Positions 1 through 64,000 of a DNA stretch of 64,000 nucleotides are shown one piece after another. This DNA is from Candidatus Kaiserbacteria bacterium (lineage in GTDB: Bacteria > Patescibacteriota > Minisyncoccia > Phycocordibacterales > JABAAK01). The notes under the pieces were generated by a model. It ran no database searches, was not told where the DNA came from, and worked only from the letters and a program-made list of their open reading frames with translations. The DNA lies in assembly GCA_026713605.1 (NCBI GenBank), contig JAPOOC010000010.1, positions 10,556 to 74,555 of the forward strand, read 5' to 3'. Numbering within the stretch: position 1 is the first letter of the stretch; each line of letters starts with the position of its first letter. The position numbers were made by a program, and so were the translations under genes.

Positions 1-81
1 TGACCCGAGTGATGTACACTGTTTTTGGCGTGTTCATTTTTATACAGCACATTTAATCTCTGTCTAAGGAGGCATTATCTG

Positions 82-255
82 ATGAAGTATTTTCTGCCGT
101 TCATGGGAATGATTGTCGTAGTGGTGGTGTCTATAGTGTTGATTTGTATCTCACCGATGGTGCGAATGATATTTGTGGTGGGAGTTTTTATCCTGTCAAC
201 CGTATTTGCAATTCATGAAAGTTTCACCATCTATAGAAAGCATAGGGGCGGGTGA
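82..255 (+). CDS. small hydrophobic membrane protein, hypothetical
   Basis: ATG at 82 is preceded by AGGAGG 8 nt upstream; the ~57 aa product is almost entirely hydrophobic (two predicted TM helices). The track ORF starts at a TTG at 25. Confidence 0.4.
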   Translation: MKYFLPFMGMIVVVVVSIVLICISPMVRMIFVVGVFILSTVFAIHESFTIYRKHRGG

Positions 256-638
256 TTGATATGTATCATTTTGCGCCGATGGAGTTATATGTTCTATTTG
301 GAGTCGGAGTTGCCTGTTATGCTATCTCGTCCTCAAGATCAGCGTCAAGGCATCCGCCCTCCAAGATTAGTCGTCTCGTTGAGTGGATGGTTCCTCTTCT
401 TTTTTATGCATCTTGGGTTCCGTTGCTATTGCATTATATAGTAATACTTTTCTGGTTACCGCCTACCATATTTATTAACCTGAGCGGTGTACTGAGTGAT
501 CCGAATGGCCTTCATGAAGTTGGTCAGTACATTGCTTACTATGTTCACATAGGAGCGGTTGCCCTATTCTTTCTCTGGATACTTTTCTTATTGCGGGTAA
601 GGCGTGATGATCAAGACGGTTCGTCCGATGGGGATTGA
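252..638 (+). CDS. hypothetical polytopic membrane protein
   Basis: 128-aa ORF with several hydrophobic stretches; start is uncertain (GTG at 252 or ATG at 261); a terminator hairpin follows. Confidence 0.35.
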   Translation: MIDMYHFAPMELYVLFGVGVACYAISSSRSASRHPPSKISRLVEWMVPLLFYASWVPLLLHYIVILFWLPPTIFINLSGVLSDPNGLHEVGQYIAYYVHIGAVALFFLWILFLLRVRRDDQDGSSDGD

Positions 639-665
639 AATCTCCTCCCATATGAGGTTTTTGTG

Positions 666-699
666 CAGAGACAGCCGTTGGCTGTCTCTGTTATGTTTT
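666..699 (+). terminator. rho-independent terminator
   Basis: Perfect 11-bp stem CAGAGACAGCC/GGCTGTCTCTG with loop GTT, followed by a T-rich run. Confidence 0.55.
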
Positions 700-762
700 A
701 GCGTAGGGAGTATTGAACTCCTTACCTGTAATGAGAAATAAAAAATATTTTTACAGAAATTC

Positions 763-780
763 AATGTTTGGTGAAACATT
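763..780. promoter_or_regulatory. palindromic GTGAAACA-type site upstream of rdgB
   Basis: AATGTTTggtgAAACATT inverted repeat containing GTGAAACA; the same half-site family occurs at 8.1-8.36 kb and 16.98-17.02 kb. Confidence 0.4.
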
Positions 781-810
781 GGTATACTTGAGGTATACGG
801 GTGGTCTTGT

Positions 811-1365
811 ATGTATCCCAACTTTTTTGCAACAGGTAATGAGGATAAGATTCGTGAGGTTCGCGCTATTCTTGGATATGCTGTGCAGCAGGTGTCTATT
901 GATCTTTTTGAGCCGCAAGGTATCAAGGTGGAAGAGGTCGTGCGCAAAAAAGCTGAGGACGCCTTTCAACAGATTGGCAAACCTGTGCTGGTTGAGGATA
1001 CTGGCTTGGAGTTTGCTGCGTGGAATGGGCTCCCCGGTGCGCTTATGAAGTGGTTTCTTGATACTGTTGGTAATGAGGGGATTCTTAAGATGCTATCTGG
1101 TGAGGCAGATCGCGTGGCAGTTGCTAAAACGGTGGTTGGATTTTTTGATGGCGATGCTGTTCATTTTTTTGTTGGAAAGGTTCATGGGACTATTTCAGAA
1201 ACAGTTCGAGGTGTCGGTGGCTTTGGTTGGGATCCCTTATTTGTTCCTGACGGTTATGATAAAAGTTTTGCCGAAATGACTCAATCTGAGAAGAACGCTG
1301 TTTCAATGCGCAGAATCGCGCTTGAGCAGATGAAGTCCTGTTTTTCTTGTGGTGGCAAGGATTAG
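811..1365 (+). CDS. rdgB: non-canonical purine NTP pyrophosphatase (RdgB/Ham1/ITPase family)
   Basis: 184 aa; N-terminal FATGNEDKIREV; GWDPLFVP and SFAEM..EKN..SMR motifs typical of the Ham1/RdgB family. Confidence 0.8.
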   Translation: MYPNFFATGNEDKIREVRAILGYAVQQVSIDLFEPQGIKVEEVVRKKAEDAFQQIGKPVLVEDTGLEFAAWNGLPGALMKWFLDTVGNEGILKMLSGEADRVAVAKTVVGFFDGDAVHFFVGKVHGTISETVRGVGGFGWDPLFVPDGYDKSFAEMTQSEKNAVSMRRIALEQMKSCFSCGGKD

Positions 1366-1382
1366 TGTGTCTGTCGGGAGGT

Positions 1383-1479
1383 GGTACACTTTCTTTATCT
1401 TGTATGATTACTCTTATATCCCGTGTGCAGAGGTGGTTGGATGGTATTACCATGTATCGTGTCGTGACGGGTGGACTTT
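1383..1479. repeat. 97-bp direct repeat, copy 1 (identical to 2035..2131)
   Basis: Base-for-base identical 97 nt (GGTACACTTTCTTTATCTTGTATGATTACTCTTATATCCCGTGTGCAGAGGTGGTTGGATGGTATTACCATGTATCGTGTCGTGACGGGTGGACTTT) to 2035..2131; it encodes the same peptide (TLSLSCMITLISRVQRWLDGITMYRVVTGGL) in both copies. Confidence 0.9.
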
Positions 1480-1480
1480 T

Positions 1481-1930
1481 TCACTCTTTTACGAGCCACA
1501 AAGTGGCTTGTGCAGTTGAGGAAAAAAGCATTGCTTTTGGTTCGTGTGGAGGGTATTTATTACGCTCATTGTATTTCTTTACCATTCCTGGCGATTCTAA
1601 AATGCTCCGCAATTGAGATTCTGGGTAACGAGACCCGAATTCGGTTAAAAATTGAGTGAGGGATTCGTGGTTGTTGCAGTCGTCCTCAATGCTAATAGCG
1701 GAAAGGTCATCGGCGTCATCTGGTTTGACTGGTCTTGCATTTTCATCGTTTTTTGTTATTACCAACTTTGAGTACCCCATTTCTTTAATTTCCGCAATCT
1801 TTTCTGAAAGATATCTCTTTTCTTTCTGAGATATCTCATTTATTTTTTCCTGTTTTTTTGGTGGTTTTTGCTCTTTGCTATTAAACTTTTCTGGCTTCAT
1901 GCTTGTATTATAACATCCTAATTTTGCCAC
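1481..1930 (-). CDS. hypothetical Lys/Glu-rich protein encoded on the insertion between the 97-bp repeats
   Basis: 149-aa ORF that exactly fills the 555-bp segment between the two repeat copies; charged, low-complexity N-terminus (KPEKFNSKEQKPPKKQEKINE); no recognisable domain. Confidence 0.4.
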   Translation of the reverse strand: MAKLGCYNTSMKPEKFNSKEQKPPKKQEKINEISQKEKRYLSEKIAEIKEMGYSKLVITKNDENARPVKPDDADDLSAISIEDDCNNHESLTQFLTEFGSRYPESQLRSILESPGMVKKYNERNKYPPHEPKAMLFSSTAQATLWLVKE

Positions 1931-3573
1931 ACTTCAATCGGTACTCCATGATATGTGTGGAAAACATGGAAAGATCAATGGACAAGCGGTATTTCTGTCT
2001 GTTGTGTGGCTGTTATTCTTTTCGGCTGTCAAATGGTACACTTTCTTTATCTTGTATGATTACTCTTATATCCCGTGTGCAGAGGTGGTTGGATGGTATT
2101 ACCATGTATCGTGTCGTGACGGGTGGACTTTGTTTTTTGGTGGTGGTGAGTTTTTTGTTGGGGTCTGTAGGATTGGTGTCGTACAGTTTTTCTGATCAGG
2201 TTACTTCGTTAGTTGTTGCGCTTGGTGTTGCTGTAGTGAGTAATGTGGTGTTTGCGCGACTGTTTCGGGTTTCTGCTCAGCATGAGTCGGCAGTTATTAC
2301 GGCGTTGATTATTTTCTTTCTTGTTATTCCCGCGACTTCGTTTTCCGGACAGTGGGTTGTTGCTGTCGTTGCTTTTGCTGCTGTCGCTTCAAAGTTCCTT
2401 TTTGTGTGGAGGCAGCAGCACATTGTTAATCCTGCTGCGTTTGGCGTGCTTGTACTCAGCGCACCCGGTTTGGTTGAAGCAGCGTGGTGGATTGGGAGCT
2501 TTTGGTTGTTTGTACCACTTGTTATCGTCGGATTTCTCGTTGTGATGAAAATACGGCGATGGCCACTTGTGTTGTGGTGCATCGGCACTGCGTTTATTGT
2601 GTATGTGTTTGAGGCGTGGCGACTCGATCTTTCTATCTCTTCTTCTGTACCCACCTTTTTCTTGTCGTGGCCTATATTGTTCCTTGCGTTTTTTATGCTC
2701 ACCGAACCGTTCACTACCCCACCAACAAAAAAAATGCAGATGTATTACGGCGCGCTGGTCGGCGGTCTTTCAAGTGCTGTTTTTTTCGCACCATATATTG
2801 CGATGTCTCCTGAACTTGCGCTGATCATTGGTAATCTTACCTTCTTCTCCTTTTCTTTGCGTAGAAAATTGCACCTCACTCTTATTAGAGCAAAGGAGGT
2901 TGCTAAAAATACCCGAGAGTTTGTTTTCACAAAACCGGAAGATGTGCGGTTTCGCGCTGGGCAGTATCTCGAATGGATGTTGCCGCACAGGAAGCCAGAC
3001 AACCGAGGGGTGCGACGATATTTTACTATTGCTTCCGCGCCGCACGAGGATGTGTTGCGGATTGCGGTTCGATTTTCTGAGGGTGGGAGCACCTATAAGC
3101 AGGCATTGCGGCAACTTGCACCTGGTGATTGTATTATTGCCAGTCAACGAGCTGGAGATTTTTTGCTACCGGATGACCCGACAAAAAAACTTGGATTTGT
3201 TGCCGGCGGGATTGGTGTTACCCCGTTCTTGAGTCACTTCGGAGACATCGCACGGCAGGGTGTGCCGCGGGATATTGCTCTGTTCTACTGTAATAACACA
3301 AGTGAGGAGATTGCGTATAGGGACATGCTTGATGCGCTTACTGATTCCGGTCAGTGTACTGTGGTGCATATCTTGGCGGAGGAGAAAGTGGTGGGGTGTG
3401 AGTATGGCTTGTTGACTGAAGATGGTATTAAAAAGTACACGCCTGATTATCAGGATCGGCTTTGGTATCTCTCTGGTCCTCCGGGGATGGTGTATGCCTA
3501 CACCACGCTATTGCAAGGCGTGGGTGTGCCAAACCGCAATATTGTTCGTGACTTCTTTCCCGGATTAGCGTGA
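1903..3573 (+). CDS. polytopic membrane protein fused to a C-terminal FNR-like FAD/NAD(P)H-binding oxidoreductase domain
   Basis: About 8 predicted TM helices in the first ~330 aa. C-terminal RRYFTIAS (RxYS FAD motif) and GGIGVTPF (GGxGxxP NAD(P) motif). The start is ambiguous (ATGs at 1903, 1966 and 2056); the 5' end is duplicated upstream at 1383. Confidence 0.7.
   Translation: MYYNILILPHFNRYSMICVENMERSMDKRYFCLLCGCYSFRLSNGTLSLSCMITLISRVQRWLDGITMYRVVTGGLCFLVVVSFLLGSVGLVSYSFSDQVTSLVVALGVAVVSNVVFARLFRVSAQHESAVITALIIFFLVIPATSFSGQWVVAVVAFAAVASKFLFVWRQQHIVNPAAFGVLVLSAPGLVEAAWWIGSFWLFVPLVIVGFLVVMKIRRWPLVLWCIGTAFIVYVFEAWRLDLSISSSVPTFFLSWPILFLAFFMLTEPFTTPPTKKMQMYYGALVGGLSSAVFFAPYIAMSPELALIIGNLTFFSFSLRRKLHLTLIRAKEVAKNTREFVFTKPEDVRFRAGQYLEWMLPHRKPDNRGVRRYFTIASAPHEDVLRIAVRFSEGGSTYKQALRQLAPGDCIIASQRAGDFLLPDDPTKKLGFVAGGIGVTPFLSHFGDIARQGVPRDIALFYCNNTSEEIAYRDMLDALTDSGQCTVVHILAEEKVVGCEYGLLTEDGIKKYTPDYQDRLWYLSGPPGMVYAYTTLLQGVGVPNRNIVRDFFPGLA
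2035..2131. repeat. 97-bp direct repeat, copy 2
   Basis: Identical to 1383..1479; it lies inside the 5' end of the membrane oxidoreductase gene. Confidence 0.9.
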
Positions 3574-3582
3574 GTTTTTACC

Positions 3583-4098
3583 TTGCTCTCGTGGTATAGT
3601 GATATTTATATGCCTCTCATTCCCATTGTTCTTATTATTGGTGTCGTTGTGATTGCGGGTTTTGTTTTTTTTATGCTCCCGAGCAGGCAGTCGCCGGAGC
3701 CACCAGCACCATCCGCGGCAACGACGGTTACTGATGTTGCTCTCCCCCTTACCCCATCATTGGAGCGTCGCATAGAGGATGTTGTGTTGTTGCAAACGAA
3801 CACCTATCGCAACGGCACTTATACCACTCATGCATCGTACTACACACCGAAGCGGCAAAAGCATGTTATTTCTGTTACCCTTTCGTTGCAGGACGATGTG
3901 ATTACTGCCGCTGATGTGCAGTATGACAGTGCTGCGGCAAAAACACCGAGCCACACACGGTTTGACGGTGCGTACGAGTCGCTCGTTCTTGGTGTGGAGA
4001 TGGATGACCTTGATCTTTCGCGGGTCGGCGGCGCATCTCTTACCACGACCGCCTTTAATGAAACACTGGCGGACATTGCCTCAGATGCATCTTTATAA
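3583..4098 (+). CDS. membrane-anchored protein with a putative FMN-binding (FMN_bind-like) domain; possible flavinylation substrate
   Basis: N-terminal TM helix, then a Pro/Ala-rich linker. C-terminal DLSRVGGASLTTT resembles the Dxx(S/T)GA(T/S) flavin-attachment motif of NqrC/RnfG-type FMN_bind domains. It sits between a flavoprotein gene and apbE. Confidence 0.45.
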   Translation: MLSWYSDIYMPLIPIVLIIGVVVIAGFVFFMLPSRQSPEPPAPSAATTVTDVALPLTPSLERRIEDVVLLQTNTYRNGTYTTHASYYTPKRQKHVISVTLSLQDDVITAADVQYDSAAAKTPSHTRFDGAYESLVLGVEMDDLDLSRVGGASLTTTAFNETLADIASDASL

Positions 4099-4985
4099 TG
4101 GTACAGATTAAGGAAATCCCCGCACTCGGTACCCACTGGTGGTTTGACTTGTTTGCCGTGCCAGCGTCACGAGAAAAAGAGATTGCTGATCGGCTTGTCA
4201 GTCGCCTCAACACCTTTGAGCAACAGTATTCGCGCTTTTTAGATACTTCTTGTGTGGGTGTGTTGAACAAAACTGGCATACTTAAAAACCCGTCTGATGA
4301 ATGCATCTCTCTGCTGCAGTTCGGGCAAAAACTGTACCGAGATACCGGCGGGATGTTTAACTTTCTCTCCGCTCATACGCAAGTTGCGCGTGGCTACGGC
4401 TCTCCTGATAGTGTGCGTGCTGGTGACAGTATGGCGCCCGCGAATCCCACACTTGATCTCGTTATTGATAAGCAGTGCGTTACGCTCCGTCGTGGTGCCG
4501 TTGACCTTGGTGGCTTTGGGAAGGGGTGGCTTATTGATGACTTGGCTGCTCTGTTGCGAACTTCTTTTGGCGTGCAGTATTTTCTTATAAACGGGGGTGG
4601 TGATATCTATGCGAGTACCCTCCCCGACAACTCGCCTGTTGTTATTTTTGTTGAGCATCCAACTGATCAAAAGCGTATTATCGCAAAAGTGCCGCTTGCC
4701 AATCAAGGGTTTGCTGGCTCTGGCACTTACAAGCGTCGGTGGCGACACGCTGATACAATGCACCACCACATCATAGCTGATCATACCGCTGCTATGACGG
4801 CTCACATCATCGCTGACACCGCGCTTACTGCTGATGTCTTCGCGACCCTCGCATGTGCGGTTGCTCCCGCAAGAGTGCCGAAGCTACTCTACGATAACAA
4901 TCTTGAACACCTCCTTATTCAGCGCGATCGTGTTATCTGTTCTGAATATTTTTCGCGGTTCCTCTTTTCATCAGTGGATAAATAA
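4098..4985 (+). CDS. apbE: FAD:protein FMN transferase (ApbE family)
   Basis: 295 aa; ApbE-like blocks DTGGMFN, VDLGGFGKGWLIDD and INGGGDIYA. Confidence 0.8.
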   Translation: MVQIKEIPALGTHWWFDLFAVPASREKEIADRLVSRLNTFEQQYSRFLDTSCVGVLNKTGILKNPSDECISLLQFGQKLYRDTGGMFNFLSAHTQVARGYGSPDSVRAGDSMAPANPTLDLVIDKQCVTLRRGAVDLGGFGKGWLIDDLAALLRTSFGVQYFLINGGGDIYASTLPDNSPVVIFVEHPTDQKRIIAKVPLANQGFAGSGTYKRRWRHADTMHHHIIADHTAAMTAHIIADTALTADVFATLACAVAPARVPKLLYDNNLEHLLIQRDRVICSEYFSRFLFSSVDK

Positions 4986-5048
4986 CGGCGAATCGGCTGT
5001 CGCGTATATGCGACAGCCGATTGTGTTGTGAGATGTCTGTTGGCAAAT

Positions 5049-5777
5049 TTACTGTGTGCTTTCAGTGTCGGATTCGGCTGTGTCGGTTTCTACCATATCC
5101 ATTTCAGTGGTTGTATCTGTTCGTGTCTTTTTGTCTGCACCCATTCTGTGGTTGCCCATGCGCTTGTAATCTTTACCCTGATGTCCCCCGCATGCACCGT
5201 GCCCGTGCCAATTAAAGCCACGGTCATCCGTTGAAGCAATTTTAGTGGCGCGTGTGTTGAACTCTTCTTGTGTCATGTCGTCGTAACGGCTCTTGTATTC
5301 GTCACCGAGCAGTGTTTTCAATTCCTGCACCTTTCCAGTGAATGCCGTAAAATCTTTATCCTCTGCCGCCTGTTTGATTGCCTGTTTGATGGCGATCATC
5401 TGCGCTTTCTTTGTGAAAGCACTTTCTGAGAGCTGGTGCATACTTCCTTCGGTCAGAGTTTTGTATGCCTCGTAATCGTTTGCGGAGAATGTGTCGCTGA
5501 TTTGTTTTTTCTTCGCAATTTTTTTCGCCTGTTCTGCAAATTCATCTTGTGTCAAAACAGTTTCCTCGTGTTTTTGATCCATCGCGGCAGTGTATGCATT
5601 GTAGTCCGCGCTTTCAAATGCTTTGTGTATCGCACTCTTGGTCTCTTCAGATACGCCACCGTGTCCGTGATGCCCTCTTTCAGCGAATACGCTTACTGCA
5701 TAGATGCTCACAAGCACTGCAATCAATAGGGCAGTTAGCATTACCATGCTTTTTGTGTTGTATATTTTTTTCATATC
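5049..5777 (-). CDS. secreted His-rich helical-repeat protein, hypothetical
   Basis: Signal peptide MKKIYNTKSMVMLTALLIAVLVSIYAVSVFA. His clusters ERGHHGHGG and NWHGHGACGGHQG. Repeated QEEF/QDEFAEQAKKIA helical segments. The start is moved from the track ORF (5885) to the signal-peptide Met. Confidence 0.5.
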   Translation of the reverse strand, partial: DMKKIYNTKSMVMLTALLIAVLVSIYAVSVFAERGHHGHGGVSEETKSAIHKAFESADYNAYTAAMDQKHEETVLTQDEFAEQAKKIAKKKQISDTFSANDYEAYKTLTEGSMHQLSESAFTKKAQMIAIKQAIKQAAEDKDFTAFTGKVQELKTLLGDEYKSRYDDMTQEEFNTRATKIASTDDRGFNWHGHGACGGHQGKDYKRMGNHRMGADKKTRTDTTTEMDMVETDTAESDTESTQ

Positions 5778-5878
5778 GGTTTTTTTATTTTTTAGCAATA
5801 CATACGATGTGTTTTCGTATGTATTTGTAGTGTAGCATGCGATATGTTTTCTTTGTTGCGTTTTAGGTAGGTATTCTT

Positions 5879-7801
5879 CTACCATTCAAATGCATTCTTT
5901 AGGTGATGGAGCATGCTTCGCGTGTCGGTGAATGCATCTTCTGATTTGAGTATGACGGTTATGATGTGCCCCTTTTGTGAAGGCGTTTTAGCGACGATGG
6001 TGAGATTGTTTTTTGCCCTCGGCGTTGTGCCGGTCTTGCCACCTAATACCTGTAACACGATTTCCTTGTCGGTGAGTAAATCGTTGGTTGTTGCTATCGG
6101 TATTGTTCGCTTCGTGGTTATTTCTGTTATGGTGTGATTGGTTTTTTGGAGGATGGCAAAAACATCTTTCTTGTTTTCAAAAATGTGTTTTAACAGTAGC
6201 GTGATGTCTGATGCGGTTGTGTAGTTTATGTTTTCACTTCCCTCTTTTGGATCAAGTCCGGTTGTGTTGAAGAAATGTGTGTTGAACATTTTTAATTGGT
6301 GGGCGCGGTCGTTCATTTTTTGTATGAATTTTTCTCTGCCGACTGTTTCTGCGATTGCAATTGCTATTTCGTTGTTTGATTCAATGAGGATTGCATGGAG
6401 TGCGTCATTGAGCAATATAGATTCTCCTGTGATAAACCTTCCTGACACACCCTTGCCGTTTAGTGCGCTTTGATTGATGCTAATACTCCTGTCCGACCGC
6501 AGTGTTTCAGACGCAACCAGTGCGGTCATCAATTTTGTTATACTTGCCATCGGTAGTTTTTTTTCTTTATTCTTTTGGAATAGCGTTTGATCTCCTCCGT
6601 TTGTGCTTGTGATTACTGCTACAGCACTGTTTGCAGATAGGATGGGTTCTTCACTACTAGTACTCTTCGGATTAGGATACCGTGTTGTTCTTTGTTGTGC
6701 CATTGGTGTTACTAGCTGCGCCTGCCAAACATCATTTCGCCAACGCCATTCAGCATCCATACCACCAAAAATCCACACCCTGTCTTTGAATACCGCTGAA
6801 AAGAAATCCTCCCTACCCTTCCACTGTGGATCAGTTACTGTTTTTTTCCACCTTATCCCATCTTCTGAATACCATACATTATTCGGTCCTTTGTTTTTTT
6901 TGTCGTTAAACCTTCCGATGAGCCACATCTTTCCTTTATACACCTCCATTGCGTGACCTTGTCGTTGCCCCCATGGCGGGCTGTTGGTTACTAGTCGCCA
7001 GTGCAATCCGTTTTCTGTTACCCACACATCGTTAAAAATCCCTCCGGTTAAATTCATACCGCCTGTCAGGTACATTTTTCCTTTGAATACTGCCGTTGCA
7101 TGATCCCACCGTGATTCCCATGGCATATTCTCTGCCTCCACCCAAGTTATCCCGTCTTCGGAATACCAAACATCGTTTTTTGTCTCTCGATTGTCATAAT
7201 TCACACCACCGATGAGCCAAATTTTATCTTGGAAAATTTCTACCATCTGCCCTTCCCGCGCAGGCCATTCTGCCTGTTTGGTTGCCTGTGTCCAGTGTAT
7301 CCCATCAGTGGATGACCAAATATCATTTGTGTAACCGGTCACCGGACTCCACCCTCCGAACATCCACAACTTGTCTTTGAAAAGTACCACCGACATAGAC
7401 CGTCTCGGTGGCCACTCTGCCGCTGCTACTGCCTGATGCCACCCCATACCATCTTCGGAATACCATATGTCGTTGAAGTGTGGTGCTTTCCAGTAGTCAA
7501 TGGTGTCGTCCCCTCTGATAGTGCTATTGCCGTTGATTCCACCCATCATCCAGAGTTTGTTTTGGAATAGAAATGCTTCACCAGAATCTCGCGTTTCCCA
7601 TGGCGCCGCTGCAGTCACCTCTGTCCAGCGCATGTCATGCCGTCTTACTATCGGTGTCTTTTTTGTGGTGTCGGTTGCTGCTGTATTTTTTTTCTCACCA
7701 TCTTTTTCGCCTACTCCCGCCAATGGGTCAAACATGGTATACATACCAAAAATAAAGAGGGCGAACATACTTGCGAGAATGACAAATTCTAACCACTTCA
7801 T
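5879..7801 (-). CDS. membrane-anchored Kelch-like beta-propeller fused to a D-alanyl-D-alanine carboxypeptidase (peptidase S11) domain
   Basis: N-terminal TM helix. About six repeats of W..(S/T)EDG..W....(L/I)W(M/L)(F/I)GG type. C-terminal SxxK (ASITK) and SNN (ESNNE) motifs of PBP5/DacA-type DD-carboxypeptidases. Confidence 0.7.
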   Translation of the reverse strand: MKWLEFVILASMFALFIFGMYTMFDPLAGVGEKDGEKKNTAATDTTKKTPIVRRHDMRWTEVTAAAPWETRDSGEAFLFQNKLWMMGGINGNSTIRGDDTIDYWKAPHFNDIWYSEDGMGWHQAVAAAEWPPRRSMSVVLFKDKLWMFGGWSPVTGYTNDIWSSTDGIHWTQATKQAEWPAREGQMVEIFQDKIWLIGGVNYDNRETKNDVWYSEDGITWVEAENMPWESRWDHATAVFKGKMYLTGGMNLTGGIFNDVWVTENGLHWRLVTNSPPWGQRQGHAMEVYKGKMWLIGRFNDKKNKGPNNVWYSEDGIRWKKTVTDPQWKGREDFFSAVFKDRVWIFGGMDAEWRWRNDVWQAQLVTPMAQQRTTRYPNPKSTSSEEPILSANSAVAVITSTNGGDQTLFQKNKEKKLPMASITKLMTALVASETLRSDRSISINQSALNGKGVSGRFITGESILLNDALHAILIESNNEIAIAIAETVGREKFIQKMNDRAHQLKMFNTHFFNTTGLDPKEGSENINYTTASDITLLLKHIFENKKDVFAILQKTNHTITEITTKRTIPIATTNDLLTDKEIVLQVLGGKTGTTPRAKNNLTIVAKTPSQKGHIITVILKSEDAFTDTRSMLHHLKNAFEW

Positions 7802-7826
7802 TTCTGTAGTGTAGCATTATATACTA

Positions 7827-8111
7827 ATGAGTGTGTTTAGAGAAAGTGTACTTACTGTTGTTTCTCGCATCCCAAAAGGGTCGGTCATGTCATACGGCGA
7901 GGTTGCAAGGCGGGCAGGGTCGCCAGGTGCCTCCCGGGCAGTTGGTCGCATCATGGCAAGCAATGTTGATCCGTTAATTCCTTGTCATAGGGTTGTCCGT
8001 TCTGATGGAGGTCTTGGGGGCTACAACCGAGGCGGCATTTCTCAAAAAAAGAAACTTTTACAGTCCGAAGGGGTTTTGATGCATGGTGGGCGTCTTGCTG
8101 TTTCTATGTGA
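7827..8111 (+). CDS. methylated-DNA-protein-cysteine methyltransferase family, DNA-binding domain (Ogt/MGMT C-terminal-like)
   Basis: 94 aa; IPCHRVVRSDGGLGGY matches the PCHRV active-site motif of MGMT. Confidence 0.7.
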   Translation: MSVFRESVLTVVSRIPKGSVMSYGEVARRAGSPGASRAVGRIMASNVDPLIPCHRVVRSDGGLGGYNRGGISQKKKLLQSEGVLMHGGRLAVSM

Positions 8112-8361
8112 AACACTTATGAAAACCCCTTTCCTTTTCCTTGTGTTTCTATGTGAAACATGTTTCACGTGAAACGATTTTTAGTTTTTTTGCCAGAATT
8201 GTTTCATGTGAAACACTTTTTTTGTAAAAGTTTATAAAAAACCCTTATTTTGTGTTGAGTGTTTCACACTGTAACATGTTTCACATGAAACTTTTTTGAT
8301 CTTTTTTCAGGATTGTTTCACGTGAAACACTTTTCCGTGAAACGCGTGAAACACTTTTTAT
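8101..8361. repeat. cluster of GTTTCA(C/T)GTGAAAC / GTGAAACATGTTTCAC palindromic repeats, each followed by a T-tract
   Basis: At least 8 copies of the GTGAAAC/GTTTCAC half-site form perfect 14-16 bp palindromes; several are followed by TTTTT (terminator-like); the cluster sits in the 300-bp intergenic region between the MGMT and yraN-like genes. Confidence 0.75.
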
Positions 8362-8374
8362 AAAATTTCATGAT

Positions 8375-8428
8375 TTGACTTTTTGTCAAGTTATTTTATT
8401 ATTTAATCATTGTTTGACTTTTTGTCAA
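8375..8428. promoter_or_regulatory. two copies of the palindrome TTGACTTTTTGTCAA (8375..8389 and 8414..8428), putative promoter/operator of the yraN-like gene
   Basis: Exact 15-bp inverted repeat present twice, 39 bp apart, containing -35-like TTGACT/TTGACA hexamers on both strands. Confidence 0.45.
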
Positions 8429-8477
8429 ATTATGATTTTACTATATTCTGTTTATCATGTTGTATAGTGCGTATAAT

Positions 8478-8844
8478 TATGTCTACATTGAGTAAATTTT
8501 TTGGAAATATTGGGGAGAAGTATGCTGAAAAATATCTAACATCTCGTGGGTACTCCATTATAGCAACGCAATGCAACGCAAAATTTGTGGAGATTGATAT
8601 TCTAGCTCGGCAGGAGAAAACATTGTATTTGTTTGAGGTGAAAAGTGTTTCACATAGAAACATTGATTCTTCAGCATTTCACCCTGTGCATCGCGTCAAT
8701 CATCGTAAAATCAAAAAAATGGATGCCTTCGCCACCTTCTATTTGAATGATCACCCTGAATACACTGGTGCCGCAATGGGAATTATTACCGTTTCTCTTG
8801 CTGAGGAGTTGCAGTATCCAGATATTCAGATTGTTTGGATTTGA
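8478..8844 (+). CDS. YraN/UPF0102 family predicted endonuclease
   Basis: GEKYAEKYLTSRGYSIIATQCNAKFVEIDILARQEKTLYLFEVKS matches the UPF0102 pattern (GE..A..YL...G..I...N.R...GEIDLIA....LVFVEVK). The start is placed at MSTLSKFF rather than the track ORF start 8410. Confidence 0.6.
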
Positions 8845-8902
8845 GTGAGTAGGGTGAGCGTTTCATTTTGTGTTACAATTTTGGTTGTGATAGTTTCGTT
8901 TA

Positions 8903-8975
8903 CGGGGAATGGTGTAACGGCTAACATGCCCGCTTTGGGAGCGGGTGATTCCGGGTTCGAATCCCGGTTCCCCGA
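8903..8975 (+). tRNA. tRNA-Pro (anticodon TGG), no encoded CCA
   Basis: Cloverleaf with acceptor CGGGGAA/TTCCCCG, anticodon stem CCCGC/GCGGG, loop TTTGGGA, T-arm GGTTCGAATCC. Confidence 0.8.
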
Positions 8976-9057
8976 CTGATTGTTTGAGTGATCATTGAGC
9001 ATTTTTTGACTTATGGGCGTTTGCTGGTTGGGTTTGGTTGTATGGTGTTGGTGTGGG

Positions 9058-9129
9058 CGGAGAGTGGTGTAACGGTAACATACACGATTCGGGTTCGTGT
9101 GACTCCGGGTTCGAATCCCGGCTCTCCGA
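9058..9129 (+). tRNA. tRNA-Pro (anticodon CGG), no encoded CCA
   Basis: Acceptor CGGAGAG/CTCTCCG, anticodon stem CACGA/TCGTG, loop TTCGGGT, T-arm GGTTCGAATCC. Confidence 0.75.
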
Positions 9130-9327
9130 TGCCTGGCAAGGTTCAGATTCATACCATATGTTGTTGTTTGTATCGTTCCGCTGTATACCCTTTTGTTTTT
9201 GTGATTTTTTATATAATTTATTTATATTTTTGTCAAGTTTTTTCACCCCTTGCACTATTGAGGAAAATTGGTGTACTATATAGGTGTCGCCTGTAGGCGA
9301 CTGATTATCAACTAAACGAAACATTTT

Positions 9328-9405
9328 ATGTTTACTATCATGAACCAGGCACCTGGTGGAGACGACAGCGAAGACAACAACAAGATGCCAAGTGACAACA
9401 GCTAG
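9328..9405 (+). CDS. possible 25-aa acidic micropeptide (MFTIMNQAPGGDDSEDNNKMPSDNS), speculative
   Basis: Short ORF in an otherwise gene-free 390-bp spacer; a strong terminator follows; no homology is recognised. Confidence 0.2.
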   Translation: MFTIMNQAPGGDDSEDNNKMPSDNS

Positions 9406-9437
9406 TTTAATTCGACCTACAGAATAGTTTATTCACA

Positions 9438-9470
9438 AAAGCGGAGCGCAATGCTCCGCTTTTGTGTTTT
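9438..9470 (+). terminator. rho-independent terminator
   Basis: Stem GCGGAGC/GCTCCGC, loop GCAAT, flanked by AAA and a TTTTGTGTTTT tail. Confidence 0.65.
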
Positions 9471-9516
9471 AAGTATTCTCTGTATACGCTATACTGCTTA
9501 TGTTCAGTTATGTTCA

Positions 9517-9587
9517 GCGGGCGTAGTTTAGTGGTAGAACATCCGCCTTCCAAGCGGAAAACGAGAGTTCGATTCTCTCCGCCCGCA
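9517..9587 (+). tRNA. tRNA-Gly (anticodon TCC), no encoded CCA
   Basis: Acceptor GCGGGCG/CGCCCGC, anticodon stem TCCGC/GCGGA, loop CTTCCAA, T-arm GAGAGTTCGATTCTCTC. Confidence 0.85.
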
Positions 9588-9692
9588 CATCAGAAAATAT
9601 CTTGCGGTATGCTCCTTTGCTTGTGCAGACCTCTTTGTCTGCAACGCGATTTATCATGTACCCCTCCCTTGACTGTGTGGGTTTGAGGCACT

Positions 9693-11144
9693 TTGAAACT
9701 TTTGTTGACAGTGGCGGTGTTTGGCGGGTATACTGGCACATACATGCGTGTGGTTACAAAACAATTACAACCAGAAAGTCCAGAAGTGATTGTCTATTCG
9801 TTTCATGAGAACAATTTTTTGAGTGGATTGAAGATGCTTAATGCGTCCCTGGCAGTAGTCGCAGAGCGGAAAGGGCTGCAGGGAGAGGTCGGTGATGTTG
9901 TTATCGGCATGAATTCTGATAATGTTTATATCTATTGTGTTGTTGCTGGCTCTGGTGGCGCGAAAACAAGGAGTGCTGGTGGCTCTTGCGCTGCGTGGGC
10001 AATGGAGGAGCGGATAAAAACAGTGGAAATGGTGGAAGGAGTGCCTGAGGATTTTGTGGAAGGATTTATGTTGCGTAACTATGTGTTTTCTGAGTATAAA
10101 ACAGTCGCTAAGACAAAGAAGGTGCCGGTGCGAGTGGTTTTGACAGCGCAGTCGTTTCCACAGGGGCGGGTATATGGCGTGCAAGCTAATCACATCGCAC
10201 GCGACCTCATGAATGAACCACCTAATACTCTACATCCCCCTCGGTACGCCGAAAGAATACAGACACTTTTTGCTGATACAGCGGTTTCTGTTGAGGTGCT
10301 CGGAGAAGAAACCTTGAGGCAGATTGGCATGTGTGCACTACTTGCGGTTGGGCAAGGGTCATCGCAAGAGAGTAAGGTTGTCATTATGCGCTGGAACGGT
10401 GGGCAGGACACTCGTACTGTTGATCTCGCGCTCGTTGGGAAGGGGATTACCTTTGATACGGGGGGCATATCTCTCAAGCCGAGTGATAGGATGGATGAGA
10501 TGCGGTGGGATATGGGTGGATCGGCGGCGGTTGTCAGTGCCTTGCATGCTGCGGCGAAGAGTGGGATGCAGCAAAACATTGTTGGGGTGGTTGGCTTGGT
10601 TGAGAACATGCCGGATGGAAACTCCTATAGGCCTGGGGATATTGTTACCAGTATGTCAGGGAAAACAATAGAAATTATTAATACGGATGCTGAGGGACGG
10701 ATGGTGCTTGCTGATGCGCTTTGGTATGTGCAGGAACAATTCTCACCTCGTGAAATTATTGATTTTGCCACGCTCACCGGTGCGGTCGTTGTTGCACTTG
10801 GTACCGAGTATGGTGGGCTTTTTTCAAACAATTCTGCGTTTGCGGAGCGATTGGTGCGTGCTGGTGAAAAATCTGGTGAGTTGGTGTGGCAGATGCCGAT
10901 TCACGACAATTATCTGGAGCGCATGCAATCACGCACTGCTGATTTGCGTAATACGAGCATCTTGCGAGGTGACTCGGGTGCCGGGACTGCGGCGGCGTTT
11001 CTCCGTGCATTTGTGAAAAAGGAATCTGTATGGGCGCACATTGATATTGCTGGCTGTGCACTTCCTTCTAAGCATAACAAGCTCGCAGGAGGAGATCCGA
11101 GTGGTTTTGGCGCTCGTTTTGTTCACGCCTACCTCACTGGGTAG
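9693..11144 (+). CDS. pepA: leucyl aminopeptidase (peptidase M17)
   Basis: NTDAEGRMVLADAL M17 signature; the track ORF starts at 9693, but an internal Met at 9744 is an alternative start. Confidence 0.85.
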   Translation: MKLLLTVAVFGGYTGTYMRVVTKQLQPESPEVIVYSFHENNFLSGLKMLNASLAVVAERKGLQGEVGDVVIGMNSDNVYIYCVVAGSGGAKTRSAGGSCAAWAMEERIKTVEMVEGVPEDFVEGFMLRNYVFSEYKTVAKTKKVPVRVVLTAQSFPQGRVYGVQANHIARDLMNEPPNTLHPPRYAERIQTLFADTAVSVEVLGEETLRQIGMCALLAVGQGSSQESKVVIMRWNGGQDTRTVDLALVGKGITFDTGGISLKPSDRMDEMRWDMGGSAAVVSALHAAAKSGMQQNIVGVVGLVENMPDGNSYRPGDIVTSMSGKTIEIINTDAEGRMVLADALWYVQEQFSPREIIDFATLTGAVVVALGTEYGGLFSNNSAFAERLVRAGEKSGELVWQMPIHDNYLERMQSRTADLRNTSILRGDSGAGTAAAFLRAFVKKESVWAHIDIAGCALPSKHNKLAGGDPSGFGARFVHAYLTG

Positions 11145-11165
11145 TGGTGTGCTGCCGCGCTTCTG

Positions 11166-12839
11166 CTACTTCGGCTCAATGAGAAGGTGTAGTGTTGTTT
11201 CTTTTGGGAGTGCCCAGAGGAAAGTGCTGAGGCGAGGACCGCTGTTTTGGGTAATGAGGAGTTGGTAGAGGTGTTTAAAAAAGGATCGTTGCGCTTTTTT
11301 GAGTTCCTTTTCGTCGGTGTGTTCTTTTTTTGGTAGGGAATAGAGGTGTTCTTCCAGATTGTGTACTGTTGCCTTTGGATTTTCTTGTAGGTAGGTATAG
11401 AGGTTTTTTATGTGCCCCCTGTTTTCGTTATCCACTGCTTTCCAATGCGTGGTGTTTGGTTCTTTGCGGACGGTGATAACTGCCTCTCTGTTGTATTCGG
11501 TCAACCACGCCCTTGCTTTTGGAAGGCGGGACTGTATTGATTGCGTATCAAAAAAGAGCTGTGATGCTTTGAGTATCATCTGCAGCTTACTCTTGTCCCA
11601 CTGCGCTATCTGCGCCAGTCCAGTAAGGTTGCGAAAGGATATAGGGTTTTTGTAGGCGCTGCGTGCGCATATGTCTTTGACCGCCTTGACAATTTGTTCT
11701 TCTGTGTTATTTTCTTTTGTGTTTCTCTGAAATAATTTTATAAAGAAGTTTTTTTGCTGCTTTGTAAACACGCTGTCCATCTCGTCATACTGGCGGTATA
11801 CCTCGGTGTCAAAGGCGAGTGAGAAGGTTTGAGAGGGAAGTCGGCGAAGATACATCCAGAGGAGCAGTGCTGGCTCGTAGATAGCAAGAAGAGTGTTGGG
11901 GGTAATTGCTACACCCTTTGAGCCGGACATTTTGGTTGAGCCGCCTTGTATGCCGACAAAGCCGTATTCGGTAAATACCGGCGGCTCAATATTAAATATC
12001 TTCTTTGCGATTGTTGCGGACACATCGTAGCTGCCGCCTGGTGCTGCGTGGTCGCTACCACCTGGCTCAAAACAGACCTCTTCATATTTCCAGCGCATTG
12101 CCCAATCTACCTTCCAGTTGAGCTTTGCGATTCGTGTTTCTGCAAGATTTACTGCCTCCTCTTTTTTGGTTATTTTGCAGCGGTAACGAACTGTTTGTTT
12201 GCCATCGTAACTGAGTATCTCAGTTGCGTCTTTGCTGGTGAAGCGGGAATAGAGTGAGATAGGGAAGTACGATTCTCGGTACTCGCTATCCACAATACCC
12301 TTGTTCTTCTTTCCCTTTTCGGTCATAAAAGAAAGTAGTATATCAGCTATCTCTTTTCTTTTGCGGAGTGCATCAAAGAGGTGTTCGTCGTAAGTTCCTT
12401 CCTGATACAACTTTGTTTGATATTTATAGATTGGTTTGATGTTGAATGCCTCTAACCCTTTTTCAAACTCCTGCTGATAATATTCGGCGTATGATTTATT
12501 TTTTTCGTGTGGTGAGGGTATGTTTGAAAGTGCTTTGCCGATGTGTTCTTCGTATACAGGATCAATGTCTGCCGGCACCTTTCTGAAACGATCAAAGTCA
12601 TCCCACGAATAGATGAATTCCGCCCGCTTTCCCTTGTTTTGCAGTGCTTTTACTACTGCAAAGGTGGTAATAACCTCACGAAAGTTGCCGAAGTGAATTG
12701 GTCCGGATGGACTGATACCAGAGGCGCAGACGAATTTCTTCCTGTTTGGGTATTTTTTTATTAGATAGTCAGCAATACCGTCTGCCCAATACGCTGCTTT
12801 TCCGTATTCTTCTCCACTTATTCTGGTGCCATGCTTCAT
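11166..12839 (-). CDS. lysK: lysine--tRNA ligase, class I (archaeal-type LysRS)
   Basis: 557 aa; SPSGPIHFGNFRE (HxGN HIGH-type motif of class I LysRS) and STKMSGSKG (KMSKS-like). Confidence 0.7.
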   Translation of the reverse strand: MKHGTRISGEEYGKAAYWADGIADYLIKKYPNRKKFVCASGISPSGPIHFGNFREVITTFAVVKALQNKGKRAEFIYSWDDFDRFRKVPADIDPVYEEHIGKALSNIPSPHEKNKSYAEYYQQEFEKGLEAFNIKPIYKYQTKLYQEGTYDEHLFDALRKRKEIADILLSFMTEKGKKNKGIVDSEYRESYFPISLYSRFTSKDATEILSYDGKQTVRYRCKITKKEEAVNLAETRIAKLNWKVDWAMRWKYEEVCFEPGGSDHAAPGGSYDVSATIAKKIFNIEPPVFTEYGFVGIQGGSTKMSGSKGVAITPNTLLAIYEPALLLWMYLRRLPSQTFSLAFDTEVYRQYDEMDSVFTKQQKNFFIKLFQRNTKENNTEEQIVKAVKDICARSAYKNPISFRNLTGLAQIAQWDKSKLQMILKASQLFFDTQSIQSRLPKARAWLTEYNREAVITVRKEPNTTHWKAVDNENRGHIKNLYTYLQENPKATVHNLEEHLYSLPKKEHTDEKELKKAQRSFFKHLYQLLITQNSGPRLSTFLWALPKETTLHLLIEPK

Positions 12840-12916
12840 ATAGGTAGTGTATCACGGTGGATTTGTTTGTGCATACAAAAAGATTGCCCCGAGCAGATGC
12901 TCGGGGCGTAGTTAGG

Positions 12917-13321
12917 TTAGCGACGGCGCTTGGTCCGTCGCGTTGTCCGCTCCTCCACCCGTTCGGTGGCGGTGGAGCGGGAGCGGACAGTGCGACGATC
13001 TGGGGCTTGCCGCACCGTTCGGCTCACCCGCTTCCGGCGGGTGATTTCGGACGACCAACCATTGGTCGTCTGCACCCGCCGCGGGGCGGCGGGTGCATAT
13101 TGGGTGTGGTGGTGGTTGGAGGAATAATTCCTCTCCACCACCACTGTCCGATAGTACGAACGATGGTGGTGGTAACCACAGCCGTAGCTGTGGCAGTGGC
13201 CACACCACACCTCGGCGGTGTGGTGATGACGGTACGGGCTCTCCCGTATTACCACCGTACATCCCGATAGTAGCGGCAGCATAACTACCGCCACTGCGGT
13301 TAGGAAAAATCTTACTTTCAT
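12917..13321 (-). CDS. His-rich lipoprotein, hypothetical (possible metal-binding)
   Basis: AGGAGG SD then MKVRFFLTAVAVVMLPLLSGC lipobox. Mature region is His/Tyr/Cys-rich (HHHTAEVWCGHCHSYGCGYHHHRSYY...SSNHHHT). The start is moved from the track ORF (13363) to the lipoprotein-signal Met. Confidence 0.5.
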   Translation of the reverse strand: MKVRFFLTAVAVVMLPLLSGCTVVIRESPYRHHHTAEVWCGHCHSYGCGYHHHRSYYRTVVVERNYSSNHHHTQYAPAAPRRVQTTNGWSSEITRRKRVSRTVRQAPDRRTVRSRSTATERVEERTTRRTKRRR

Positions 13322-13402
13322 GATTTTTCCTCCTTTTTTTTTTAGATTTTGGTGCAAGAGCACCTATTCTAAATTATACAATATAACTATAATTTTGTCA
13401 AT

Positions 13403-13477
13403 GCACGCCCGGTAGGACTTGAACCCACAACCTCCCGGTCCGAAGCCGGACGCTCTATCCAATTGAGCTACGGGCGC
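13403..13477 (-). tRNA. tRNA-Arg (anticodon TCG), no encoded CCA
   Basis: Minus-strand cloverleaf: acceptor GCGCCCG (G1-U72 wobble), anticodon stem TCCGG/CCGGG, loop CTTCGGA, T-arm GTGGGTTCAAGTCCTAC. Confidence 0.65.
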
Positions 13478-13529
13478 TTGGTAGAATTGTAGCACGGAGA
13501 TAGGTTGCTACTGACTACTGATCGTTTCA

Positions 13530-13612
13530 GTGGCGGAATTGGCTGTGCCCAGAAGAGGGCTTGAACCTCCACGAGATTGCTCTCATACGCTCCTGAAGCG
13601 TACGCGTCTACC
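13530..13612 (-). pseudogene. partial tandem duplicate of the tRNA-Leu 3' two-thirds (from the D-loop GGTAGACGCG to the 3' end, plus ~17 nt downstream)
   Basis: 83-bp unit 97% identical to 13656..13738. It lacks the 5' acceptor/D-stem half, so it cannot fold into a complete tRNA. Confidence 0.6.
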
Positions 13613-13671
13613 CGTGCCGGCAATCTCTGATTGACGCTGACTATCAGACGCCACGGTGGCGGAATTGGCTG

Positions 13672-13755
13672 TGCCCAGAAGAGGACTTGAACCTCCACGA
13701 GATTACTCTCATACGCTCCTGAAGCGTACGCGTCTACCAATTCCGCCACCTGGGC
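13672..13755 (-). tRNA. tRNA-Leu (anticodon CAG), long variable arm, no encoded CCA
   Basis: Minus strand GCCCAGGTGGCGGAATTGGTAGACGCG...TTCAGGA...GGTTCAAGTCCTCTTCTGGGCA; strong similarity to canonical bacterial tRNA-Leu. Confidence 0.8.
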
Positions 13756-13829
13756 TACACAGGAAGTATACCGTATTGGCACTTTTGCCTTATCTTTTGA
13801 CGACAGCGGGGTATATACTGTTGGTAAGT

Positions 13830-15320
13830 ATGGCTGAAAAAAATACGCTTTCTTTGTCGGTGCCCGAATTCGCTGTGGAAGTTGCACAAACTCTGCACAG
13901 TGCCGGGTTTGAAGTGTACCTTGTTGGTGGCTGTGTTCGCGGGTTGATTATGGGGCGAGAAGTTGCTGATTGGGATTTTACGACGAATGCCACACCGGGG
14001 CAGATACAAGGTCTTTTTGAACACACCGTATATGAAAACGATTTTGGTACGGTTGGGGTTGTATTGGATGGTGTGCCTGATGGCGACAGCGAGCATACAG
14101 TCGTTGAGGTTACTCCGTATCGCAAGGAAAAAGGGTATAGCGATAATCGGCGTCCGGATGCAGTGGTATTTTGTGACTCTCTTGATGAGGATCTGTCACG
14201 ACGAGATTTCACCATTAATGCGCTGGCGTACAATCCGGTAACAGAGGAGTTGGTTGACCGGTACGGTGGCATTGCTGATCTCCACCTCGGTGTCATACGG
14301 ACTGTCGGTGATCCCGCAGAGCGGTTTGAGGAGGATGCGTTGCGACTGATGCGCGCAGTGCGAATTGCTACACAGCTGCATGGCAGTGTTGAGGAGAGAA
14401 CCCTACAGGTTATACAGGAGAAATCTGACGCCCTTACCTCTGTCGCACCTGAACGAATACGGGATGAGTTTCTGAAGCTTATTATGGCTGATGTGCCTGA
14501 TACTGGTATACGATTGCTCCTACAGACCGGACTGTTGACACATATCATTCCTGAACTTCTACAAGGGGATGGCGTCGAGCAAAGCCAGGCGCACCGGTAT
14601 GATGTGTTAGAGCACAACATTCGGACACTTGCGCACAGTGGAGTGAAGCAATTTCGTCTTGAGGTTCGACTTGCTGCACTGCTGCATGACATCGGCAAGC
14701 CAAAGACCCGGGAATGGCATGAAGAACGAGGGGATTGGTCATTTCATGCGCACGAGGTCGTTGGCGCACGGATGGTGAAGAAGATATTGCAGCGACTGAA
14801 ATTCTCAAAAGAAGTTGTTGACACCGTTACACTGTTTGTCCGGTGGCACATGTTTTTCTCTGACCCTGACAAGGTTTCCCTCTCTGGAGTGCGGCGGATG
14901 GTTGCGCGAGTTGGCGAGCAGCATATTTGGGATTTGATTGATTTGCGGATGTGTGACCGTATTGGTACTGGCAGGCCAAAGGAGCAACCATATCGTTTGC
15001 GAAAGTATGTTTCGTTGGTGGAGGAAGTGTTGCGGGAGCCCGTTACCCCCGGCACACTTGTTATAAATGGTACGATGTTGATGCAAGGGATTGGTCTGAA
15101 ACCCGGACCAAAGATTGGGCATGTTCTCCACATCCTGCTTGCAGAAGTGCTGGATGACCCTGAGAAAAATGTTGTGGATATATTGCTTGCGCGTGCAAAA
15201 GAGTTGTTGCAACTGTCTGAAAAAGATCTCGCCATACTTGGCAAGAAGGGGAAGGTGCGTCGGTTTGAGGAGGAGGAAGGGCAGGTGGCAGAGATACGAA
15301 GGAAATATAGAGTTGACTGA
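13830..15320 (+). CDS. cca: CCA-adding tRNA nucleotidyltransferase with HD domain
   Basis: GGCVRG...DWDFTT pol-beta NT motif, the following RRDFTINA block and HDIGK HD motif; an N-terminal start at MAEKNT fits the downstream tRNA; all tRNAs in the window lack an encoded CCA. Confidence 0.8.
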   Translation: MAEKNTLSLSVPEFAVEVAQTLHSAGFEVYLVGGCVRGLIMGREVADWDFTTNATPGQIQGLFEHTVYENDFGTVGVVLDGVPDGDSEHTVVEVTPYRKEKGYSDNRRPDAVVFCDSLDEDLSRRDFTINALAYNPVTEELVDRYGGIADLHLGVIRTVGDPAERFEEDALRLMRAVRIATQLHGSVEERTLQVIQEKSDALTSVAPERIRDEFLKLIMADVPDTGIRLLLQTGLLTHIIPELLQGDGVEQSQAHRYDVLEHNIRTLAHSGVKQFRLEVRLAALLHDIGKPKTREWHEERGDWSFHAHEVVGARMVKKILQRLKFSKEVVDTVTLFVRWHMFFSDPDKVSLSGVRRMVARVGEQHIWDLIDLRMCDRIGTGRPKEQPYRLRKYVSLVEEVLREPVTPGTLVINGTMLMQGIGLKPGPKIGHVLHILLAEVLDDPEKNVVDILLARAKELLQLSEKDLAILGKKGKVRRFEEEEGQVAEIRRKYRVD

Positions 15321-15367
15321 CTTTTGTTTTATGTGGGGTGGTGCGGGTGTGTTGTATACTGCCCTTG

Positions 15368-15778
15368 ATGGAGGAAACTATTTTTCAGAAAATTATTTCA
15401 GGAGAAGTGCCAGCTGATACGGTGTATGAGACGGATCGGGTGTTGGCGTTTTTGGATATTAAGCCGGTGCACAAAGGCCACACTTTGGTGATACCGAAAA
15501 CGGCGGTGCAGGATATTTTTACACTCGGTGATGAAGATGCGGGTTACCTTATGCGGGCAATTGTGGTGGTAGCGAATGCGGTCAAGCAGGTGACTGCTGC
15601 GCAAGGAATAAATGTTATTGCCAACAATGGTTCAGCGGCGGGGCAAGAGGGCTTTCATTTGCATTTTCATATCATTCCACGCTTTGCAAGAGGGGAGTTT
15701 CACCCATTACCACACACGGCGTATGCAAGTGACGACGAGCGAGTTGAGTTTGCACAAAAAATTGCATCGGTGATGTAG
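15368..15778 (+). CDS. HIT family (histidine triad) nucleotide hydrolase
   Basis: GFHLHFHIIPR HxHxHxx motif. The start is moved from the track ORF (15338) to the internal MEETIF Met. Confidence 0.75.
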   Translation: MEETIFQKIISGEVPADTVYETDRVLAFLDIKPVHKGHTLVIPKTAVQDIFTLGDEDAGYLMRAIVVVANAVKQVTAAQGINVIANNGSAAGQEGFHLHFHIIPRFARGEFHPLPHTAYASDDERVEFAQKIASVM

Positions 15779-15784
15779 TAACCC

Positions 15785-16351
15785 TCATATCGTTACTGCG
15801 CCTTGTCGCAGTATTTTTATCGTATCCCCGCGAGCATCAACCACCGTGCTTGCCGGTCCGTGTAACACCCCACCATCAATCGCCAGTGCGATACCGTTCG
15901 ATAGTTGTTGCAGGATGTCACTGATTGTGTTCGGATCTTTTTCTCCACTGATGTTTGCGCTTGTTGCGGTGATTGGTCCGTATGTGGTGGCTAGTGTTCG
16001 GCAAAACTCGTTGTCCGGTATGCGTACGCCAATTGTTTCTCCTGTGTTTTTTTTGCTTTCCAAAATAATAGTGAGTTTACCCGGTAGATATTTCACTAAT
16101 GATTTGGCAACATCTGTTATCTTGGCATGGTGGCTCACTTGCTCAAGGTCGGAAAAAATATATGCTATCTTTTTTTCTTGTGACCGCTGCTTCAATGTGA
16201 ATAATTTTTCTATCGCTTTCGACTGCTGTGGATCAGCGCCGAGTGCGTAGAGGGTGTCAGTTGGGTATACGATTACCTTACCCGCAGCAAGTGTTTCGCA
16301 TATTTCCTCAATTGGTGCCTCTTGCTCAGTATAGATAATTGGTTCGCTCAT
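15785..16351 (-). CDS. tsaC: L-threonylcarbamoyladenylate synthase (YrdC/TsaC family)
   Basis: VIVYPTDTLYALGADP YrdC signature; 188 aa. Confidence 0.75.
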   Translation of the reverse strand: MSEPIIYTEQEAPIEEICETLAAGKVIVYPTDTLYALGADPQQSKAIEKLFTLKQRSQEKKIAYIFSDLEQVSHHAKITDVAKSLVKYLPGKLTIILESKKNTGETIGVRIPDNEFCRTLATTYGPITATSANISGEKDPNTISDILQQLSNGIALAIDGGVLHGPASTVVDARGDTIKILRQGAVTI

Positions 16352-16359
16352 ACTTTGTG

Positions 16360-16905
16360 CTATGCGTTGCTGTCGGCAATTCCTGCGATTGGCTTCCGTG
16401 GTGTTCGCTCTTCTGTTTTACCCGCCTCTTGTGTTGGCTTGCCAACAGCTATGGCAGCAAAAATCTCATACTCCTTTCTATCTATACTCAACTCATCGTA
16501 TGCGCGCCCTTCATCAAAGCCACCCATCGCATGTGCGCTGAGTCCAACGAGGTGTGCTTGTAGAGCGAGTGCCATCCACGCCGCACCTGTGTCAAATGCA
16601 TAGTGTCGGTTTTGTTCTCCTGTTTCACTGAGTGTTCGTTTTGCCGCTATAAAAAACAGTGTCCCGGTGTTTTTTGCCCATTCTTGGTTGCCATCAAAAA
16701 GTAGGTTAAGAAATTTCTTTCGCTGATTGTCGGTTTTCGGGTAGAAAAACTTCCACGGCTGCTCGTTATAGCTGGACGGTGTCCAGCGGGCTGCCTCAAG
16801 GAGGATGTTTATTTGCTCCTGCGTGAGGAGGGTGCCGTCGTACTCTCGACTGCTCCACCTGTCAACGAACTGTGGTGCAACCCCTTCTGTTTCAGTTTTT
16901 CTCAT
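16360..16905 (-). CDS. nitroreductase family protein
   Basis: FVDRWSSREY (RxSxRxF-like) and SSYNEQPWKFFY nitroreductase hallmark; the start is moved to MRKTETEG so that the palindromic operator-like site falls upstream. Confidence 0.7.
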   Translation of the reverse strand: MRKTETEGVAPQFVDRWSSREYDGTLLTQEQINILLEAARWTPSSYNEQPWKFFYPKTDNQRKKFLNLLFDGNQEWAKNTGTLFFIAAKRTLSETGEQNRHYAFDTGAAWMALALQAHLVGLSAHAMGGFDEGRAYDELSIDRKEYEIFAAIAVGKPTQEAGKTEERTPRKPIAGIADSNA

Positions 16906-16982
16906 TGCTTGTAGTATAGCAATGGTATTTGTTTCTGTGAAACAGGTGCATTGAAAACCTTGAAAGATGGCGTGGACTACCT

Positions 16983-17021
16983 CCGTGAAACGCGTGAAAC
17001 AGTGTTTCACGCGTTTCACGG
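16983..17021. promoter_or_regulatory. 39-bp near-perfect palindrome CCGTGAAACGCGTGAAACAgTGTTTCACGCGTTTCACGG in the divergent promoter region
   Basis: 19-bp arms are exact reverse complements. The arm CCGTGAAACGCGTGAAACA is identical to 8335..8353. It lies upstream of the nitroreductase gene. Confidence 0.7.
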
Positions 17022-17139
17022 AGTATTCCACAAACGCACCTTTGGTGGATTCAATAGGGGGTGCTTCTTACCTGCTATAGTGTTATTAGGATGTGGTGTG
17101 TTTTTTATCGTTTTTTTATGCTTTTGGGAGGGTTTTTAC

Positions 17140-17496
17140 ATGTATGTACTCATCAAATCAGAGGAGGGCTCTGAAGGGAGATTTGGGTTTTTCTTTTCCT
17201 CGAAGCCAAGTGGGCTGTTTCGGCGCGCTATGTATGAAATAAGGTTTCTTCTTTCCCGCTTTAGGTTTAGATATTACTGTGTACAGAAGGAAATTTATGC
17301 ATCGATGCGATCTCCGAGATTTCCAGTCCTGGTGTTGGAACGACCTATCCAAAAAAAAATCGGGGAAATGCTTCAAGGTTTTCATCAAGGGTGTGAAGCA
17401 GTTGTCGGGAGGTGGGACGATGAGTACTTTGTTATGTGCTCCAATGACAGCTCGCCGTGGAACCCTGGTGATATGGTCTCTGTGGAAAACTTGTAG
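17140..17496 (+). CDS. hypothetical protein (weak call)
   Basis: ORF downstream of the palindrome; the track ORF (16951..17496) starts inside the repeat; no domain is recognised. Confidence 0.2.
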   Translation: MYVLIKSEEGSEGRFGFFFSSKPSGLFRRAMYEIRFLLSRFRFRYYCVQKEIYASMRSPRFPVLVLERPIQKKIGEMLQGFHQGCEAVVGRWDDEYFVMCSNDSSPWNPGDMVSVENL

Positions 17497-17533
17497 TTGG
17501 TGAGCCGTGGATTTTTATATCTGCGGCTCTTTT

Positions 17534-18697
17534 TCATTGCGCAACAGGAACTGATTTTGGTCGTTTTATTTTTTTCTTAAACGCTTCAATCACCGGTAGC
17601 GTCCCCTCCGCAAGATAGGTGAGTAGCGATCCGCCACCAGTTGAGATAAACCTCCAGTCATCTAGAAGATCATGTTGTTCTAGTAGTGCAACTGTTTCAC
17701 CACCTCCAACAAATGAATATGCCTGTGTGTTGGCAACTAATCCTGATATCTCGGTTGTTTGTGTACAAAATCCTTTTTCACACCAACCAAGTGGCCCGTT
17801 CAATAGGATTGTTTTTGCATTTTCAAAATGGTGTTGCATCGCCTTGAGTGTTTTGCTTCCAACATCAACGATTATTTCATCAGGTTGCATTTCTTGTAAT
17901 GGTATCATTCTCGTTTCTGAAAAATCTTTTTTAGTAGCGATGACATCGTGCGGTGTTATGACATTTCTGCTGTTCAAAATGTTTTCTGCGATGGGTGTAC
18001 CATCCACCTTTGACGCACCGATCTGAAATCCTCGTTGTTTGAGGATGGCGTTCGCTATGACGCCGCCGACAAACACTGTTTCATACGATTCCAACAGTTG
18101 TTCGATGAGCGGTATTTTTGTTTCACACTTTGCGCCACTGATAATCGCAACAGCAGGTTTTTCTAATCGCTCTGTGAGGCGAAGAACTGCAGTCACCTCT
18201 TCGTAGAAGAGTATGCCTGCGTATGATGGTAGCTCGTTGATGAGTCCTACCGTTGACGCGTGCTCTCTGTGTGCTGCGGAGAAATCATCAAAAACAAATA
18301 TATCAGTTTGTGCTGCCACCTCTTCCACAAATAAATCATCGTTTTCTGTTTCTCTTGGGTCTGTCCTGGTGTTCTCGAGGAGTAGTGCTTCGCCGGGTTC
18401 TATATTTTTTCTTGCCTTGTATGCCATTTCTCCAACTAGCGCTGGGATGAAGGTGAGTGGTGTGATTTGACTCAGCGCACGGTGTACTGGTGCAAGTGAC
18501 TCTCCTTTTCTGCCAAGGTGCCCGATTACGGTGATCCGTGCGCCTTTTTCTTTGAGGAGTTTAATTGTTCGTGCAGTTTGCTGTAGACGGAATGCGCCCG
18601 TAACCTCTCCACCTTGCACTGGCACGTTGAGTGATGCGCGAAGCAGAACTCGTGCACCGTGTGGAATCTGTGCTTGCTGTATTGATGGGAATAGCAT
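17534..18697 (-). CDS. pgk: phosphoglycerate kinase
   Basis: 387 aa; R.SLNVP N-terminal motif and FISTGGGSLLTYLAEG C-terminal motif. Confidence 0.85.
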   Translation of the reverse strand: MLFPSIQQAQIPHGARVLLRASLNVPVQGGEVTGAFRLQQTARTIKLLKEKGARITVIGHLGRKGESLAPVHRALSQITPLTFIPALVGEMAYKARKNIEPGEALLLENTRTDPRETENDDLFVEEVAAQTDIFVFDDFSAAHREHASTVGLINELPSYAGILFYEEVTAVLRLTERLEKPAVAIISGAKCETKIPLIEQLLESYETVFVGGVIANAILKQRGFQIGASKVDGTPIAENILNSRNVITPHDVIATKKDFSETRMIPLQEMQPDEIIVDVGSKTLKAMQHHFENAKTILLNGPLGWCEKGFCTQTTEISGLVANTQAYSFVGGGETVALLEQHDLLDDWRFISTGGGSLLTYLAEGTLPVIEAFKKKIKRPKSVPVAQ

Positions 18698-18698
18698 A

Positions 18699-19433
18699 TT
18701 ACAAAGAGTGAAGGATGGCGTTGGCAGTGTCTGCGTTTGTGCTTGCTCTGCCGAGTAGGAAGCCGTTTACACCTGCGATCTCTAGTATGCCTTCCGCGTT
18801 TTCTGGGTTTACTGCGCCACCATACAGTATTGGGGTGTTTGGCATGGCGTGCTGGGAAAGTGTTGTGCGAATATGCTCTGTTACTTGTTTTATTTTTTCT
18901 GGTGCGAGCGCGTCTCGTGCGCCGATGTGTTGTGTTGGCTCATACGCTATGATGCAATGCTGTCTACTACCGTTTTTCTGTAATCCTTCCTTGTTTTGCT
19001 GTATAATTTCTTCTAATTGTTGTGCGACCTCTTCGCCATCTCCTTGTTCGTTTTCATCTTGTTCGCTCAGACATACTATTGGTATCAGATCAGACATTAG
19101 TGCGTGACTCACCTTGTCAGCGACCATTGCGTTCGTCACGCCGGCAGCGCGGGTTTCCGCATGCCCAACGATGACATGAGACACACCTGCCTCGTGTAGC
19201 TGTGCTCCTGCTATGTTTCCGGTTCTTGGGTTTTCAGCAGAGGTTGATATATCTTGCGCACCGAGTGCGATTTTTTTCCTGCGGACACTTTCTGCAATGG
19301 TGAGTGTGTGGAGTGCGGAAGGGCATACTACCACCTCCGCAGTGTCAGTTTCACTGAGTGCATCGGCAAGTGCCACTGCGTCACCAGCACTGATAATGTA
19401 GGTCTTCCAGTTATGGATAAGAAAAGGTTTCAT
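18699..19433 (-). CDS. tpiA: triosephosphate isomerase
   Basis: IHNWK, GHAETR, AYEPTQHIG and YGGAV motifs; 244 aa; 1-bp spacing from pgk. Confidence 0.85.
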   Translation of the reverse strand: MKPFLIHNWKTYIISAGDAVALADALSETDTAEVVVCPSALHTLTIAESVRRKKIALGAQDISTSAENPRTGNIAGAQLHEAGVSHVIVGHAETRAAGVTNAMVADKVSHALMSDLIPIVCLSEQDENEQGDGEEVAQQLEEIIQQNKEGLQKNGSRQHCIIAYEPTQHIGARDALAPEKIKQVTEHIRTTLSQHAMPNTPILYGGAVNPENAEGILEIAGVNGFLLGRASTNADTANAILHSL

Positions 19434-19507
19434 ATATATAATTGTACACCGAATATGCTCTGTTTTTCAGTTTGCTTATAATTAGATTTTGCGGTACAGT
19501 GTAGGTA

Positions 19508-19753
19508 ATGGCTAAAAAATGTCCAATTACGCAAAAAACAAGTTCCGTCGGTGGCGGGTATAGTAACCGTACTCGAGCAACAAAGTATAACCCAACTGGC
19601 AAGGTGCGAAAACAGACAAATATTCATACAAAAAAGGTGTTTGTGCCGTCGCTTGGTAAGACCATTAAAGTTGCGCTTACCACAAAAGGGCTTCGTGTTT
19701 TGAAAAAGAAAGGAGTTGAGAAGACATTGCGCAATGCGGGAGTTGTCTCATAA
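19508..19753 (+). CDS. rpmB: ribosomal protein L28
   Basis: MAKKCPITQK...G..YSN...TKGLRVLKKKG pattern of bL28. Confidence 0.7.
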   Translation: MAKKCPITQKTSSVGGGYSNRTRATKYNPTGKVRKQTNIHTKKVFVPSLGKTIKVALTTKGLRVLKKKGVEKTLRNAGVVS

Positions 19754-19765
19754 TGCACAGCGTTA

Positions 19766-20446
19766 CTACCATACGATTGGCTTTTTGTTGTGTTGCTTGA
19801 GGTATTCGTTCGCCTGACTGAAGTGCTTGCAGCCAAAAAAACCACTTGTAGCTGAATACGGGGAAGGGTGTGGCGCAGTGAGGATGCGATGTTTGCTTTC
19901 ATCTATGAGTGCCTGTTTTTGCTTTGCAAAATTGCCCCAGAGCATAAAGATGAGGTTCTCTTGTCTGTCTGAAAGCAGTTTGATGACATCATCAGTAAAC
20001 TGCTCCCAACCGATATTGCGGTGCGATGCGGGTTTGCGAGCTTCTACTGTGAGGATTGCGTTGAGGAGGAACACCCCCTGTGTTGCCCAACGCGTGAGAT
20101 CGCCGTCTGATGGTGGCGGTGTGCCGATGTCATCCTGTATTTCTTTGAAGATGTTCTGCAAGGACGGCGGGGAATGCACCCCTTCCGGGACCGAGAAGCA
20201 GAGTCCGTGTGCTTGCCCAGTGCCATGATAGGGGTCTTGCCCAAGTATGACGATCGCCACTTTATTAAATGGGCAGGAGTCAAAAGCGTTGAAGAGATTT
20301 TTTGGTTCCGGGTAAATTGTTTTGCTCAGGTTTTGATAGTGTTGTCGCACGGTATTCCGCAGATCTTGCACATACGGTTTGGTTAGTATCGGTGTTAGGT
20401 TTTCCTTCCACGACTGTTCAATTTTTATGTCTAATTTCTCGGTCAT
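19766..20446 (-). CDS. ung: uracil-DNA glycosylase (family 1)
   Basis: GQDPYHGTGQAHGLCFSV and HPSPYS motifs; the start is probably at MTEKL. Confidence 0.8.
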   Translation of the reverse strand: MTEKLDIKIEQSWKENLTPILTKPYVQDLRNTVRQHYQNLSKTIYPEPKNLFNAFDSCPFNKVAIVILGQDPYHGTGQAHGLCFSVPEGVHSPPSLQNIFKEIQDDIGTPPPSDGDLTRWATQGVFLLNAILTVEARKPASHRNIGWEQFTDDVIKLLSDRQENLIFMLWGNFAKQKQALIDESKHRILTAPHPSPYSATSGFFGCKHFSQANEYLKQHNKKPIVW

Positions 20447-21092
20447 TGTACATTTTTGGCAACATTGATTTTGGGTCCCACTGTCGCACCATTTCTTCAA
20501 GGTTCTCGGTGGTTTGGTATTTACTGCCTTGTTGTATATAATTATCCAGTTTTATTTCCCCCGTGTCAAAAAATACAATTTGGGCGATGCGTCTTCCTAC
20601 AATGATGGGGATGCGATGGTGCCTTGAGTTGTTTGTTACTTCCATTGTCCATCGGTTGGTATAGCCAACATCACCCCAGCCGGCGCACTTGCATACTTCA
20701 ATAAAGTTTCTTCCCCATGATGAGCGAGCTTTCATCATGGTGGTGATGTGGATTCTCCCCCCAACAAACTCTTCGGTGTGTGCCAGCACGGTCTCTCCCG
20801 GCTCTAAGACGATTACTTTATCATCTTCGGCAATGCCGGTGAACTCAAATGGCTCATTCTTAAACGCTTCTTTTGCCGGTTTTGCCTGTTGCGGTTCGGT
20901 ACCCCATACTTGTTCCACATCTTTTTGATTGCATGGATTGTATATGTCGTGTGTGTTGTTTTTTTCGGAAAAATAGTACTCCCCAAGCGTTACATCGTAG
21001 CTTGCGGTTGAGAGGTTTTCCTCCTTGAATGGAGTGATAACGATATGCCCTTTTTCCATCTCGTCAAGAATTCTCTTGTCTGATAATGCCAT
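20418..21092 (-). CDS. dcd: dCTP deaminase
   Basis: MALSDKRILDEMEKGHIVITPF...SYDVTLGEYY and ARSSWGRNFIEVCKCAGWGDVGY match Dcd; 29-nt overlap with ung. Confidence 0.75.
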   Translation of the reverse strand: MALSDKRILDEMEKGHIVITPFKEENLSTASYDVTLGEYYFSEKNNTHDIYNPCNQKDVEQVWGTEPQQAKPAKEAFKNEPFEFTGIAEDDKVIVLEPGETVLAHTEEFVGGRIHITTMMKARSSWGRNFIEVCKCAGWGDVGYTNRWTMEVTNNSRHHRIPIIVGRRIAQIVFFDTGEIKLDNYIQQGSKYQTTENLEEMVRQWDPKSMLPKMYNDREIRHKN

Positions 21093-21175
21093 ACTGTAGT
21101 ATACAATATGTTCAGTGCCGGTGAAAAATATATGGCTATCTGTGTTGCCAAAGAAACGCACCGACACTCTACTTG

Positions 21176-21248
21176 CCACCTGTAGCTCAATTGGTAGAGC
21201 ACTCGTCTTATACACGGGCGGTTCCTGGTTCGAGTCCAGGCGGGTGGA
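21176..21248 (+). tRNA. tRNA-Ile (anticodon TAT/UAU), C1:G72, no encoded CCA
   Basis: Acceptor CCACCTG/CGGGTGG, D-arm GCTCAATTGGTAGAGC, anticodon stem CTCGT/ACGGG with loop CTTATAC, T-arm CCTGGTTCGAGTCCAGG. Confidence 0.6.
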
Positions 21249-21319
21249 CTGAAGAGGTTGATGAGGTCATCTTTTCCGTAAAGGGATATTGTGTTTGTGA
21301 GGCATGCTATACTTTGCAT

Positions 21320-21898
21320 ATGATTACTCGTTATCCCTGTCTTGCAACTTACTTTTTCCTCACCCTGTGCATTGCTTTCAGTTTGTTTGTTGGGCAGGTG
21401 TTTGCATGTGAGGTTTCGTCTCATTATCTTCCACCAGAAGGCGACCTGCAACCCTCTGATGAAGTGCCGAGGGTGCTCCCTCGAGCGCCTTTCGGCGAGG
21501 GCGCACGGACAGAAAATGAGGTTGTTGAAGGGAAGAAGAGGTTTTTCACCTATCGGATTACCTATGATGCGTTTGACAATGTTGTTGCGATGGAGGCGGA
21601 TCTGCCGTTTGGATATACCCTTTCGGAACGGTTTGTATATCATGACAACCAGCACCCGTTTTATCATACGCCCACTGAAGAATGGCGCTGGTTTTCTAAC
21701 GAGCGAGAGTCCAGTGTTTCCTTGGTAGATAAAAATGGGAAGGAGATTGCTTCTGAGCGCAGGGTGTGTGGTACTGACGGTGCATTGATTGAGAAGACAC
21801 ACGGTGGCTCACGAATAGCGGCATATACTATACTTGTTATGCTCTCTGGCATCATTGGCATTGACCCACCTGAACGAAGTGAGGTTGTTGATTCATAG
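21320..21898 (+). CDS. secreted hypothetical protein
   Basis: Start at MITRYPCLATYFFLTLCIAFSLFVGQVFA (signal-peptide-like). The track ORF 21173..21898 overlaps the tRNA. Native GC content. Confidence 0.4.
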   Translation: MITRYPCLATYFFLTLCIAFSLFVGQVFACEVSSHYLPPEGDLQPSDEVPRVLPRAPFGEGARTENEVVEGKKRFFTYRITYDAFDNVVAMEADLPFGYTLSERFVYHDNQHPFYHTPTEEWRWFSNERESSVSLVDKNGKEIASERRVCGTDGALIEKTHGGSRIAAYTILVMLSGIIGIDPPERSEVVDS

Positions 21899-22051
21899 GG
21901 TTGTCGCGAAGGTAACTGCAAGTGGGGGGTGTTCCTGCCAATTGGGTTAAAAAGTTGTGATGGCGAGGGAAAACTCCTGTGATTTGCCTGTATACCTTAT
22001 TTTCAATGTTTTTACTGGTGAATTCCCTATAACCTTGCCAAGTTAAGAAAT

Positions 22052-23251
22052 TTGACAACTAAAGTAAAATTAGTACACTATACTTATATGTATGATAACA
22101 GCACACATAGAGGAAGCGAGGAGCGTCAACAGGGGTGTGAGATATTTTTTCTACAGGTAGGGGAAAATGATTCAGAGAGTAGTCAGAGTGGGGATGCTAT
22201 TGTTCTGACAATGGGCAATCGTTTCAGTAATAATAGGGATGATTATAAAATCATTGTGATTGATGGTGCGTTTACTCATGATGCGCAAACCGTTAAGAAG
22301 CACTTAAATCTTTTGGATGCAAAAAATGAAAATGACAAGTTACAGATTGATTTAATGGTTTCTACACATTCTGATCAGGATCACATAAGTGGTTTGATTA
22401 AGTTGGTGGAAGACGATGATGTTGAGATTAAAAAATTGTGGGTTCATGACTGTAATAAAATTACAGGCAATATTACATGCAGCGTTGATCAGGTAAAAAA
22501 TTTAATTTGGATTGCAGGAAAGAGGGGCATACCTATGGAAGAGCCATTTGCTGGTCTGTCATACAATCCTGATGATATAGATGCTTGTATAGAGGTATTA
22601 GGACCAACAGGAGAATACTATGAGGAATTAATGTGTTCTGTAGATAAGGTATATGTAAAAGGTAAGAGAAAGAACGCTTTTAGTGTTTTAGGAAGAGCTT
22701 GTGACGCATTGCGCAATAGTGTTGGCTCAATGCTTGAGCATGTATTTGATACAGAATTACTGAAAGACCCTGATGAAAATGCAACATCTAATAGTAATAA
22801 TTCTTCAGCAATTTTATTATTAAAATTTTTCAAAAATGATCAAGTGAGTGATCTTGCATTATTCACTGCTGATGCCGGTGTTCCAGCATTGGAGAAGGTT
22901 TTTCCGGCGCTTGAGGAGCATGGTTGGTCTGAATACAGTGTTAAAAGGTTTTTACAAATTCCACACCACGGGAGCAGAAGGAATGTTGGTCCAACACTTT
23001 TAGATGAGTTACTCGGCGAAAAGGAATTTAATTGTAGAAGAGGCTCCTGCTTTGTTTCTGCGCACGAGAAGGATGAGAGCCATCCGAAAGTGCAGGTACT
23101 CAATGCGTTTACAAGAAGAGGTTATAGAGATATTGAAGATATATATCCTGCTAAACGACATCATATGGGTGATACCCCATCAATTAATGGATGGGAGACT
23201 GCTGAGAAGATTGATTTACTGTTAGGAGAGGAGGAGGAAGAACACGATTAA
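22052..23251 (+). CDS. standalone ComEC-C-like metallo-beta-lactamase-fold hydrolase, first gene of the AT-rich island
   Basis: GDAIVLTMGN...YKIIVIDGAF; STHSDQDHISG (TH.D.DHI.G, as in the ComEC MBL domain at 41388..42263); IPHHGSRRN (HHGS motif). Confidence 0.55.
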   Translation: MTTKVKLVHYTYMYDNSTHRGSEERQQGCEIFFLQVGENDSESSQSGDAIVLTMGNRFSNNRDDYKIIVIDGAFTHDAQTVKKHLNLLDAKNENDKLQIDLMVSTHSDQDHISGLIKLVEDDDVEIKKLWVHDCNKITGNITCSVDQVKNLIWIAGKRGIPMEEPFAGLSYNPDDIDACIEVLGPTGEYYEELMCSVDKVYVKGKRKNAFSVLGRACDALRNSVGSMLEHVFDTELLKDPDENATSNSNNSSAILLLKFFKNDQVSDLALFTADAGVPALEKVFPALEEHGWSEYSVKRFLQIPHHGSRRNVGPTLLDELLGEKEFNCRRGSCFVSAHEKDESHPKVQVLNAFTRRGYRDIEDIYPAKRHHMGDTPSINGWETAEKIDLLLGEEEEEHD

Positions 23252-23253
23252 TT

Positions 23254-23754
23254 ATGAAAAGATTAATACAAATAATGACAACTTATAATTTATTAAATTA
23301 TCTATTGCCGGGCATCTTGTTTGTCATTTTTGCAAATCATTTTACCTCGTATTCCTTTTTACAAGAGAATTTGATAATAGGGGGTTTTTTGTACTATTTT
23401 ATAGGTATGGTAATTAGTCGAATAGGGTCGTTATTTATTGAGCCATTCTTAAAAAAAATTCGTTTTTTAAATTTTGCTAATTACAAAGATTTTATTTATG
23501 CTGGCAATAAGGATGAAAAAATAGGAGTTCTTTCTGAACAAAATAATCAATATAGAACCATTGTGGCATTTCTAGTATCAATTGGTTTACTGAAAGTGTG
23601 GGAATTATTTTCTGATTATTTGAACTTAAGCCAATTTGCGGAAGCGGTGATTATTTATGTGGTTCTTTTGATAATATTTTTAGTTTCGTATAGGAAACAA
23701 ACAAATTATATAAGGTCAAGGGTTGAGGCAAACAAAAAAGAGGGCGGGTCATAA
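23254..23754 (+). CDS. small 4-TM membrane protein, hypothetical (island gene)
   Basis: 166 aa with four hydrophobic helices; starts 3 nt after the MBL gene stop; AT-rich. Confidence 0.5.
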   Translation: MKRLIQIMTTYNLLNYLLPGILFVIFANHFTSYSFLQENLIIGGFLYYFIGMVISRIGSLFIEPFLKKIRFLNFANYKDFIYAGNKDEKIGVLSEQNNQYRTIVAFLVSIGLLKVWELFSDYLNLSQFAEAVIIYVVLLIIFLVSYRKQTNYIRSRVEANKKEGGS

Positions 23755-23886
23755 AATAAACATTACAGCCCACCTTGCTAAATTAAGAAAATCCACATAT
23801 TTTGATATAATTCAATATTTTTACCTTATACTATTAGTGTATGTGGTGTGCTATGTGCCGTTTTCTTTCTTCAGGTTTCTTTACTT

Positions 23887-25779
23887 GCTATGGTTGAGAA
23901 AAGTTACAAGATTGGCGAAGTGGCAGAGATGTTGGGGGTGCATGAGGACACCTTGCGAAATTGGGACGCGCATGGGTTGGTGGTGGCAGACAGAGTAGGG
24001 ACGAGGAAAGATAGGAGGTATACAGTGGAACACATAAAGCAGATAAAGGAGAAAGGGCTTGTGTCTGATCTTGCGAGGCGGCAGCCGAGCGGTCGGGATT
24101 ATTCGGATTATTCAAAGGAACAGTTGATTAAGGAGTTGCAAATATTGAAAGAACAGAGAAAGTACGGACTTGTGTGGGAAGATAAGCCGGAAGAGGTTGT
24201 TGAGATGTGTAAGACACAGGCACCCATCTTAAAATCAGTTCCAAAAATGAATGTTGCTGGAAGAAAAGGTGAGCAACGAAATATTATGATAGAGGGAGAT
24301 AACTACCATGCTTTGCAAGTTTTAAACTATACGCACAAAGGAAAGATTGATGTGATATATATTGATCCACCGTATAACACGGGAGCGAAAGATTGGAAAT
24401 ATAACAATGATTATGTTGAGAAAGAAGATGCCTTTCGGCACAGTAAGTGGATTTCAATGCTGTACAAAAGAATGTTATTGGCAAAGTCTTTATTAAAAAG
24501 TGATGGCGTAATGATAGTTACGATTGACGACCACGAATTATTTAGTCTTCTTGGGATTATTGAAGATCTTGATGCTACAACATTGGGTAGAGTTACCGTG
24601 TCAATTAAGCCAGAAGGCAGGCAACAAAGTAGATATGTGATGGAGTCCCATGAATATATTATATTTATGTCTTGGGGTGTACCTAAAATTAGAGGTCTAA
24701 ATATAAATTTCGGCTCAGATTTTACTGAGGAAGATGAAATTTCTAAATTTAAGTGGGAAGGGTTTATGCGTAGGGATGCTGGTCGTGAGGATAGAAGTTC
24801 AAATACTTGGTATCCAATTTATGTAGATCAGCAAGGCAATGTTAGTCTTAAGGAAAAACCAAACACGATTAAAGTGTTGCCTATAAATACAAAAGGCATT
24901 GAACGAGTCTGGCTTTGGTCAGAAGAAAGAGCACAAAAAGATATAAGTGAATTAAAAGCAGTGATCAGAAATAATCGAGCTACTGTTTACTACAAAAGGA
25001 GAGAGCAAGAGCGAGTTAAACCAACCTCAATATGGTTTGGTAGTAAATATAATGCAAATGCATACGGCACAAGACTCTTATCAAGAATCTTGCCGGAGAA
25101 CAATTTCGATTACCCAAAAAGCCTTTATTCTGTGCTGGATGCAATAGATTTATTTTTACCAAAAGATGGGTTGGTATTGGATTTCTTCGCTGGATCAGGA
25201 ACAGCAGGACACGCAGTGATGGAATTAAACAAGGAAGATAGCGGAAGTAGGCGATTTATCCTCTGCACAAATAACGAAAACAACAATGGTAACGGACATG
25301 GTGGGATTGCTGAGAGCGTGTGTCAGCCGAGGATTAAAAAGGTGATGAAGGGATATAAGAAAAATGGGAATGGAGAGAGGGTTGAGGGGCTTGGCGGCAG
25401 TTTGGAATACTTTAAAACAGAGTTTATTGATGTGGAGAATGTGAGTGATGTTCCAGACAAGAAAAGGTTGCGATTTACCCATGAAGCCGGACATGTGGTC
25501 GCTTTGAAAGAAAACGCGTTTACTGAGTTGGAGAAAAATAATTGGTATCAGATATTTACTGATGGATTAGATAAATATGTGGGTCTTTATTTTAGAGAAA
25601 ACATTGAAAAATTAGAGGATTTGGAACAAAAGATTTTAAACAGGGGAGAGGTAAAATTATATATATTTTCACATGGCGGCAGTGATGACTGGAAAAATGA
25701 CTATACAGAGCATGAAAATGTGATAGTTGAAGATATACCAGAGCCGATATTAAAGGTGTATAAAATTTTAAATAGTTAG
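23887..25779 (+). CDS. MerR-type HTH fused to an N6-adenine/N4-cytosine DNA methyltransferase (beta class; Type III Mod-like)
   Basis: YKIGEVAEMLGVHEDTLRNWDAHGLV MerR HTH; IYIDPPYNTG (motif IV) upstream of LDFFAGSGTAGHAV (motif I), the order typical of Type III Mod/beta-class MTases. Confidence 0.8.
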   Translation, partial: AMVEKSYKIGEVAEMLGVHEDTLRNWDAHGLVVADRVGTRKDRRYTVEHIKQIKEKGLVSDLARRQPSGRDYSDYSKEQLIKELQILKEQRKYGLVWEDKPEEVVEMCKTQAPILKSVPKMNVAGRKGEQRNIMIEGDNYHALQVLNYTHKGKIDVIYIDPPYNTGAKDWKYNNDYVEKEDAFRHSKWISMLYKRMLLAKSLLKSDGVMIVTIDDHELFSLLGIIEDLDATTLGRVTVSIKPEGRQQSRYVMESHEYIIFMSWGVPKIRGLNINFGSDFTEEDEISKFKWEGFMRRDAGREDRSSNTWYPIYVDQQGNVSLKEKPNTIKVLPINTKGIERVWLWSEERAQKDISELKAVIRNNRATVYYKRREQERVKPTSIWFGSKYNANAYGTRLLSRILPENNFDYPKSLYSVLDAIDLFLPKDGLVLDFFAGSGTAGHAVMELNKEDSGSRRFILCTNNENNNGNGHGGIAESVCQPRIKKVMKGYKKNGNGERVEGLGGSLEYFKTEFIDVENVSDVPDKKRLRFTHEAGHVVALKENAFTELEKNNWYQIFTDGLDKYVGLYFRENIEKLEDLEQKILNRGEVKLYIFSHGGSDDWKNDYTEHENVIVEDIPEPILKVYKILNS

Positions 25780-25780
25780 T

Positions 25781-26869
25781 ATGAAAAAAATAACATTAAA
25801 ACCATTTCAGATTAATATAATCAAAAGATTGGAAAATTTTTCTTTTCGGAAGTTTGTTGATCTTGATAATTTTTTCAATGTAAAAAATATCGTTTTATTA
25901 TTTGTATTTATCTGGCTTATTGTTGCTTTTTTGTTTATGCATAAAATCGAGATGGAATTATTATCACCTTTGATCAGGATTCTTAGTATTATTGGTTGGG
26001 GAACCATCGGATACTTTGTTATTTGTCATACTGCTGGCTATGGCCTGTATAAGAAAATAATTCCTTGGGGAGAACGAGGAGCGGTAATAAAAATTATTGG
26101 CGTGTGTGTTGGATTATCCATCGGTTGGGTTTTTACATTTTTTGTAAGATGGATGCATGCGCTGCTCTTGAGTGAGGTGCTCGTCATTAGTATTGCTACG
26201 GTATTTGCGATGTTATTTTCTTACCTCGTATTTAGATTTTTCAGATACAGTAATCAAAATATCAAGGGAGGTGTTGCTTACATAGATGGCAATAATTTGC
26301 ATAAGGGGAGTAGGCAATTGGGTTGGGTGTTGGATTATCAAAGATTCAGGCAGTGGTTGAAGGATAAGTATGATATAGAACGGGCAGTAATTTTTATTGG
26401 GTATTTGAAAAAAAATGAGAAATTGTATTCGGATTTGAGAAGTCAAGGTTACGAGCTTTGCTTTAAAGAAGTTTCTTATGGCAGAAGAGGAGAAATCAAG
26501 GGAAATGTAGATTCAGATTTGGTGCAGAAAGTAATGGAAGATTACTCGGAGGAAAAGTTAGGAGAAAATAGTGTTGTTATAGTTTCTGGTGATGGTGATT
26601 ATGCACCGAATATACGATTTTTAAAAAAGAAAGGATTATTTAGAGCGTTGCTTGCTCCATGTAATGAAAGTCAAATGAATAATGGTAAAAGATCTGGAGT
26701 TTCTGTGTTGCTAAAAAAATTAAATATACGAATTGATTACATTGGTAACCATAAAAATGTATTAGAGAAAAAGAAAAGGCGCCCAGCGAAGACGATACAT
26801 CGCAAGGCCCCAATTCATCGTGATAATAAAATTGTATCTAATAATGAGAAAAATGTCAATATTTCATAA
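25781..26869 (+). CDS. membrane-anchored NYN-domain (LabA/PIN-like) predicted ribonuclease
   Basis: About 4 TM helices in the N-terminal 170 aa, then AYIDGNNL...GNVDSDL...VIVSGDGDY NYN motifs. The first 11 aa (MKKITLKPFQIN) are shared with the next gene. Confidence 0.65.
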   Translation: MKKITLKPFQINIIKRLENFSFRKFVDLDNFFNVKNIVLLFVFIWLIVAFLFMHKIEMELLSPLIRILSIIGWGTIGYFVICHTAGYGLYKKIIPWGERGAVIKIIGVCVGLSIGWVFTFFVRWMHALLLSEVLVISIATVFAMLFSYLVFRFFRYSNQNIKGGVAYIDGNNLHKGSRQLGWVLDYQRFRQWLKDKYDIERAVIFIGYLKKNEKLYSDLRSQGYELCFKEVSYGRRGEIKGNVDSDLVQKVMEDYSEEKLGENSVVIVSGDGDYAPNIRFLKKKGLFRALLAPCNESQMNNGKRSGVSVLLKKLNIRIDYIGNHKNVLEKKKRRPAKTIHRKAPIHRDNKIVSNNEKNVNIS

Positions 26870-26880
26870 AGGAGAATAAT

Positions 26881-29112
26881 ATGAAAAAAATAACACTAAA
26901 ACCATTTCAAGTTAATGCGATTGAAGGCCTGAAGAAGGAGGTGTTGCATCGATGGAGGAGAGATACACGGCAGGATATAAAGTTTCAGTCGCCGACAGGA
27001 TCGGGTAAGACGGTGATGATGGCTCAATTTGTGCGTGACTTGGTGAATGCGCCGGAATTATCAAATGCAGATTTTGCCTTTTTATGGGTGAGTATTGGCG
27101 GATCAAGTGATGGGGATCTGGCATATCAGAGCAGGAATAAGTTTGATGAGTACTATGGTGGCGCGTCTGAAGTTGCTGTTACCGGACTGGACAGCTTGAG
27201 TAGAGAGAAAAAAATGGAGCAAAACGAAATACTGTTTTTTAACTGGTCAAAGATTAAAACGAGAAATAAGGATGGCAGGAAACTGAGAAGGGAAAACGAA
27301 CAGGAGATAACGTGGGACGGCATGATACAGAGAACGCACGCAGAAGAGCGAGATATTATCCTCATCATTGACGAGGCGCACAACAGCAGCTCAACACTTC
27401 TTGCTGAGGAAGAGATAAGGTTGATCAATCCAAAGATGGTGATACACATCACCGCAACGCACCGGGATCAAAGTAATATAGATGTGCATGTCACTCCTCA
27501 GGAAGTAGTACAAGCTGGGCTTATAAAAGAGTTAATCAAATCACAAACACAGCAGGATTTTAAGGATAAGCGAGTGAAAGATTTAGACAAACATGTTCTC
27601 AAACTATCTCTCAAAAAGAGAAAAGAGATTGCATCTTTGTATAAAAAAGAAAAAGTGGATGTAAATCCGCTACTTATGATTCAGTTGCCAAATGATGATC
27701 GGGCAAATCAGGAAGAAGAAACAAAAAAAGAATCTGTGCTGCGATGGCTGAAAGAAGAAGGTGTTGATGAAAACACTGTTGCGATATGGCTTGATAAAGA
27801 GAAAACACGATTAGAGAACATAACGATGCATAATAACGGTATCGATATTCTGCTATTCAAGCAGGCACCGGCTACTGGCTGGGATTGTCCAAGGGCACAG
27901 GTATTGTTGATGTATCGTGAAACAAAGGATCCCGTCTTTCAAGTGCAGGTGTTGGGGAGGATTTTGCGCATGCCGGAAGGAAAGCATTACACAAAATCAA
28001 AATTAAACAGTTCGTACCTCTACACCACCTACACAAAAAATGAGATTATTGACAATTACGGTAATTACCAAGGAGAAAATCAATTAGCAATCTTTCGTGC
28101 ATCTATTAAAAAAGCTATTGAGCAAATTAAACTCAAAACATTTGTTTCTCAAAGAACCAGTTACAACGACCTTGGAAAAACATTTCAGTTCACCTTTATC
28201 AAAACTGCCAACAAAGCATTTGATAAAAAGAAATCCTTTCAGTCCTGCTTTACCTTCGGCGAAGAGGTTGAGTTAGATTTGATAGTTGATCAGGATATAC
28301 GAGATTACGATGGCTTTATACAAGCAATTAAAGAGGCGGACAGTTTGGGGCAAAAAATGTCTCGCAATGATATAGAGAAGTTGTATAAGAAATTGTGTAT
28401 TGAGATTTTACATAAACAGGAAGAAGAAACAAAATTTAAAAACATCGCCAGGTCATACGGAAAATTAAAATCTGCTATTAATGTGTGGTTTGAAAAATAT
28501 GTTGGTATTAGAGATAAAAATGAATACTACCCTTGTGTTGTGAATGACCTTAACAGAGGGGCAAACAGCATCCTGCTCCCAGTGATAAATAAGGCATTGG
28601 AACAATATGTTTCTGTAAGAAGTAAGGAGGAGGAGGAGCGAGACAAAAAAAAGGTTGATACCAAGGAAATTCTAATACCCCTAAGTGATTTCTCTTATAC
28701 AAGCAACTATGAAGAAATATCAAGTACCAAATGCGCCATGTCGCCGTGTTATGTAAACAAGAATAATGAAAACGAGAGAAAGTTCATAGAATATCTTGAG
28801 AATAATGCATCTGTTGAGTGGTGGTATAAAAATGGGGAAAACGGATCAGAACATTTCTCTATAAGAAGGGATAGTGGTAATTTATTTTTTCCCGACTGGT
28901 TTATTAAAACAAAAAAAGACATTTGGGTGGTAGACACGAAAGGAGGGTTCACTGCTGAAGGAGAAAGTGCTGTTTCTCGGGCAAAAGCATTAGACATATG
29001 GTTGAAAGAAAACAAAAACTTTAAGGGAGGTCTTGTAAAGGAAGTTTCTGGTCTTTGGAAGATTGCAAAAGATACAAAGTTGGAAAAGTGGGTTGATTGG
29101 AATTTTGAATAA
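26881..29112 (+). CDS. Type III restriction enzyme Res-like DEAH-box helicase with C-terminal PD-(D/E)xK-type nuclease region
   Basis: LKPFQ Q-motif, SPTGSGKT Walker A, IIDEAHN DEAH box; C-terminal FFPDWFIK...VVDTKGG nuclease-like motif. Confidence 0.75.
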   Translation: MKKITLKPFQVNAIEGLKKEVLHRWRRDTRQDIKFQSPTGSGKTVMMAQFVRDLVNAPELSNADFAFLWVSIGGSSDGDLAYQSRNKFDEYYGGASEVAVTGLDSLSREKKMEQNEILFFNWSKIKTRNKDGRKLRRENEQEITWDGMIQRTHAEERDIILIIDEAHNSSSTLLAEEEIRLINPKMVIHITATHRDQSNIDVHVTPQEVVQAGLIKELIKSQTQQDFKDKRVKDLDKHVLKLSLKKRKEIASLYKKEKVDVNPLLMIQLPNDDRANQEEETKKESVLRWLKEEGVDENTVAIWLDKEKTRLENITMHNNGIDILLFKQAPATGWDCPRAQVLLMYRETKDPVFQVQVLGRILRMPEGKHYTKSKLNSSYLYTTYTKNEIIDNYGNYQGENQLAIFRASIKKAIEQIKLKTFVSQRTSYNDLGKTFQFTFIKTANKAFDKKKSFQSCFTFGEEVELDLIVDQDIRDYDGFIQAIKEADSLGQKMSRNDIEKLYKKLCIEILHKQEEETKFKNIARSYGKLKSAINVWFEKYVGIRDKNEYYPCVVNDLNRGANSILLPVINKALEQYVSVRSKEEEERDKKKVDTKEILIPLSDFSYTSNYEEISSTKCAMSPCYVNKNNENERKFIEYLENNASVEWWYKNGENGSEHFSIRRDSGNLFFPDWFIKTKKDIWVVDTKGGFTAEGESAVSRAKALDIWLKENKNFKGGLVKEVSGLWKIAKDTKLEKWVDWNFE

Positions 29113-29223
29113 AAGTTATTTTTCCCATGTGATAATCATGTTCTTGTTCCCTGTCTGGATACCCCTCTTTTTTATAAAATTTATAAAACTGTTAAGTGAG
29201 TAGATGGCGGGAAACATTTTAAA

Positions 29224-29256
29224 AGGGGCGGTCAATGACCGCCCCTTTATTGTTTT
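29224..29256 (+). terminator. rho-independent terminator closing the island operon
   Basis: 9-bp stem GGGGCGGTC/GACCGCCCC, loop AAT, followed by TTTATTGTTTTT. Confidence 0.65.
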
Positions 29257-29367
29257 TATGTATTCTAGTCCGCTCTTGGGAAGTTGTACTTGAAATGAAG
29301 GAGTGTTTTGAAAGTAACTTGCACGATATGTACAATCCTTTGCTTACTAAGTATATACTGTTGGTGT

Positions 29368-30504
29368 ATGCGTTTTTCTCGGTTGTTTTTGCTTCTTGTG
29401 GTGATATTTGGTGTTGTGTTGTATGTGTATTTTCCACTCCATGAATCGGCGGTTGATACTGCCGCTCGTGATGTTTCTGTTGTGACCTCAGATATCGGTT
29501 CGGATGTCGCCGGGTATGAGGTTGTGGCGGACAATTTTGTGATTCCGTGGGACATTGCATTTCTTCCTGATGGTGGCTTGCTCGTAACTGAACGGGGCGG
29601 CGCGCTCATTCGTGTGCGAGAGAATGGTGTTCGGCACCGCATCATGTTTGATGACACATATCATGTTGGGGAGGGAGGGTTGCTCGGTGTTGCGCTGCAC
29701 CCCCTGTTTAAAGAAAATGGATTTGTTTATCTCTACAGCACACAGCATTCCAGTGGTGGCACGGTCAATCGGGTGGAGCGGTTTGTGTTTCGGGATGCGA
29801 ATTCTTCTACTCCAGAGATCACTGACCGAACTGTTATTATTGATGCTATTCCAGGTGCTGTGTATCACGATGGCGGACGAATTGCATTTGGTCCTGATGG
29901 TTATCTTTATATCACTACAGGTGACGCAACAGATCCTGACCTGGCACAGGATAAAACTTCTTTGGCGGGGAAAATTTTGCGGGTAACTGATGATGGTGGT
30001 ATTCCGCCGGACAATCCGTTCGGCACGGCGGTGTATTCCCTTGGACATCGCAATCCACAAGGGATTGCGTGGGATGAGCGTGGTGCGCTTTGGAGTACTG
30101 AGCATGGTCGCTCTGGTGTCCGCTCCGGATTGGATGAGATAAACAAGATTGAACGGGGTGGTAACTATGGTTGGCCGCTCCTGCAGGGAGATGACAAGCG
30201 AGACGGATTTGTGGCGCCGGCATTGCATTCTGGGCAAAATACTTGGGCGCCTGCGAGCGCGGTTTTTGTTGGGAGTACACTTTTCTTCGGTGGCTTGCGA
30301 GGTGAGACATTGTATGCGTATGAGCCGGACACTGGCATACTTCGCTCTTTTTACACCAGCGCCTTTGGTAGGATTCGCACTGTCCGTTACCGATCGCAGG
30401 AAAACGCGCTCTACATAACAACGAGTAATCGTGACGGTCGTGGTACACCACACCTTGGTGATGACAAAATCATCCGCATTCTCGTTGAGGATTTGAGGAT
30501 GTAG
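29368..30504 (+). CDS. PQQ-dependent sugar (glucose/sorbosone) dehydrogenase, beta-propeller, membrane-anchored
   Basis: FVIPWDIAFLPDGGLLVTERGGALIRV, GGLLGVALHP and HDGGRIAFGPDGYLYITTGDA match the soluble GDH/YliI family. Confidence 0.75.
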   Translation: MRFSRLFLLLVVIFGVVLYVYFPLHESAVDTAARDVSVVTSDIGSDVAGYEVVADNFVIPWDIAFLPDGGLLVTERGGALIRVRENGVRHRIMFDDTYHVGEGGLLGVALHPLFKENGFVYLYSTQHSSGGTVNRVERFVFRDANSSTPEITDRTVIIDAIPGAVYHDGGRIAFGPDGYLYITTGDATDPDLAQDKTSLAGKILRVTDDGGIPPDNPFGTAVYSLGHRNPQGIAWDERGALWSTEHGRSGVRSGLDEINKIERGGNYGWPLLQGDDKRDGFVAPALHSGQNTWAPASAVFVGSTLFFGGLRGETLYAYEPDTGILRSFYTSAFGRIRTVRYRSQENALYITTSNRDGRGTPHLGDDKIIRILVEDLRM

Positions 30505-30651
30505 CGGTCTGTGTATATACAGAAGGGTTGTGTGGGCAATAGTTGGATACTCTCCTTATCTTTGCTGTGTATTTTTTATTGAGAAAACATTTACACTGGA
30601 TGCTGCGTTGGTTGCGCTGTGTATTATTTTTTATTGGTATAGTGTGTTTGT

Positions 30652-31029
30652 ATGTATGTTAGGAAAAATATAGGGGAAATAGTGAAGGTCAGTACGGTCC
30701 CGGCGCTTATTGCATCACTGTGCTGTTTTTCTCCGATACTGCTTGTTTCGCTTGGGGTTATTTCAGTTAGTGTTGCTGGTGATCTTGCTCACATGCTGTA
30801 TGGTGAGCTCAAATGGCTGTTTCGCTTGGCTGGGTTTATTGCGCTTGTTGTTTTTCTTGTTTCTTATCTCAGAAGAAAGAAAGGTATCTGCACCTTGAAT
30901 GATGTGAAGAAACGGAGAAATGAGATTATCAATATCGCTGCGCTGGTGCTTATTGCTGGTGCTGTGTTGTATGTAATCTTTTTGTACGGCGTTGCTGAGG
31001 TGATTGGGAAGGCACTGGGTATCTGGTAG
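30652..31029 (+). CDS. hypothetical membrane protein (3-4 TM)
   Basis: 125-aa hydrophobic ORF. Confidence 0.35.
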   Translation: MYVRKNIGEIVKVSTVPALIASLCCFSPILLVSLGVISVSVAGDLAHMLYGELKWLFRLAGFIALVVFLVSYLRRKKGICTLNDVKKRRNEIINIAALVLIAGAVLYVIFLYGVAEVIGKALGIW

Positions 31030-31072
31030 GTTTTTGTAGCACTCTTATGGTATTTCTGATTTTTGTGTTTCT

Positions 31073-31360
31073 CTACTGTGCAATCTGTTGGAGTGTTGCT
31101 TCTATGTCATCTACTGTTTTGAGACAGAAGCGGTAGACATCTGCAAAGAGTGCTTCGTCTTGTGTTAGTGTTTCTATCTTGATACTCTCACTGCCGGTTA
31201 TTTTTGTAATACACTCCTTTATTTGCGTTATGTCGGTTGCTGGCTCGTAGGTATGGTTTATCTTTTTTGGCTGTGCTATCATTATTGTCGCCACGACTAT
31301 TATGCCAACACCCGCAATCACTATCCCTATCATTTTGTTCTTCTTTACCTCTTTGCTCAT
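31073..31360 (-). CDS. small N-terminally anchored hypothetical protein
   Basis: 95 aa; TM helix MIGIVIAGVGIIVVATIMIA then a soluble domain. Confidence 0.35.
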   Translation of the reverse strand: MSKEVKKNKMIGIVIAGVGIIVVATIMIAQPKKINHTYEPATDITQIKECITKITGSESIKIETLTQDEALFADVYRFCLKTVDDIEATLQQIAQ

Positions 31361-31432
31361 TATTATTAATTATACAGCAGGGTTCTTGCGTTGTGTGTAT
31401 TCTTTAGTGTTACGGTGTATAATTGAAATTAT

Positions 31433-31505
31433 GGTGCCTATGGTGTAATGGTTAGCACTTGGGCTTGTGGAGCCCACAGAGAGGGTTCGAATCCCTCTAG
31501 GCACC
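31433..31505 (+). tRNA. tRNA-His (anticodon GTG) with genome-encoded G-1, no encoded CCA
   Basis: G-1 (31433) pairs with discriminator C; acceptor GTGCCTA/TAGGCAC; anticodon stem TGGGC/GCCCA, loop TTGTGGA; T-arm GAGGGTTCGAATCCCTC. Confidence 0.85.
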
Positions 31506-31679
31506 CCTTCTCTCTGTTTTAGTGTTTTTTGTACCTATTCTTATTTTTTTTGACAAAATTGTTATTATATCGTATGGTTTTTGTCAAGATTGCAAGGATT
31601 GGCGACTGTAGGTATACTATCCAAGATGGTGTGTGGTTTGTAAGTAGATTATTACCAATAATTAACTTACAACTATAGC

Positions 31680-32111
31680 ATGATTACAATACAAAAAAAC
31701 AGGCGACTGGCAATACTGAGTGTCATCTGTGCCTTTGCTTTTGTGACTTTTTTGGGGGTTACTACTGATGTAACCGCTGATGGTGTTGTTCAGTCATTGA
31801 CAAATGCGTTTGTCGGTGCTTCTGTAACCACCTCTCCTCATCAGTCATATGGGCAAGGTGTGGCATTGATACCACATCAGGTACACCCACTGCACCGCGA
31901 TCGTAACCTGCACATAACGCAGGTAGACGAGGTGTTTACGGATTCTGCTGTGGCTGGTTCAGTGGCACCTACCTCTGTTGACTCGGCGGATCAGCGGTCA
32001 GATTTGACCACCGTTGAGACACAATATGTCGGGCAAGGGGTTGCACTGATACCGGATCACAATTACTCTTCTGTGCGTCGCAATCGATCTTGGAAGATAT
32101 CACATCTTTAA
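31680..32111 (+). CDS. secreted protein with internal (Y)GQGVALIP(H/D) repeats, hypothetical
   Basis: Signal peptide MITIQKNRRLAILSVICAFAFVTFLGVTTDVTA; two copies of the QGVALIP motif. Confidence 0.45.
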   Translation: MITIQKNRRLAILSVICAFAFVTFLGVTTDVTADGVVQSLTNAFVGASVTTSPHQSYGQGVALIPHQVHPLHRDRNLHITQVDEVFTDSAVAGSVAPTSVDSADQRSDLTTVETQYVGQGVALIPDHNYSSVRRNRSWKISHL

Positions 32112-32136
32112 TCACTTAGATGTCTGAAAAATAAAA

Positions 32137-32177
32137 CCACCCGTGCGTGAATAAACGCATGGGTGGTTTTGTTTTTT
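32137..32177 (+). terminator. rho-independent terminator
   Basis: Stem CCACCCGTGCG/CGCATGGGTGG (one G-U), loop TGAATAAA, T-tract. Confidence 0.6.
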
Positions 32178-32192
32178 GCATGATGGTCTGTT

Positions 32193-33755
32193 TTGCGTGA
32201 TATACTTTTGGTAGGTATGCGTTTTCTTTCCCGCAGGAATGTTAGTATTGTGTTAGCTATAATTGTGGTGGTGGTGGGTGCATATCTTTTTGTGATACAA
32301 CCTATGTCAGAACAGAAAAATCGTACGCAAGTTATGCTCGCCCGACACCAGGATTTCGTGATTGCGACTGGTCGTGTTGAGGCGCGGGATGATGTTACCC
32401 TCTCGTTTGAAGGTGGGGGATCTGTTTCTCGTGTTGTGTACCAGGCAGGTGATACCGTCTCTGATGGATCTGTCATCGCTTCGTTGGATGCAGACACCCT
32501 GCAGGCAGATGTGGAGGCACAGCGGTTGCGAGTGCAGCAGGCGTCTACTCGTTTGGGTGGGCTTGTTGACGGACCTGAGGATGCTGAGCGGATGCGGGTT
32601 GAGGCGGATGTTGCTGTTGCCGAAAAAATGATGGATCAGGAAGTGCATCTTGCTTTGGTCTCAGCACAGAAAATTGCTGGTGGCGTTGAGCATGTGGTAC
32701 GCACAGAATTTGATACACTCTTTGGTCGATCAGGGGAAGATTTTCGCTTCAAGATGAATATCCCCTCTACTGATAAACAGCGTATCGGGGCGATTCGTGA
32801 AGGTTTTGAAGAAGTGTTTGATCGTTGGCGCATCTGGCTGAATAACAGCGAATTTACCTACCACCAGTCCATTATTATTTCAAAACAATTAGAGAGTGAT
32901 TTACGGTTACTGCACGGTGGTCTTGTTGAGATATATGACTTTGTGCTGCCGTTTCGTACTTCTCAGGCGGAAGGGGAGAATGTGTTCTTGCTTTCCTCAA
33001 AGTTGCGTGAAACATTTGTTTCAGCGATTGTTGATGTGGTGCGACATATTAATACTGTTGAGGTTTCCCGAGCAAGGTACCAACTGGCTGTTGCTCAATC
33101 AAAGGAGGTCTTTGCTGGTGGCACAAAATCGGATCAAGAGGCGCAGGAGGCGCAAATTGATATTGAACGAAAGAATCTGCGACGGCTTGAGTTGCAGTTG
33201 GCGAAAACGGAAATTAAAGCACCCTTTGACGGCGTGGTTGGTGAAATTTTTGTTACTGAGGGTGAGGTTATCTCCGCAGGAGCTGATGCGGTTCGGTTTA
33301 TCTCTCAAAAGGGATTCAGTTTGTCGGTTGATGTGACGGAAGTTGAGATACAAGATGTTGTTCTTAATCAGGAAATGCAGGCGTATGTTGAGGTGACTGG
33401 CGATGAGATAGCGGTGCGGGTACGAACTATTGACGCAACTGAAAAGCGGGTGAATGATGTGCCGGTGTATACCGTTGTATTAGATGTCAGTGAGGAGCAC
33501 CCTTCACTTCGTCCCGGCATGACGGTGGATGTGTACATCCCTTCTGGTGAGGCAACCGATGTGTTTTCTGTGCCGCGGACAGCTATCACTAAAAGGGATG
33601 GGAAAGATTTTGTACTGATTGAACGAGGTGGCGACTCTATGTTAATACCGGTTGTGGTAGGTGCATCTCTTGATGATGGTTTCGTTGCAGTAACTGGAGA
33701 ATTGTTTAAGGACGATGTCGTCGTATTTAAGGATCATGGCAATACAAAGAAATGA
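32193..33755 (+). CDS. HlyD-family membrane fusion / periplasmic adaptor protein
   Basis: N-terminal TM anchor, long coiled-coil (LQADVEAQRLRVQQ...), and EIKAPFDGVVGEIFVTEGEVIS lipoyl/beta-barrel hairpin typical of MFPs. Confidence 0.7.
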   Translation: MRDILLVGMRFLSRRNVSIVLAIIVVVVGAYLFVIQPMSEQKNRTQVMLARHQDFVIATGRVEARDDVTLSFEGGGSVSRVVYQAGDTVSDGSVIASLDADTLQADVEAQRLRVQQASTRLGGLVDGPEDAERMRVEADVAVAEKMMDQEVHLALVSAQKIAGGVEHVVRTEFDTLFGRSGEDFRFKMNIPSTDKQRIGAIREGFEEVFDRWRIWLNNSEFTYHQSIIISKQLESDLRLLHGGLVEIYDFVLPFRTSQAEGENVFLLSSKLRETFVSAIVDVVRHINTVEVSRARYQLAVAQSKEVFAGGTKSDQEAQEAQIDIERKNLRRLELQLAKTEIKAPFDGVVGEIFVTEGEVISAGADAVRFISQKGFSLSVDVTEVEIQDVVLNQEMQAYVEVTGDEIAVRVRTIDATEKRVNDVPVYTVVLDVSEEHPSLRPGMTVDVYIPSGEATDVFSVPRTAITKRDGKDFVLIERGGDSMLIPVVVGASLDDGFVAVTGELFKDDVVVFKDHGNTKK

Positions 33756-35076
33756 TTTTTCTGTTGGCTCTTTTTTGACGCTGCGGTACATTCGCGGTGC
33801 TAATCGGTGGACAACTGCGCTTATTGTGTTCGTGATGGTGCTCACATTTTTGAATTTGACCGTTATTGGTGGGCTATTGGAAGGCATTGTGGTCGGTTCG
33901 TTTGTTGGGTTGCGAGACCGTGCGATTGGGGATGTGTTTATTTCTGCAAAGGAAGGTGAATCTTCGGTTGGTAGAACGCAATATATACTGCGTGACCTGC
34001 GAGGTGATGCGCGTATTGTGTCATTTTCACCACGGTATAGTACGCGGGTTGAGGTGATTACTGAGGACGATGTGTACATGGTTACCAATGCAAATGAGCA
34101 ACGGAAGTCGGTGACTGCGACCGCTCTTGGTATTGATCCTGAGGCGGAACAGCGAACGACAAATTTGCCCGCCAGCTTGCTTGAAGGGAGTTATTTCAGT
34201 CCATCTGGATCGCGTCGGGAAATTTTGATTGGTAGCGCACTGTTGGAGCGATACTCACCGTTCGGCGCTGATGTGCTTTCCGGTGTGCACCCAGGAGATT
34301 TTGTTTTTCTTCGTATGGGTGGTGTAGGTGGTAGTGGTTTTGGCTATGACACAGACGATGATCGATTGAGTAACAATGCTTTGTCTGGAGGTCGTAGTGC
34401 TGTTTCTGAAACGACTTTGCAGAAATATCGAGTGCGCGGTGTCTACCGCACAAAAGCAGGTGAGCTTGATCTGGCAATCATCATGCACGATGATGAGGTC
34501 CGTGCTAATAATCCTATTCCTGGCAATAATGCTAACAGTATTGCAATTCGCCTCTCTGATCCTGACAGTGCTGTTCTGGTACGAGATGATTTACTTAGTT
34601 CGTTTGGACGGTATGCGAAAATTGAAACTGTTGATGACGCAATTGGCCCTTTTCTCGGTGATATTCGGACCGTGTTTAAGATGCTTGGTTCTGTGGTCGG
34701 TGCTATTGGGTTAGCGGTTGCATCAGTAACTATTTTTATTATTATTTTTGTTACCGCAGTTTCTCGAAGTCGGTTCATTGGTATTCTAAAAGCAATTGGT
34801 ATTACCCCACATGCGATCCGGATATCATATGTGTTGTATGCTCTTTCATTTGCGGTGGTTGGTTCGCTGGTTGGCGCATCAATTCTTTACTTTGTGTTAG
34901 TGCCATTTTTTGCGGCAAATCCCATACCATTCCCTTTCAGTGATGGCATTTTGTATATTACACCGACTGGTGTTGCATTACAGATCGCCCTTCTTTTTGT
35001 TGCAACCTTTGTCGCAGGGTTGATTCCGGCACACCGGGTGGTACGCCGACCGGCGATAGAGGCAATCAGAGGGTAG
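33715..35076 (+). CDS. ABC transporter permease, FtsX/MacB-like
   Basis: N-terminal TM, large extracytoplasmic domain, C-terminal FtsX-type 3-TM bundle (FVTAVSRSRFIGILKAIGITP...). Confidence 0.7.
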   Translation: MSSYLRIMAIQRNDFSVGSFLTLRYIRGANRWTTALIVFVMVLTFLNLTVIGGLLEGIVVGSFVGLRDRAIGDVFISAKEGESSVGRTQYILRDLRGDARIVSFSPRYSTRVEVITEDDVYMVTNANEQRKSVTATALGIDPEAEQRTTNLPASLLEGSYFSPSGSRREILIGSALLERYSPFGADVLSGVHPGDFVFLRMGGVGGSGFGYDTDDDRLSNNALSGGRSAVSETTLQKYRVRGVYRTKAGELDLAIIMHDDEVRANNPIPGNNANSIAIRLSDPDSAVLVRDDLLSSFGRYAKIETVDDAIGPFLGDIRTVFKMLGSVVGAIGLAVASVTIFIIIFVTAVSRSRFIGILKAIGITPHAIRISYVLYALSFAVVGSLVGASILYFVLVPFFAANPIPFPFSDGILYITPTGVALQIALLFVATFVAGLIPAHRVVRRPAIEAIRG

Positions 35077-35217
35077 CGTGCGTTTTTGTTTCTGATGCGT
35101 GATCGACAAGATTTTTTTATACTATCAGTTTATATGCTTTACCCTGTTTGACGGTATGCGGTGGTACTATGTGAGTGTATGTGTGCAAGAAAGGCAGGTA
35201 GAAAAAAGGTTTCGAAA

Positions 35218-35883
35218 ATGGTGGCAGTTCGGGTGAGTAATCTGGTGAAGTCGTTTGTTGATGGTGACCGGGAGATACAGGTTTTGCGAGGGATTGACTT
35301 TTCTATTGCTCAAGGTGATTTTGTTGCTATCACTGGTGCATCTGGTACAGGTAAGAGTACCTTAGTGTACCAGATGGGTCTGCTGGATGAGCCGACGAGT
35401 GGTTCGGTATTTGTCGGGAATAAAAATGCTGGAAAGATGACGGTTTTGGAGCGAACAGCGTATCGCCTCAACCATTTTGGCTTTGTGTTTCAGGATTACG
35501 CACTCATTCCTGAGTTACGAGCGTGGGAAAATGTCGCCTTGCCGGTATTAATGCGTGGTGCCAGCCGACAGAAGGCACGAAAACAGGCGTCTGTGGTGTT
35601 GGATCGGTTTGGTATGGCTGATCGGATCAACCATTTTCCGAATCAGTTATCCGGCGGGGAAGGGCAACGGGTTTCTATCGCTCGGGCGATTGTGCATCAG
35701 CCGAAAGTGTTGTTTGCTGATGAGCCGACTGCCAATCTTGATTCTGATCGGTCACGACAGATTATAGATATTTTTCACGAACTCCATCGTGACGGGCAGA
35801 CCATTGTGATGGTAACGCATGAGATGGAGTACGCGAAAGAGGCAGTGCAGGTGGTGGTTATGCACGACGGAAGCATTGCCTGA
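35218..35883 (+). CDS. ABC transporter ATP-binding protein (MacB/LolD-like)
   Basis: GASGTGKST Walker A, LSGGEGQRVSIARA signature, LFADEPT Walker B. Confidence 0.85.
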   Translation: MVAVRVSNLVKSFVDGDREIQVLRGIDFSIAQGDFVAITGASGTGKSTLVYQMGLLDEPTSGSVFVGNKNAGKMTVLERTAYRLNHFGFVFQDYALIPELRAWENVALPVLMRGASRQKARKQASVVLDRFGMADRINHFPNQLSGGEGQRVSIARAIVHQPKVLFADEPTANLDSDRSRQIIDIFHELHRDGQTIVMVTHEMEYAKEAVQVVVMHDGSIA

Positions 35884-35922
35884 TTTTCTGTAGAATTATA
35901 TTTCAGTCATAGGCGGTTTGTC

Positions 35923-36171
35923 TTGTTATACTATATCTGTATGGTGTACGGAGTTCTTATTATGTTTTTCATCATTGTGGTGATGGGTATTTTCTTTATT
36001 GTTGTCAGTGGTGGGGTGAGTGATATGTGGGATACCGTGAAGGATGTTTTCCAGTATAAGCAGACGAGTGCACTGCTGGGGGCTGGGATCTTGTTGACAA
36101 TTCTTATTGTTGTCGGTGGTGGTGTTGCGCGGGAAGGGTTGACAATTATGGATATTCTGTTATGGCTGTAA
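35923..36171 (+). CDS. small 2-TM membrane protein, hypothetical
   Basis: 82-aa hydrophobic ORF. Confidence 0.3.
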   Translation: MLYYICMVYGVLIMFFIIVVMGIFFIVVSGGVSDMWDTVKDVFQYKQTSALLGAGILLTILIVVGGGVAREGLTIMDILLWL

Positions 36172-36245
36172 TACCTTTACTTTTTGGGCTATTTATGGTA
36201 TTTTGTCAGTAGTTTCTTGGAAAAAAATCTTTAGGAGGTATTGAA

Positions 36246-37208
36246 ATGTTTAAGGTATTGACAGGTGTATTTTTTTGTTGCGTTGTTTTTTTGGGATTCG
36301 CAGACGCTTCCACAGATCAGTTGCCGGTGGGTGAGGGGGTGTTGATCTCTCAACCAACACCTGTGGAACCTGAAGGTGTTGAGGAAGTTGAAGATGTAGG
36401 TGTTAGTGAAGATGAGGCACCTGAGGTGAGTGATGAGGAAGAAAGTCAGGAAGGTACCACCTCTGATCCAGTTGATGACGACCCCTCCTCGGCAGAACAA
36501 CAGCTGTCAGAGCGGATTCAGCAAATCGCTGATGAGGTAAGGGCAGATGAGGTCGGGTCTGGTCTCACCTTCTCCAGCACGATTGGTTATGCCGATCAGG
36601 GGGTGGACGCAGTACTCCCCGAGCACTTCTTCCGCGGACACATCGTTTCCCAAGGCATCTCTGCCTTCCACCCGGCAGGGTTCCGCCTTGCTGTTGAAAA
36701 CTTAACAAGTGTTTCGGGTGGTGCGTTCAGTGACTTGGGTGATAGGACGATATTGTCTGTTGAGGTGTGGAGAACCTTTGGTTCATTCTACGCCTCGCTC
36801 CAGCACCGGTGGGTGCATACGAATTGTGGTATGGAGTCAGATTTTTTCTATGCTGATCGGCATAGAACAAAATTGCAATCTGGGTTTTCACTCGGACCAC
36901 TGCAACTGTATGCACATGTTTCGTCCGATGTGCCGGCATATACGCCAGTCCATGAGATGGTGGTTTATGGTGGTGGAGGAGTTGACTTGAACATACCCCT
37001 CAGTCCCTTGAACACCGAGCTGTGCTTCGGCGCTTCAATTGCTGGGACAGCGTTCTGGTACCACCAAAGTCCCAGAGCTCTGTGCCGGTTCCGCGCTGGC
37101 ATTATCACCGATTTCGGTGGTTTTTCGGTCAACCCGGAAGCCACCCTCATAGTCGACCCCATCAGTGAGGAACATCTTCCCACTTTTTCTTTCAACATTG
37201 CTTTTTAG
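36246..37208 (+). CDS. secreted protein with acidic N-terminal region and beta-rich C-terminal domain ending in Phe
   Basis: Signal peptide MFKVLTGVFFCCVVFLGFADA; EEVEDVGVSEDEAPEVSDEEESQEG acidic tract; C-terminal ...FSFNIAF. Confidence 0.45.
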   Translation: MFKVLTGVFFCCVVFLGFADASTDQLPVGEGVLISQPTPVEPEGVEEVEDVGVSEDEAPEVSDEEESQEGTTSDPVDDDPSSAEQQLSERIQQIADEVRADEVGSGLTFSSTIGYADQGVDAVLPEHFFRGHIVSQGISAFHPAGFRLAVENLTSVSGGAFSDLGDRTILSVEVWRTFGSFYASLQHRWVHTNCGMESDFFYADRHRTKLQSGFSLGPLQLYAHVSSDVPAYTPVHEMVVYGGGGVDLNIPLSPLNTELCFGASIAGTAFWYHQSPRALCRFRAGIITDFGGFSVNPEATLIVDPISEEHLPTFSFNIAF

Positions 37209-37326
37209 CTTTCACTATTAGACACTTTCCTTGTTTGAGGAGGTGTCTAATTTTTTTGTTTTATATTGGTGGCTATTTCACCTTAACCATATGGATTGCT
37301 ACCAGTGACTCACATTTATTCCTTTG

Positions 37327-37401
37327 CCTCCTCGGTAGGATTCGAACCTACGGCCTACTCCTTAGAAGGGAGTTGCTCTATCCAACTGAGCTACGAGGAG
37401 G
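37327..37401 (-). tRNA. tRNA-Arg (anticodon TCT), no encoded CCA
   Basis: Minus strand: acceptor CTCCTCG/CGAGGAG, D-arm GCTCAGTTGGATAGAGC, anticodon stem ACTCC/GGAGT with loop CTTCTAA, T-arm GTAGGTTCGAATCCTAC. Confidence 0.8.
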
Positions 37402-37454
37402 TTATGTATAGTATATACTTAGTGTGTATATGATCTTTTTCTTGGAGGTTTTGT

Positions 37455-38264
37455 ATGGTCCGTGACTTTTCTTCTTTATTGAAAAAGCGGGAGGGCGAAG
37501 GGAAACACATCTGCGTTGGTCTTGAATCTGTCCTCAACTTAGATTCTGCAACCTTCCCACTTATTCGTGATGTTGCTGACTCTGTTTCTGATCTGGTTTG
37601 TGCGTTTAAGATTAACCCTGCTTTGTTTTTTGGGCGCGGTGACATTGGTTTTGAGTGGTTGTTATCACTTGTTTCTCACATCACCTCCTCCACTGATGTT
37701 CCGGTTATTTTGGATATAAAATGTGGCGATATTGATGTCATGAACGATGCGTGGAAAACATTTGCTTTTGACACCGTTGCTGCTGATGCGGTAACCGTGA
37801 ATCCGTGGGGAGGATTTGATTCTCTGAATTGCTTTTTTCGTGACACCCCCTCAAAGGGTGTTTTTATTTGGTGTCGCTCGTCCGCCTCTGGACATGGCGG
37901 ACCCCAGACATTTTCAACAAACATGATTCATTCGGTATATGAGAGAGTTCTCCACACCGCCTTTAAGCGGTGGGGGTCATATCCTGGTTTTGGTGTTGTT
38001 CTGGGTGCGAACGATGCTCGAGCACTCGCTTTATCTCGCCACATTGTTGGCGATAAAGTGCCCATTCTTGTTCCTGGTGTCGGACATCAGGGCGGCAAGA
38101 TTTCAGAGGTGGTTCCCGCTATTGCGGGTGATGATGGTCGTTTTATCATCAATGTCGGCCGATCCATTATTGACCTCTCTCGCAGTCACAATCTTGCGGA
38201 GGTGGTTCGGCAGAATGTTGAAAACCTTAACCATGCGGTTGTGCATGCGCTCGCACATTGTTAG
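37455..38264 (+). CDS. pyrF: orotidine 5'-phosphate decarboxylase (type 2)
   Basis: 269 aa; ICVGLES and ILDIKCGDI (DxKxxDI) motifs. Confidence 0.7.
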   Translation: MVRDFSSLLKKREGEGKHICVGLESVLNLDSATFPLIRDVADSVSDLVCAFKINPALFFGRGDIGFEWLLSLVSHITSSTDVPVILDIKCGDIDVMNDAWKTFAFDTVAADAVTVNPWGGFDSLNCFFRDTPSKGVFIWCRSSASGHGGPQTFSTNMIHSVYERVLHTAFKRWGSYPGFGVVLGANDARALALSRHIVGDKVPILVPGVGHQGGKISEVVPAIAGDDGRFIINVGRSIIDLSRSHNLAEVVRQNVENLNHAVVHALAHC

Positions 38265-38304
38265 ATTGTGTGGTGCCACTTTGCGGTGGCACTATTTTTA
38301 TACG

Positions 38305-38339
38305 CAAGAACGCCTTCGGCTCTGCCGAAGGCGTTCTTG
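38305..38339. terminator. bidirectional rho-independent terminator between pyrF and ssrA
   Basis: Perfect 15-16 bp stem CAAGAACGCCTTCGGC/CCGAAGGCGTTCTTG with loop TCTG; T-runs on both sides. Confidence 0.7.
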
Positions 38340-38355
38340 TTTGTGTCGGTTTTAG

Positions 38356-38744
38356 TGGAGGTGGCGGGAATTGAGCCCGCGTCCATGTCAACTGTCCTCT
38401 AAAGGTGTTTTACATAGCATCTGCACATGATAGGTTCTGTGCCGACCAATGTCTCTGCTTTTTTTGATGCTCCGGTTATAGCAGGGGATAGAGCCGAAGT
38501 CACTTTTTCTCGCTTTCTTACACCCGTACGGATTAGCGAGAATCATCCGTGGGATGGCTCATACCTTATTTGGATGAGCGAGGCATTTGCGTCGCCTAAG
38601 CGAACGCAGGTGCTGAGCTATTGATAAACTCAGTAAATGCCCGTGCAAATTTGTTTTTGTTTGCAACTTGTGGATGTTTTAGATGATCTCTCATCACTAT
38701 GCACCTATGGGGGACTGTGTTAACTGTCAAGGCCTGACACCCCC
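38356..38744 (-). ncRNA. ssrA: tmRNA (SsrA); proposed tag reading frame 38664..38596 encodes ANKNKFARAFTEFINSSAPAFA*
   Basis: 5' GGGGGTGTCAGGCCTTGACAG... acceptor pairs with 3' ...GCGGGCTCAATTCCCGCCACCTCCA (tRNA-Ala-like T-arm and acceptor). Internal ORF begins with the GCA resume codon and ends ...AFA-TAG. smpB is directly adjacent. Confidence 0.75.
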
Positions 38745-38791
38745 AAAGGGGAGCACCTCGGGTGGGGCTGAGATGCCCCCCTTTCGGAGTG

Positions 38792-39238
38792 TCAGATGCT
38801 TTGGCGCATTAGCCGTCGTATGGATCGATCACTGTCTCGTTTTTTAATTTCCTCTCTTTTGTCTCTTTTTGTTTTCTTGTTTGCAACTCCAATATCCAAC
38901 TTCAACTTCCGATTACAATTATATATCGTAAGCGGCACTAATGTCAACTGTTTCTCCTCACTGGATGTGTATAACCTCCTGATTTCGTTTTTGTTGAGTA
39001 GTAGCCGTCTTGGGCGATCCTCTTCGTACGCTATGATGATGTTCTTCGGTTGGTATGCTGGTATAGTCGCCCCTATTAAGAACGCTTCGTCGCCACGGAT
39101 GAATATTTTTGCCCCGGCAAGTGACCCTTGCCCCGTCCTAATACTCTTGACTTCTGTGCCCAATAATGATAGTCCTGCCCGCAAGGTATCAAGGATTTCG
39201 TAATGTTGCCGTATGTTACGGTTGGTAATGTACGCCAT
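38792..39238 (-). CDS. smpB: SsrA-binding protein SmpB
   Basis: RAGLSLLGTEVKSIR, GDEAFLIGATIPAY, RRLLLNKNEI and the C-terminal basic tail match SmpB. Confidence 0.9.
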   Translation of the reverse strand: MAYITNRNIRQHYEILDTLRAGLSLLGTEVKSIRTGQGSLAGAKIFIRGDEAFLIGATIPAYQPKNIIIAYEEDRPRRLLLNKNEIRRLYTSSEEKQLTLVPLTIYNCNRKLKLDIGVANKKTKRDKREEIKKRDSDRSIRRLMRQSI

Positions 39239-39275
39239 ATGTGTGTATAATACATCGTATATCTATGGTTCAAGT

Positions 39276-41360
39276 ATGCGTGGTGTAAATCCTAAAAATG
39301 GGGATGGTGCTGAGGGTGAAAAAACAGATTCATCCCATACAAAACCTACAAAGCGTAGGTGGTTTTTGCGTGGAAAGAAAGATCGTGATGCCCAGCGCAC
39401 TGGTGAGAGGCGTACTATTTTTAAAAAACTCTTTCAGAAAAAATCAACTACCAGTAAGAACAAGAAGGGGTCTCGTCGTCGTTGGGCGAACACTCTGTTT
39501 TGGATTTTACTCATTTACCTTGTCTTGTCGTTTGGTGTCGGAGGGTTAGGTAATCAGGAGGTGTTGAATCCAACAATCTCTGAGGTGGTTTCCTCAATTC
39601 AAGCGGAGAAGGTTGCAAGTATTGAAGTGAGCGGTAAAAGAGTTACTGTTACCTATGCGGATGATACTGTTGGTGAATTGCAGAAGGACTCTGTTGCTTC
39701 GTTTGATGAAACCTTGGCTAACCTCGGGGTGACTACTGGTGAGTTTGCCCGATTGAAGTATAGTGTTGTGAAGGAGGGCGGCTTTGGGTACTGGATGAAA
39801 CAGATCTTGCCGTTTTTGTTTCCACTTCTTATTTTTGGTGTTTTTTTGTGGTTTATTATGCGGCAAAGTAAGGGGATGGGTGGGATGCAGGTGTTCCAGT
39901 TTGGGCGGTCGCGAGCCCGATTTGTTAACCCTGATGATGAGCATGGGAAGGTTTCATTTAAAGATGTTGCAGGATTGGTGGAGGCAAAGCAAGAGTTGCA
40001 GGAATTTGTTGAATTTCTCAAACAACCGGATCGGTTTTTAAGTATTGGTGCAAAGGTTCCGAAAGGAGTGATGCTTACTGGTGCCCCTGGAACCGGGAAA
40101 ACTCTCCTTGCCCGGGCGGTCGCTGGTGAGGCGAGAGTGCCATTTTTCTCTATTTCTGGCTCTGAGTTTGTGGAGATGTTTGTTGGGGTTGGGGCATCCC
40201 GAGTGCGGGACCTGTTTTCTATGGCAAAGAAATCTGCGCCTTCTATTGTTTTCATTGATGAAATAGATGCGGTCGGGCGGGCGCGAGGTACTGGACTTGG
40301 TGGTGGTAATGATGAGCGGGAGCAGGCGTTGAATCAGATATTAGTTGAAATGGATGGTTTTGAGCAAACGGACAAGGTGATCGTGCTTGCCTCTACGAAT
40401 CGGCCGGATATTTTGGACAATGCGTTGTTGCGTCCAGGGCGCTTTGATCGAAAAATTGTCATTGACCTTCCTGATATAAAGGAGCGTACGGAAATTTTAC
40501 AAGTACACGCAAGAGGGAAGAAGATGGAAGAAGATGTTAGTTTTGAAACTATTGCTCGACGAACGCCTGGGCTATCTGGTGCTGACCTTGCATCTGTGGT
40601 AAATGAAGGGGCCATTTTTGCCGTTCGTGATTCCCGAAAGAGTCTTTGTCAGAAAGATTTACTTGCAGCTATTGAGAAGGTTATGCTTGGGCCTGAGCGG
40701 AAGGGACGCGTGATCACAAAACGGGAGAAACGAATGATCGCCTACCACGAAGCAGGGCATGCACTGTTGGCATCACTCCTTCCGTACGCTGATCCGGTGC
40801 AGAAGATTACTATTGTTTCTCGCGGACATGCCGGTGGTTATGTGCTTTCACTACCTGATTTTGAGCGACGGCTGAAAACACGAAAAGAGTTTGTTGATAC
40901 GATTATTATGGCACTTGGTGGCTATTCCGCGGAACAGTTGGTGTTTGGCGATGTGTCTACTGGGCCTTCCAGCGATCTGGTTGAGGTTTCACGACTGGCA
41001 CATGATATGGTTACCCGGTTTGGTATGAGTGATGTGGTTGGTCCTGTGGCGGTACGGCAGCCGAATTATTATGGTGTTGTAGGTGGTCGAGAAGGGCATT
41101 CGCAAGACCTTGAGAAACAAATTGATGCTGAGGTTGATAAAATTATCAAGCACTCGTATGATAGTGCCTTCTCGTTGCTGAAAAAAAATCGTGAGTCGCT
41201 GGATTCAATTGTTAAAAAACTACTGGAAGAGGAAACCTTAGAGCGAGAGGAATTTGAAGCACTCTTGCAGGAGCGAGGGGTTGAGGTGCAAAATGCGTTT
41301 AAAGATGATGAGGAGGAAAGGCGGGTGCAGGATCAGCAGGTGTCGGAAGCGAAAAAATAA
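39276..41360 (+). CDS. ftsH: ATP-dependent zinc metalloprotease FtsH
   Basis: [18 protein letters not shown] Walker A, AAA SRH, HEAGHAL zinc motif; the start is uncertain (the track ORF begins at 39213). Confidence 0.9.
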
Positions 41361-41387
41361 TCAACAGTCCTGCCATGGGTGTTACTG

Positions 41388-42263
41388 TTAGTTACACACA
41401 CTGAACTGTGTTGGCGTTATGCAGAATGATACCGTGCCGTTTGCGGTGTAGTATTCGGTGAGGTTTTCTGTTGGGTTTTTCTCGGCGTACACCCTGACGC
41501 GGCTGAGGACTATGTCGTGCGGGTGCCCATACGGATTATCTTTTCCTGCGGAGTATACAATTGCATTTGGCTTGGTGTGCTGTAGAAAAGTTGCTGTCGT
41601 TGCGGTTTTTGATCCGTGATGTCCTGCTTTGAGTATCTCTATGTCATCCAGTTTTTCTGGAAAAGATTCTATGAGGAAATTTTCTATTTCGGTGGGCGCG
41701 TCACCGGTGAGTACTATTTCCGTATTGCCGTATGTTACCAGTAGTGCAACTGATGCGGCGTTTGTTTCGGTTACCTCCGTACTCAGTGGCCACAGAATAT
41801 CAAATTGCACACCATCAAGGAGGAACGAGCGTGGTTGCTGTATGGTGTGTACCCCTGCTTTTTCCTTCTCTATCGCCTCCATGACTTGCTTATACACACT
41901 ACTTTCTGACACTGCAAATGACTGCAGTATTGTTCCGACTGTGTATCGCTCCAATATTGGTATGAAACCGCCGATGTGATCCTCATCTGGGTGTGTCATT
42001 ACCACAACATCAATGTTTCTGTTTCTTGTTGACACTATATCATCAAGCGCACTGAGTACCTGTATCCCCCTACCTGCATCAATTACTACTCGATGGCTAT
42101 TTGGTGTCTCAAGTACTATGGCATCTCCTTGCCCGACATCGAGGAAGTGTACACGGAGTGGTTCTTCTTCTGTGAACAGCATGTGCCATACCAGCGCATA
42201 CCACCAGTAACCAATTATGAGTATGGTGGCGGTGAGTACAGTGATTGCTGTTTTTTTGTTCAT
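41388..42263 (-). CDS. ComEC/Rec2-type metallo-beta-lactamase domain protein (separately encoded C-terminal domain of ComEC)
   Basis: N-terminal [30 protein letters not shown] and [12 protein letters not shown] motifs of the ComEC MBL domain. Confidence 0.7.
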
Positions 42264-42308
42264 TTCAGTTGTACTATAGCACTGTGTGATGCTATACTAT
42301 GGGAAATT

Positions 42309-42941
42309 ATGCAGTTGCTTTTTTTAGTTGTCCTTGTGTTTGCGATTATTGTGCATGAAGTTGCGCATGGGTATGTGGCATTATTACTTGGTGATCCGAC
42401 CGCGGAGCAAGAGGGGCGGCTGACCCTGAATCCCATTCCACACATTGACATACTTGGTACCCTCATTATTCCTGGCATATTACTCCTGAGTGGCTCAGGT
42501 ATTTTGTTTGGCTGGGCAAAGCCAGTTCCGTATAATCCATATAACCTGAAAGGGCGGTACGGTGAGGCGATGGTTGCCGCTGCAGGACCAGGAATCAATA
42601 TTGCCTTTGCGGTTGTGTTTGGTCTCCTATTTCGTTTTGGTGGCACCGTCCTCCCCGAGTCCCTACTCTATCTATGTTTGGCTGTGGTGCCAGTTAATCT
42701 TTTTCTTGCGTTCTTTAATTTGATACCCATTCCACCGCTTGATGGCTCAAAAATTCTGATGACTTTTTTACCAACACACCTTCGATTGCGATTTGAGCAA
42801 TGGCTTGCGTCGTTCACTGGTCGGCAGAATATCATCGCGCTTCTTCTTCTGTTGCTGTTTTTGTCATGGTTTGCTCTTGATTATGTGGTGATGTTGGTTG
42901 TTTTCTTGACTGAACACCTTACTGGTTCGGCAATTTTTTGA
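42309..42941 (+). CDS. site-2 protease family (M50) membrane zinc metalloprotease
   Basis: HEVAHGY (HExxH in a TM helix) and [13 protein letters not shown] (LDG motif); the start is at MQLLF rather than the track ORF start 42093. Confidence 0.6.
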
Positions 42942-42982
42942 TGTTGCGTACTGCTTGGAAAATATGGTAGGATATAGGGTAT

Positions 42983-43393
42983 ATGCCGACAATGAATCAG
43001 TTGACCCGCAAGAAGCGGGCGAAACGCATAAAGAAAATCAAGACGGCTGCGTTGCGGCGTGGTTTTAATGCTGGTACAAACCGGACAACTTACTATTTGT
43101 CACCATTTAAGCGGGGTGTGTGTACCAAGGTTAGCACCTTGAATCCACGGAAACCAAACTCTGCAATGCGGAAGATTGCGCGGGTACGCCTTACAAATGG
43201 TATGGAGGTTACTGCGTATATCCCCGGTGAAGGGCACACTCTGCAAGAGCACTCAGTGGTTTTGGTTCGTGGTGGACGGGTAAAAGATATTGGTGTGAAC
43301 TATACCGTTGTCCGTGGCAAATTAAATACTGAAGGAGTTGAAGGTCGGAAACGAGCGCGCAGTCGATATGGCACGAAAAAACCAAAGGAATAG
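42983..43393 (+). CDS. rpsL: ribosomal protein S12
   Basis: [45 protein letters not shown] is a near-canonical uS12. Confidence 0.9.
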
Positions 43394-43396
43394 TGT

Positions 43397-43864
43397 ATGA
43401 GGAGGCCGTTAAAGAAAAAAAGGGTTATGGTGCCGGATGCGAAGTATGGTTCTGCAAAAGTCGGGCGACTTATTAATTATGTTATGGAGCGTGGGCAGAA
43501 GCAGGTTGCGCGGAAGATTGTGTATCAAGCATTTGATGAAATCCAGAAAGCGGAGAACAAGGATCCGCAACTCGTGTTTGAGGAGGCACTTCAAAATGTC
43601 GGACCGTTGACAGAACTGCGATCTCGCAGAGTTGGTGGGGCAAATTATCAAATACCGCAAGAGGTTTCTCCTGATCGACGGCTTGTGTTGGCACTGCGTT
43701 GGATATTGCAGGCAGCAAAGAGTCGGAAAGGTATCCCGATGTATAAAAAATTATCCCGAGAAATTATTGATGCGAGTAAAAATGAAGGGGCCGCGATAAC
43801 TCGTAGGGAAAACACACAAAAGATGGCAGAAGCAAACCGAGCCTTCGCGCATTTAGCGTGGTAA
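43397..43864 (+). CDS. rpsG: ribosomal protein S7
   Basis: GGANYQIPQEVSPDRRLVLALRWIL matches uS7; classic rpsL-rpsG-fusA order. Confidence 0.9.
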   Translation: MRRPLKKKRVMVPDAKYGSAKVGRLINYVMERGQKQVARKIVYQAFDEIQKAENKDPQLVFEEALQNVGPLTELRSRRVGGANYQIPQEVSPDRRLVLALRWILQAAKSRKGIPMYKKLSREIIDASKNEGAAITRRENTQKMAEANRAFAHLAW

Positions 43865-43897
43865 ACTATTATACATTCGTTACTTATATTTTATTGT

Positions 43898-46060
43898 ATG
43901 TCTGACACGAGAGATTATCCGCTGGAAAAAGTAAGAAACTTTGGTATTATTGCGCATATTGATGCGGGTAAAACCACCACGACTGAGCGAGTGCTTTTTT
44001 ATACTGGTGTGTCACATAAAATAGGAGAGGTGCACGACGGTGCGGCAGTTATGGACTGGATGGAGCAGGAGCGAGAACGCGGTATTACCATTACCTCTGC
44101 TGCAACGACTTGTTTTTGGGTGCCAACCCAGTTCGCAGGGAATAAGGAGCACAGTTATCGTTTTAATATCATTGACACCCCCGGACATGTGGACTTTACT
44201 GCGGAGGTTGAGCGATCACTCAAGGTGCTTGACGGTGGCGTGGTGGTATTTGATGGTGTTGCAGGGGTTGAGCCGCAGTCGGAAACTGTGTGGCGACAGG
44301 CGGATAAGTATGTTGTGCCGCGGATATGTTTTATCAATAAGCTGGATCGAACTGGTGCAAGTTTTGATCGGTCTTTTCAGAGTATTCTTGATCGTCTTTC
44401 GCCGAATGCGGTGCGTATGCAGCTGCCAATCGGTGAGGAGGATCAGATGGAGGGAGTAGTTGACCTGGTGGTCATGCGCGCATACTACTTTGAGGGTGAG
44501 ATGGGGTCAGTTATCCGTGATGAGGAGGTGCCGGAATCTATGAAGCAGGCGGCGGAAGAGGCGCGGGAACAGATTGTTGAGAAGGCGGCAGATGTTGATG
44601 ATACAATTGCAGAGAAATATCTTGGCGGTCAAGATATTAGTGTCGCAGAGTTGCAAAAAGCTCTGCGTGAAGGTGTTATTGCTAATAAGATTTTTCCTGT
44701 CTTTACTGGTTCAGCATTAAAGAATATGGGAGTGCAACTGGTGCTTGATGCAGTTGTTTCATACCTACCATCTCCGACAGATGTGCCACCAGTGCAGGGA
44801 ACCCATCCAAAAGATGAAAGTGTGACGCTTGAGCGAAAAGCATCTGATGATGAGCCATTCGCCGCACTGATATTTAAACTGCAAACCGACCCATTTGTCG
44901 GACAATTAGCATTTTTCCGGGTATATTCTGGCACACTGCATGCAGGTTCATATATTTTGAACTCTCGAACAGGGGATAAGGAGCGGATTGGTCGAATTGT
45001 GCGATTGCATGCAGATGAGCGAGAAGAGGTGAAGACGGTGTATGCCGGAGAGATTGCCGCAGCTGTTGGCTTGAAAGATGCGATTACTTCTGACACTATC
45101 TGTGACGAGAAGGAGCCCATTGAGTTGGAAAAGATCGTGTTCCCGGAACCAGTGATCCAGTTGCGTATTGAGCCGAAAACCAAGGCGGATCAGGAAAAGA
45201 TGGGGGTTGCGCTTTCTAAGCTTTCCGGTGAAGATCCGACTTTTCGTGCGTATACCGACGAAGAAACCGCTGAGACCATTATTGCTGGTATGGGGGAGTT
45301 GCACTTGGATATCATTGTTGATCGTATGAAGCGAGAGTTTAATGTTGAAGCGTCGGTTGGACAACCGCAAGTTGCGTATCGTGAAACTATACGCAAGGAG
45401 GCGGATGTTGAGGAGAAGTATATTCGTCAGACCGGTGGTCGCGGACAGTATGGACATGTGAAACTGAGGGTTGCGCCACTACCAGAGATGACCGATGAGG
45501 AAGTTGCGAATTTGCCGAAAAATGCGAAGCACACACCGTCGTTTATGTTTACAAACAATATCAAAGGAGGTGTTATTCCGCAGGAATACATACCAGCTAT
45601 TGAAAAAGGGTTGAAGGAGGTGATGGATAAAGGAGTGTATGCCGGTTATCCGATGGTGAACATTTCCGTTGATCTGTATGACGGATCCTATCACGAAGTT
45701 GATTCGTCTGAAATTGCCTTTAAGATTGCGGCGTCAGCGGCATTTCAAACAGGGGTGAAACAGGCAAACCCCGCTCTCCTTGAGCCAGTGATGAGTTTGG
45801 AGGTAACAACGCCGGAGGATAGTGTTGGTGATGTCAACGGTGACCTCTCCTCCCGTCGTGGACATGTTGAAGAGATGGAGGATCGTGGGAATCTGAAAGT
45901 CATTAAAGCAAAAGCACCGCTCGCTGAACTGTTCGGCTACACCACCAACCTTCGCTCTATCACCAACGGTCGCGGTACTTCTACGATGGAATTTTCCCAC
46001 TACGCGGAGGTACCACAAAATGTCGCTGAGGAAGTTGTTGCTAAACGAACTGGTAAGTAA
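43898..46060 (+). CDS. fusA: elongation factor G
   Basis: [25 protein letters not shown]1 motif, [13 protein letters not shown]. Confidence 0.9.
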
Positions 46061-46131
46061 CTTAGATTCCTACACAGAACAGTAACTCGTTCTCTTAGTG
46101 GGGTGTTTGACCCCTCGTAGCTGAGCGAAGA

Positions 46132-48807
46132 TTATTCTTCTGCTTGGTATACTCGCTGTCTTTCTGTTCTCGTGTGTGGTTGCGCTGTGTCTTGTGCGTT
46201 GTTGTGGCGTGGCAATGCTGTTTGCGGTCTCCGTCTTGGGTGGCGAGCTGGTGGTCGGGAAGGTGTTTCTTCGTCCCTACTGTTATCTGCTCGGCCTCTC
46301 CGATGGGGTTGCTGGAATGGTGGTGTGTCATCCTTGTCATCTGGCACATACCTTGGAACTCTTGGCGGGCGAGGTGGTGTGCTGTTTTGTGGTGATTCGG
46401 TCTTTCTTGGTGATGTCGGCATTTTAAAACTTTCTCTTTCTTTTGGTTTTTGTGCTTGCTTTGGTCTGGTGGCATGTTTGAGGGCGGAATACTGGATGAT
46501 TTTTTCCTTAATTTCTTTTGAGCCACGAGGTGCAAAGCGAATTTTCATTGTGAAAGGAGAGAGTGGCTTACTGTTTGAGAGCATGCCGATAACGCAGTTA
46601 AGGTTTTCTGTTTCGGTGAGCTCTATTGCTGAAAATTGTGGCGTGAATTTCTTTTCCAGTATTTCCGCATCTTCTACACCAACTCGGAATGAAATGGTGG
46701 TGCCGACATTACCGAGTACCGCACCACGAATAGAGTCGGTGAGTTGCGCCATATATTGATGGGCAATGTTCAGGCTGAGTTTGTACTTTCGCGCCTCTGA
46801 AAGAATTTGTTCAATACTGTCGCTGGTGAAGTTCTGAAACTCATCAATGTAGAAGTAGAACGGACGACGGTCATCTTCGGCGACATCATCTCGCGAGAAT
46901 GCTGCGAGTGCGAGTTTACCACTGATGATCATGCCGAGCAGTCGTGCGTTTATTTCACCAATTTTTCCTTTTGGGAGACGGACAAACAAGAGTTTACCGC
47001 TATCCATTACTTCTCGGAATGAGAATGAGGAACGAGGTTGGCTAATGATCGGGCGAACATAGTCGTTTGAGATGAAGTTACTGAATTTTGAGGTGATATA
47101 TGGTGCGATATTTTCCAGCGCAGCATCCCCACCTGCTTTTTGTGCCTCTTCCTCCCAGAATTTTTTCACTGGTTCGTTGTGGCAATTTTTTAACATCTCT
47201 GCCCTGAAATTTTCATCGGTTAGTACTGTTGGCACTTCCATGAGTGTTGCCGGCTCATCTGTTTTACCTTCCATAAGGAGGAGGAGTGCGTTGCGCATAT
47301 ACTGCTCAAACACCGGCCCCATGGTTTCCGCATCAAATAAACTGTAAAAAATAGACAGGATTTCGTTTACAATAAAGGTTTTTTCTTGTGGGCGGGATCG
47401 GTCATACTCCAACATGTTGAGGGCGAGCGGGTATTCGATATTGCTTGGATCAAATACGATCACATCGTCTATTCGTTTCTCTGGCACCGTCGCAAGCATA
47501 TCATCAACCAAATCACCATGCGGATCAATGATACATACCCCCCTTCCTTCTTGGATATCCTGATACGCCATTGATTTAATGATTGCTGTTTTACCGGTAC
47601 CTGTTTGCCCAACGATGTAGAGGTGTCGCATTCGGTCTTTTTCCGGCATATACACCGGTGTTTCTTGTCCGTGGAAAACATTGTCGCCCAGCAAGAGCCC
47701 TTCTGACGCAATCTCAGTCGGAGCTGCCACACGCTTGGTCTTCATCCACTGCAGGTTTGCAACTTCCATGGATTGGTTGAGGAGGTGAAATATGCTGCTG
47801 ATTTCTTGTGCGTTCATTGCCATTGCGCTTTTTTCGTCTGGTAGACGGAATGCGAGGTCAAGTGCTGCTTTTCTATCTTTCTTCTTGGTGAAAACGAAAC
47901 TGTTGTGTCCTGCGGAGCCGAATTGGTCAAATCTTCCTTTCAAGTTATCAAGTAGGAGGTCTGCTTTTTCTTGTGTTTGTGCTGAAACCCCCACTCTAAT
48001 ATTAACCTGATATAACTGCTCCTGTGTTTTCTCCTCAACCTTTTCTGCCTCTGATGATGGTTCAGTGTTTTCATCTGTTTTTTCTGCAATCATCTTTTCT
48101 ACAAATTGATCTACTTTTTCCGTTGTTTTTCTTGGCTTTAATTCTTTCAGTTTTTTTCCTTTTTTTAACCCTTTTAGTACACCCTTTATCTCATCGGTTT
48201 GTTTTTTTGTTGCTTTCTGTAGCACCAACTGCATTGCCATACCGGTTCGTTTTTCTTTTGCGTTCGCAAATGCGGTGAGGATTGGGGCGAATGAATCAGT
48301 TTCGGTTTTTCTGTACGACCGGATGGGGAGCGCGTGGAATTCCTTTAGTGTGAGTGTTGAAAGAATGCTCGGGTTTTGGGCATAGAAAATCGTGTAATCT
48401 GAAACTTCTTGCACTTGTGCACGCTCAAACACCCGTCGCACCTGTGTCTTGACAGTTTCCGCATACGCAGTAGGCGTGGCGATAAAAAACTGTATATCGG
48501 ACCCTTCGTTTGTTATGGCAACCTCAAAGATTATTGGCTTTTTTTCTGGGATGATGGAGTGTAGCAGGTCTTCAAAGAGGCGAATCTGCTCCATCTCTGA
48601 CATCTGTGTGTCTGTGTGTGGTGTTTGGGTGATTTGGAGTAAGATATATTCCGCCGACTCTTTCAAGGTTTTCTTTTTTTTCTTTTTGTTTATATAACGC
48701 GTAAAAAGCATTGTGATGACCCAAAGGGAGAGGATGACTGCGATCAGTATGATTACCTGTGCATTTCTGCCTGCAAGCATGCTCTGTATCTCTGGTGTTA
48801 GTATCAT
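46132..48807 (-). CDS. VirB4/TraG-family conjugation/T4SS-like P-loop ATPase with disordered Pro/Arg-rich C-terminal tail
   Basis: Single N-terminal TM; ~400-aa N-domain; HLYIVGQTGTGKTA Walker A; FYFYIDEFQNF Walker B; AHQYMAQL TraG-D_C-like motif; C-terminal 120 aa low complexity (PRPPRVPRYVPDDKDD...). Confidence 0.55.
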   Translation of the reverse strand: MILTPEIQSMLAGRNAQVIILIAVILSLWVITMLFTRYINKKKKKKTLKESAEYILLQITQTPHTDTQMSEMEQIRLFEDLLHSIIPEKKPIIFEVAITNEGSDIQFFIATPTAYAETVKTQVRRVFERAQVQEVSDYTIFYAQNPSILSTLTLKEFHALPIRSYRKTETDSFAPILTAFANAKEKRTGMAMQLVLQKATKKQTDEIKGVLKGLKKGKKLKELKPRKTTEKVDQFVEKMIAEKTDENTEPSSEAEKVEEKTQEQLYQVNIRVGVSAQTQEKADLLLDNLKGRFDQFGSAGHNSFVFTKKKDRKAALDLAFRLPDEKSAMAMNAQEISSIFHLLNQSMEVANLQWMKTKRVAAPTEIASEGLLLGDNVFHGQETPVYMPEKDRMRHLYIVGQTGTGKTAIIKSMAYQDIQEGRGVCIIDPHGDLVDDMLATVPEKRIDDVIVFDPSNIEYPLALNMLEYDRSRPQEKTFIVNEILSIFYSLFDAETMGPVFEQYMRNALLLLMEGKTDEPATLMEVPTVLTDENFRAEMLKNCHNEPVKKFWEEEAQKAGGDAALENIAPYITSKFSNFISNDYVRPIISQPRSSFSFREVMDSGKLLFVRLPKGKIGEINARLLGMIISGKLALAAFSRDDVAEDDRRPFYFYIDEFQNFTSDSIEQILSEARKYKLSLNIAHQYMAQLTDSIRGAVLGNVGTTISFRVGVEDAEILEKKFTPQFSAIELTETENLNCVIGMLSNSKPLSPFTMKIRFAPRGSKEIKEKIIQYSALKHATRPKQAQKPKERESFKMPTSPRKTESPQNSTPPRPPRVPRYVPDDKDDTPPFQQPHRRGRADNSRDEETPSRPPARHPRRRPQTALPRHNNAQDTAQPHTRTERQRVYQAEE

Positions 48808-49292
48808 AGTAGTCCTTGGTCATGCATTTTTTGATGCAGTAGTTGCGCCAATGAGTCGTGAAATATGTCTATGAGGTATGGATCATTTTTTTTCTGCGCT
48901 TTTTTTACCGCTCCGACTATGCCGTTGTGTACTGCCCCTTGTACCAATTCAGTTACTGGCTCTCTGTATTTTTCCGGCACCTTTTCAAGGTAATTTTCCA
49001 CTTTCGTGCCCTCAAGATTTGCCGGCTGTAGTGTTGCGGTGCTGTCAAACTCTTCCTCGTCTCCGTCATCATCGTCTCCGTCATCATCACTGCCACCTCC
49101 TCCACCGATGTCACCATATGATTCCTGTAATTCGGTGCGAATTTTTTCTAATTCTGCTTCCCGCTGTTGTTCAATGGCATTGCCTTCTTGCTGTTCTGCG
49201 GCATTTTCCCGCGCTTTCTCCCCCCGCACCTTTTCAGCGATAGTACTTACACTTTCTTCAAATGATTCTAATTTTGATTCTTCTGTTGGCAT
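48804..49292 (-). CDS. acidic coiled-coil hypothetical protein
   Basis: GGAG SD before MPTEESKLESF; GGGGSDDDGDDDDGDEEEFD poly-acidic tract. The start is moved from the track ORF (49397) to the SD-preceded Met. Confidence 0.35.
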   Translation of the reverse strand: MPTEESKLESFEESVSTIAEKVRGEKARENAAEQQEGNAIEQQREAELEKIRTELQESYGDIGGGGGSDDDGDDDDGDEEEFDSTATLQPANLEGTKVENYLEKVPEKYREPVTELVQGAVHNGIVGAVKKAQKKNDPYLIDIFHDSLAQLLHQKMHDQGLL

Positions 49293-49379
49293 GTGTACAG
49301 TATACTCCAGTGAAATGTGTACAACTTTCCTGTGTGATAAAAGGTGGTATTCTATAGGTATATGGTAAACCCAAAGGAG

Positions 49380-52300
49380 ATGTGGAGGCGCGTGCAAGAA
49401 GGCACGACGAAGCGAACAAAGAAGAATGAGGAGGTGCTGACCTCACAACCAGCGGATGCGGAAGTTCAAGAAGGCATCCCTCAAGAGACACAGGAGCAAG
49501 GTGGTCAAGAGGGTACGCGCGATACGACGCCCACTGAAACCGTACAGCCGGCAGTGGAATCTGACACACTATCGGATGAGCAGGAAGGGTCTGTTGCTGA
49601 ACAGTATGTCCGTCTTGCGTATGATCTTGATCAAGTTGTTTTTGATTGGAGTGACAAGGTGGCTCACCCCATAAAAACGGCAAAGCAGGGTTTGCGTAAG
49701 GCGATAGATGAGGCGTTTGAAGATCCGAAAGGGCAGGTTTCTACTGACGAGTTGTGGGTTAAGATGTTTTTGTTGGGATTTGGTGTATTATCTAGCAATG
49801 TACGCCAGAGAGACATTGAGACGATTCAGCGTTATGTGGCAGCAAAAGAGAAGGTTGATGAGGAGGTGGAATCTCGTTTAGTCGCTCTGCAGGAAAAGAT
49901 GGGTTCTGATACTGTTGACCCCGATGCTGTTGAGGGGGCGTTGGAGATGATTGCCCACTTTGAGCATCAACTGTTGCATGAAGAGGTTCGTTTGCGTGAG
50001 AGTATGAAAAATGACACTCGGTCGGTGGAGAAGGTGCTGGAGTGGTGGAAATGGTTGGGGGACAAAAATTTGGCATCGTGGTGGTTTTCAGAAGAGAAAG
50101 GGGGAAAGCCGAAAAATACTCTTGGTGGTAAGATTGGTTATGCCGCATTGCGCGCAGCGTCACTTCGAACACTACTACTGGGTTTTTTGGTGCCAGTTGC
50201 TGGGTTCGCCGCTGGCGGCACTGGTGTCGCCGCCGCGTTTACTTTGCGACGAGGGATATCAACGCTGACGGGTTCATCTGCCGGTGCACACGCAGGGCAT
50301 GCGTTCACAAAAGCTTTCTTGGAAAAGAGTTTGAAAGGAAGGATTGATGCTGTGGTTTCTCAGAAAACCTTTGAGCAGGAGGATTATGAGCAGATTATAA
50401 CACTGAAAAAAGAGTACGATGCATTTATTCAGCAATATCACCCCGATACCGCTGAGGAGATGCGAAGTGGAGCGGAATATGAGAACATACAGAATGCATA
50501 CCTTGAAGCGATTAAGTTTTTTTGTGCAGACGCTAAAGATGTGGAAAATCTTCGTATGAAGCAGAATCTTGGTGAAGCGCGCGCGCGGAACACTGTTAGG
50601 AAGAATAAAATTTTACTGTTTGGTGCTGGTGCTGGTGGCGCTCTTGTCGGTGGGGCATTTTCTGCTTTTGCTATGCCGAAGCTCTTTGATTGGGGGCGCG
50701 ATTTGGTTGGTAAGATATTCCCCGACTCACACCCGCTTGATTTAAAAAACATGTCGCAAAAACTGCGTAATCTATATGGAGGTGTGGCACCCTCATATGG
50801 CGCTGAATCTGTTCCACAGGATGCATTGGTAGATTCTCAGGACACTGTGAGTGGTGATGCGGAAGGCCCCACCTCAAAAGAAGATGTTGAGAAAAAACGC
50901 ACTGAACCTGCAGGTAAGGACACACAGACAGTTGATTTGTCGGATATTACTTCAGAAGATGGTGAAAAGGTGGTGCCATCAGAAGTGGTGTTAGATGCAG
51001 GTGCCAAGGAGCGCAGTTTCAGCTTGCAAGACACCCCTGATGCGGCATCACCGGAGCGTGTGCAGCAGGATTCTTCTGCAAATGATGGTCCGGAATCAGC
51101 GAATACCACTGCCGATGTCGACTCGTCGGGAGTGGAGCAATCACCAGTAGAAGATTCTGCGGATTTTGTGGTGGAAAATGGCTTTTACACCGTGCGAGAA
51201 GGAGATTCGTTGTCAAAGATATGGCTGGAAAAAGTGCAGCGTGATGGTGGATCCATGACATCGGGGGAGTTAGCCGCTATGATGGAAGAGTTGGGGAATC
51301 TGGATGATGCGACGCTGCGAGATTTCGGCATTCGCAGCGGTACCATAGATCTCATTTATCCTGATGACAAAATTAATATTGATGCAATACAGACACACTT
51401 GGATTCGAGTGAGGTGCCTGCTGCTACTGAAAAAAGTGCCGACACTTCTTCAGATTGGAGGGACAGGCAATCAGAGCTTGATGAGCGTTTTTCAAAAAGA
51501 TCTGTTCCAAGTCCGGATTCAGGTGTGCCTGACGCAGACACCGCTAATGCTTCTGCGGATGCCCTTGACAACGAGGTGGAAGCAGCGGAGGTACCGATCA
51601 CCTTGACACCGGAAGCGAGGCAAGCAGTTCTGGAGAATCTTTCTAAAAACATTCCATCAGAAATAAATTTGAATGAAATGACGGTTGACGAAATGCTTGG
51701 TGCACACGCAGTGCCTGAGCATCTTGTTACTATTGCTGTTGCAGGTTCCGACTCCGAACCTTTGCCATACACTGTTTTGCAGAAGTACAACCCTGCTGTA
51801 CTGGAAAAAACTTTTCCCCTTGGCTCTTCGGGCGATATTGAGGTTGCTATGGAAAAAGGTGTGGTGATGCATTTGGATGTGGGTGAGGTGAAAGACGGCT
51901 ATACCACCTCCATTCGCAAAGATGACCTTGACACTGGTGACCTTGAGCGCCACCTCCAGAAACCGAGAAAAAATAAGGAGTACTTATTGCAAGAATTGCA
52001 CACCCTTGTGCAGGCATGGTCAATAGACATGTTACCTGGCGACAATGCAGATGGTTTTCAGGCCGCAAAGGAGTTGCTGGTGAGTGATCTTGCAAAGAAA
52101 GATTTTGCAGGATTGAAACAACTGCTGTCAACATATGAAATGCTCTATGATGGGAATAGGGATTCCTTGCGGTTTGCGTATTCCCACGATGGTGATGTGA
52201 CCTCCTTGTCTGTCGACGGAGTGTTCAGGGGTGACACTATTGCAGTTGCAGATGTTTCGTTTCGTGAGGTGCCTGCTACTACTGAAAAAAGTGCCGACAC

Positions 52301-52415
52301 TTATTCAGATTGGAAGAACAGGCAGCCAGAACTTGATGAGCGTTTTTCAAAAAGATCTGTTCCAAGTCCGGATTCAGGCATGCGTGGCGATGATACGGTT
52401 GATGGTGAAAAATAA
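49380..52415 (+). CDS. large (~1010 aa) membrane protein with LysM-like motif and an internal 113-bp duplicated segment; possible T4SS/competence-associated surface or channel protein
   Basis: AAAGGAG SD before MWRRVQEG; two Gly/Ala-rich TM segments mid-protein; FYTVREGDSLSKIW LysM-like motif; two copies of a ~38-aa repeat (EVPA(A/T)TEKSADT(S/Y)SDW(R/K)(D/N)RQ(S/P)ELDERFSKRSVPSPDSG). Confidence 0.45.
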   Translation: MWRRVQEGTTKRTKKNEEVLTSQPADAEVQEGIPQETQEQGGQEGTRDTTPTETVQPAVESDTLSDEQEGSVAEQYVRLAYDLDQVVFDWSDKVAHPIKTAKQGLRKAIDEAFEDPKGQVSTDELWVKMFLLGFGVLSSNVRQRDIETIQRYVAAKEKVDEEVESRLVALQEKMGSDTVDPDAVEGALEMIAHFEHQLLHEEVRLRESMKNDTRSVEKVLEWWKWLGDKNLASWWFSEEKGGKPKNTLGGKIGYAALRAASLRTLLLGFLVPVAGFAAGGTGVAAAFTLRRGISTLTGSSAGAHAGHAFTKAFLEKSLKGRIDAVVSQKTFEQEDYEQIITLKKEYDAFIQQYHPDTAEEMRSGAEYENIQNAYLEAIKFFCADAKDVENLRMKQNLGEARARNTVRKNKILLFGAGAGGALVGGAFSAFAMPKLFDWGRDLVGKIFPDSHPLDLKNMSQKLRNLYGGVAPSYGAESVPQDALVDSQDTVSGDAEGPTSKEDVEKKRTEPAGKDTQTVDLSDITSEDGEKVVPSEVVLDAGAKERSFSLQDTPDAASPERVQQDSSANDGPESANTTADVDSSGVEQSPVEDSADFVVENGFYTVREGDSLSKIWLEKVQRDGGSMTSGELAAMMEELGNLDDATLRDFGIRSGTIDLIYPDDKINIDAIQTHLDSSEVPAATEKSADTSSDWRDRQSELDERFSKRSVPSPDSGVPDADTANASADALDNEVEAAEVPITLTPEARQAVLENLSKNIPSEINLNEMTVDEMLGAHAVPEHLVTIAVAGSDSEPLPYTVLQKYNPAVLEKTFPLGSSGDIEVAMEKGVVMHLDVGEVKDGYTTSIRKDDLDTGDLERHLQKPRKNKEYLLQELHTLVQAWSIDMLPGDNADGFQAAKELLVSDLAKKDFAGLKQLLSTYEMLYDGNRDSLRFAYSHDGDVTSLSVDGVFRGDTIAVADVSFREVPATTEKSADTYSDWKNRQPELDERFSKRSVPSPDSGMRGDDTVDGEK
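51411..51523 (+). repeat. intragenic direct repeat copy 1 (pairs with 52266..52378, ~93% identical)
   Basis: GAGGTGCCTGCTGCTACTGAAAAAAGTGCCGACACTTCTTCAGATTGG...GTCCGGATTCAGG repeated 855 bp downstream in the same frame. Confidence 0.85.
52266..52378 (+). repeat. intragenic direct repeat copy 2
   Basis: See copy 1. Confidence 0.85.
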
Positions 52416-52430
52416 TGGTATAGTAATAGT

Positions 52431-52733
52431 ATGTTGAAAAAAGAGATTAAGAAAAAAAATTTAATTGAAATTTTAGAACTGGAGTCGCTTCCACCTGAAG
52501 CGCAGGTTGAAGTTGTTGACTCTGCGGTGGATGTGATAGAGATGCGGTGTCTGAATGAGGTGCTTGAATCGCTTGATACCCGAGGAAAAAAGCGATTTGT
52601 GAAGCTTATGGATGCCGGTGATGCGGAGGAGGTTGGTATTTTTTTGAAAGACAAATCTATAGATTTGATGCAGATTCTTGATGAGGAGGTGTTGCGTTTC
52701 AAAACAGAGGCGGCAACTGCGTTTAGTAGGTAA
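52431..52733 (+). CDS. small acidic hypothetical protein
   Basis: 100-aa ORF starting 16 nt after the previous gene's stop. Confidence 0.3.
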   Translation: MLKKEIKKKNLIEILELESLPPEAQVEVVDSAVDVIEMRCLNEVLESLDTRGKKRFVKLMDAGDAEEVGIFLKDKSIDLMQILDEEVLRFKTEAATAFSR

Positions 52734-52738
52734 TTTTT

Positions 52739-53026
52739 ATGATGAATGAACGAGGACACAGACAAAACAGTCATTACAAACATGCAGAGCGGGCGTATAA
52801 AGATAAGGTGGCAAAGCGTGATGAAGTGTATGCTCAAGAGGTGGTGAGCAAGGTGCGAACACGGGAGGAGGGTGTTGTCGCCATACAGGAGGTTGAGCGA
52901 TATACCGAAGGAGCCGATGCCAAGCGATTCTTTCGGGAGGTGGCGTACGCTGCGCTTGATAAACGGTTTCCCCACATCACCCCACTGGATGATGTTGGTG
53001 ATGCCTCTCAGAAAAAAGCGGCGTAG
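52739..53026 (+). CDS. small basic hypothetical protein
   Basis: 95-aa ORF starting 6 nt after the previous gene's stop. Confidence 0.3.
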   Translation: MMNERGHRQNSHYKHAERAYKDKVAKRDEVYAQEVVSKVRTREEGVVAIQEVERYTEGADAKRFFREVAYAALDKRFPHITPLDDVGDASQKKAA

Positions 53027-53138
53027 GTTTTTTGTTGTTGTATACTATATAGTATATGTTTGAAGGGAAATCATGGTTACTTCCATTAGTGATTGTTCTT
53101 GTTCTTGTTGCGTTTTTAGGGAAACCGTCAGCACTTCT

Positions 53139-54617
53139 TTAATTTTCATTTTCTCTTTCTTCTTTTTTCCCTTGCGATTGTTGGTATCCGATGTATATGA
53201 GTGTTGCCGTTACTATGAGCGTTACAAACACCCCTATTTCTGGCAGTGGTAGCGTTGCGTGTGGCACCCTTGCCAATATTTCAGTTATGGCAGTTATTAA
53301 TTTCAACGGCAGGTAAGCGATTGGAGACACTATGGTTGCTACCGGTGGTGCTATGGTCGCGATGAGTGTAGTTGCCGCACCGAAGAGCATTGCAACCGGT
53401 ATGATCGGTAAAACGAGTATGTTCGCTGGTATTCCTACCACAGATATTTCTCCTATTGCGTATGCCAGGTAGGGGAATAGGAGTATGTGCGTTGCTAGTG
53501 TCGCTGCCACAATGCTACGCATTTCATATTTTTGAGGTATTTTTTTCATTTTTTTCTCGATACTTTCTGAAAAAAGCAAGAGTCCAAGTGTTGCGAGGAA
53601 CGACAGGTGGAATGCTGTGCTGAACAGTACTTGTGCTGGGTTGTATACCATCATGGCGAGTGCCACAAATGTCAACGCACGGATACCGTCGTATTCACGG
53701 TGTGTTGCTCGGGCGACAAGTGCTATTACTGCCATGCTTCCCGCTCGTATCGCTGCCATTTGTGCCCCCGCAAACAGAACGAATAGTACTATCACTGCTA
53801 AAGATACTGTGAAGCTGACTGTGGTAGGTGTTTTCCTGAGTATTTTTCGTACCCCTTCTGCAATCAAGGTTATATTGTGTCCTGATAACACAATGATATG
53901 TATCAATCCAGTTGCCCTAAATGCCTCCATAAGATCTGCCGGCAGTGTCCCGCGTAGTCCGAGCAATAATCCTCCCAGCAGTGTTGCTTCTTTTGTTGGT
54001 AAAAATGTATGCATTGCTTTTACAAAGTGTGTACGCATCCTCTCAAAAATTGCATACTGTTTTCTCTGACCGACACACCCACTTTCTTGTATGTACGATA
54101 TCGCAGATATGCCCATCTGTTGCAAGTACCGCTTGTATGCGAACACTCTCCCCGCATTAGTCATAAAATCTTCCGCTTCGCTTAATTTTGCCTCAAATGA
54201 TACCTCCTCGCCACTCACACACCGGGATGGGTATGGTTCGTAGACCAGTATCTTCTTTTCTTCTACCACCTCGTTGTTGATTTTGTGTATTACTACGGTA
54301 TACCTGCTCTTTGTGTTCTTATCCTCTATATCGCCCTTTATAACTCCCTCTATGTGTACCTGTTTTTTGTACTGCTCTGTTATAGATATGTCTTGGTTTT
54401 TCATTGGCAGTAGTACCCGCATTATCCCAAGTAGCACAATAATACCACACACGCAAACCAGCATTGCCTTTTCTCTCTTTTGTAATAGCAATACTGCCAC
54501 CGCTAGTCCAACAACACTATACGCGATGTATGGTGCCGCATTCCATGTGATGTGTTGCGCTATGGTGCAACCGAGCGCGAACGCTGCTGTGATTGCGATG
54601 ATAAAAAATCTTGGCAT
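53139..54617 (-). CDS. comEC: ComEC/Rec2 DNA-uptake channel, membrane portion only (no MBL domain)
   Basis: N-terminal DUF4131-like OB region then the competence domain ATLLGGLLLGLRGTLPADLMEAFRATGLIHIIVLSGHNITL; ends after the last TM without an MBL domain. Confidence 0.75.
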   Translation of the reverse strand: MPRFFIIAITAAFALGCTIAQHITWNAAPYIAYSVVGLAVAVLLLQKREKAMLVCVCGIIVLLGIMRVLLPMKNQDISITEQYKKQVHIEGVIKGDIEDKNTKSRYTVVIHKINNEVVEEKKILVYEPYPSRCVSGEEVSFEAKLSEAEDFMTNAGRVFAYKRYLQQMGISAISYIQESGCVGQRKQYAIFERMRTHFVKAMHTFLPTKEATLLGGLLLGLRGTLPADLMEAFRATGLIHIIVLSGHNITLIAEGVRKILRKTPTTVSFTVSLAVIVLFVLFAGAQMAAIRAGSMAVIALVARATHREYDGIRALTFVALAMMVYNPAQVLFSTAFHLSFLATLGLLLFSESIEKKMKKIPQKYEMRSIVAATLATHILLFPYLAYAIGEISVVGIPANILVLPIIPVAMLFGAATTLIATIAPPVATIVSPIAYLPLKLITAITEILARVPHATLPLPEIGVFVTLIVTATLIYIGYQQSQGKKEERENEN

Positions 54618-54624
54618 ACCCCTT

Positions 54625-56319
54625 TTATGGTATACACCGTATTACTCTGATTTGTATTTTTCTTCGGTAGGTGTCCATTTCAACACACCCCACGACTGCG
54701 CGTAGCGTTTGACCTGGCTCTGCGTGCACCTCTTTATTTTCCTTAGCGAAAAAAGCGATGCCATCTAGATATCCCGTCCCGTCAGTGAGTGTGTACCGCA
54801 CATGCTCTTTCTTTTTTCCAAACATTGATTTTTTGTGTATCGTGCATTGTGGTATGGCAATGCGAATCACCTCGTTTTGTACACCAAATGGCGCAAATTG
54901 CTCATAGAGTTTATAGACATCTGCCACCTCACTGATGGTGCATTCGTTATCTACCACCATCTCATGCGCCGACACCTCTTGCTCCTGCTTGCTTGCTGTT
55001 TGGTTGAGAGCATCTTCAAGAGACACCTCTGCTCCGTGTGCTAGTGTGAACCCTCCCGCCTGTTTGTGTCCCCCTGCCTCAGTGAACACCTCTGGTGTGT
55101 TTTTCATCAGTGAGAATACATTGTGTTCTTTTGACCTGCATGAACCCTTTATAACCGCTTTCTCTTCTGTCCCACCCTGTCCCCACACAAACACTGTTTT
55201 TCTATAGGTTTCTGCAATCTTCTGTGCCACCAACCCCACCAGTGATGGTTTCCACTCGCGATTTCCAAATACCCACACCGCTTTTTCTTTACCCTTGCTT
55301 TCTGCTTGTTTTTGTGCCGCTTTTGTCATTGTCGCGACCGCTGTTTTTCTTTTGTTGTTGAGTTCTGTCAAGGTTCTCGCAAGTTGTGCCGCTTCAGTGG
55401 TGCTACTAGTTGTCAGTAATTTGAACGCAGTTTCTGCTCCCCCCATCCTTGATGCCGCATTTATTCTTGGGATGATCAAAAATGAAAGGTCGTCTTGTGT
55501 GACTTTCTGTTGATCAAGGCGCAGTACATCGCAAAGTGCTTGTATACCAGGTCTCGGGCTTTTTCTCAACACCTGTAACCCGTAATGTGCCAACTGTCTG
55601 TTTATGCCGCGGAGTGGCACCATATCAGATAGTGTTGCCAACCCCACAATATCTAATTGCCATTTTTCCCACCCTATTGGCGGTTTTTGTATATTTTCCC
55701 TCCTTTGTGCTTCTCGTATTATCTCCTGTATGACTATGTAGGTTACTCCCGCGGCGCATGGGTGTGGCTGCTCAACCCCTTCTACTGTCGGATTTATCAT
55801 TGCAAATGCGTTTGGCTCTGTTTCGTCGGCAAGGTGGTGGTCTATGATGATGGTGTGCATCCCTTTCTGCTCCATGTCTGCCACCTCTTCTGGACTCGCT
55901 GTGCCGCAGTCAAGCACACACACCACCGATGCATTGTTGGCGGCCATTTTTTTGATTCCTTTTTTATTGAGACCAAACCCTTCACTGTTTCTGTCTGGCA
56001 CATAGTAGGTGATGCGACGGTGTCCGAGCGCATGTAGTGTCGTATACAGTGCTGCCGCTGCCGGTATGCCATCGCAGTCGTAGTCGCTGAATATACCAAT
56101 CATTTCTTCCTTTTCTACGGCATCAAGTATCCTCCCCACTGCCTTTTTTATATTTTTGTACTGCTGTGTCTCAATCGCAATCCATTCTTTTTTGAAAAAG
56201 GCTTCCGCTTCTTCCTGTGTAGTTATGTTTCGCGCATACAGTAATCGTTGTGTTCGGATATCATATTTTTGTAGTGCGTTCTGTACTTCTTTCGGTGGAT
56301 TTTTGCGAACTGTGTACAT
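54625..56319 (-). CDS. recJ: single-stranded-DNA-specific exonuclease RecJ
   Basis: IGIFSDYDCDGIPAAA (DHH motif I), IIIDHH (motif III), DHHA1 C-terminal region. Confidence 0.8.
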   Translation of the reverse strand: MYTVRKNPPKEVQNALQKYDIRTQRLLYARNITTQEEAEAFFKKEWIAIETQQYKNIKKAVGRILDAVEKEEMIGIFSDYDCDGIPAAAALYTTLHALGHRRITYYVPDRNSEGFGLNKKGIKKMAANNASVVCVLDCGTASPEEVADMEQKGMHTIIIDHHLADETEPNAFAMINPTVEGVEQPHPCAAGVTYIVIQEIIREAQRRENIQKPPIGWEKWQLDIVGLATLSDMVPLRGINRQLAHYGLQVLRKSPRPGIQALCDVLRLDQQKVTQDDLSFLIIPRINAASRMGGAETAFKLLTTSSTTEAAQLARTLTELNNKRKTAVATMTKAAQKQAESKGKEKAVWVFGNREWKPSLVGLVAQKIAETYRKTVFVWGQGGTEEKAVIKGSCRSKEHNVFSLMKNTPEVFTEAGGHKQAGGFTLAHGAEVSLEDALNQTASKQEQEVSAHEMVVDNECTISEVADVYKLYEQFAPFGVQNEVIRIAIPQCTIHKKSMFGKKKEHVRYTLTDGTGYLDGIAFFAKENKEVHAEPGQTLRAVVGCVEMDTYRRKIQIRVIRCIP

Positions 56320-56369
56320 GGCACCATGCTACCACCACTATTCCCGTGCCACTCTTTTGTTATTTTTCT

Positions 56370-56378
56370 TTATCCACA
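56370..56378 (+). promoter_or_regulatory. perfect DnaA box TTATCCACA upstream of dnaA
   Basis: Exact consensus 9-mer, 60 bp upstream of the dnaA start, in an AT-rich spacer. Confidence 0.6.
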
Positions 56379-56438
56379 AAAAACACACTCCTCACACCCT
56401 TGCTTTTTACTACTACAGTAGGGAATAATAAATGATAT

Positions 56439-57803
56439 ATGGAAATTACTCAGGAGGCAGACATTCAAACACTCTGGGATGACGCTTCTAAGGTTGTGAA
56501 AGAATATATATCAGCAAACAGTTTTAACACATGGCTCTCGGGAGTGTACCCACTTAAAATTGATGACGGTGGGAGGACTATTGTTCTTGGTGTGCCGAAC
56601 GAGTTGACCCGAAGTTGGATACAAAAAAACTATCAAGGTATCCTTGCGTCTGAGTTTGTTAAAATTAATCCAAGTATACGCAATGTGAAACTCATTATTT
56701 CGCGCAGAGTTTCAAAAAAACCTCCAAGGTCAGTACCGTCACAAAAAACCGTTCCTCTTGATTTGAAAAGTTTTGATCGCGAAACCAACCTTAACCCTGA
56801 TTTGGTATTTGAGAATTTTATTGTTGCGCCGTACAATCGGTTTGCACACACTGCTGCGCAGGCAATTATGGAAAAGTTTGGCACTTTGTATAATCCGTTT
56901 TATGTGTACGGTCCAACCGGTGTTGGGAAGACCCACCTACTTCAAGCGATTGGCAACAAGATTAAGCGGGTGAACCCGTCAATGAATGTGTTTTACACAA
57001 CAACCGAAGCGTTTATGGAAAACTATATTAACGCTATTAAAAAAGATCGTATCAAGGAGTTTAGAAACACTTACCAGAATTACCAACTCTTTATTATTGA
57101 TGATGTCCATTTCTTGCAGAAAAGTGAATCCACCCTTATTGAGGTGTTTCACTTGTTTAATGCCCTGGTAAACAAAAATGCGCAGATAGTGCTTTCTTCT
57201 GATCAACCACCTGCAGACCTTGAAAAAATGGAGGATAGGATACGAACCCGCCTCAATTCTGGTGTTGTCATAGATATTGAAAAACCGAAGTATGAGGATA
57301 TGCGTATTGTGTGTACTGAAAAAGCAGGTAAAATGGGTATAGATATCACTCAAGATGCGATTGATTATGTTGTTGAGAATATATCGCAGAATATACGGGA
57401 GATTAATGGTGCGCTGAAGAGCATCCATCTGCACATTGTAAACCAAGGAAGCGGGAAAGTTGATATTGTTGATGTTAAAAAATATATCAAGAATCATGTT
57501 CGTGCGAAAACAACCATGTCACATGAGAAAATGATTCAGGTTGTATGTGACTTTTACCAAATAAAGCCCGAGTTGCTGGGAACAAAACTGAGAAAGAAAG
57601 AGGTGGTGCATGCGCGGCAAATTATTATGTATGTCTTTCGAGAGCATTTGAACTTGTCATACTCATTTATTGGCAAGCAGTTTGGTAACCGAGATCACAC
57701 AACCGTTATGCACGCATGCACGAAGATAACAAAAGAGTTGCAGGACAATTCAACCATTCAAAGAGATTTTGAAGTTTTGGTGAAGCGTTTAGATATTGTA
57801 TAG
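56439..57803 (+). CDS. dnaA: chromosomal replication initiator DnaA
   Basis: GPTGVGKTHLLQAIGN Walker A, and C-terminal HTTVMHACTKI DnaA signature. Confidence 0.9.
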   Translation: MEITQEADIQTLWDDASKVVKEYISANSFNTWLSGVYPLKIDDGGRTIVLGVPNELTRSWIQKNYQGILASEFVKINPSIRNVKLIISRRVSKKPPRSVPSQKTVPLDLKSFDRETNLNPDLVFENFIVAPYNRFAHTAAQAIMEKFGTLYNPFYVYGPTGVGKTHLLQAIGNKIKRVNPSMNVFYTTTEAFMENYINAIKKDRIKEFRNTYQNYQLFIIDDVHFLQKSESTLIEVFHLFNALVNKNAQIVLSSDQPPADLEKMEDRIRTRLNSGVVIDIEKPKYEDMRIVCTEKAGKMGIDITQDAIDYVVENISQNIREINGALKSIHLHIVNQGSGKVDIVDVKKYIKNHVRAKTTMSHEKMIQVVCDFYQIKPELLGTKLRKKEVVHARQIIMYVFREHLNLSYSFIGKQFGNRDHTTVMHACTKITKELQDNSTIQRDFEVLVKRLDIV

Positions 57804-58039
57804 CGTAGTGGAAACCGTGTGGATATTGTGGTTATCTTTTCTTTGGTTTTGTGTGTATAACAAGTGTACTGTCGAAATGTTTCCACAGTGGAAATTTTTT
57901 GAGATGTGTTTTTCACAACTTTTTAAAAGTTGTACACACCTTTATACCAATTCATAATTGAAAAAATGTTTTGTATGTCCTGCGCATTTTTTGCTTATAC
58001 ACTTTTGCACATTATTAGTAGTACTAGTATACTTTATAT
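57804..58039. promoter_or_regulatory. putative oriC (dnaA-dnaN intergenic): degenerate DnaA boxes plus AT-rich unwinding region
   Basis: TGTGGATAT (57818..57826) and TGTGGTTAT in tandem, TTCCACAGTGGAAA, TTTTCACAA; strongly AT-rich 57940..58039. Gene-strand polarity switches here. Confidence 0.6.
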
Positions 58040-59149
58040 ATGAAATTAAAAATAAAAACAGATGTATTAAAAAATATAACGAGTACCCTTGCCAAGGTGA
58101 CCGCGAAAGATGGACTCGGGTCTGTGTTCAATGGTGTGCATGTAGAAGTTGCGCAAGAAAAAGTTTTTTTGCAAGCACAGCAGATTGGTTTTGGTGTGCA
58201 GTATGTGTCCGAGGTTGAAGGTGCGGAGGGTGGTTCGATGTTTGTTCCAATACAGGTTCTTGATGGTGTGGTTGGCTCACTTGTTGATACGACCACCACT
58301 GCTGCTTTGCGTGAAAAAAAATTGACCGTCACCACGCATGCCAGCTCTTCTGATGTGTATATTCTTGAAGAAGGGGAGAAGCCGACGATTGGGAAGCCGA
58401 ATGGATCCCCCTTGTTTTCAATACGGCGAGAAGTTTTGGTGCAAGGTTTTAAAGATGTGCAGCATGCTGCCGCTGAGAGTGTTGTTAAGCCGGAAATTGC
58501 CAGTGTGTATATGTACACAAAAGATAACTCTATTTACTTTGTCTCTACCGATGCTTTTCGATTAGCTGAATCTCGTTTTCTTTCTGATGATTCAGTCGAT
58601 ACTGACTTTGAGGTTATCATGCCTATTAAGAATGTTATGAAAGTGCTTCGTATTTTAGAGAGTGTTTCGGATACGATGGTTCACTTGTTTGTACAGGAAG
58701 GGGTGGTGCATTTTCAGACGGACAATGTTTTGATTCAGACAAATAGCGTAAAGGGTTCTTTTCCTGACTATAAGAATATTATGCCGACCGATTTTGATGT
58801 TACTATCACTGCTTTGCGTGGTGATGTTGCAAATTTTCTCAAGAAGGCACGCCTGTTTGCTGACAAGTTGAATAAACTATCGCTGTCTGTTGAGGATGAA
58901 AAAACCATAGCCCTTGAGTTTAGTAATGAGGCCGTTGGTGTTACAAAGAATACCATTCCTGTTGTTATGAAAGGGTCTGTTGATGCACTTCCTTCGTTTA
59001 ATTACAAGTTTGTTACTGATGCGTTGTCAGTTATTACTGATGATCGTGTCGTTCTTAGTGCAGTTAATGATAAAACAAAGCCAATGATGATTCGTGGGGC
59101 AGAGGATACCTCGTTTACTGCTATACTTTCCCCGTTATTGGATAAGTGA
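58040..59149 (+). CDS. dnaN: DNA polymerase III beta sliding clamp
   Basis: 369 aa directly after dnaA and oriC; three-domain clamp-like pattern, N-terminal [12 protein letters not shown]... Confidence 0.8.
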
Positions 59150-59184
59150 TTGTATTCCTTGGTGCTATACGGTATACTTGTGCT

Positions 59185-59319
59185 ATGAAGATAAATAGGA
59201 AAAAAAGGGTTAGGAAGCACGGTTTTTTAGCGCGAAGCAGTACGCCATCAGGGCGGCGAGTGCTTGCGCGTCGGCGAGCAAAAGGGAGGAAGCGAGTTGC
59301 TGTTTCGCAATCTCGTTAA
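59185..59319 (+). CDS. rpmH: ribosomal protein L34 (not in the ORF track)
   Basis: Translation [44 protein letters not shown] matches the bL34 consensus (MKRTFQP..KRKR.HGFRAR..T..GR.VL.RRR.KGRKRL); directly upstream of rnpA. Confidence 0.8.
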
Positions 59320-59335
59320 GTACGCAAATTGTCTG

Positions 59336-59650
59336 ATGAAACTATCATTACGCCGTGAGGAGGTGCAACATATTCTCAAACATGGGAAGCGGTATACCTG
59401 CGATGGTTTTGTTGTCTGTGTGTTGCGATCTGATGCTAGTTCTGGGAGGTTCTCAATACTCATTCCTAAAAAAGTAGCGAAAGGTGCTGTTGCAAGGAAT
59501 AGGGTGCGACGAGTGTTGCGTGATGTGATCTCATGTGTCGGCTATACTGGCAGCGATTTTGTGGTGTTGCATAATAAAAAGCAAGATTCCGAAGAGGTTT
59601 CTAAGGAACACTTGAGAACACTTCTGACAACCATTGCACATACAGTGTGA
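59336..59650 (+). CDS. rnpA: ribonuclease P protein component
   Basis: KHGKRY...FSILIPKKVAKGAVARNRVRRVLRDVI (RNR motif); position after rpmH. Confidence 0.75.
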   Translation: MKLSLRREEVQHILKHGKRYTCDGFVVCVLRSDASSGRFSILIPKKVAKGAVARNRVRRVLRDVISCVGYTGSDFVVLHNKKQDSEEVSKEHLRTLLTTIAHTV

Positions 59651-59662
59651 TGCTGGTGTGGT

Positions 59663-60430
59663 ATGCTGTATATGTTTTTTATGAACATCCTCTTTATCGT
59701 TTTTTATCAACCCATAGCAAACTTGCTGTTTTTTTTGATGGATGTGGTGCGTACTGACAGTATTGTTGTTGGTGTTCTTTTGCTCGTTGTTGTGGTGAAA
59801 CTCATCTTACTACCGAGTTCAATAAAAAATTCAAAAATACAGCAGAAATTGAGTGAAATATCGGGTGACCTGAAGGATATAAAAGAGAACATTAAGGATA
59901 AAAAACAGCAAATGGAAAAAACGCTTGAGGTGTATAAGAGGGTTGGAGTGAATCCGTTTAGCCCAATCGTTTTTTTGTTGCTACAGATTCCTTTTTTTAT
60001 CAGTATATTTTTTGTTACGAAAGATTTGGGTACTATGGGGAATGATTTTTTTGCTACCAAAAATGTGCTGTATGATTTTGTTGCACAACCGGCGCATATT
60101 GATTTTACCCTCAGTTTTGGCTCTTTTTTCCTTGATACTATGCAGAGTGGTGCAATCATTATTGCGGTATTGATAGGTGTTTCGCAATTTGTACTGATGC
60201 ACCAGACGCAGAAGAAGGCCGTTACTACACAGAAAAATATGAAGGCATTGGTGTATGTTCTCCCTATTTTTATTGCTTTTCTGTCTCTCAGTATTGCGGC
60301 GACTATCGGAGTGTATTGGCTGTTCAATAATCTCATATCAATACTGCAGGAGGTTTTTATTAATCGATTCAGCAACGGTGGTGATGTTGCCCCCTCACTC
60401 ACTCCAACTGATCAGGGTGGTACACTGTGA
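59663..60430 (+). CDS. yidC: membrane protein insertase YidC (short, Oxa1-like form)
   Basis: 5 TM helices; conserved NPFSPIVFLLLQIPFFISIF motif; synteny rnpA-yidC. Confidence 0.7.
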   Translation: MLYMFFMNILFIVFYQPIANLLFFLMDVVRTDSIVVGVLLLVVVVKLILLPSSIKNSKIQQKLSEISGDLKDIKENIKDKKQQMEKTLEVYKRVGVNPFSPIVFLLLQIPFFISIFFVTKDLGTMGNDFFATKNVLYDFVAQPAHIDFTLSFGSFFLDTMQSGAIIIAVLIGVSQFVLMHQTQKKAVTTQKNMKALVYVLPIFIAFLSLSIAATIGVYWLFNNLISILQEVFINRFSNGGDVAPSLTPTDQGGTL

Positions 60431-60433
60431 TCG

Positions 60434-60886
60434 ATGGATACTGTTGTGCGATCTCTTGGTGATACGCAAGCATTTGCTGATCGGGCGGTCACCTTTTTGC
60501 GTTCAGTTGAGTGGGCATCTGATCGGGCGGTAGTGGTGGGGTTGTCGGGCAATCTTGGGGCAGGGAAGACGGCATTTGTGCAGTGTGTTGCGAAATCGTT
60601 AGGAATTACTGATGCTGTGACCAGTCCAACTTTCGTATTGCGTGTTGATTACGCTACCACTGATATTGTTTTTAAGAAACTTATTCATATTGATGCGTAT
60701 CGCATAGAGCGTGTTGATGAACTTACTACTATCGGTTGGGACGACATTCTTGCAGAACCAAATACCCTTGTTGTTGTTGAGTGGGCTGATGCGGTCTCTG
60801 ATCGCATGCCCGCCGATGCATGCTCTGTCTCCGTCACGGTTCGTGGTGATGAACGGATTTTTACTACCAGCATGTTTGCTGATTAG
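60434..60886 (+). CDS. tsaE: tRNA threonylcarbamoyladenosine biosynthesis ATPase TsaE
   Basis: GLSGNLGAGKTAFVQ P-loop in a 150-aa protein; typical TsaE. Confidence 0.75.
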   Translation: MDTVVRSLGDTQAFADRAVTFLRSVEWASDRAVVVGLSGNLGAGKTAFVQCVAKSLGITDAVTSPTFVLRVDYATTDIVFKKLIHIDAYRIERVDELTTIGWDDILAEPNTLVVVEWADAVSDRMPADACSVSVTVRGDERIFTTSMFAD

Positions 60887-60957
60887 TGTGCTATCATAAG
60901 AGGTAGTTTGTTTTGATACGCCGTCTTTCAATCTTTTAGAATAAGGGGGATGGGGAA

Positions 60958-61482
60958 ATGAAGTGTGTTTATTCTTATACTTGTCACTCCTATTGCAGTG
61001 GGTATCGTTCTTCTTTTGAGTATCTTGATAAAGTTCCTCCTATCTTTTATGATCGTCATTTTTCTCACCGAATCATGATGTTGGAGAGGAAAAAGCGTTT
61101 TTATTTACTATCTACCTTGACGGGGCCACGAGGGTTTCTGAGAAAATGTGTGCGTCGTATTACGCGAGTGAATTCTTTGCAAGATTGGGAGGTGAAGATG
61201 TTCTTAATGCAGGAGTTTTACTATCAAACTGAGCGGGCAGTTAGTATTGGTTCTCAGTGGTCGTTTCGTTCGTTGGCAAAACCCATCATCAGAATACTCC
61301 AAGACATTTTCCCTTCTGATCATTTTGTTGGTGAAAGATACCTCTCGGAAGTTGAGTCAAGGATTGCTTTAATTGCAGATCGTATTCAGCGGATCAAAAT
61401 TGATCGTATGGAATACGAAAAAGATGTGTGTCGCGCGGTGTTTCCGAGGTTGGCATTGCCTCCAAAAATATTACATGTCTGA
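60958..61482 (+). CDS. hypothetical protein
   Basis: 174-aa ORF, no recognised domain. Confidence 0.3.
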   Translation: MKCVYSYTCHSYCSGYRSSFEYLDKVPPIFYDRHFSHRIMMLERKKRFYLLSTLTGPRGFLRKCVRRITRVNSLQDWEVKMFLMQEFYYQTERAVSIGSQWSFRSLAKPIIRILQDIFPSDHFVGERYLSEVESRIALIADRIQRIKIDRMEYEKDVCRAVFPRLALPPKILHV

Positions 61483-61576
61483 TTCGTATCACACCCTTGA
61501 AACGATTGTTTTGGGGGTGTGTTTTTTATGTCGGGTGGTATACTGAAGGTATTATGTGTGTCCTGCTTCCTTGTGT

Positions 61577-63916
61577 ATGATATTGTATGTTGACACTCTT
61601 GCTCTGTTGTATCGTGCGTACTATGCGGTGCAAGGGTTGGTAGCGAAGGATGGGACACCGACAGGGGCGTTGTTTGGTTTGACGAATTCTCTGTTTCGGA
61701 TTATTGCGGAGATGGAGCCGGAGCATGTTATTGCATGCTTTGATCGTCCAGAGGAGACCTTTCGGCAACAGTCGCACCAAGAGTATAAAGCGAATCGTGA
61801 GATCCCTGAGGAGGATATGATTACACAGATTGAGTTGTCTCGAGAGCTGTTGCAGGCGTACGGGGTACATATCGTTGAAGAGCCAGGGTATGAGGCGGAT
61901 GATCTGTTGGGAACCCTTGCTGTTTCTGATGCGCAGGACGGGAAAGAGGTGGTGATTGTATCGTGTGATGGAGATTTGTTGCAGTTGACGGTGCATGCAG
62001 GAGTGCGTGTGTATTTTTTGCGGAAAGGGATGGCTGATTTTGTGCTCTATGACGAGAAGGAGGTTGAGAAAAAGAATGGCTATCCTGCTGCGCGTATTGT
62101 TGATTATAAGGGGTTGGCGGGGGATAGTTCTGATAATATTGCTGGGGTGCCAGGTATTGGCGATGTGTATGCGAAGCGATTACTTGCTATGTTTGCTGAT
62201 CTTGATGGTGTGTATACAGCGCTTGATGCTGGTGAGGTTCAGGAAAAAGGATTTACGAAACGGGTGGTAACCCTTTTGACAGAAGGGCGGGAGAGTGCTT
62301 TTGTCTCCCGAGAATTGGCAACTATTCACACTGATGTTCCTATTACTGCCCCACACAAAGGGGCGGTGGTGTGGAGAGAGCGGGTTGTATATGCTGATGC
62401 GCGGGCTATGTTGGAGCGGTTTGATTTTTCCTCATTACTGTCGCGACTGGATACGATAGTGGGAGTGCAAGGGGGTGTTGATGGTTCTGCTGTTGAGGAG
62501 AAAGTGCTTCCCCCACCTGACCTTTCGGCAGTTCGAGCGGTTGCAGTTGCGCTGTGGGTACTTGATGCGACCCGGACAAATGCGAGTTTTGAGGATGTGT
62601 GTGCGTACACCGGCAAGCAATCTCTTGAGGAGTCGCTGATGTTTATAGAAAAAAAGTTGCAGGAGGAGAACCTGTTGTCGGTGTGGAGAGATATTGAGCA
62701 ACCACTACTGCCGGTCATTGAGAATATGGAGCAGGTCGGTGTGTGCTTTGATGTTGCTGGTGCGAAGAAGTTGAGTGTGCGGTATACAAAAAAGGTTGTT
62801 ACATTGACGAAAAAGATACATGCGCTTGCCGGGAAGGAGTTTAATATCAGCTCGCCAAAGCAGTTGGGAGAAGTGCTTTACAGCGATCTCGGACTGAAGC
62901 CGAAACGCGCATCCAAGACAGCGACTGGCGGGAAGACCACCAAAGAGGCCGTGCTGTTGCAAATGGTTACTGATCACCCTATTGTCCCTCTTGTTCTTGA
63001 GTATCGGCATTATGAGAAGTTGCGATCCACCTATGTTGATGCATTACCTGACTTTGTTGCTGCTGATGGGCGGATACACACAACCCTGCAGCAGAATGGG
63101 ACGGTGACCGGACGGTTTTCTTCACGAGATCCGAATTTGCAGAATATACCGATTGGTGGTGAAGATGGTACTGCCATTCGTGAACTCTTCATCGCTGCTG
63201 ATGGGTGGGATTTGGTGGCAATTGACTACTCACAAGTTGAGTTGCGGCTTGCAGCTCTTTTGTCGCAAGATAAAGCGTTGTTGGAAGTGTTTCGACAGGG
63301 GGTTGATGTTCATCAGGCGGTTGCATCACGGATGTTTTCTGTGGCACGGGATGTAGTTACGCCAGAACAGCGAAACAGTGCAAAAGCCATTAATTTTGGG
63401 GTGCTGTATGGTATGGGGTCGCAATCGTTGAGCCGCTCACTTAAGGTTTCATTGACAGAGGCAGATGCATTTCTTGCTGATTACAAAAAGGCATTTCCGG
63501 CACTGTTTGACTACCTCGCTGCCATCAAGAAAGAGGTGGCGGAGACCGGGTTTGTGACGACTGCGTTTGGACGAGTGCGCCCTATTGGTGGCATCTCATC
63601 CCCGCTTGCGTATGTGCGGGCACAAGCAGAGCGGACCGCCGCTAACACCGTGATACAGGGTACCGCCGCCGATATTATTAAGTTGGCGATGATTCGGGTT
63701 GCTGCTATGTTGCAAAAAGAGGGGTTAGAGAATGATGTTCGGATGTTGTTGCAAATTCACGACGAGCTGCTGTTTGAGGTTCGTCCGAAAGTCGCTGATG
63801 TGGCGATTCAAAAGATTGTGGAGGTGATGGAGTCAGTATACCCGGAGGATGGGGAGCCGATACGGTTACTGGCAAGTGTGGGGCGGGGCAAGAATTGGGG
63901 GTCGTTGAAAGGTTGA
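61577..63916 (+). CDS. polA: DNA polymerase I (5'-3' exonuclease plus polymerase domains)
   Basis: N-terminal 5'-nuclease (LYRAYYA, GDSSDNIAGVPGIG H3TH), DYSQVELRLAA motif A, KAINFGVLYG motif B, LLQIHDELLFE motif C. Confidence 0.85.
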   Translation: MILYVDTLALLYRAYYAVQGLVAKDGTPTGALFGLTNSLFRIIAEMEPEHVIACFDRPEETFRQQSHQEYKANREIPEEDMITQIELSRELLQAYGVHIVEEPGYEADDLLGTLAVSDAQDGKEVVIVSCDGDLLQLTVHAGVRVYFLRKGMADFVLYDEKEVEKKNGYPAARIVDYKGLAGDSSDNIAGVPGIGDVYAKRLLAMFADLDGVYTALDAGEVQEKGFTKRVVTLLTEGRESAFVSRELATIHTDVPITAPHKGAVVWRERVVYADARAMLERFDFSSLLSRLDTIVGVQGGVDGSAVEEKVLPPPDLSAVRAVAVALWVLDATRTNASFEDVCAYTGKQSLEESLMFIEKKLQEENLLSVWRDIEQPLLPVIENMEQVGVCFDVAGAKKLSVRYTKKVVTLTKKIHALAGKEFNISSPKQLGEVLYSDLGLKPKRASKTATGGKTTKEAVLLQMVTDHPIVPLVLEYRHYEKLRSTYVDALPDFVAADGRIHTTLQQNGTVTGRFSSRDPNLQNIPIGGEDGTAIRELFIAADGWDLVAIDYSQVELRLAALLSQDKALLEVFRQGVDVHQAVASRMFSVARDVVTPEQRNSAKAINFGVLYGMGSQSLSRSLKVSLTEADAFLADYKKAFPALFDYLAAIKKEVAETGFVTTAFGRVRPIGGISSPLAYVRAQAERTAANTVIQGTAADIIKLAMIRVAAMLQKEGLENDVRMLLQIHDELLFEVRPKVADVAIQKIVEVMESVYPEDGEPIRLLASVGRGKNWGSLKG

Positions 63917-64000
63917 GGTTTTTCTGTGGCATTTTGCCATTTTTTATTTACTGCAGCGATTTAAAAGATTTGACTGTGGTTTGGGAGGTGTGCGTTTGGT

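Follow-up and report, generated by a model that had tools for sequence, protein, structure and literature searches.

Does the ATPase gene that lies near comEC and dnaA in this genome belong to a type IV secretion system (T4SS)-like DNA-translocation module physically coupled to competence, as a preliminary description of the locus proposed? The DNA analysed (a stretch of 64,000 nucleotides, hereafter the window) comes from Candidatus Kaiserbacteria, class Paceibacteria, Patescibacteria. The genes, motifs and in-frame repeat of that description are all present where it places them, and they are arranged as two conserved gene pairs placed back to back, one made up of a small acidic partner and the ATPase, the other of a giant protein and a DUF5663-family protein (Table 1). 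The module is most likely an "orphan" T4SS-derived envelope translocase, not a canonical VirB4 secretion system, and is functionally tied to neither comEC nor the origin. What stands of the original proposal is the T4SS-derived ATPase family; comEC coupling fell away, and the ORFs scanned in the window (every ORF of ≥130 aa in 1 to 40 kb minus overlapping shadow ORFs, and the main ORFs in 40 to 64 kb) include neither a relaxase nor any homolog of VirB2, VirB3, VirB6 or VirB8.

Table 1. Features of the locus, with positions in the window
Feature	Position	Strand	Basis or remark
DUF8128/T4CP-type ATPase, 891 aa	46132..48807	-	ORF, motifs, Pfam, NCBIfam, AF2, Foldseek
P/R/Q-rich disordered C-terminal tail of ATPase, aa 784-891	46135..46458	-	pLDDT; differs among homologs
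P-loop motor of ATPase, aa ~370-780	46468..47700	-	Pfam, PDB profile, Foldseek, invariant catalytic residues
DUF8128 N-terminal domain of ATPase, aa 48-352, predicted VirB4-NTD-like fold	47752..48666	-	AF2 and Foldseek
Small acidic partner, 162 aa	48804..49292	-	Alignment A1, linkage, ATGA overlap
Giant fast-evolving envelope protein, 1007 aa	49392..52415	+	Alternative starts 49344, 49362, 49380
Hydrophobic segment 1 of giant protein, aa 271-299 (counted from 49344)	50154..50240	+	Hydropathy scan; conserved block, alignment A2
Hydrophobic segment 2 of giant protein, aa 423-444 (counted from 49344)	50610..50675	+	Hydropathy scan, alignment A2
LysM-like module with insert, giant protein aa ~607-698	51162..51437	+	Profile matches, alignment A2
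In-frame direct repeat copy 1, 47 aa	51409..51549	+	Sequence comparison
In-frame direct repeat copy 2, extreme C-terminus of giant protein	52264..52404	+	Sequence comparison
DUF5663-family protein, 100 aa	52431..52733	+	Sub-threshold Pfam; annotated orthologs; linkage
95-aa ORF, doubtful gene	52739..53026	+	No family match
comEC channel part, DUF4131 and Competence	53139..54617	-	Neighbour, not conserved module part

Anatomy and fold of the ATPase

The ATPase comprises a transmembrane (TM) anchor (aa ~14 to 40), a VirB4-NTD-like domain, a TrwB/VirD4-like motor carrying an all-alpha helical insert (aa 473 to 603), and a disordered tail. The Walker A motif GQTGTGKT (aa 400 to 407) and the AHQY motif (aa 682 to 685) noted previously were recovered in the ORF translation, the latter as AHQY..QL, together with the Walker B stretch YFYIDEFQN (core DEF), and the catalytic residues of the motor are invariant among the homologs compared. 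The long tail is likewise predicted to be disordered, with pLDDT <50 in an AF2 model that reaches 81 for the full protein. Modelled alone, the DUF8128 domain gave a pLDDT of 86.7 and a pTM of 0.86, and its top 14 PDB matches in Foldseek were all TrwK/VirB4 (E 6e-6 to 5e-4, TMq ~0.5), after which the matches dropped to TM ~0.2; the motor matched TrwB at a TMt of 0.6 to 0.66. As modelled, the N-terminal domain is folded like its counterpart in VirB4, and the motor is of the coupling-protein kind (TrwB/VirD4/TraD).

TrwB_AAD_bind (36.9 bits), TraG-D_C (27.1 bits) and DUF87 scored above their Pfam cut-offs, FtsK_SpoIIIE (12.6 bits, cut-off 24) and HerA_C scored below theirs, and no VirB4 family was among the 16 returned at E ≤0.1. 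The best NCBIfam matches were TraD- and VirD4-like, with all type IV coupling protein (T4CP) equivalogs far under their cut-offs (62.9 versus 366 bits) and VirB4_plasma at 17.5 of the 590 bits required. In the PDB profile search, a profile built from 39 homologs retrieved TrwB (E 4e-8) together with DotL (E 7e-4) but not VirB4. These profiles place the ATPase in the VirB4/VirD4 branch of the FtsK-HerA superfamily and not in FtsK/HerA proper. The earlier designation "TraG/VirB4-family ATPase" is therefore apt as regards this branch and the VirB4-like N-terminal fold, and inapt as regards VirB4 family membership. Canonical VirB4 identity was rejected on the lack of a VirB4 profile match and on the separate occurrence of true VirB4 clusters in this class.

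Relationship to coupling proteins and VirB4

Homologs of the ATPase (2,140 matches of 731 to 1174 aa, >2,000 of them carrying PF26449) retain 42 to 47% identity over class-level distances, and every informative source name among them is Patescibacteria. They form a Paceibacteria-wide, uncharacterised family related to conjugation coupling ATPases. With the T4CPs (TrwB of R388, VirD4, TraD, DotL and Cagbeta) the ATPase has in common the P-loop motor with an all-alpha insert, the TrwB_AAD_bind and TraG-D_C matches, TrwB being the best solved motor relative, and the N-terminal membrane anchor. It differs from them in an extra VirB4-NTD-like domain of ~300 aa, in having one TM segment (none in fused forms) instead of two, in the absence of relaxase or mating-pair genes nearby, and in being encoded on the chromosome, kept class-wide and set in a housekeeping context. 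With VirB4 (TrwK of R388 and the MPF-FATA-like VirB4 clade of Patescibacteria; PMC12102498) it shares a two-domain architecture, the N-terminal domain being similar in fold to that of TrwK and the full-length Foldseek alignment spanning 840 to 890 columns; however, it has neither a VirB4 profile match nor VirB3, TrsD, VirB6 or pilin neighbours, and in one genome, L085, a true VirB4 cluster is distinct from it.

A 2025 survey counted 5,713 VirD4-like T4CP homologs in Patescibacteria, only 148 of them near virB4, and its authors state that exaptation of these homologs cannot be ruled out (PMC12102498). Members of the present family were most likely counted there as "T4CP homologues not near virB4". 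In Table S3 of that survey the L085 genome has T4CP-type hits separate from its true VirB4 cluster (PMC12102498), one of which we infer to be a DUF8128 ATPase.

The ATPase could be the cognate T4CP of a canonical chromosomal Patescibacteria T4SS (virB4/virB3/virB6/pilin) encoded elsewhere, the giant and DUF5663 proteins being unrelated to it. We consider this unlikely, though deserving of serious attention: the motor is T4CP-like, T4CP genes are often located away from virB4 (PMC12102498), L085 combines a VirB4/VirB3/VirB2 cluster with a separate t4cp1 hit (87% coverage) that by its position is probably of the DUF8128 family, and VirB3 or VirB8 could serve as the docking site of a VirB4-like N-terminal domain. 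However, canonical T4CPs have no such domain, the genomes with listed T4CP-type hits (2,918) outnumber those with VirB4 (2,417), and two of five inspected VirB4-negative Paceibacteria genomes list t4cp1 and no VirB3, VirB6 or TrsD, a comparison confounded by MAG incompleteness. Moreover, the Saccharibacteria T4SS was essential and the T4CP homolog was not (PMC12102498), and the TM-less fused forms and significant DUF5663 linkage described below point to partners of the ATPase's own.

The small acidic partner

The acidic protein (counted from MPTEESK; 24% D+E) and the ATPase form a translationally coupled operon in which the stop codon of the former overlaps the start of the latter. Across 86 loci the partner is a separate gene immediately upstream of the ATPase in 31; in 21 it is joined to the ATPase as an N-terminal fusion, the ATPase then being TM-less. 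Its homologs number 220, it matches no Pfam family, its conserved part is the C-terminal domain, and it appears to be an invariant companion of the ATPase. Cagbeta is regulated by CagZ, and it is on this pair that the analogy for the acidic partner is drawn: here too a small acidic protein is encoded alongside the ATPase, and the Foldseek matches include the Cagbeta-CagZ complex (8dol).

The giant protein and its internal repeat

Transcribed divergently from the ATPase operon, the giant protein most plausibly starts at the GTG at 49392, in agreement with database gene call P0121 and preceded by an AGGAG box; the longest ORF (start 49344) would give 1023 aa. This corresponds well to the ~1010-aa two-TM protein described before. 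Its N-terminal region is long, and the second hydrophobic segment is flanked by strongly basic sequence before and neutral to acidic sequence after, so that by the positive-inside rule the C-terminal half (acidic, of low complexity and repeat-bearing) probably lies outside the cell. No Pfam family scores above its cut-off, and most of the length has no detectable family. The claim that it contains LysM holds in the form of a LysM-like module, Pfam LysM itself remaining sub-threshold both on the whole protein (E 0.045) and on the excised region (19.8 bits, cut-off 20.9); the best two solved-structure profile matches are LysM domains (SafA, E 0.054; LytE, E 0.48) and cover both motif halves with an insert of ~25 aa between them. 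The module, the best-conserved extracellular part of the protein, is also found in a 738-aa neighbour in L089 and in L091, and may be a degenerate wall-binding module. A LysM-like, probably extracellular module is likewise a feature of the LysM wall proteins of Gram-positive T4SSs (VirB1-like hydrolases, LysM/SLT/M23), and in L002, L090 and L004 the ATPase has SLT/PG_binding or LysM+M23 genes at its flanks; unlike VirB1-like hydrolases, the giant protein has no detected hydrolase domain, and its LysM match is interrupted.

A VirB6/TrbL-like nature, also suggested initially, does not fit a protein that has only two hydrophobic segments, lacks a Pfam match and has no homologs in canonical T4SS loci. 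Two outcomes had been named as counting against the preliminary reading, an FtsK/HerA housekeeping ATPase and a large protein without T4SS-locus homologs; only the second was observed. Relatives of the giant protein number only 29 among 1.84 billion representatives and are seen next to the ATPase only in a Kaiserbacteria-like clade; in the same genomes the ATPase is 77 to 85% identical and the giant protein 36 to 41%. By these comparisons it is fast-evolving and confined to one lineage.

The two copies of the internal repeat (141 nt each) are 88% identical, the first 115 nt 94% so, with a longest exact block of 47 nt; they are in frame because their spacing of 855 nt equals 285 codons, and the repeat is absent from all giant-protein homologs compared. 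A role for the giant protein as a variable surface adhesin or antigen, unrelated to the ATPase and switching length through these repeats, is improbable. The exact block, the probably extracellular low-complexity half, the very fast divergence and the internal duplications that differ by lineage (the L089 protein has a large repeat of its own) would suit such a role, but the two copies have diverged at 17 of 141 nt, which alters 11 codons non-synonymously, and so are not being homogenised. No length variant was seen, the sole identical database entry being full length, and divergent linkage to the ATPase operon persists through changes of flank.

Conservation of the gene pairs

The 100-aa protein matches Pfam DUF5663 below threshold (E 0.002), and its orthologs in L001, L090 and L091 carry the annotation PF18908. 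Of the neighbours of the giant protein gene, this downstream gene is the most tightly linked, the pair being kept in L001, L002, L090 and L091. The 95-aa ORF beyond it has no Pfam or NCBIfam match, no counterpart in L001 and no similarity to a 158-aa gene of L090. All four genes of the module stay together in L002 and L090 despite different flanks, and the two pairs are separable, since L091 has the giant and DUF5663 genes without the ATPase and L087 the ATPase without the giant gene. In 80 distant loci, all seven further DUF5663 genes, from seven distant lineages, lie ≤2.6 kb from the ATPase operon (P ~0.001), and four directly follow a gene for a large acidic protein with a single, centrally placed TM segment, whose best match to the giant protein (E 0.053) covers the TM region only. 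Envelope genes (SLT/PG_binding, LysM+M23, PMT_2, GtrA) recur beside the operon across loci.

Class-wide retention of the ATPase, strong purifying selection (its identity compared with that of the giant protein, above) and genomic contexts such as the str operon, NDK, dnaX, pyrG and mreBC might also indicate a housekeeping FtsK/HerA-type chromosomal DNA translocase or helicase for segregation or repair, its T4SS likeness due to shared ancestry only. We give this little credence. The ATPase does belong to the same superfamily as the HerA/FtsK translocases, including defence HerA and the archaeal Ced ATPases, as seen in DUF87 (the HerA central domain), HerA fold matches (Foldseek, to E 3e-12), PADLOC HerA/mad8 and CedB/CedD P-loop matches, but T4CP and VirB4 outscore these in every measure, HerA ranking below TrwB, DotL and VirB4 in sequence and fold searches. 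No NurA-like, other nuclease or Sir2 partner and no defence-island context is seen at the ATPase, separate FtsK/TcpA-like (t4cp2) proteins are listed in the same genomes, and the membrane anchor and envelope-type neighbours also argue against such a role.

A possible mechanism

As an orphan envelope translocase, the ATPase would form a ring at the membrane, its VirB4-like domain docking on membrane partners and the cytoplasmic acidic protein binding and regulating it. At the expense of ATP it would move a polymer, either unfolded protein or DNA, at a site anchored to the wall and organised by the giant protein, with DUF5663 as adaptor or cargo. No channel-forming polytopic protein belongs to the module, and an obligatory membrane machine fits poorly with the loss of the TM anchor in ~1/4 of ATPase family members. 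We are confident of the anatomy and family placement (family and fold, partner linkage and fusion, DUF5663 linkage, no conserved comEC linkage), whereas the mechanism (contacts between the proteins, assembly into a ring, topology and substrate) is tentative; the explanation as a whole, a compromise over its shown and inferred parts, is evenly balanced.

comEC and the replication origin

The comEC gene (DUF4131 and Competence domain, E 5e-48) lies near the module as reported and is followed by recJ, dnaA (56439) and dnaN; the single perfect DnaA box of the window is at 56370, and GC skew shows no turn at this site. Its adjacency to the module is restricted to the window and the close relative L001. 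In L089 the two are ~8 kb apart with the str operon in between, no comEC lies <10 kb from the ATPase in L002 or in any of the 80 GTDB species-representative loci, and none was seen in the shorter L087 and L090 loci. An ATPase of a T4SS-like module that pulls DNA through the ComEC channel or past it is thus very improbable, despite the 700-bp distance in the window and L001, the DNA-translocase superfamily, the weak NCBIfam matches to archaeal DNA-import CedD (E 4e-9) and CedB (E 7e-4), P-loop region only, and the adjoining recJ, given the lack of T4SS components among the scanned ORFs of the window and the finding that ComEC loss in Southlakia epibionticum left essential T4SS and T4P functions unaffected (PMC12857230). 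Relatives carry the four-gene module between fusA and tuf, so that the comEC/dnaA junction is best explained as a rearrangement and the position of the ATPase beside comEC and the origin, judging from these comparisons, as a local accident and not a conserved coupling.

Architecture of the proposed translocase module

This region is best read as an orphan translocase module derived from T4SS, consisting of a small acidic partner and an ATPase in which a predicted VirB4-type N-terminal domain is joined to a VirD4-type motor. The module is associated with a putative wall-binding membrane protein (in the window, the giant protein) and a DUF5663 protein in the window lineage, and recurrently elsewhere. 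The genes, motifs, and repeat reported in the preliminary description were all found as described and their coordinates were confirmed, while its interpretation was borne out in part.

Features of the proposed translocase region and of other parts of the window
Feature	Position	Strand	Remarks
RnfD/NqrB-like membrane domain fused to FAD/NAD-binding oxidoreductase domains	1903-3573	+	beside ApbE
Kelch repeats fused to D-Ala-D-Ala carboxypeptidase (Peptidase_S11)	5879-7801	-	
Low-GC island	22052-29112		GC 0.36-0.39 (0.45-0.49 elsewhere)
MerR-HTH + N6/N4 DNA methylase (island)	23848-25779		
NYN-domain protein (island)	25781-26869		
ResIII/SNF2 helicase (island)	26881-29112		
ComEC MBL part	41388-42263	-	TM-anchored metallo-beta-lactamase; matches TIGR00361 positions 431-653
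ATPase (DUF8128)	46132-48807	-	891 aa; Walker A GQTGTGKT, Walker B YFYIDEF, AHQY motif, P/R/Q-rich tail
Acidic partner	48804-49292	-	162 aa, 24% D+E; upstream of ATPase, stop overlaps ATPase start (ATGA)
Giant protein	49392 (likely start, GTG) to 52415	+	1007 aa (length of database call P0121); divergent from ATPase operon
J-domain-like stretch (giant protein)	~50400-50500		aa 353-386; HPD; Pfam DnaJ E 0.0067
DUF5663 gene	52431-52733	+	100 aa
orf95	52739-53026	+	doubtful gene between DUF5663 and comEC; no family match, no counterpart in relatives
comEC channel part	53139-54617	-	492 aa; Competence E 5e-48, DUF4131 E 8e-10
Perfect DnaA box	56370-56378		within 56320-56438
DnaA near-boxes (several)	57804-58039		dnaA-dnaN spacer

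By its profile matches, the motor of the ATPase belongs with the type IV coupling proteins (T4CPs; VirD4/TrwB/TraD). TrwB_AAD_bind reached 36.9 bits against a Pfam threshold of 20.5 and TraG-D_C 27.1 bits against 22, and the top NCBIfam matches were TraD and VirD4-like models, all far under their equivalog cut-offs. Among PDB chains, a profile built from 39 homologs matched TrwB at E 4e-8 and DotL at E 7e-4. On the FtsK/HerA side only DUF87, the shared P-loop region, passed its Pfam cut-off; unlike members of the FtsK/SpoIIIE and HerA families, the ATPase remained below the family thresholds (FtsK_SpoIIIE, 12.6 versus 24 bits; HerA_C, 20.2 versus 22 bits). In the AlphaFold2 model (pLDDT 81; disordered tail from aa 784), a helical insert (aa 473 to 603) separates Walker A from Walker B, as it does in TrwB, on which the motor superposes at a TMt of 0.6 to 0.66 (Foldseek). 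The ATPase shares with T4CPs an all-alpha domain inserted into a P-loop NBD, as well as the T4CP profile match. In contrast, it lacks the two-helix anchor found straight before the NBD in T4CPs, having instead one hydrophobic helix (aa ~14 to 40) followed by an extra 300-aa domain.

The entire ATPase chain aligned with TrwK/VirB4 over 840 to 890 columns (Foldseek), and the DUF8128 N-terminal domain (aa 48 to 352) was therefore modeled alone with AlphaFold2 (pLDDT 86.7, pTM 0.86). The domain model gave 14 significant PDB matches in Foldseek, every one of them to TrwK/VirB4 (E 6e-6 to 5e-4, TMq 0.46 to 0.50), with the next-best matches at a TM of ~0.2. On the basis of this single method, a VirB4-type N-terminal domain is predicted to precede the ATPase domain. 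The description of the protein as a VirB4-like ATPase stands for the predicted N-terminal fold but not for the T4CP-type motor or at the level of sequence profiles: no VirB4 chain was found at E ≤ 1 with the 39-homolog profile against the PDB, no VirB4 family was among the 16 Pfam matches at E ≤ 0.1, and the NCBIfam model VirB4_plasma scored 17.5 bits (cut-off 590).

The partner was followed across 86 loci, comprising 80 species representatives (37 to 47% identity) and five loci obtained via database homologs, or six if L003, which duplicates L002, is counted. It is a separate gene, directly upstream and co-directional, in 31 of the 86 loci; in a further 21 its domain is fused to the N terminus of a longer ATPase without a TM helix, and most other loci have either an upstream gene of 150 to 180 aa not detected as partner or a long ATPase N terminus. 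The ATPase family has three architectures. With the partner domain in place of the N-terminal TM helix, the fused ATPases are predicted to be soluble; they occur among the loci L035 to L086 (e.g., L075:9371-12157, L069, and L040). At another locus (L006:7998-10931), the partner domain is accompanied by a hydrophobic stretch (aa 154 to 201) sufficient for two helices. The fused genes and the ATGA overlap in the window jointly argue that partner and ATPase may interact physically. For the partner family 220 members could be detected; it is without a Pfam model, and its profile gave nothing significant against solved structures. The partner of the window has an NCBI entry of 100% identity, from a Candidatus Kaiserbacteria MAG.

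Distribution of the ATPase family

Patescibacteria are host-dependent, and theirs is, to our knowledge, the only T4SS that is essential for growth. Among the candidates scored, the ATPase family yielded 2,140 matches at E ≤ 1e-5, all carrying PF26449 (DUF8128). Informative source names were those of Patescibacteria (Kaiser-, Vogel-, and Campbellbacteria and also Wolfe-, Nomura-, and Moraniibacteria, among others), the few family MAGs under other phylum labels being taken to be misassignments. We found no mention of DUF8128 in the papers searched.

In their 2025 survey, Quinonero-Coronel et al. report 5,713 VirD4-like T4CP homologs from 2,918 genomes of Patescibacteria, just 148 of the homologs being near virB4 (PMC12102498). 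The resulting picture of about two T4CP-like ATPases per genome, almost none near virB4, was left unexplained, and exaptation was not excluded by the authors (PMC12102498). Table S3 of the survey lists, for the genome carrying the homologous locus L085, a true VirB4 that has VirB3 and VirB2 at its flanks, and T4CP matches as separate entries (PMC12102498); one of these, KKP96999.1 (t4cp1, 87% coverage), is by position only probably the DUF8128 ATPase of that locus. The related genome GCA_000991405.1 carries a VirB4 cluster elsewhere. Of the five VirB4-negative Paceibacteria genomes compared for T4CPs, which are incomplete MAGs, two list t4cp1 matches without VirB3, VirB6, or TrsD.

Paralogous second ATPases lie less than 10 kb from the main copy at three distant loci (L064:4213-5706, L067:11706-13238, and L070:18139-21054). 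The ATPase is also matched over its full length by phrog_5156 (E 9e-78), a PHROGs phage family of unassigned function. A phage reading was rejected because the relatives in GenBank phages and IMG/VR (Bacillus phages and four IMG/VR loci on three contigs; 25 to 36% identity) are confined to the ATPase domain. A role in defense was likewise dismissed, PADLOC yielding only generic HerA/mad8 P-loop matches.

The giant membrane protein and its repeat

The giant protein is fast-evolving by sequence comparison, with 36 to 41% identity where the ATPase retains 77 to 85%, and an exhaustive HMMER search recovered only 29 relatives among 1.84 billion representatives. What is conserved among them is a core region enclosing the two hydrophobic segments (aa ~271 to 299 and ~423 to 444), both of which had been correctly recognized, together with a LysM-like module. 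The original LysM assignment proved to be borderline: the Pfam score was just under the cut-off of 20.9 (14.1 bits for the whole protein, 19.8 bits for the excised region) and LysM was matched in two of seven homologs, but the best two PDB profile matches were both LysM domains, that of SafA at E 0.054 and that of LytE at E 0.48, covering both motif halves, in order, around an insert. The charge distribution, with an acidic C-terminal half, suggests that this half is outside the cell. A VirB6/TrbL identity was not upheld, as the protein has two hydrophobic segments versus at least five TM helices and no Pfam or NCBIfam match, TrbL/VirB6 included.

The direct repeat within the gene is real and in frame, extending over 141 nt at 88% identity (94% over the first 115 nt) with a spacing of 855 nt, and the corresponding 47-aa repeat is unique to the window genome among giant-protein homologs. 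With a longest exact block of 47 nt, the repeat could allow the protein to vary in length in frame, as had been proposed, but the copies have diverged from each other and length variants were not seen.

The loop between the hydrophobic segments contains a J-domain-like stretch. A J domain was rejected since the homologs have HSD, HAD, or RAN in place of the HPD motif, which makes it probably nonfunctional. At L089, a homologous locus, the divergent neighbor of the ATPase operon is a highly charged 738-aa protein without TM helices (6240-8456, minus strand), which has only the LysM-like module in common with the giant protein and carries a large internal duplication of its own.

Linkage to DUF5663

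A DUF5663 gene always follows the giant gene, in the window and at the homologous loci L001, L002, L090, and L091. In L002 and L090 the four genes lie between fusA and tuf, in the order (SLT)-ATPase-partner <-> giant-DUF5663-tuf. The two pairs also occur apart, L091 having the giant and DUF5663 genes without the ATPase and L087 the ATPase without either. Within flanks of up to 10 kb per side, the 80 distant loci contained seven further DUF5663 genes, all of them no more than 2.6 kb from the ATPase operon (P ~0.001). Four of the seven stand directly after the gene of a big acidic protein that has a single TM segment in its center; three of these four proteins are mutually related, and an HMM of the giant-protein core gave no significant match to them. 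The DUF5663 profile found nothing significant among solved structures.

Other neighbors of the ATPase are housekeeping or envelope genes (NDK, dnaX, PMT_2, GtrA, LysM+M23, and SLT), with no T4SS part (VirB3/TrsD/VirB6/VirB8/pilin) among the up- and downstream neighbors of ~80 loci. The VirB2-like pilins and relaxase that might have accompanied a secretion system were not found among the ORFs examined in the 64-kb window, nor was any VirB4, VirB3, VirB6, or VirB8 homolog. A promoter and terminator scan of 45.9 to 53.3 kb yielded nothing above shuffled expectation. The L001 contig has fusA (12797-14957) broken up into separate gene calls of 439, 66, and 214 aa, which suggests frameshifts or assembly errors in that contig.

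No conserved link to comEC

Downstream of the giant gene follow the 100-aa and 95-aa ORFs, comEC, recJ, dnaA, and dnaN. The Competence and DUF4131 domains bear out the ComEC identity of the 492-aa neighbor; ComEC is split over two genes 11 kb apart, the channel part and the MBL part, and L001, L002, and L089 also have a separate Lactamase_B gene close to the str operon. Only in the window and at L001 is comEC the direct neighbor of the module. At L089 it is ~8 kb off, beyond the str operon; neither L002 nor any of the 80 GTDB loci has it within 10 kb; and none was found in the shorter loci L087 and L090. Given the position of the four genes between fusA and tuf in L002 and L090, a later rearrangement seems to have brought comEC, recJ, and dnaA next to the module in the window and L001. 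For Southlakia epibionticum, moreover, neither T4SS nor T4P is reported to depend functionally on ComEC (PMC12857230). With the linkage unconserved, the proposed physical coupling to competence is not supported, and the tempting annotation of a competence-coupled T4SS was removed.

A single perfect DnaA box occurs in the window, a short distance upstream of dnaA. The cumulative GC skew has no turn within the window and so does not confirm the origin call.

Significance of the module

For one family of orphan T4CPs, the new elements are a predicted VirB4-like N-terminal domain, an obligatory small partner that some lineages have fused to the ATPase, a statistical link to DUF5663 and to big wall-associated membrane proteins, and no conserved comEC link. 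These results give a concrete, testable module. A bolder interpretation, to which we assign a low probability, is that the partner, the DUF8128 ATPase, a fast-evolving wall-binding central-TM protein, and DUF5663 form an undescribed, Paceibacteria-wide minimal envelope translocation system. Such a system would be derived from T4SS ATPases and independent of the canonical VirB4 machine. Its task might be, for example, the export of DUF5663-type cargo or the transport of nucleic acid where the cell touches its host. If true, it would provide an explanation for the thousands of "orphan T4CPs" in Patescibacteria.

Other features of the window

The low-GC island, which besides the methylase, NYN-domain, and helicase genes contains two ORFs without a family, resembles an acquired island for type III restriction-modification or defense. 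Two further genes encode unusual fusions, one joining Kelch repeats to a D-Ala-D-Ala carboxypeptidase and the other an RnfD/NqrB-like membrane domain to oxidoreductase domains.
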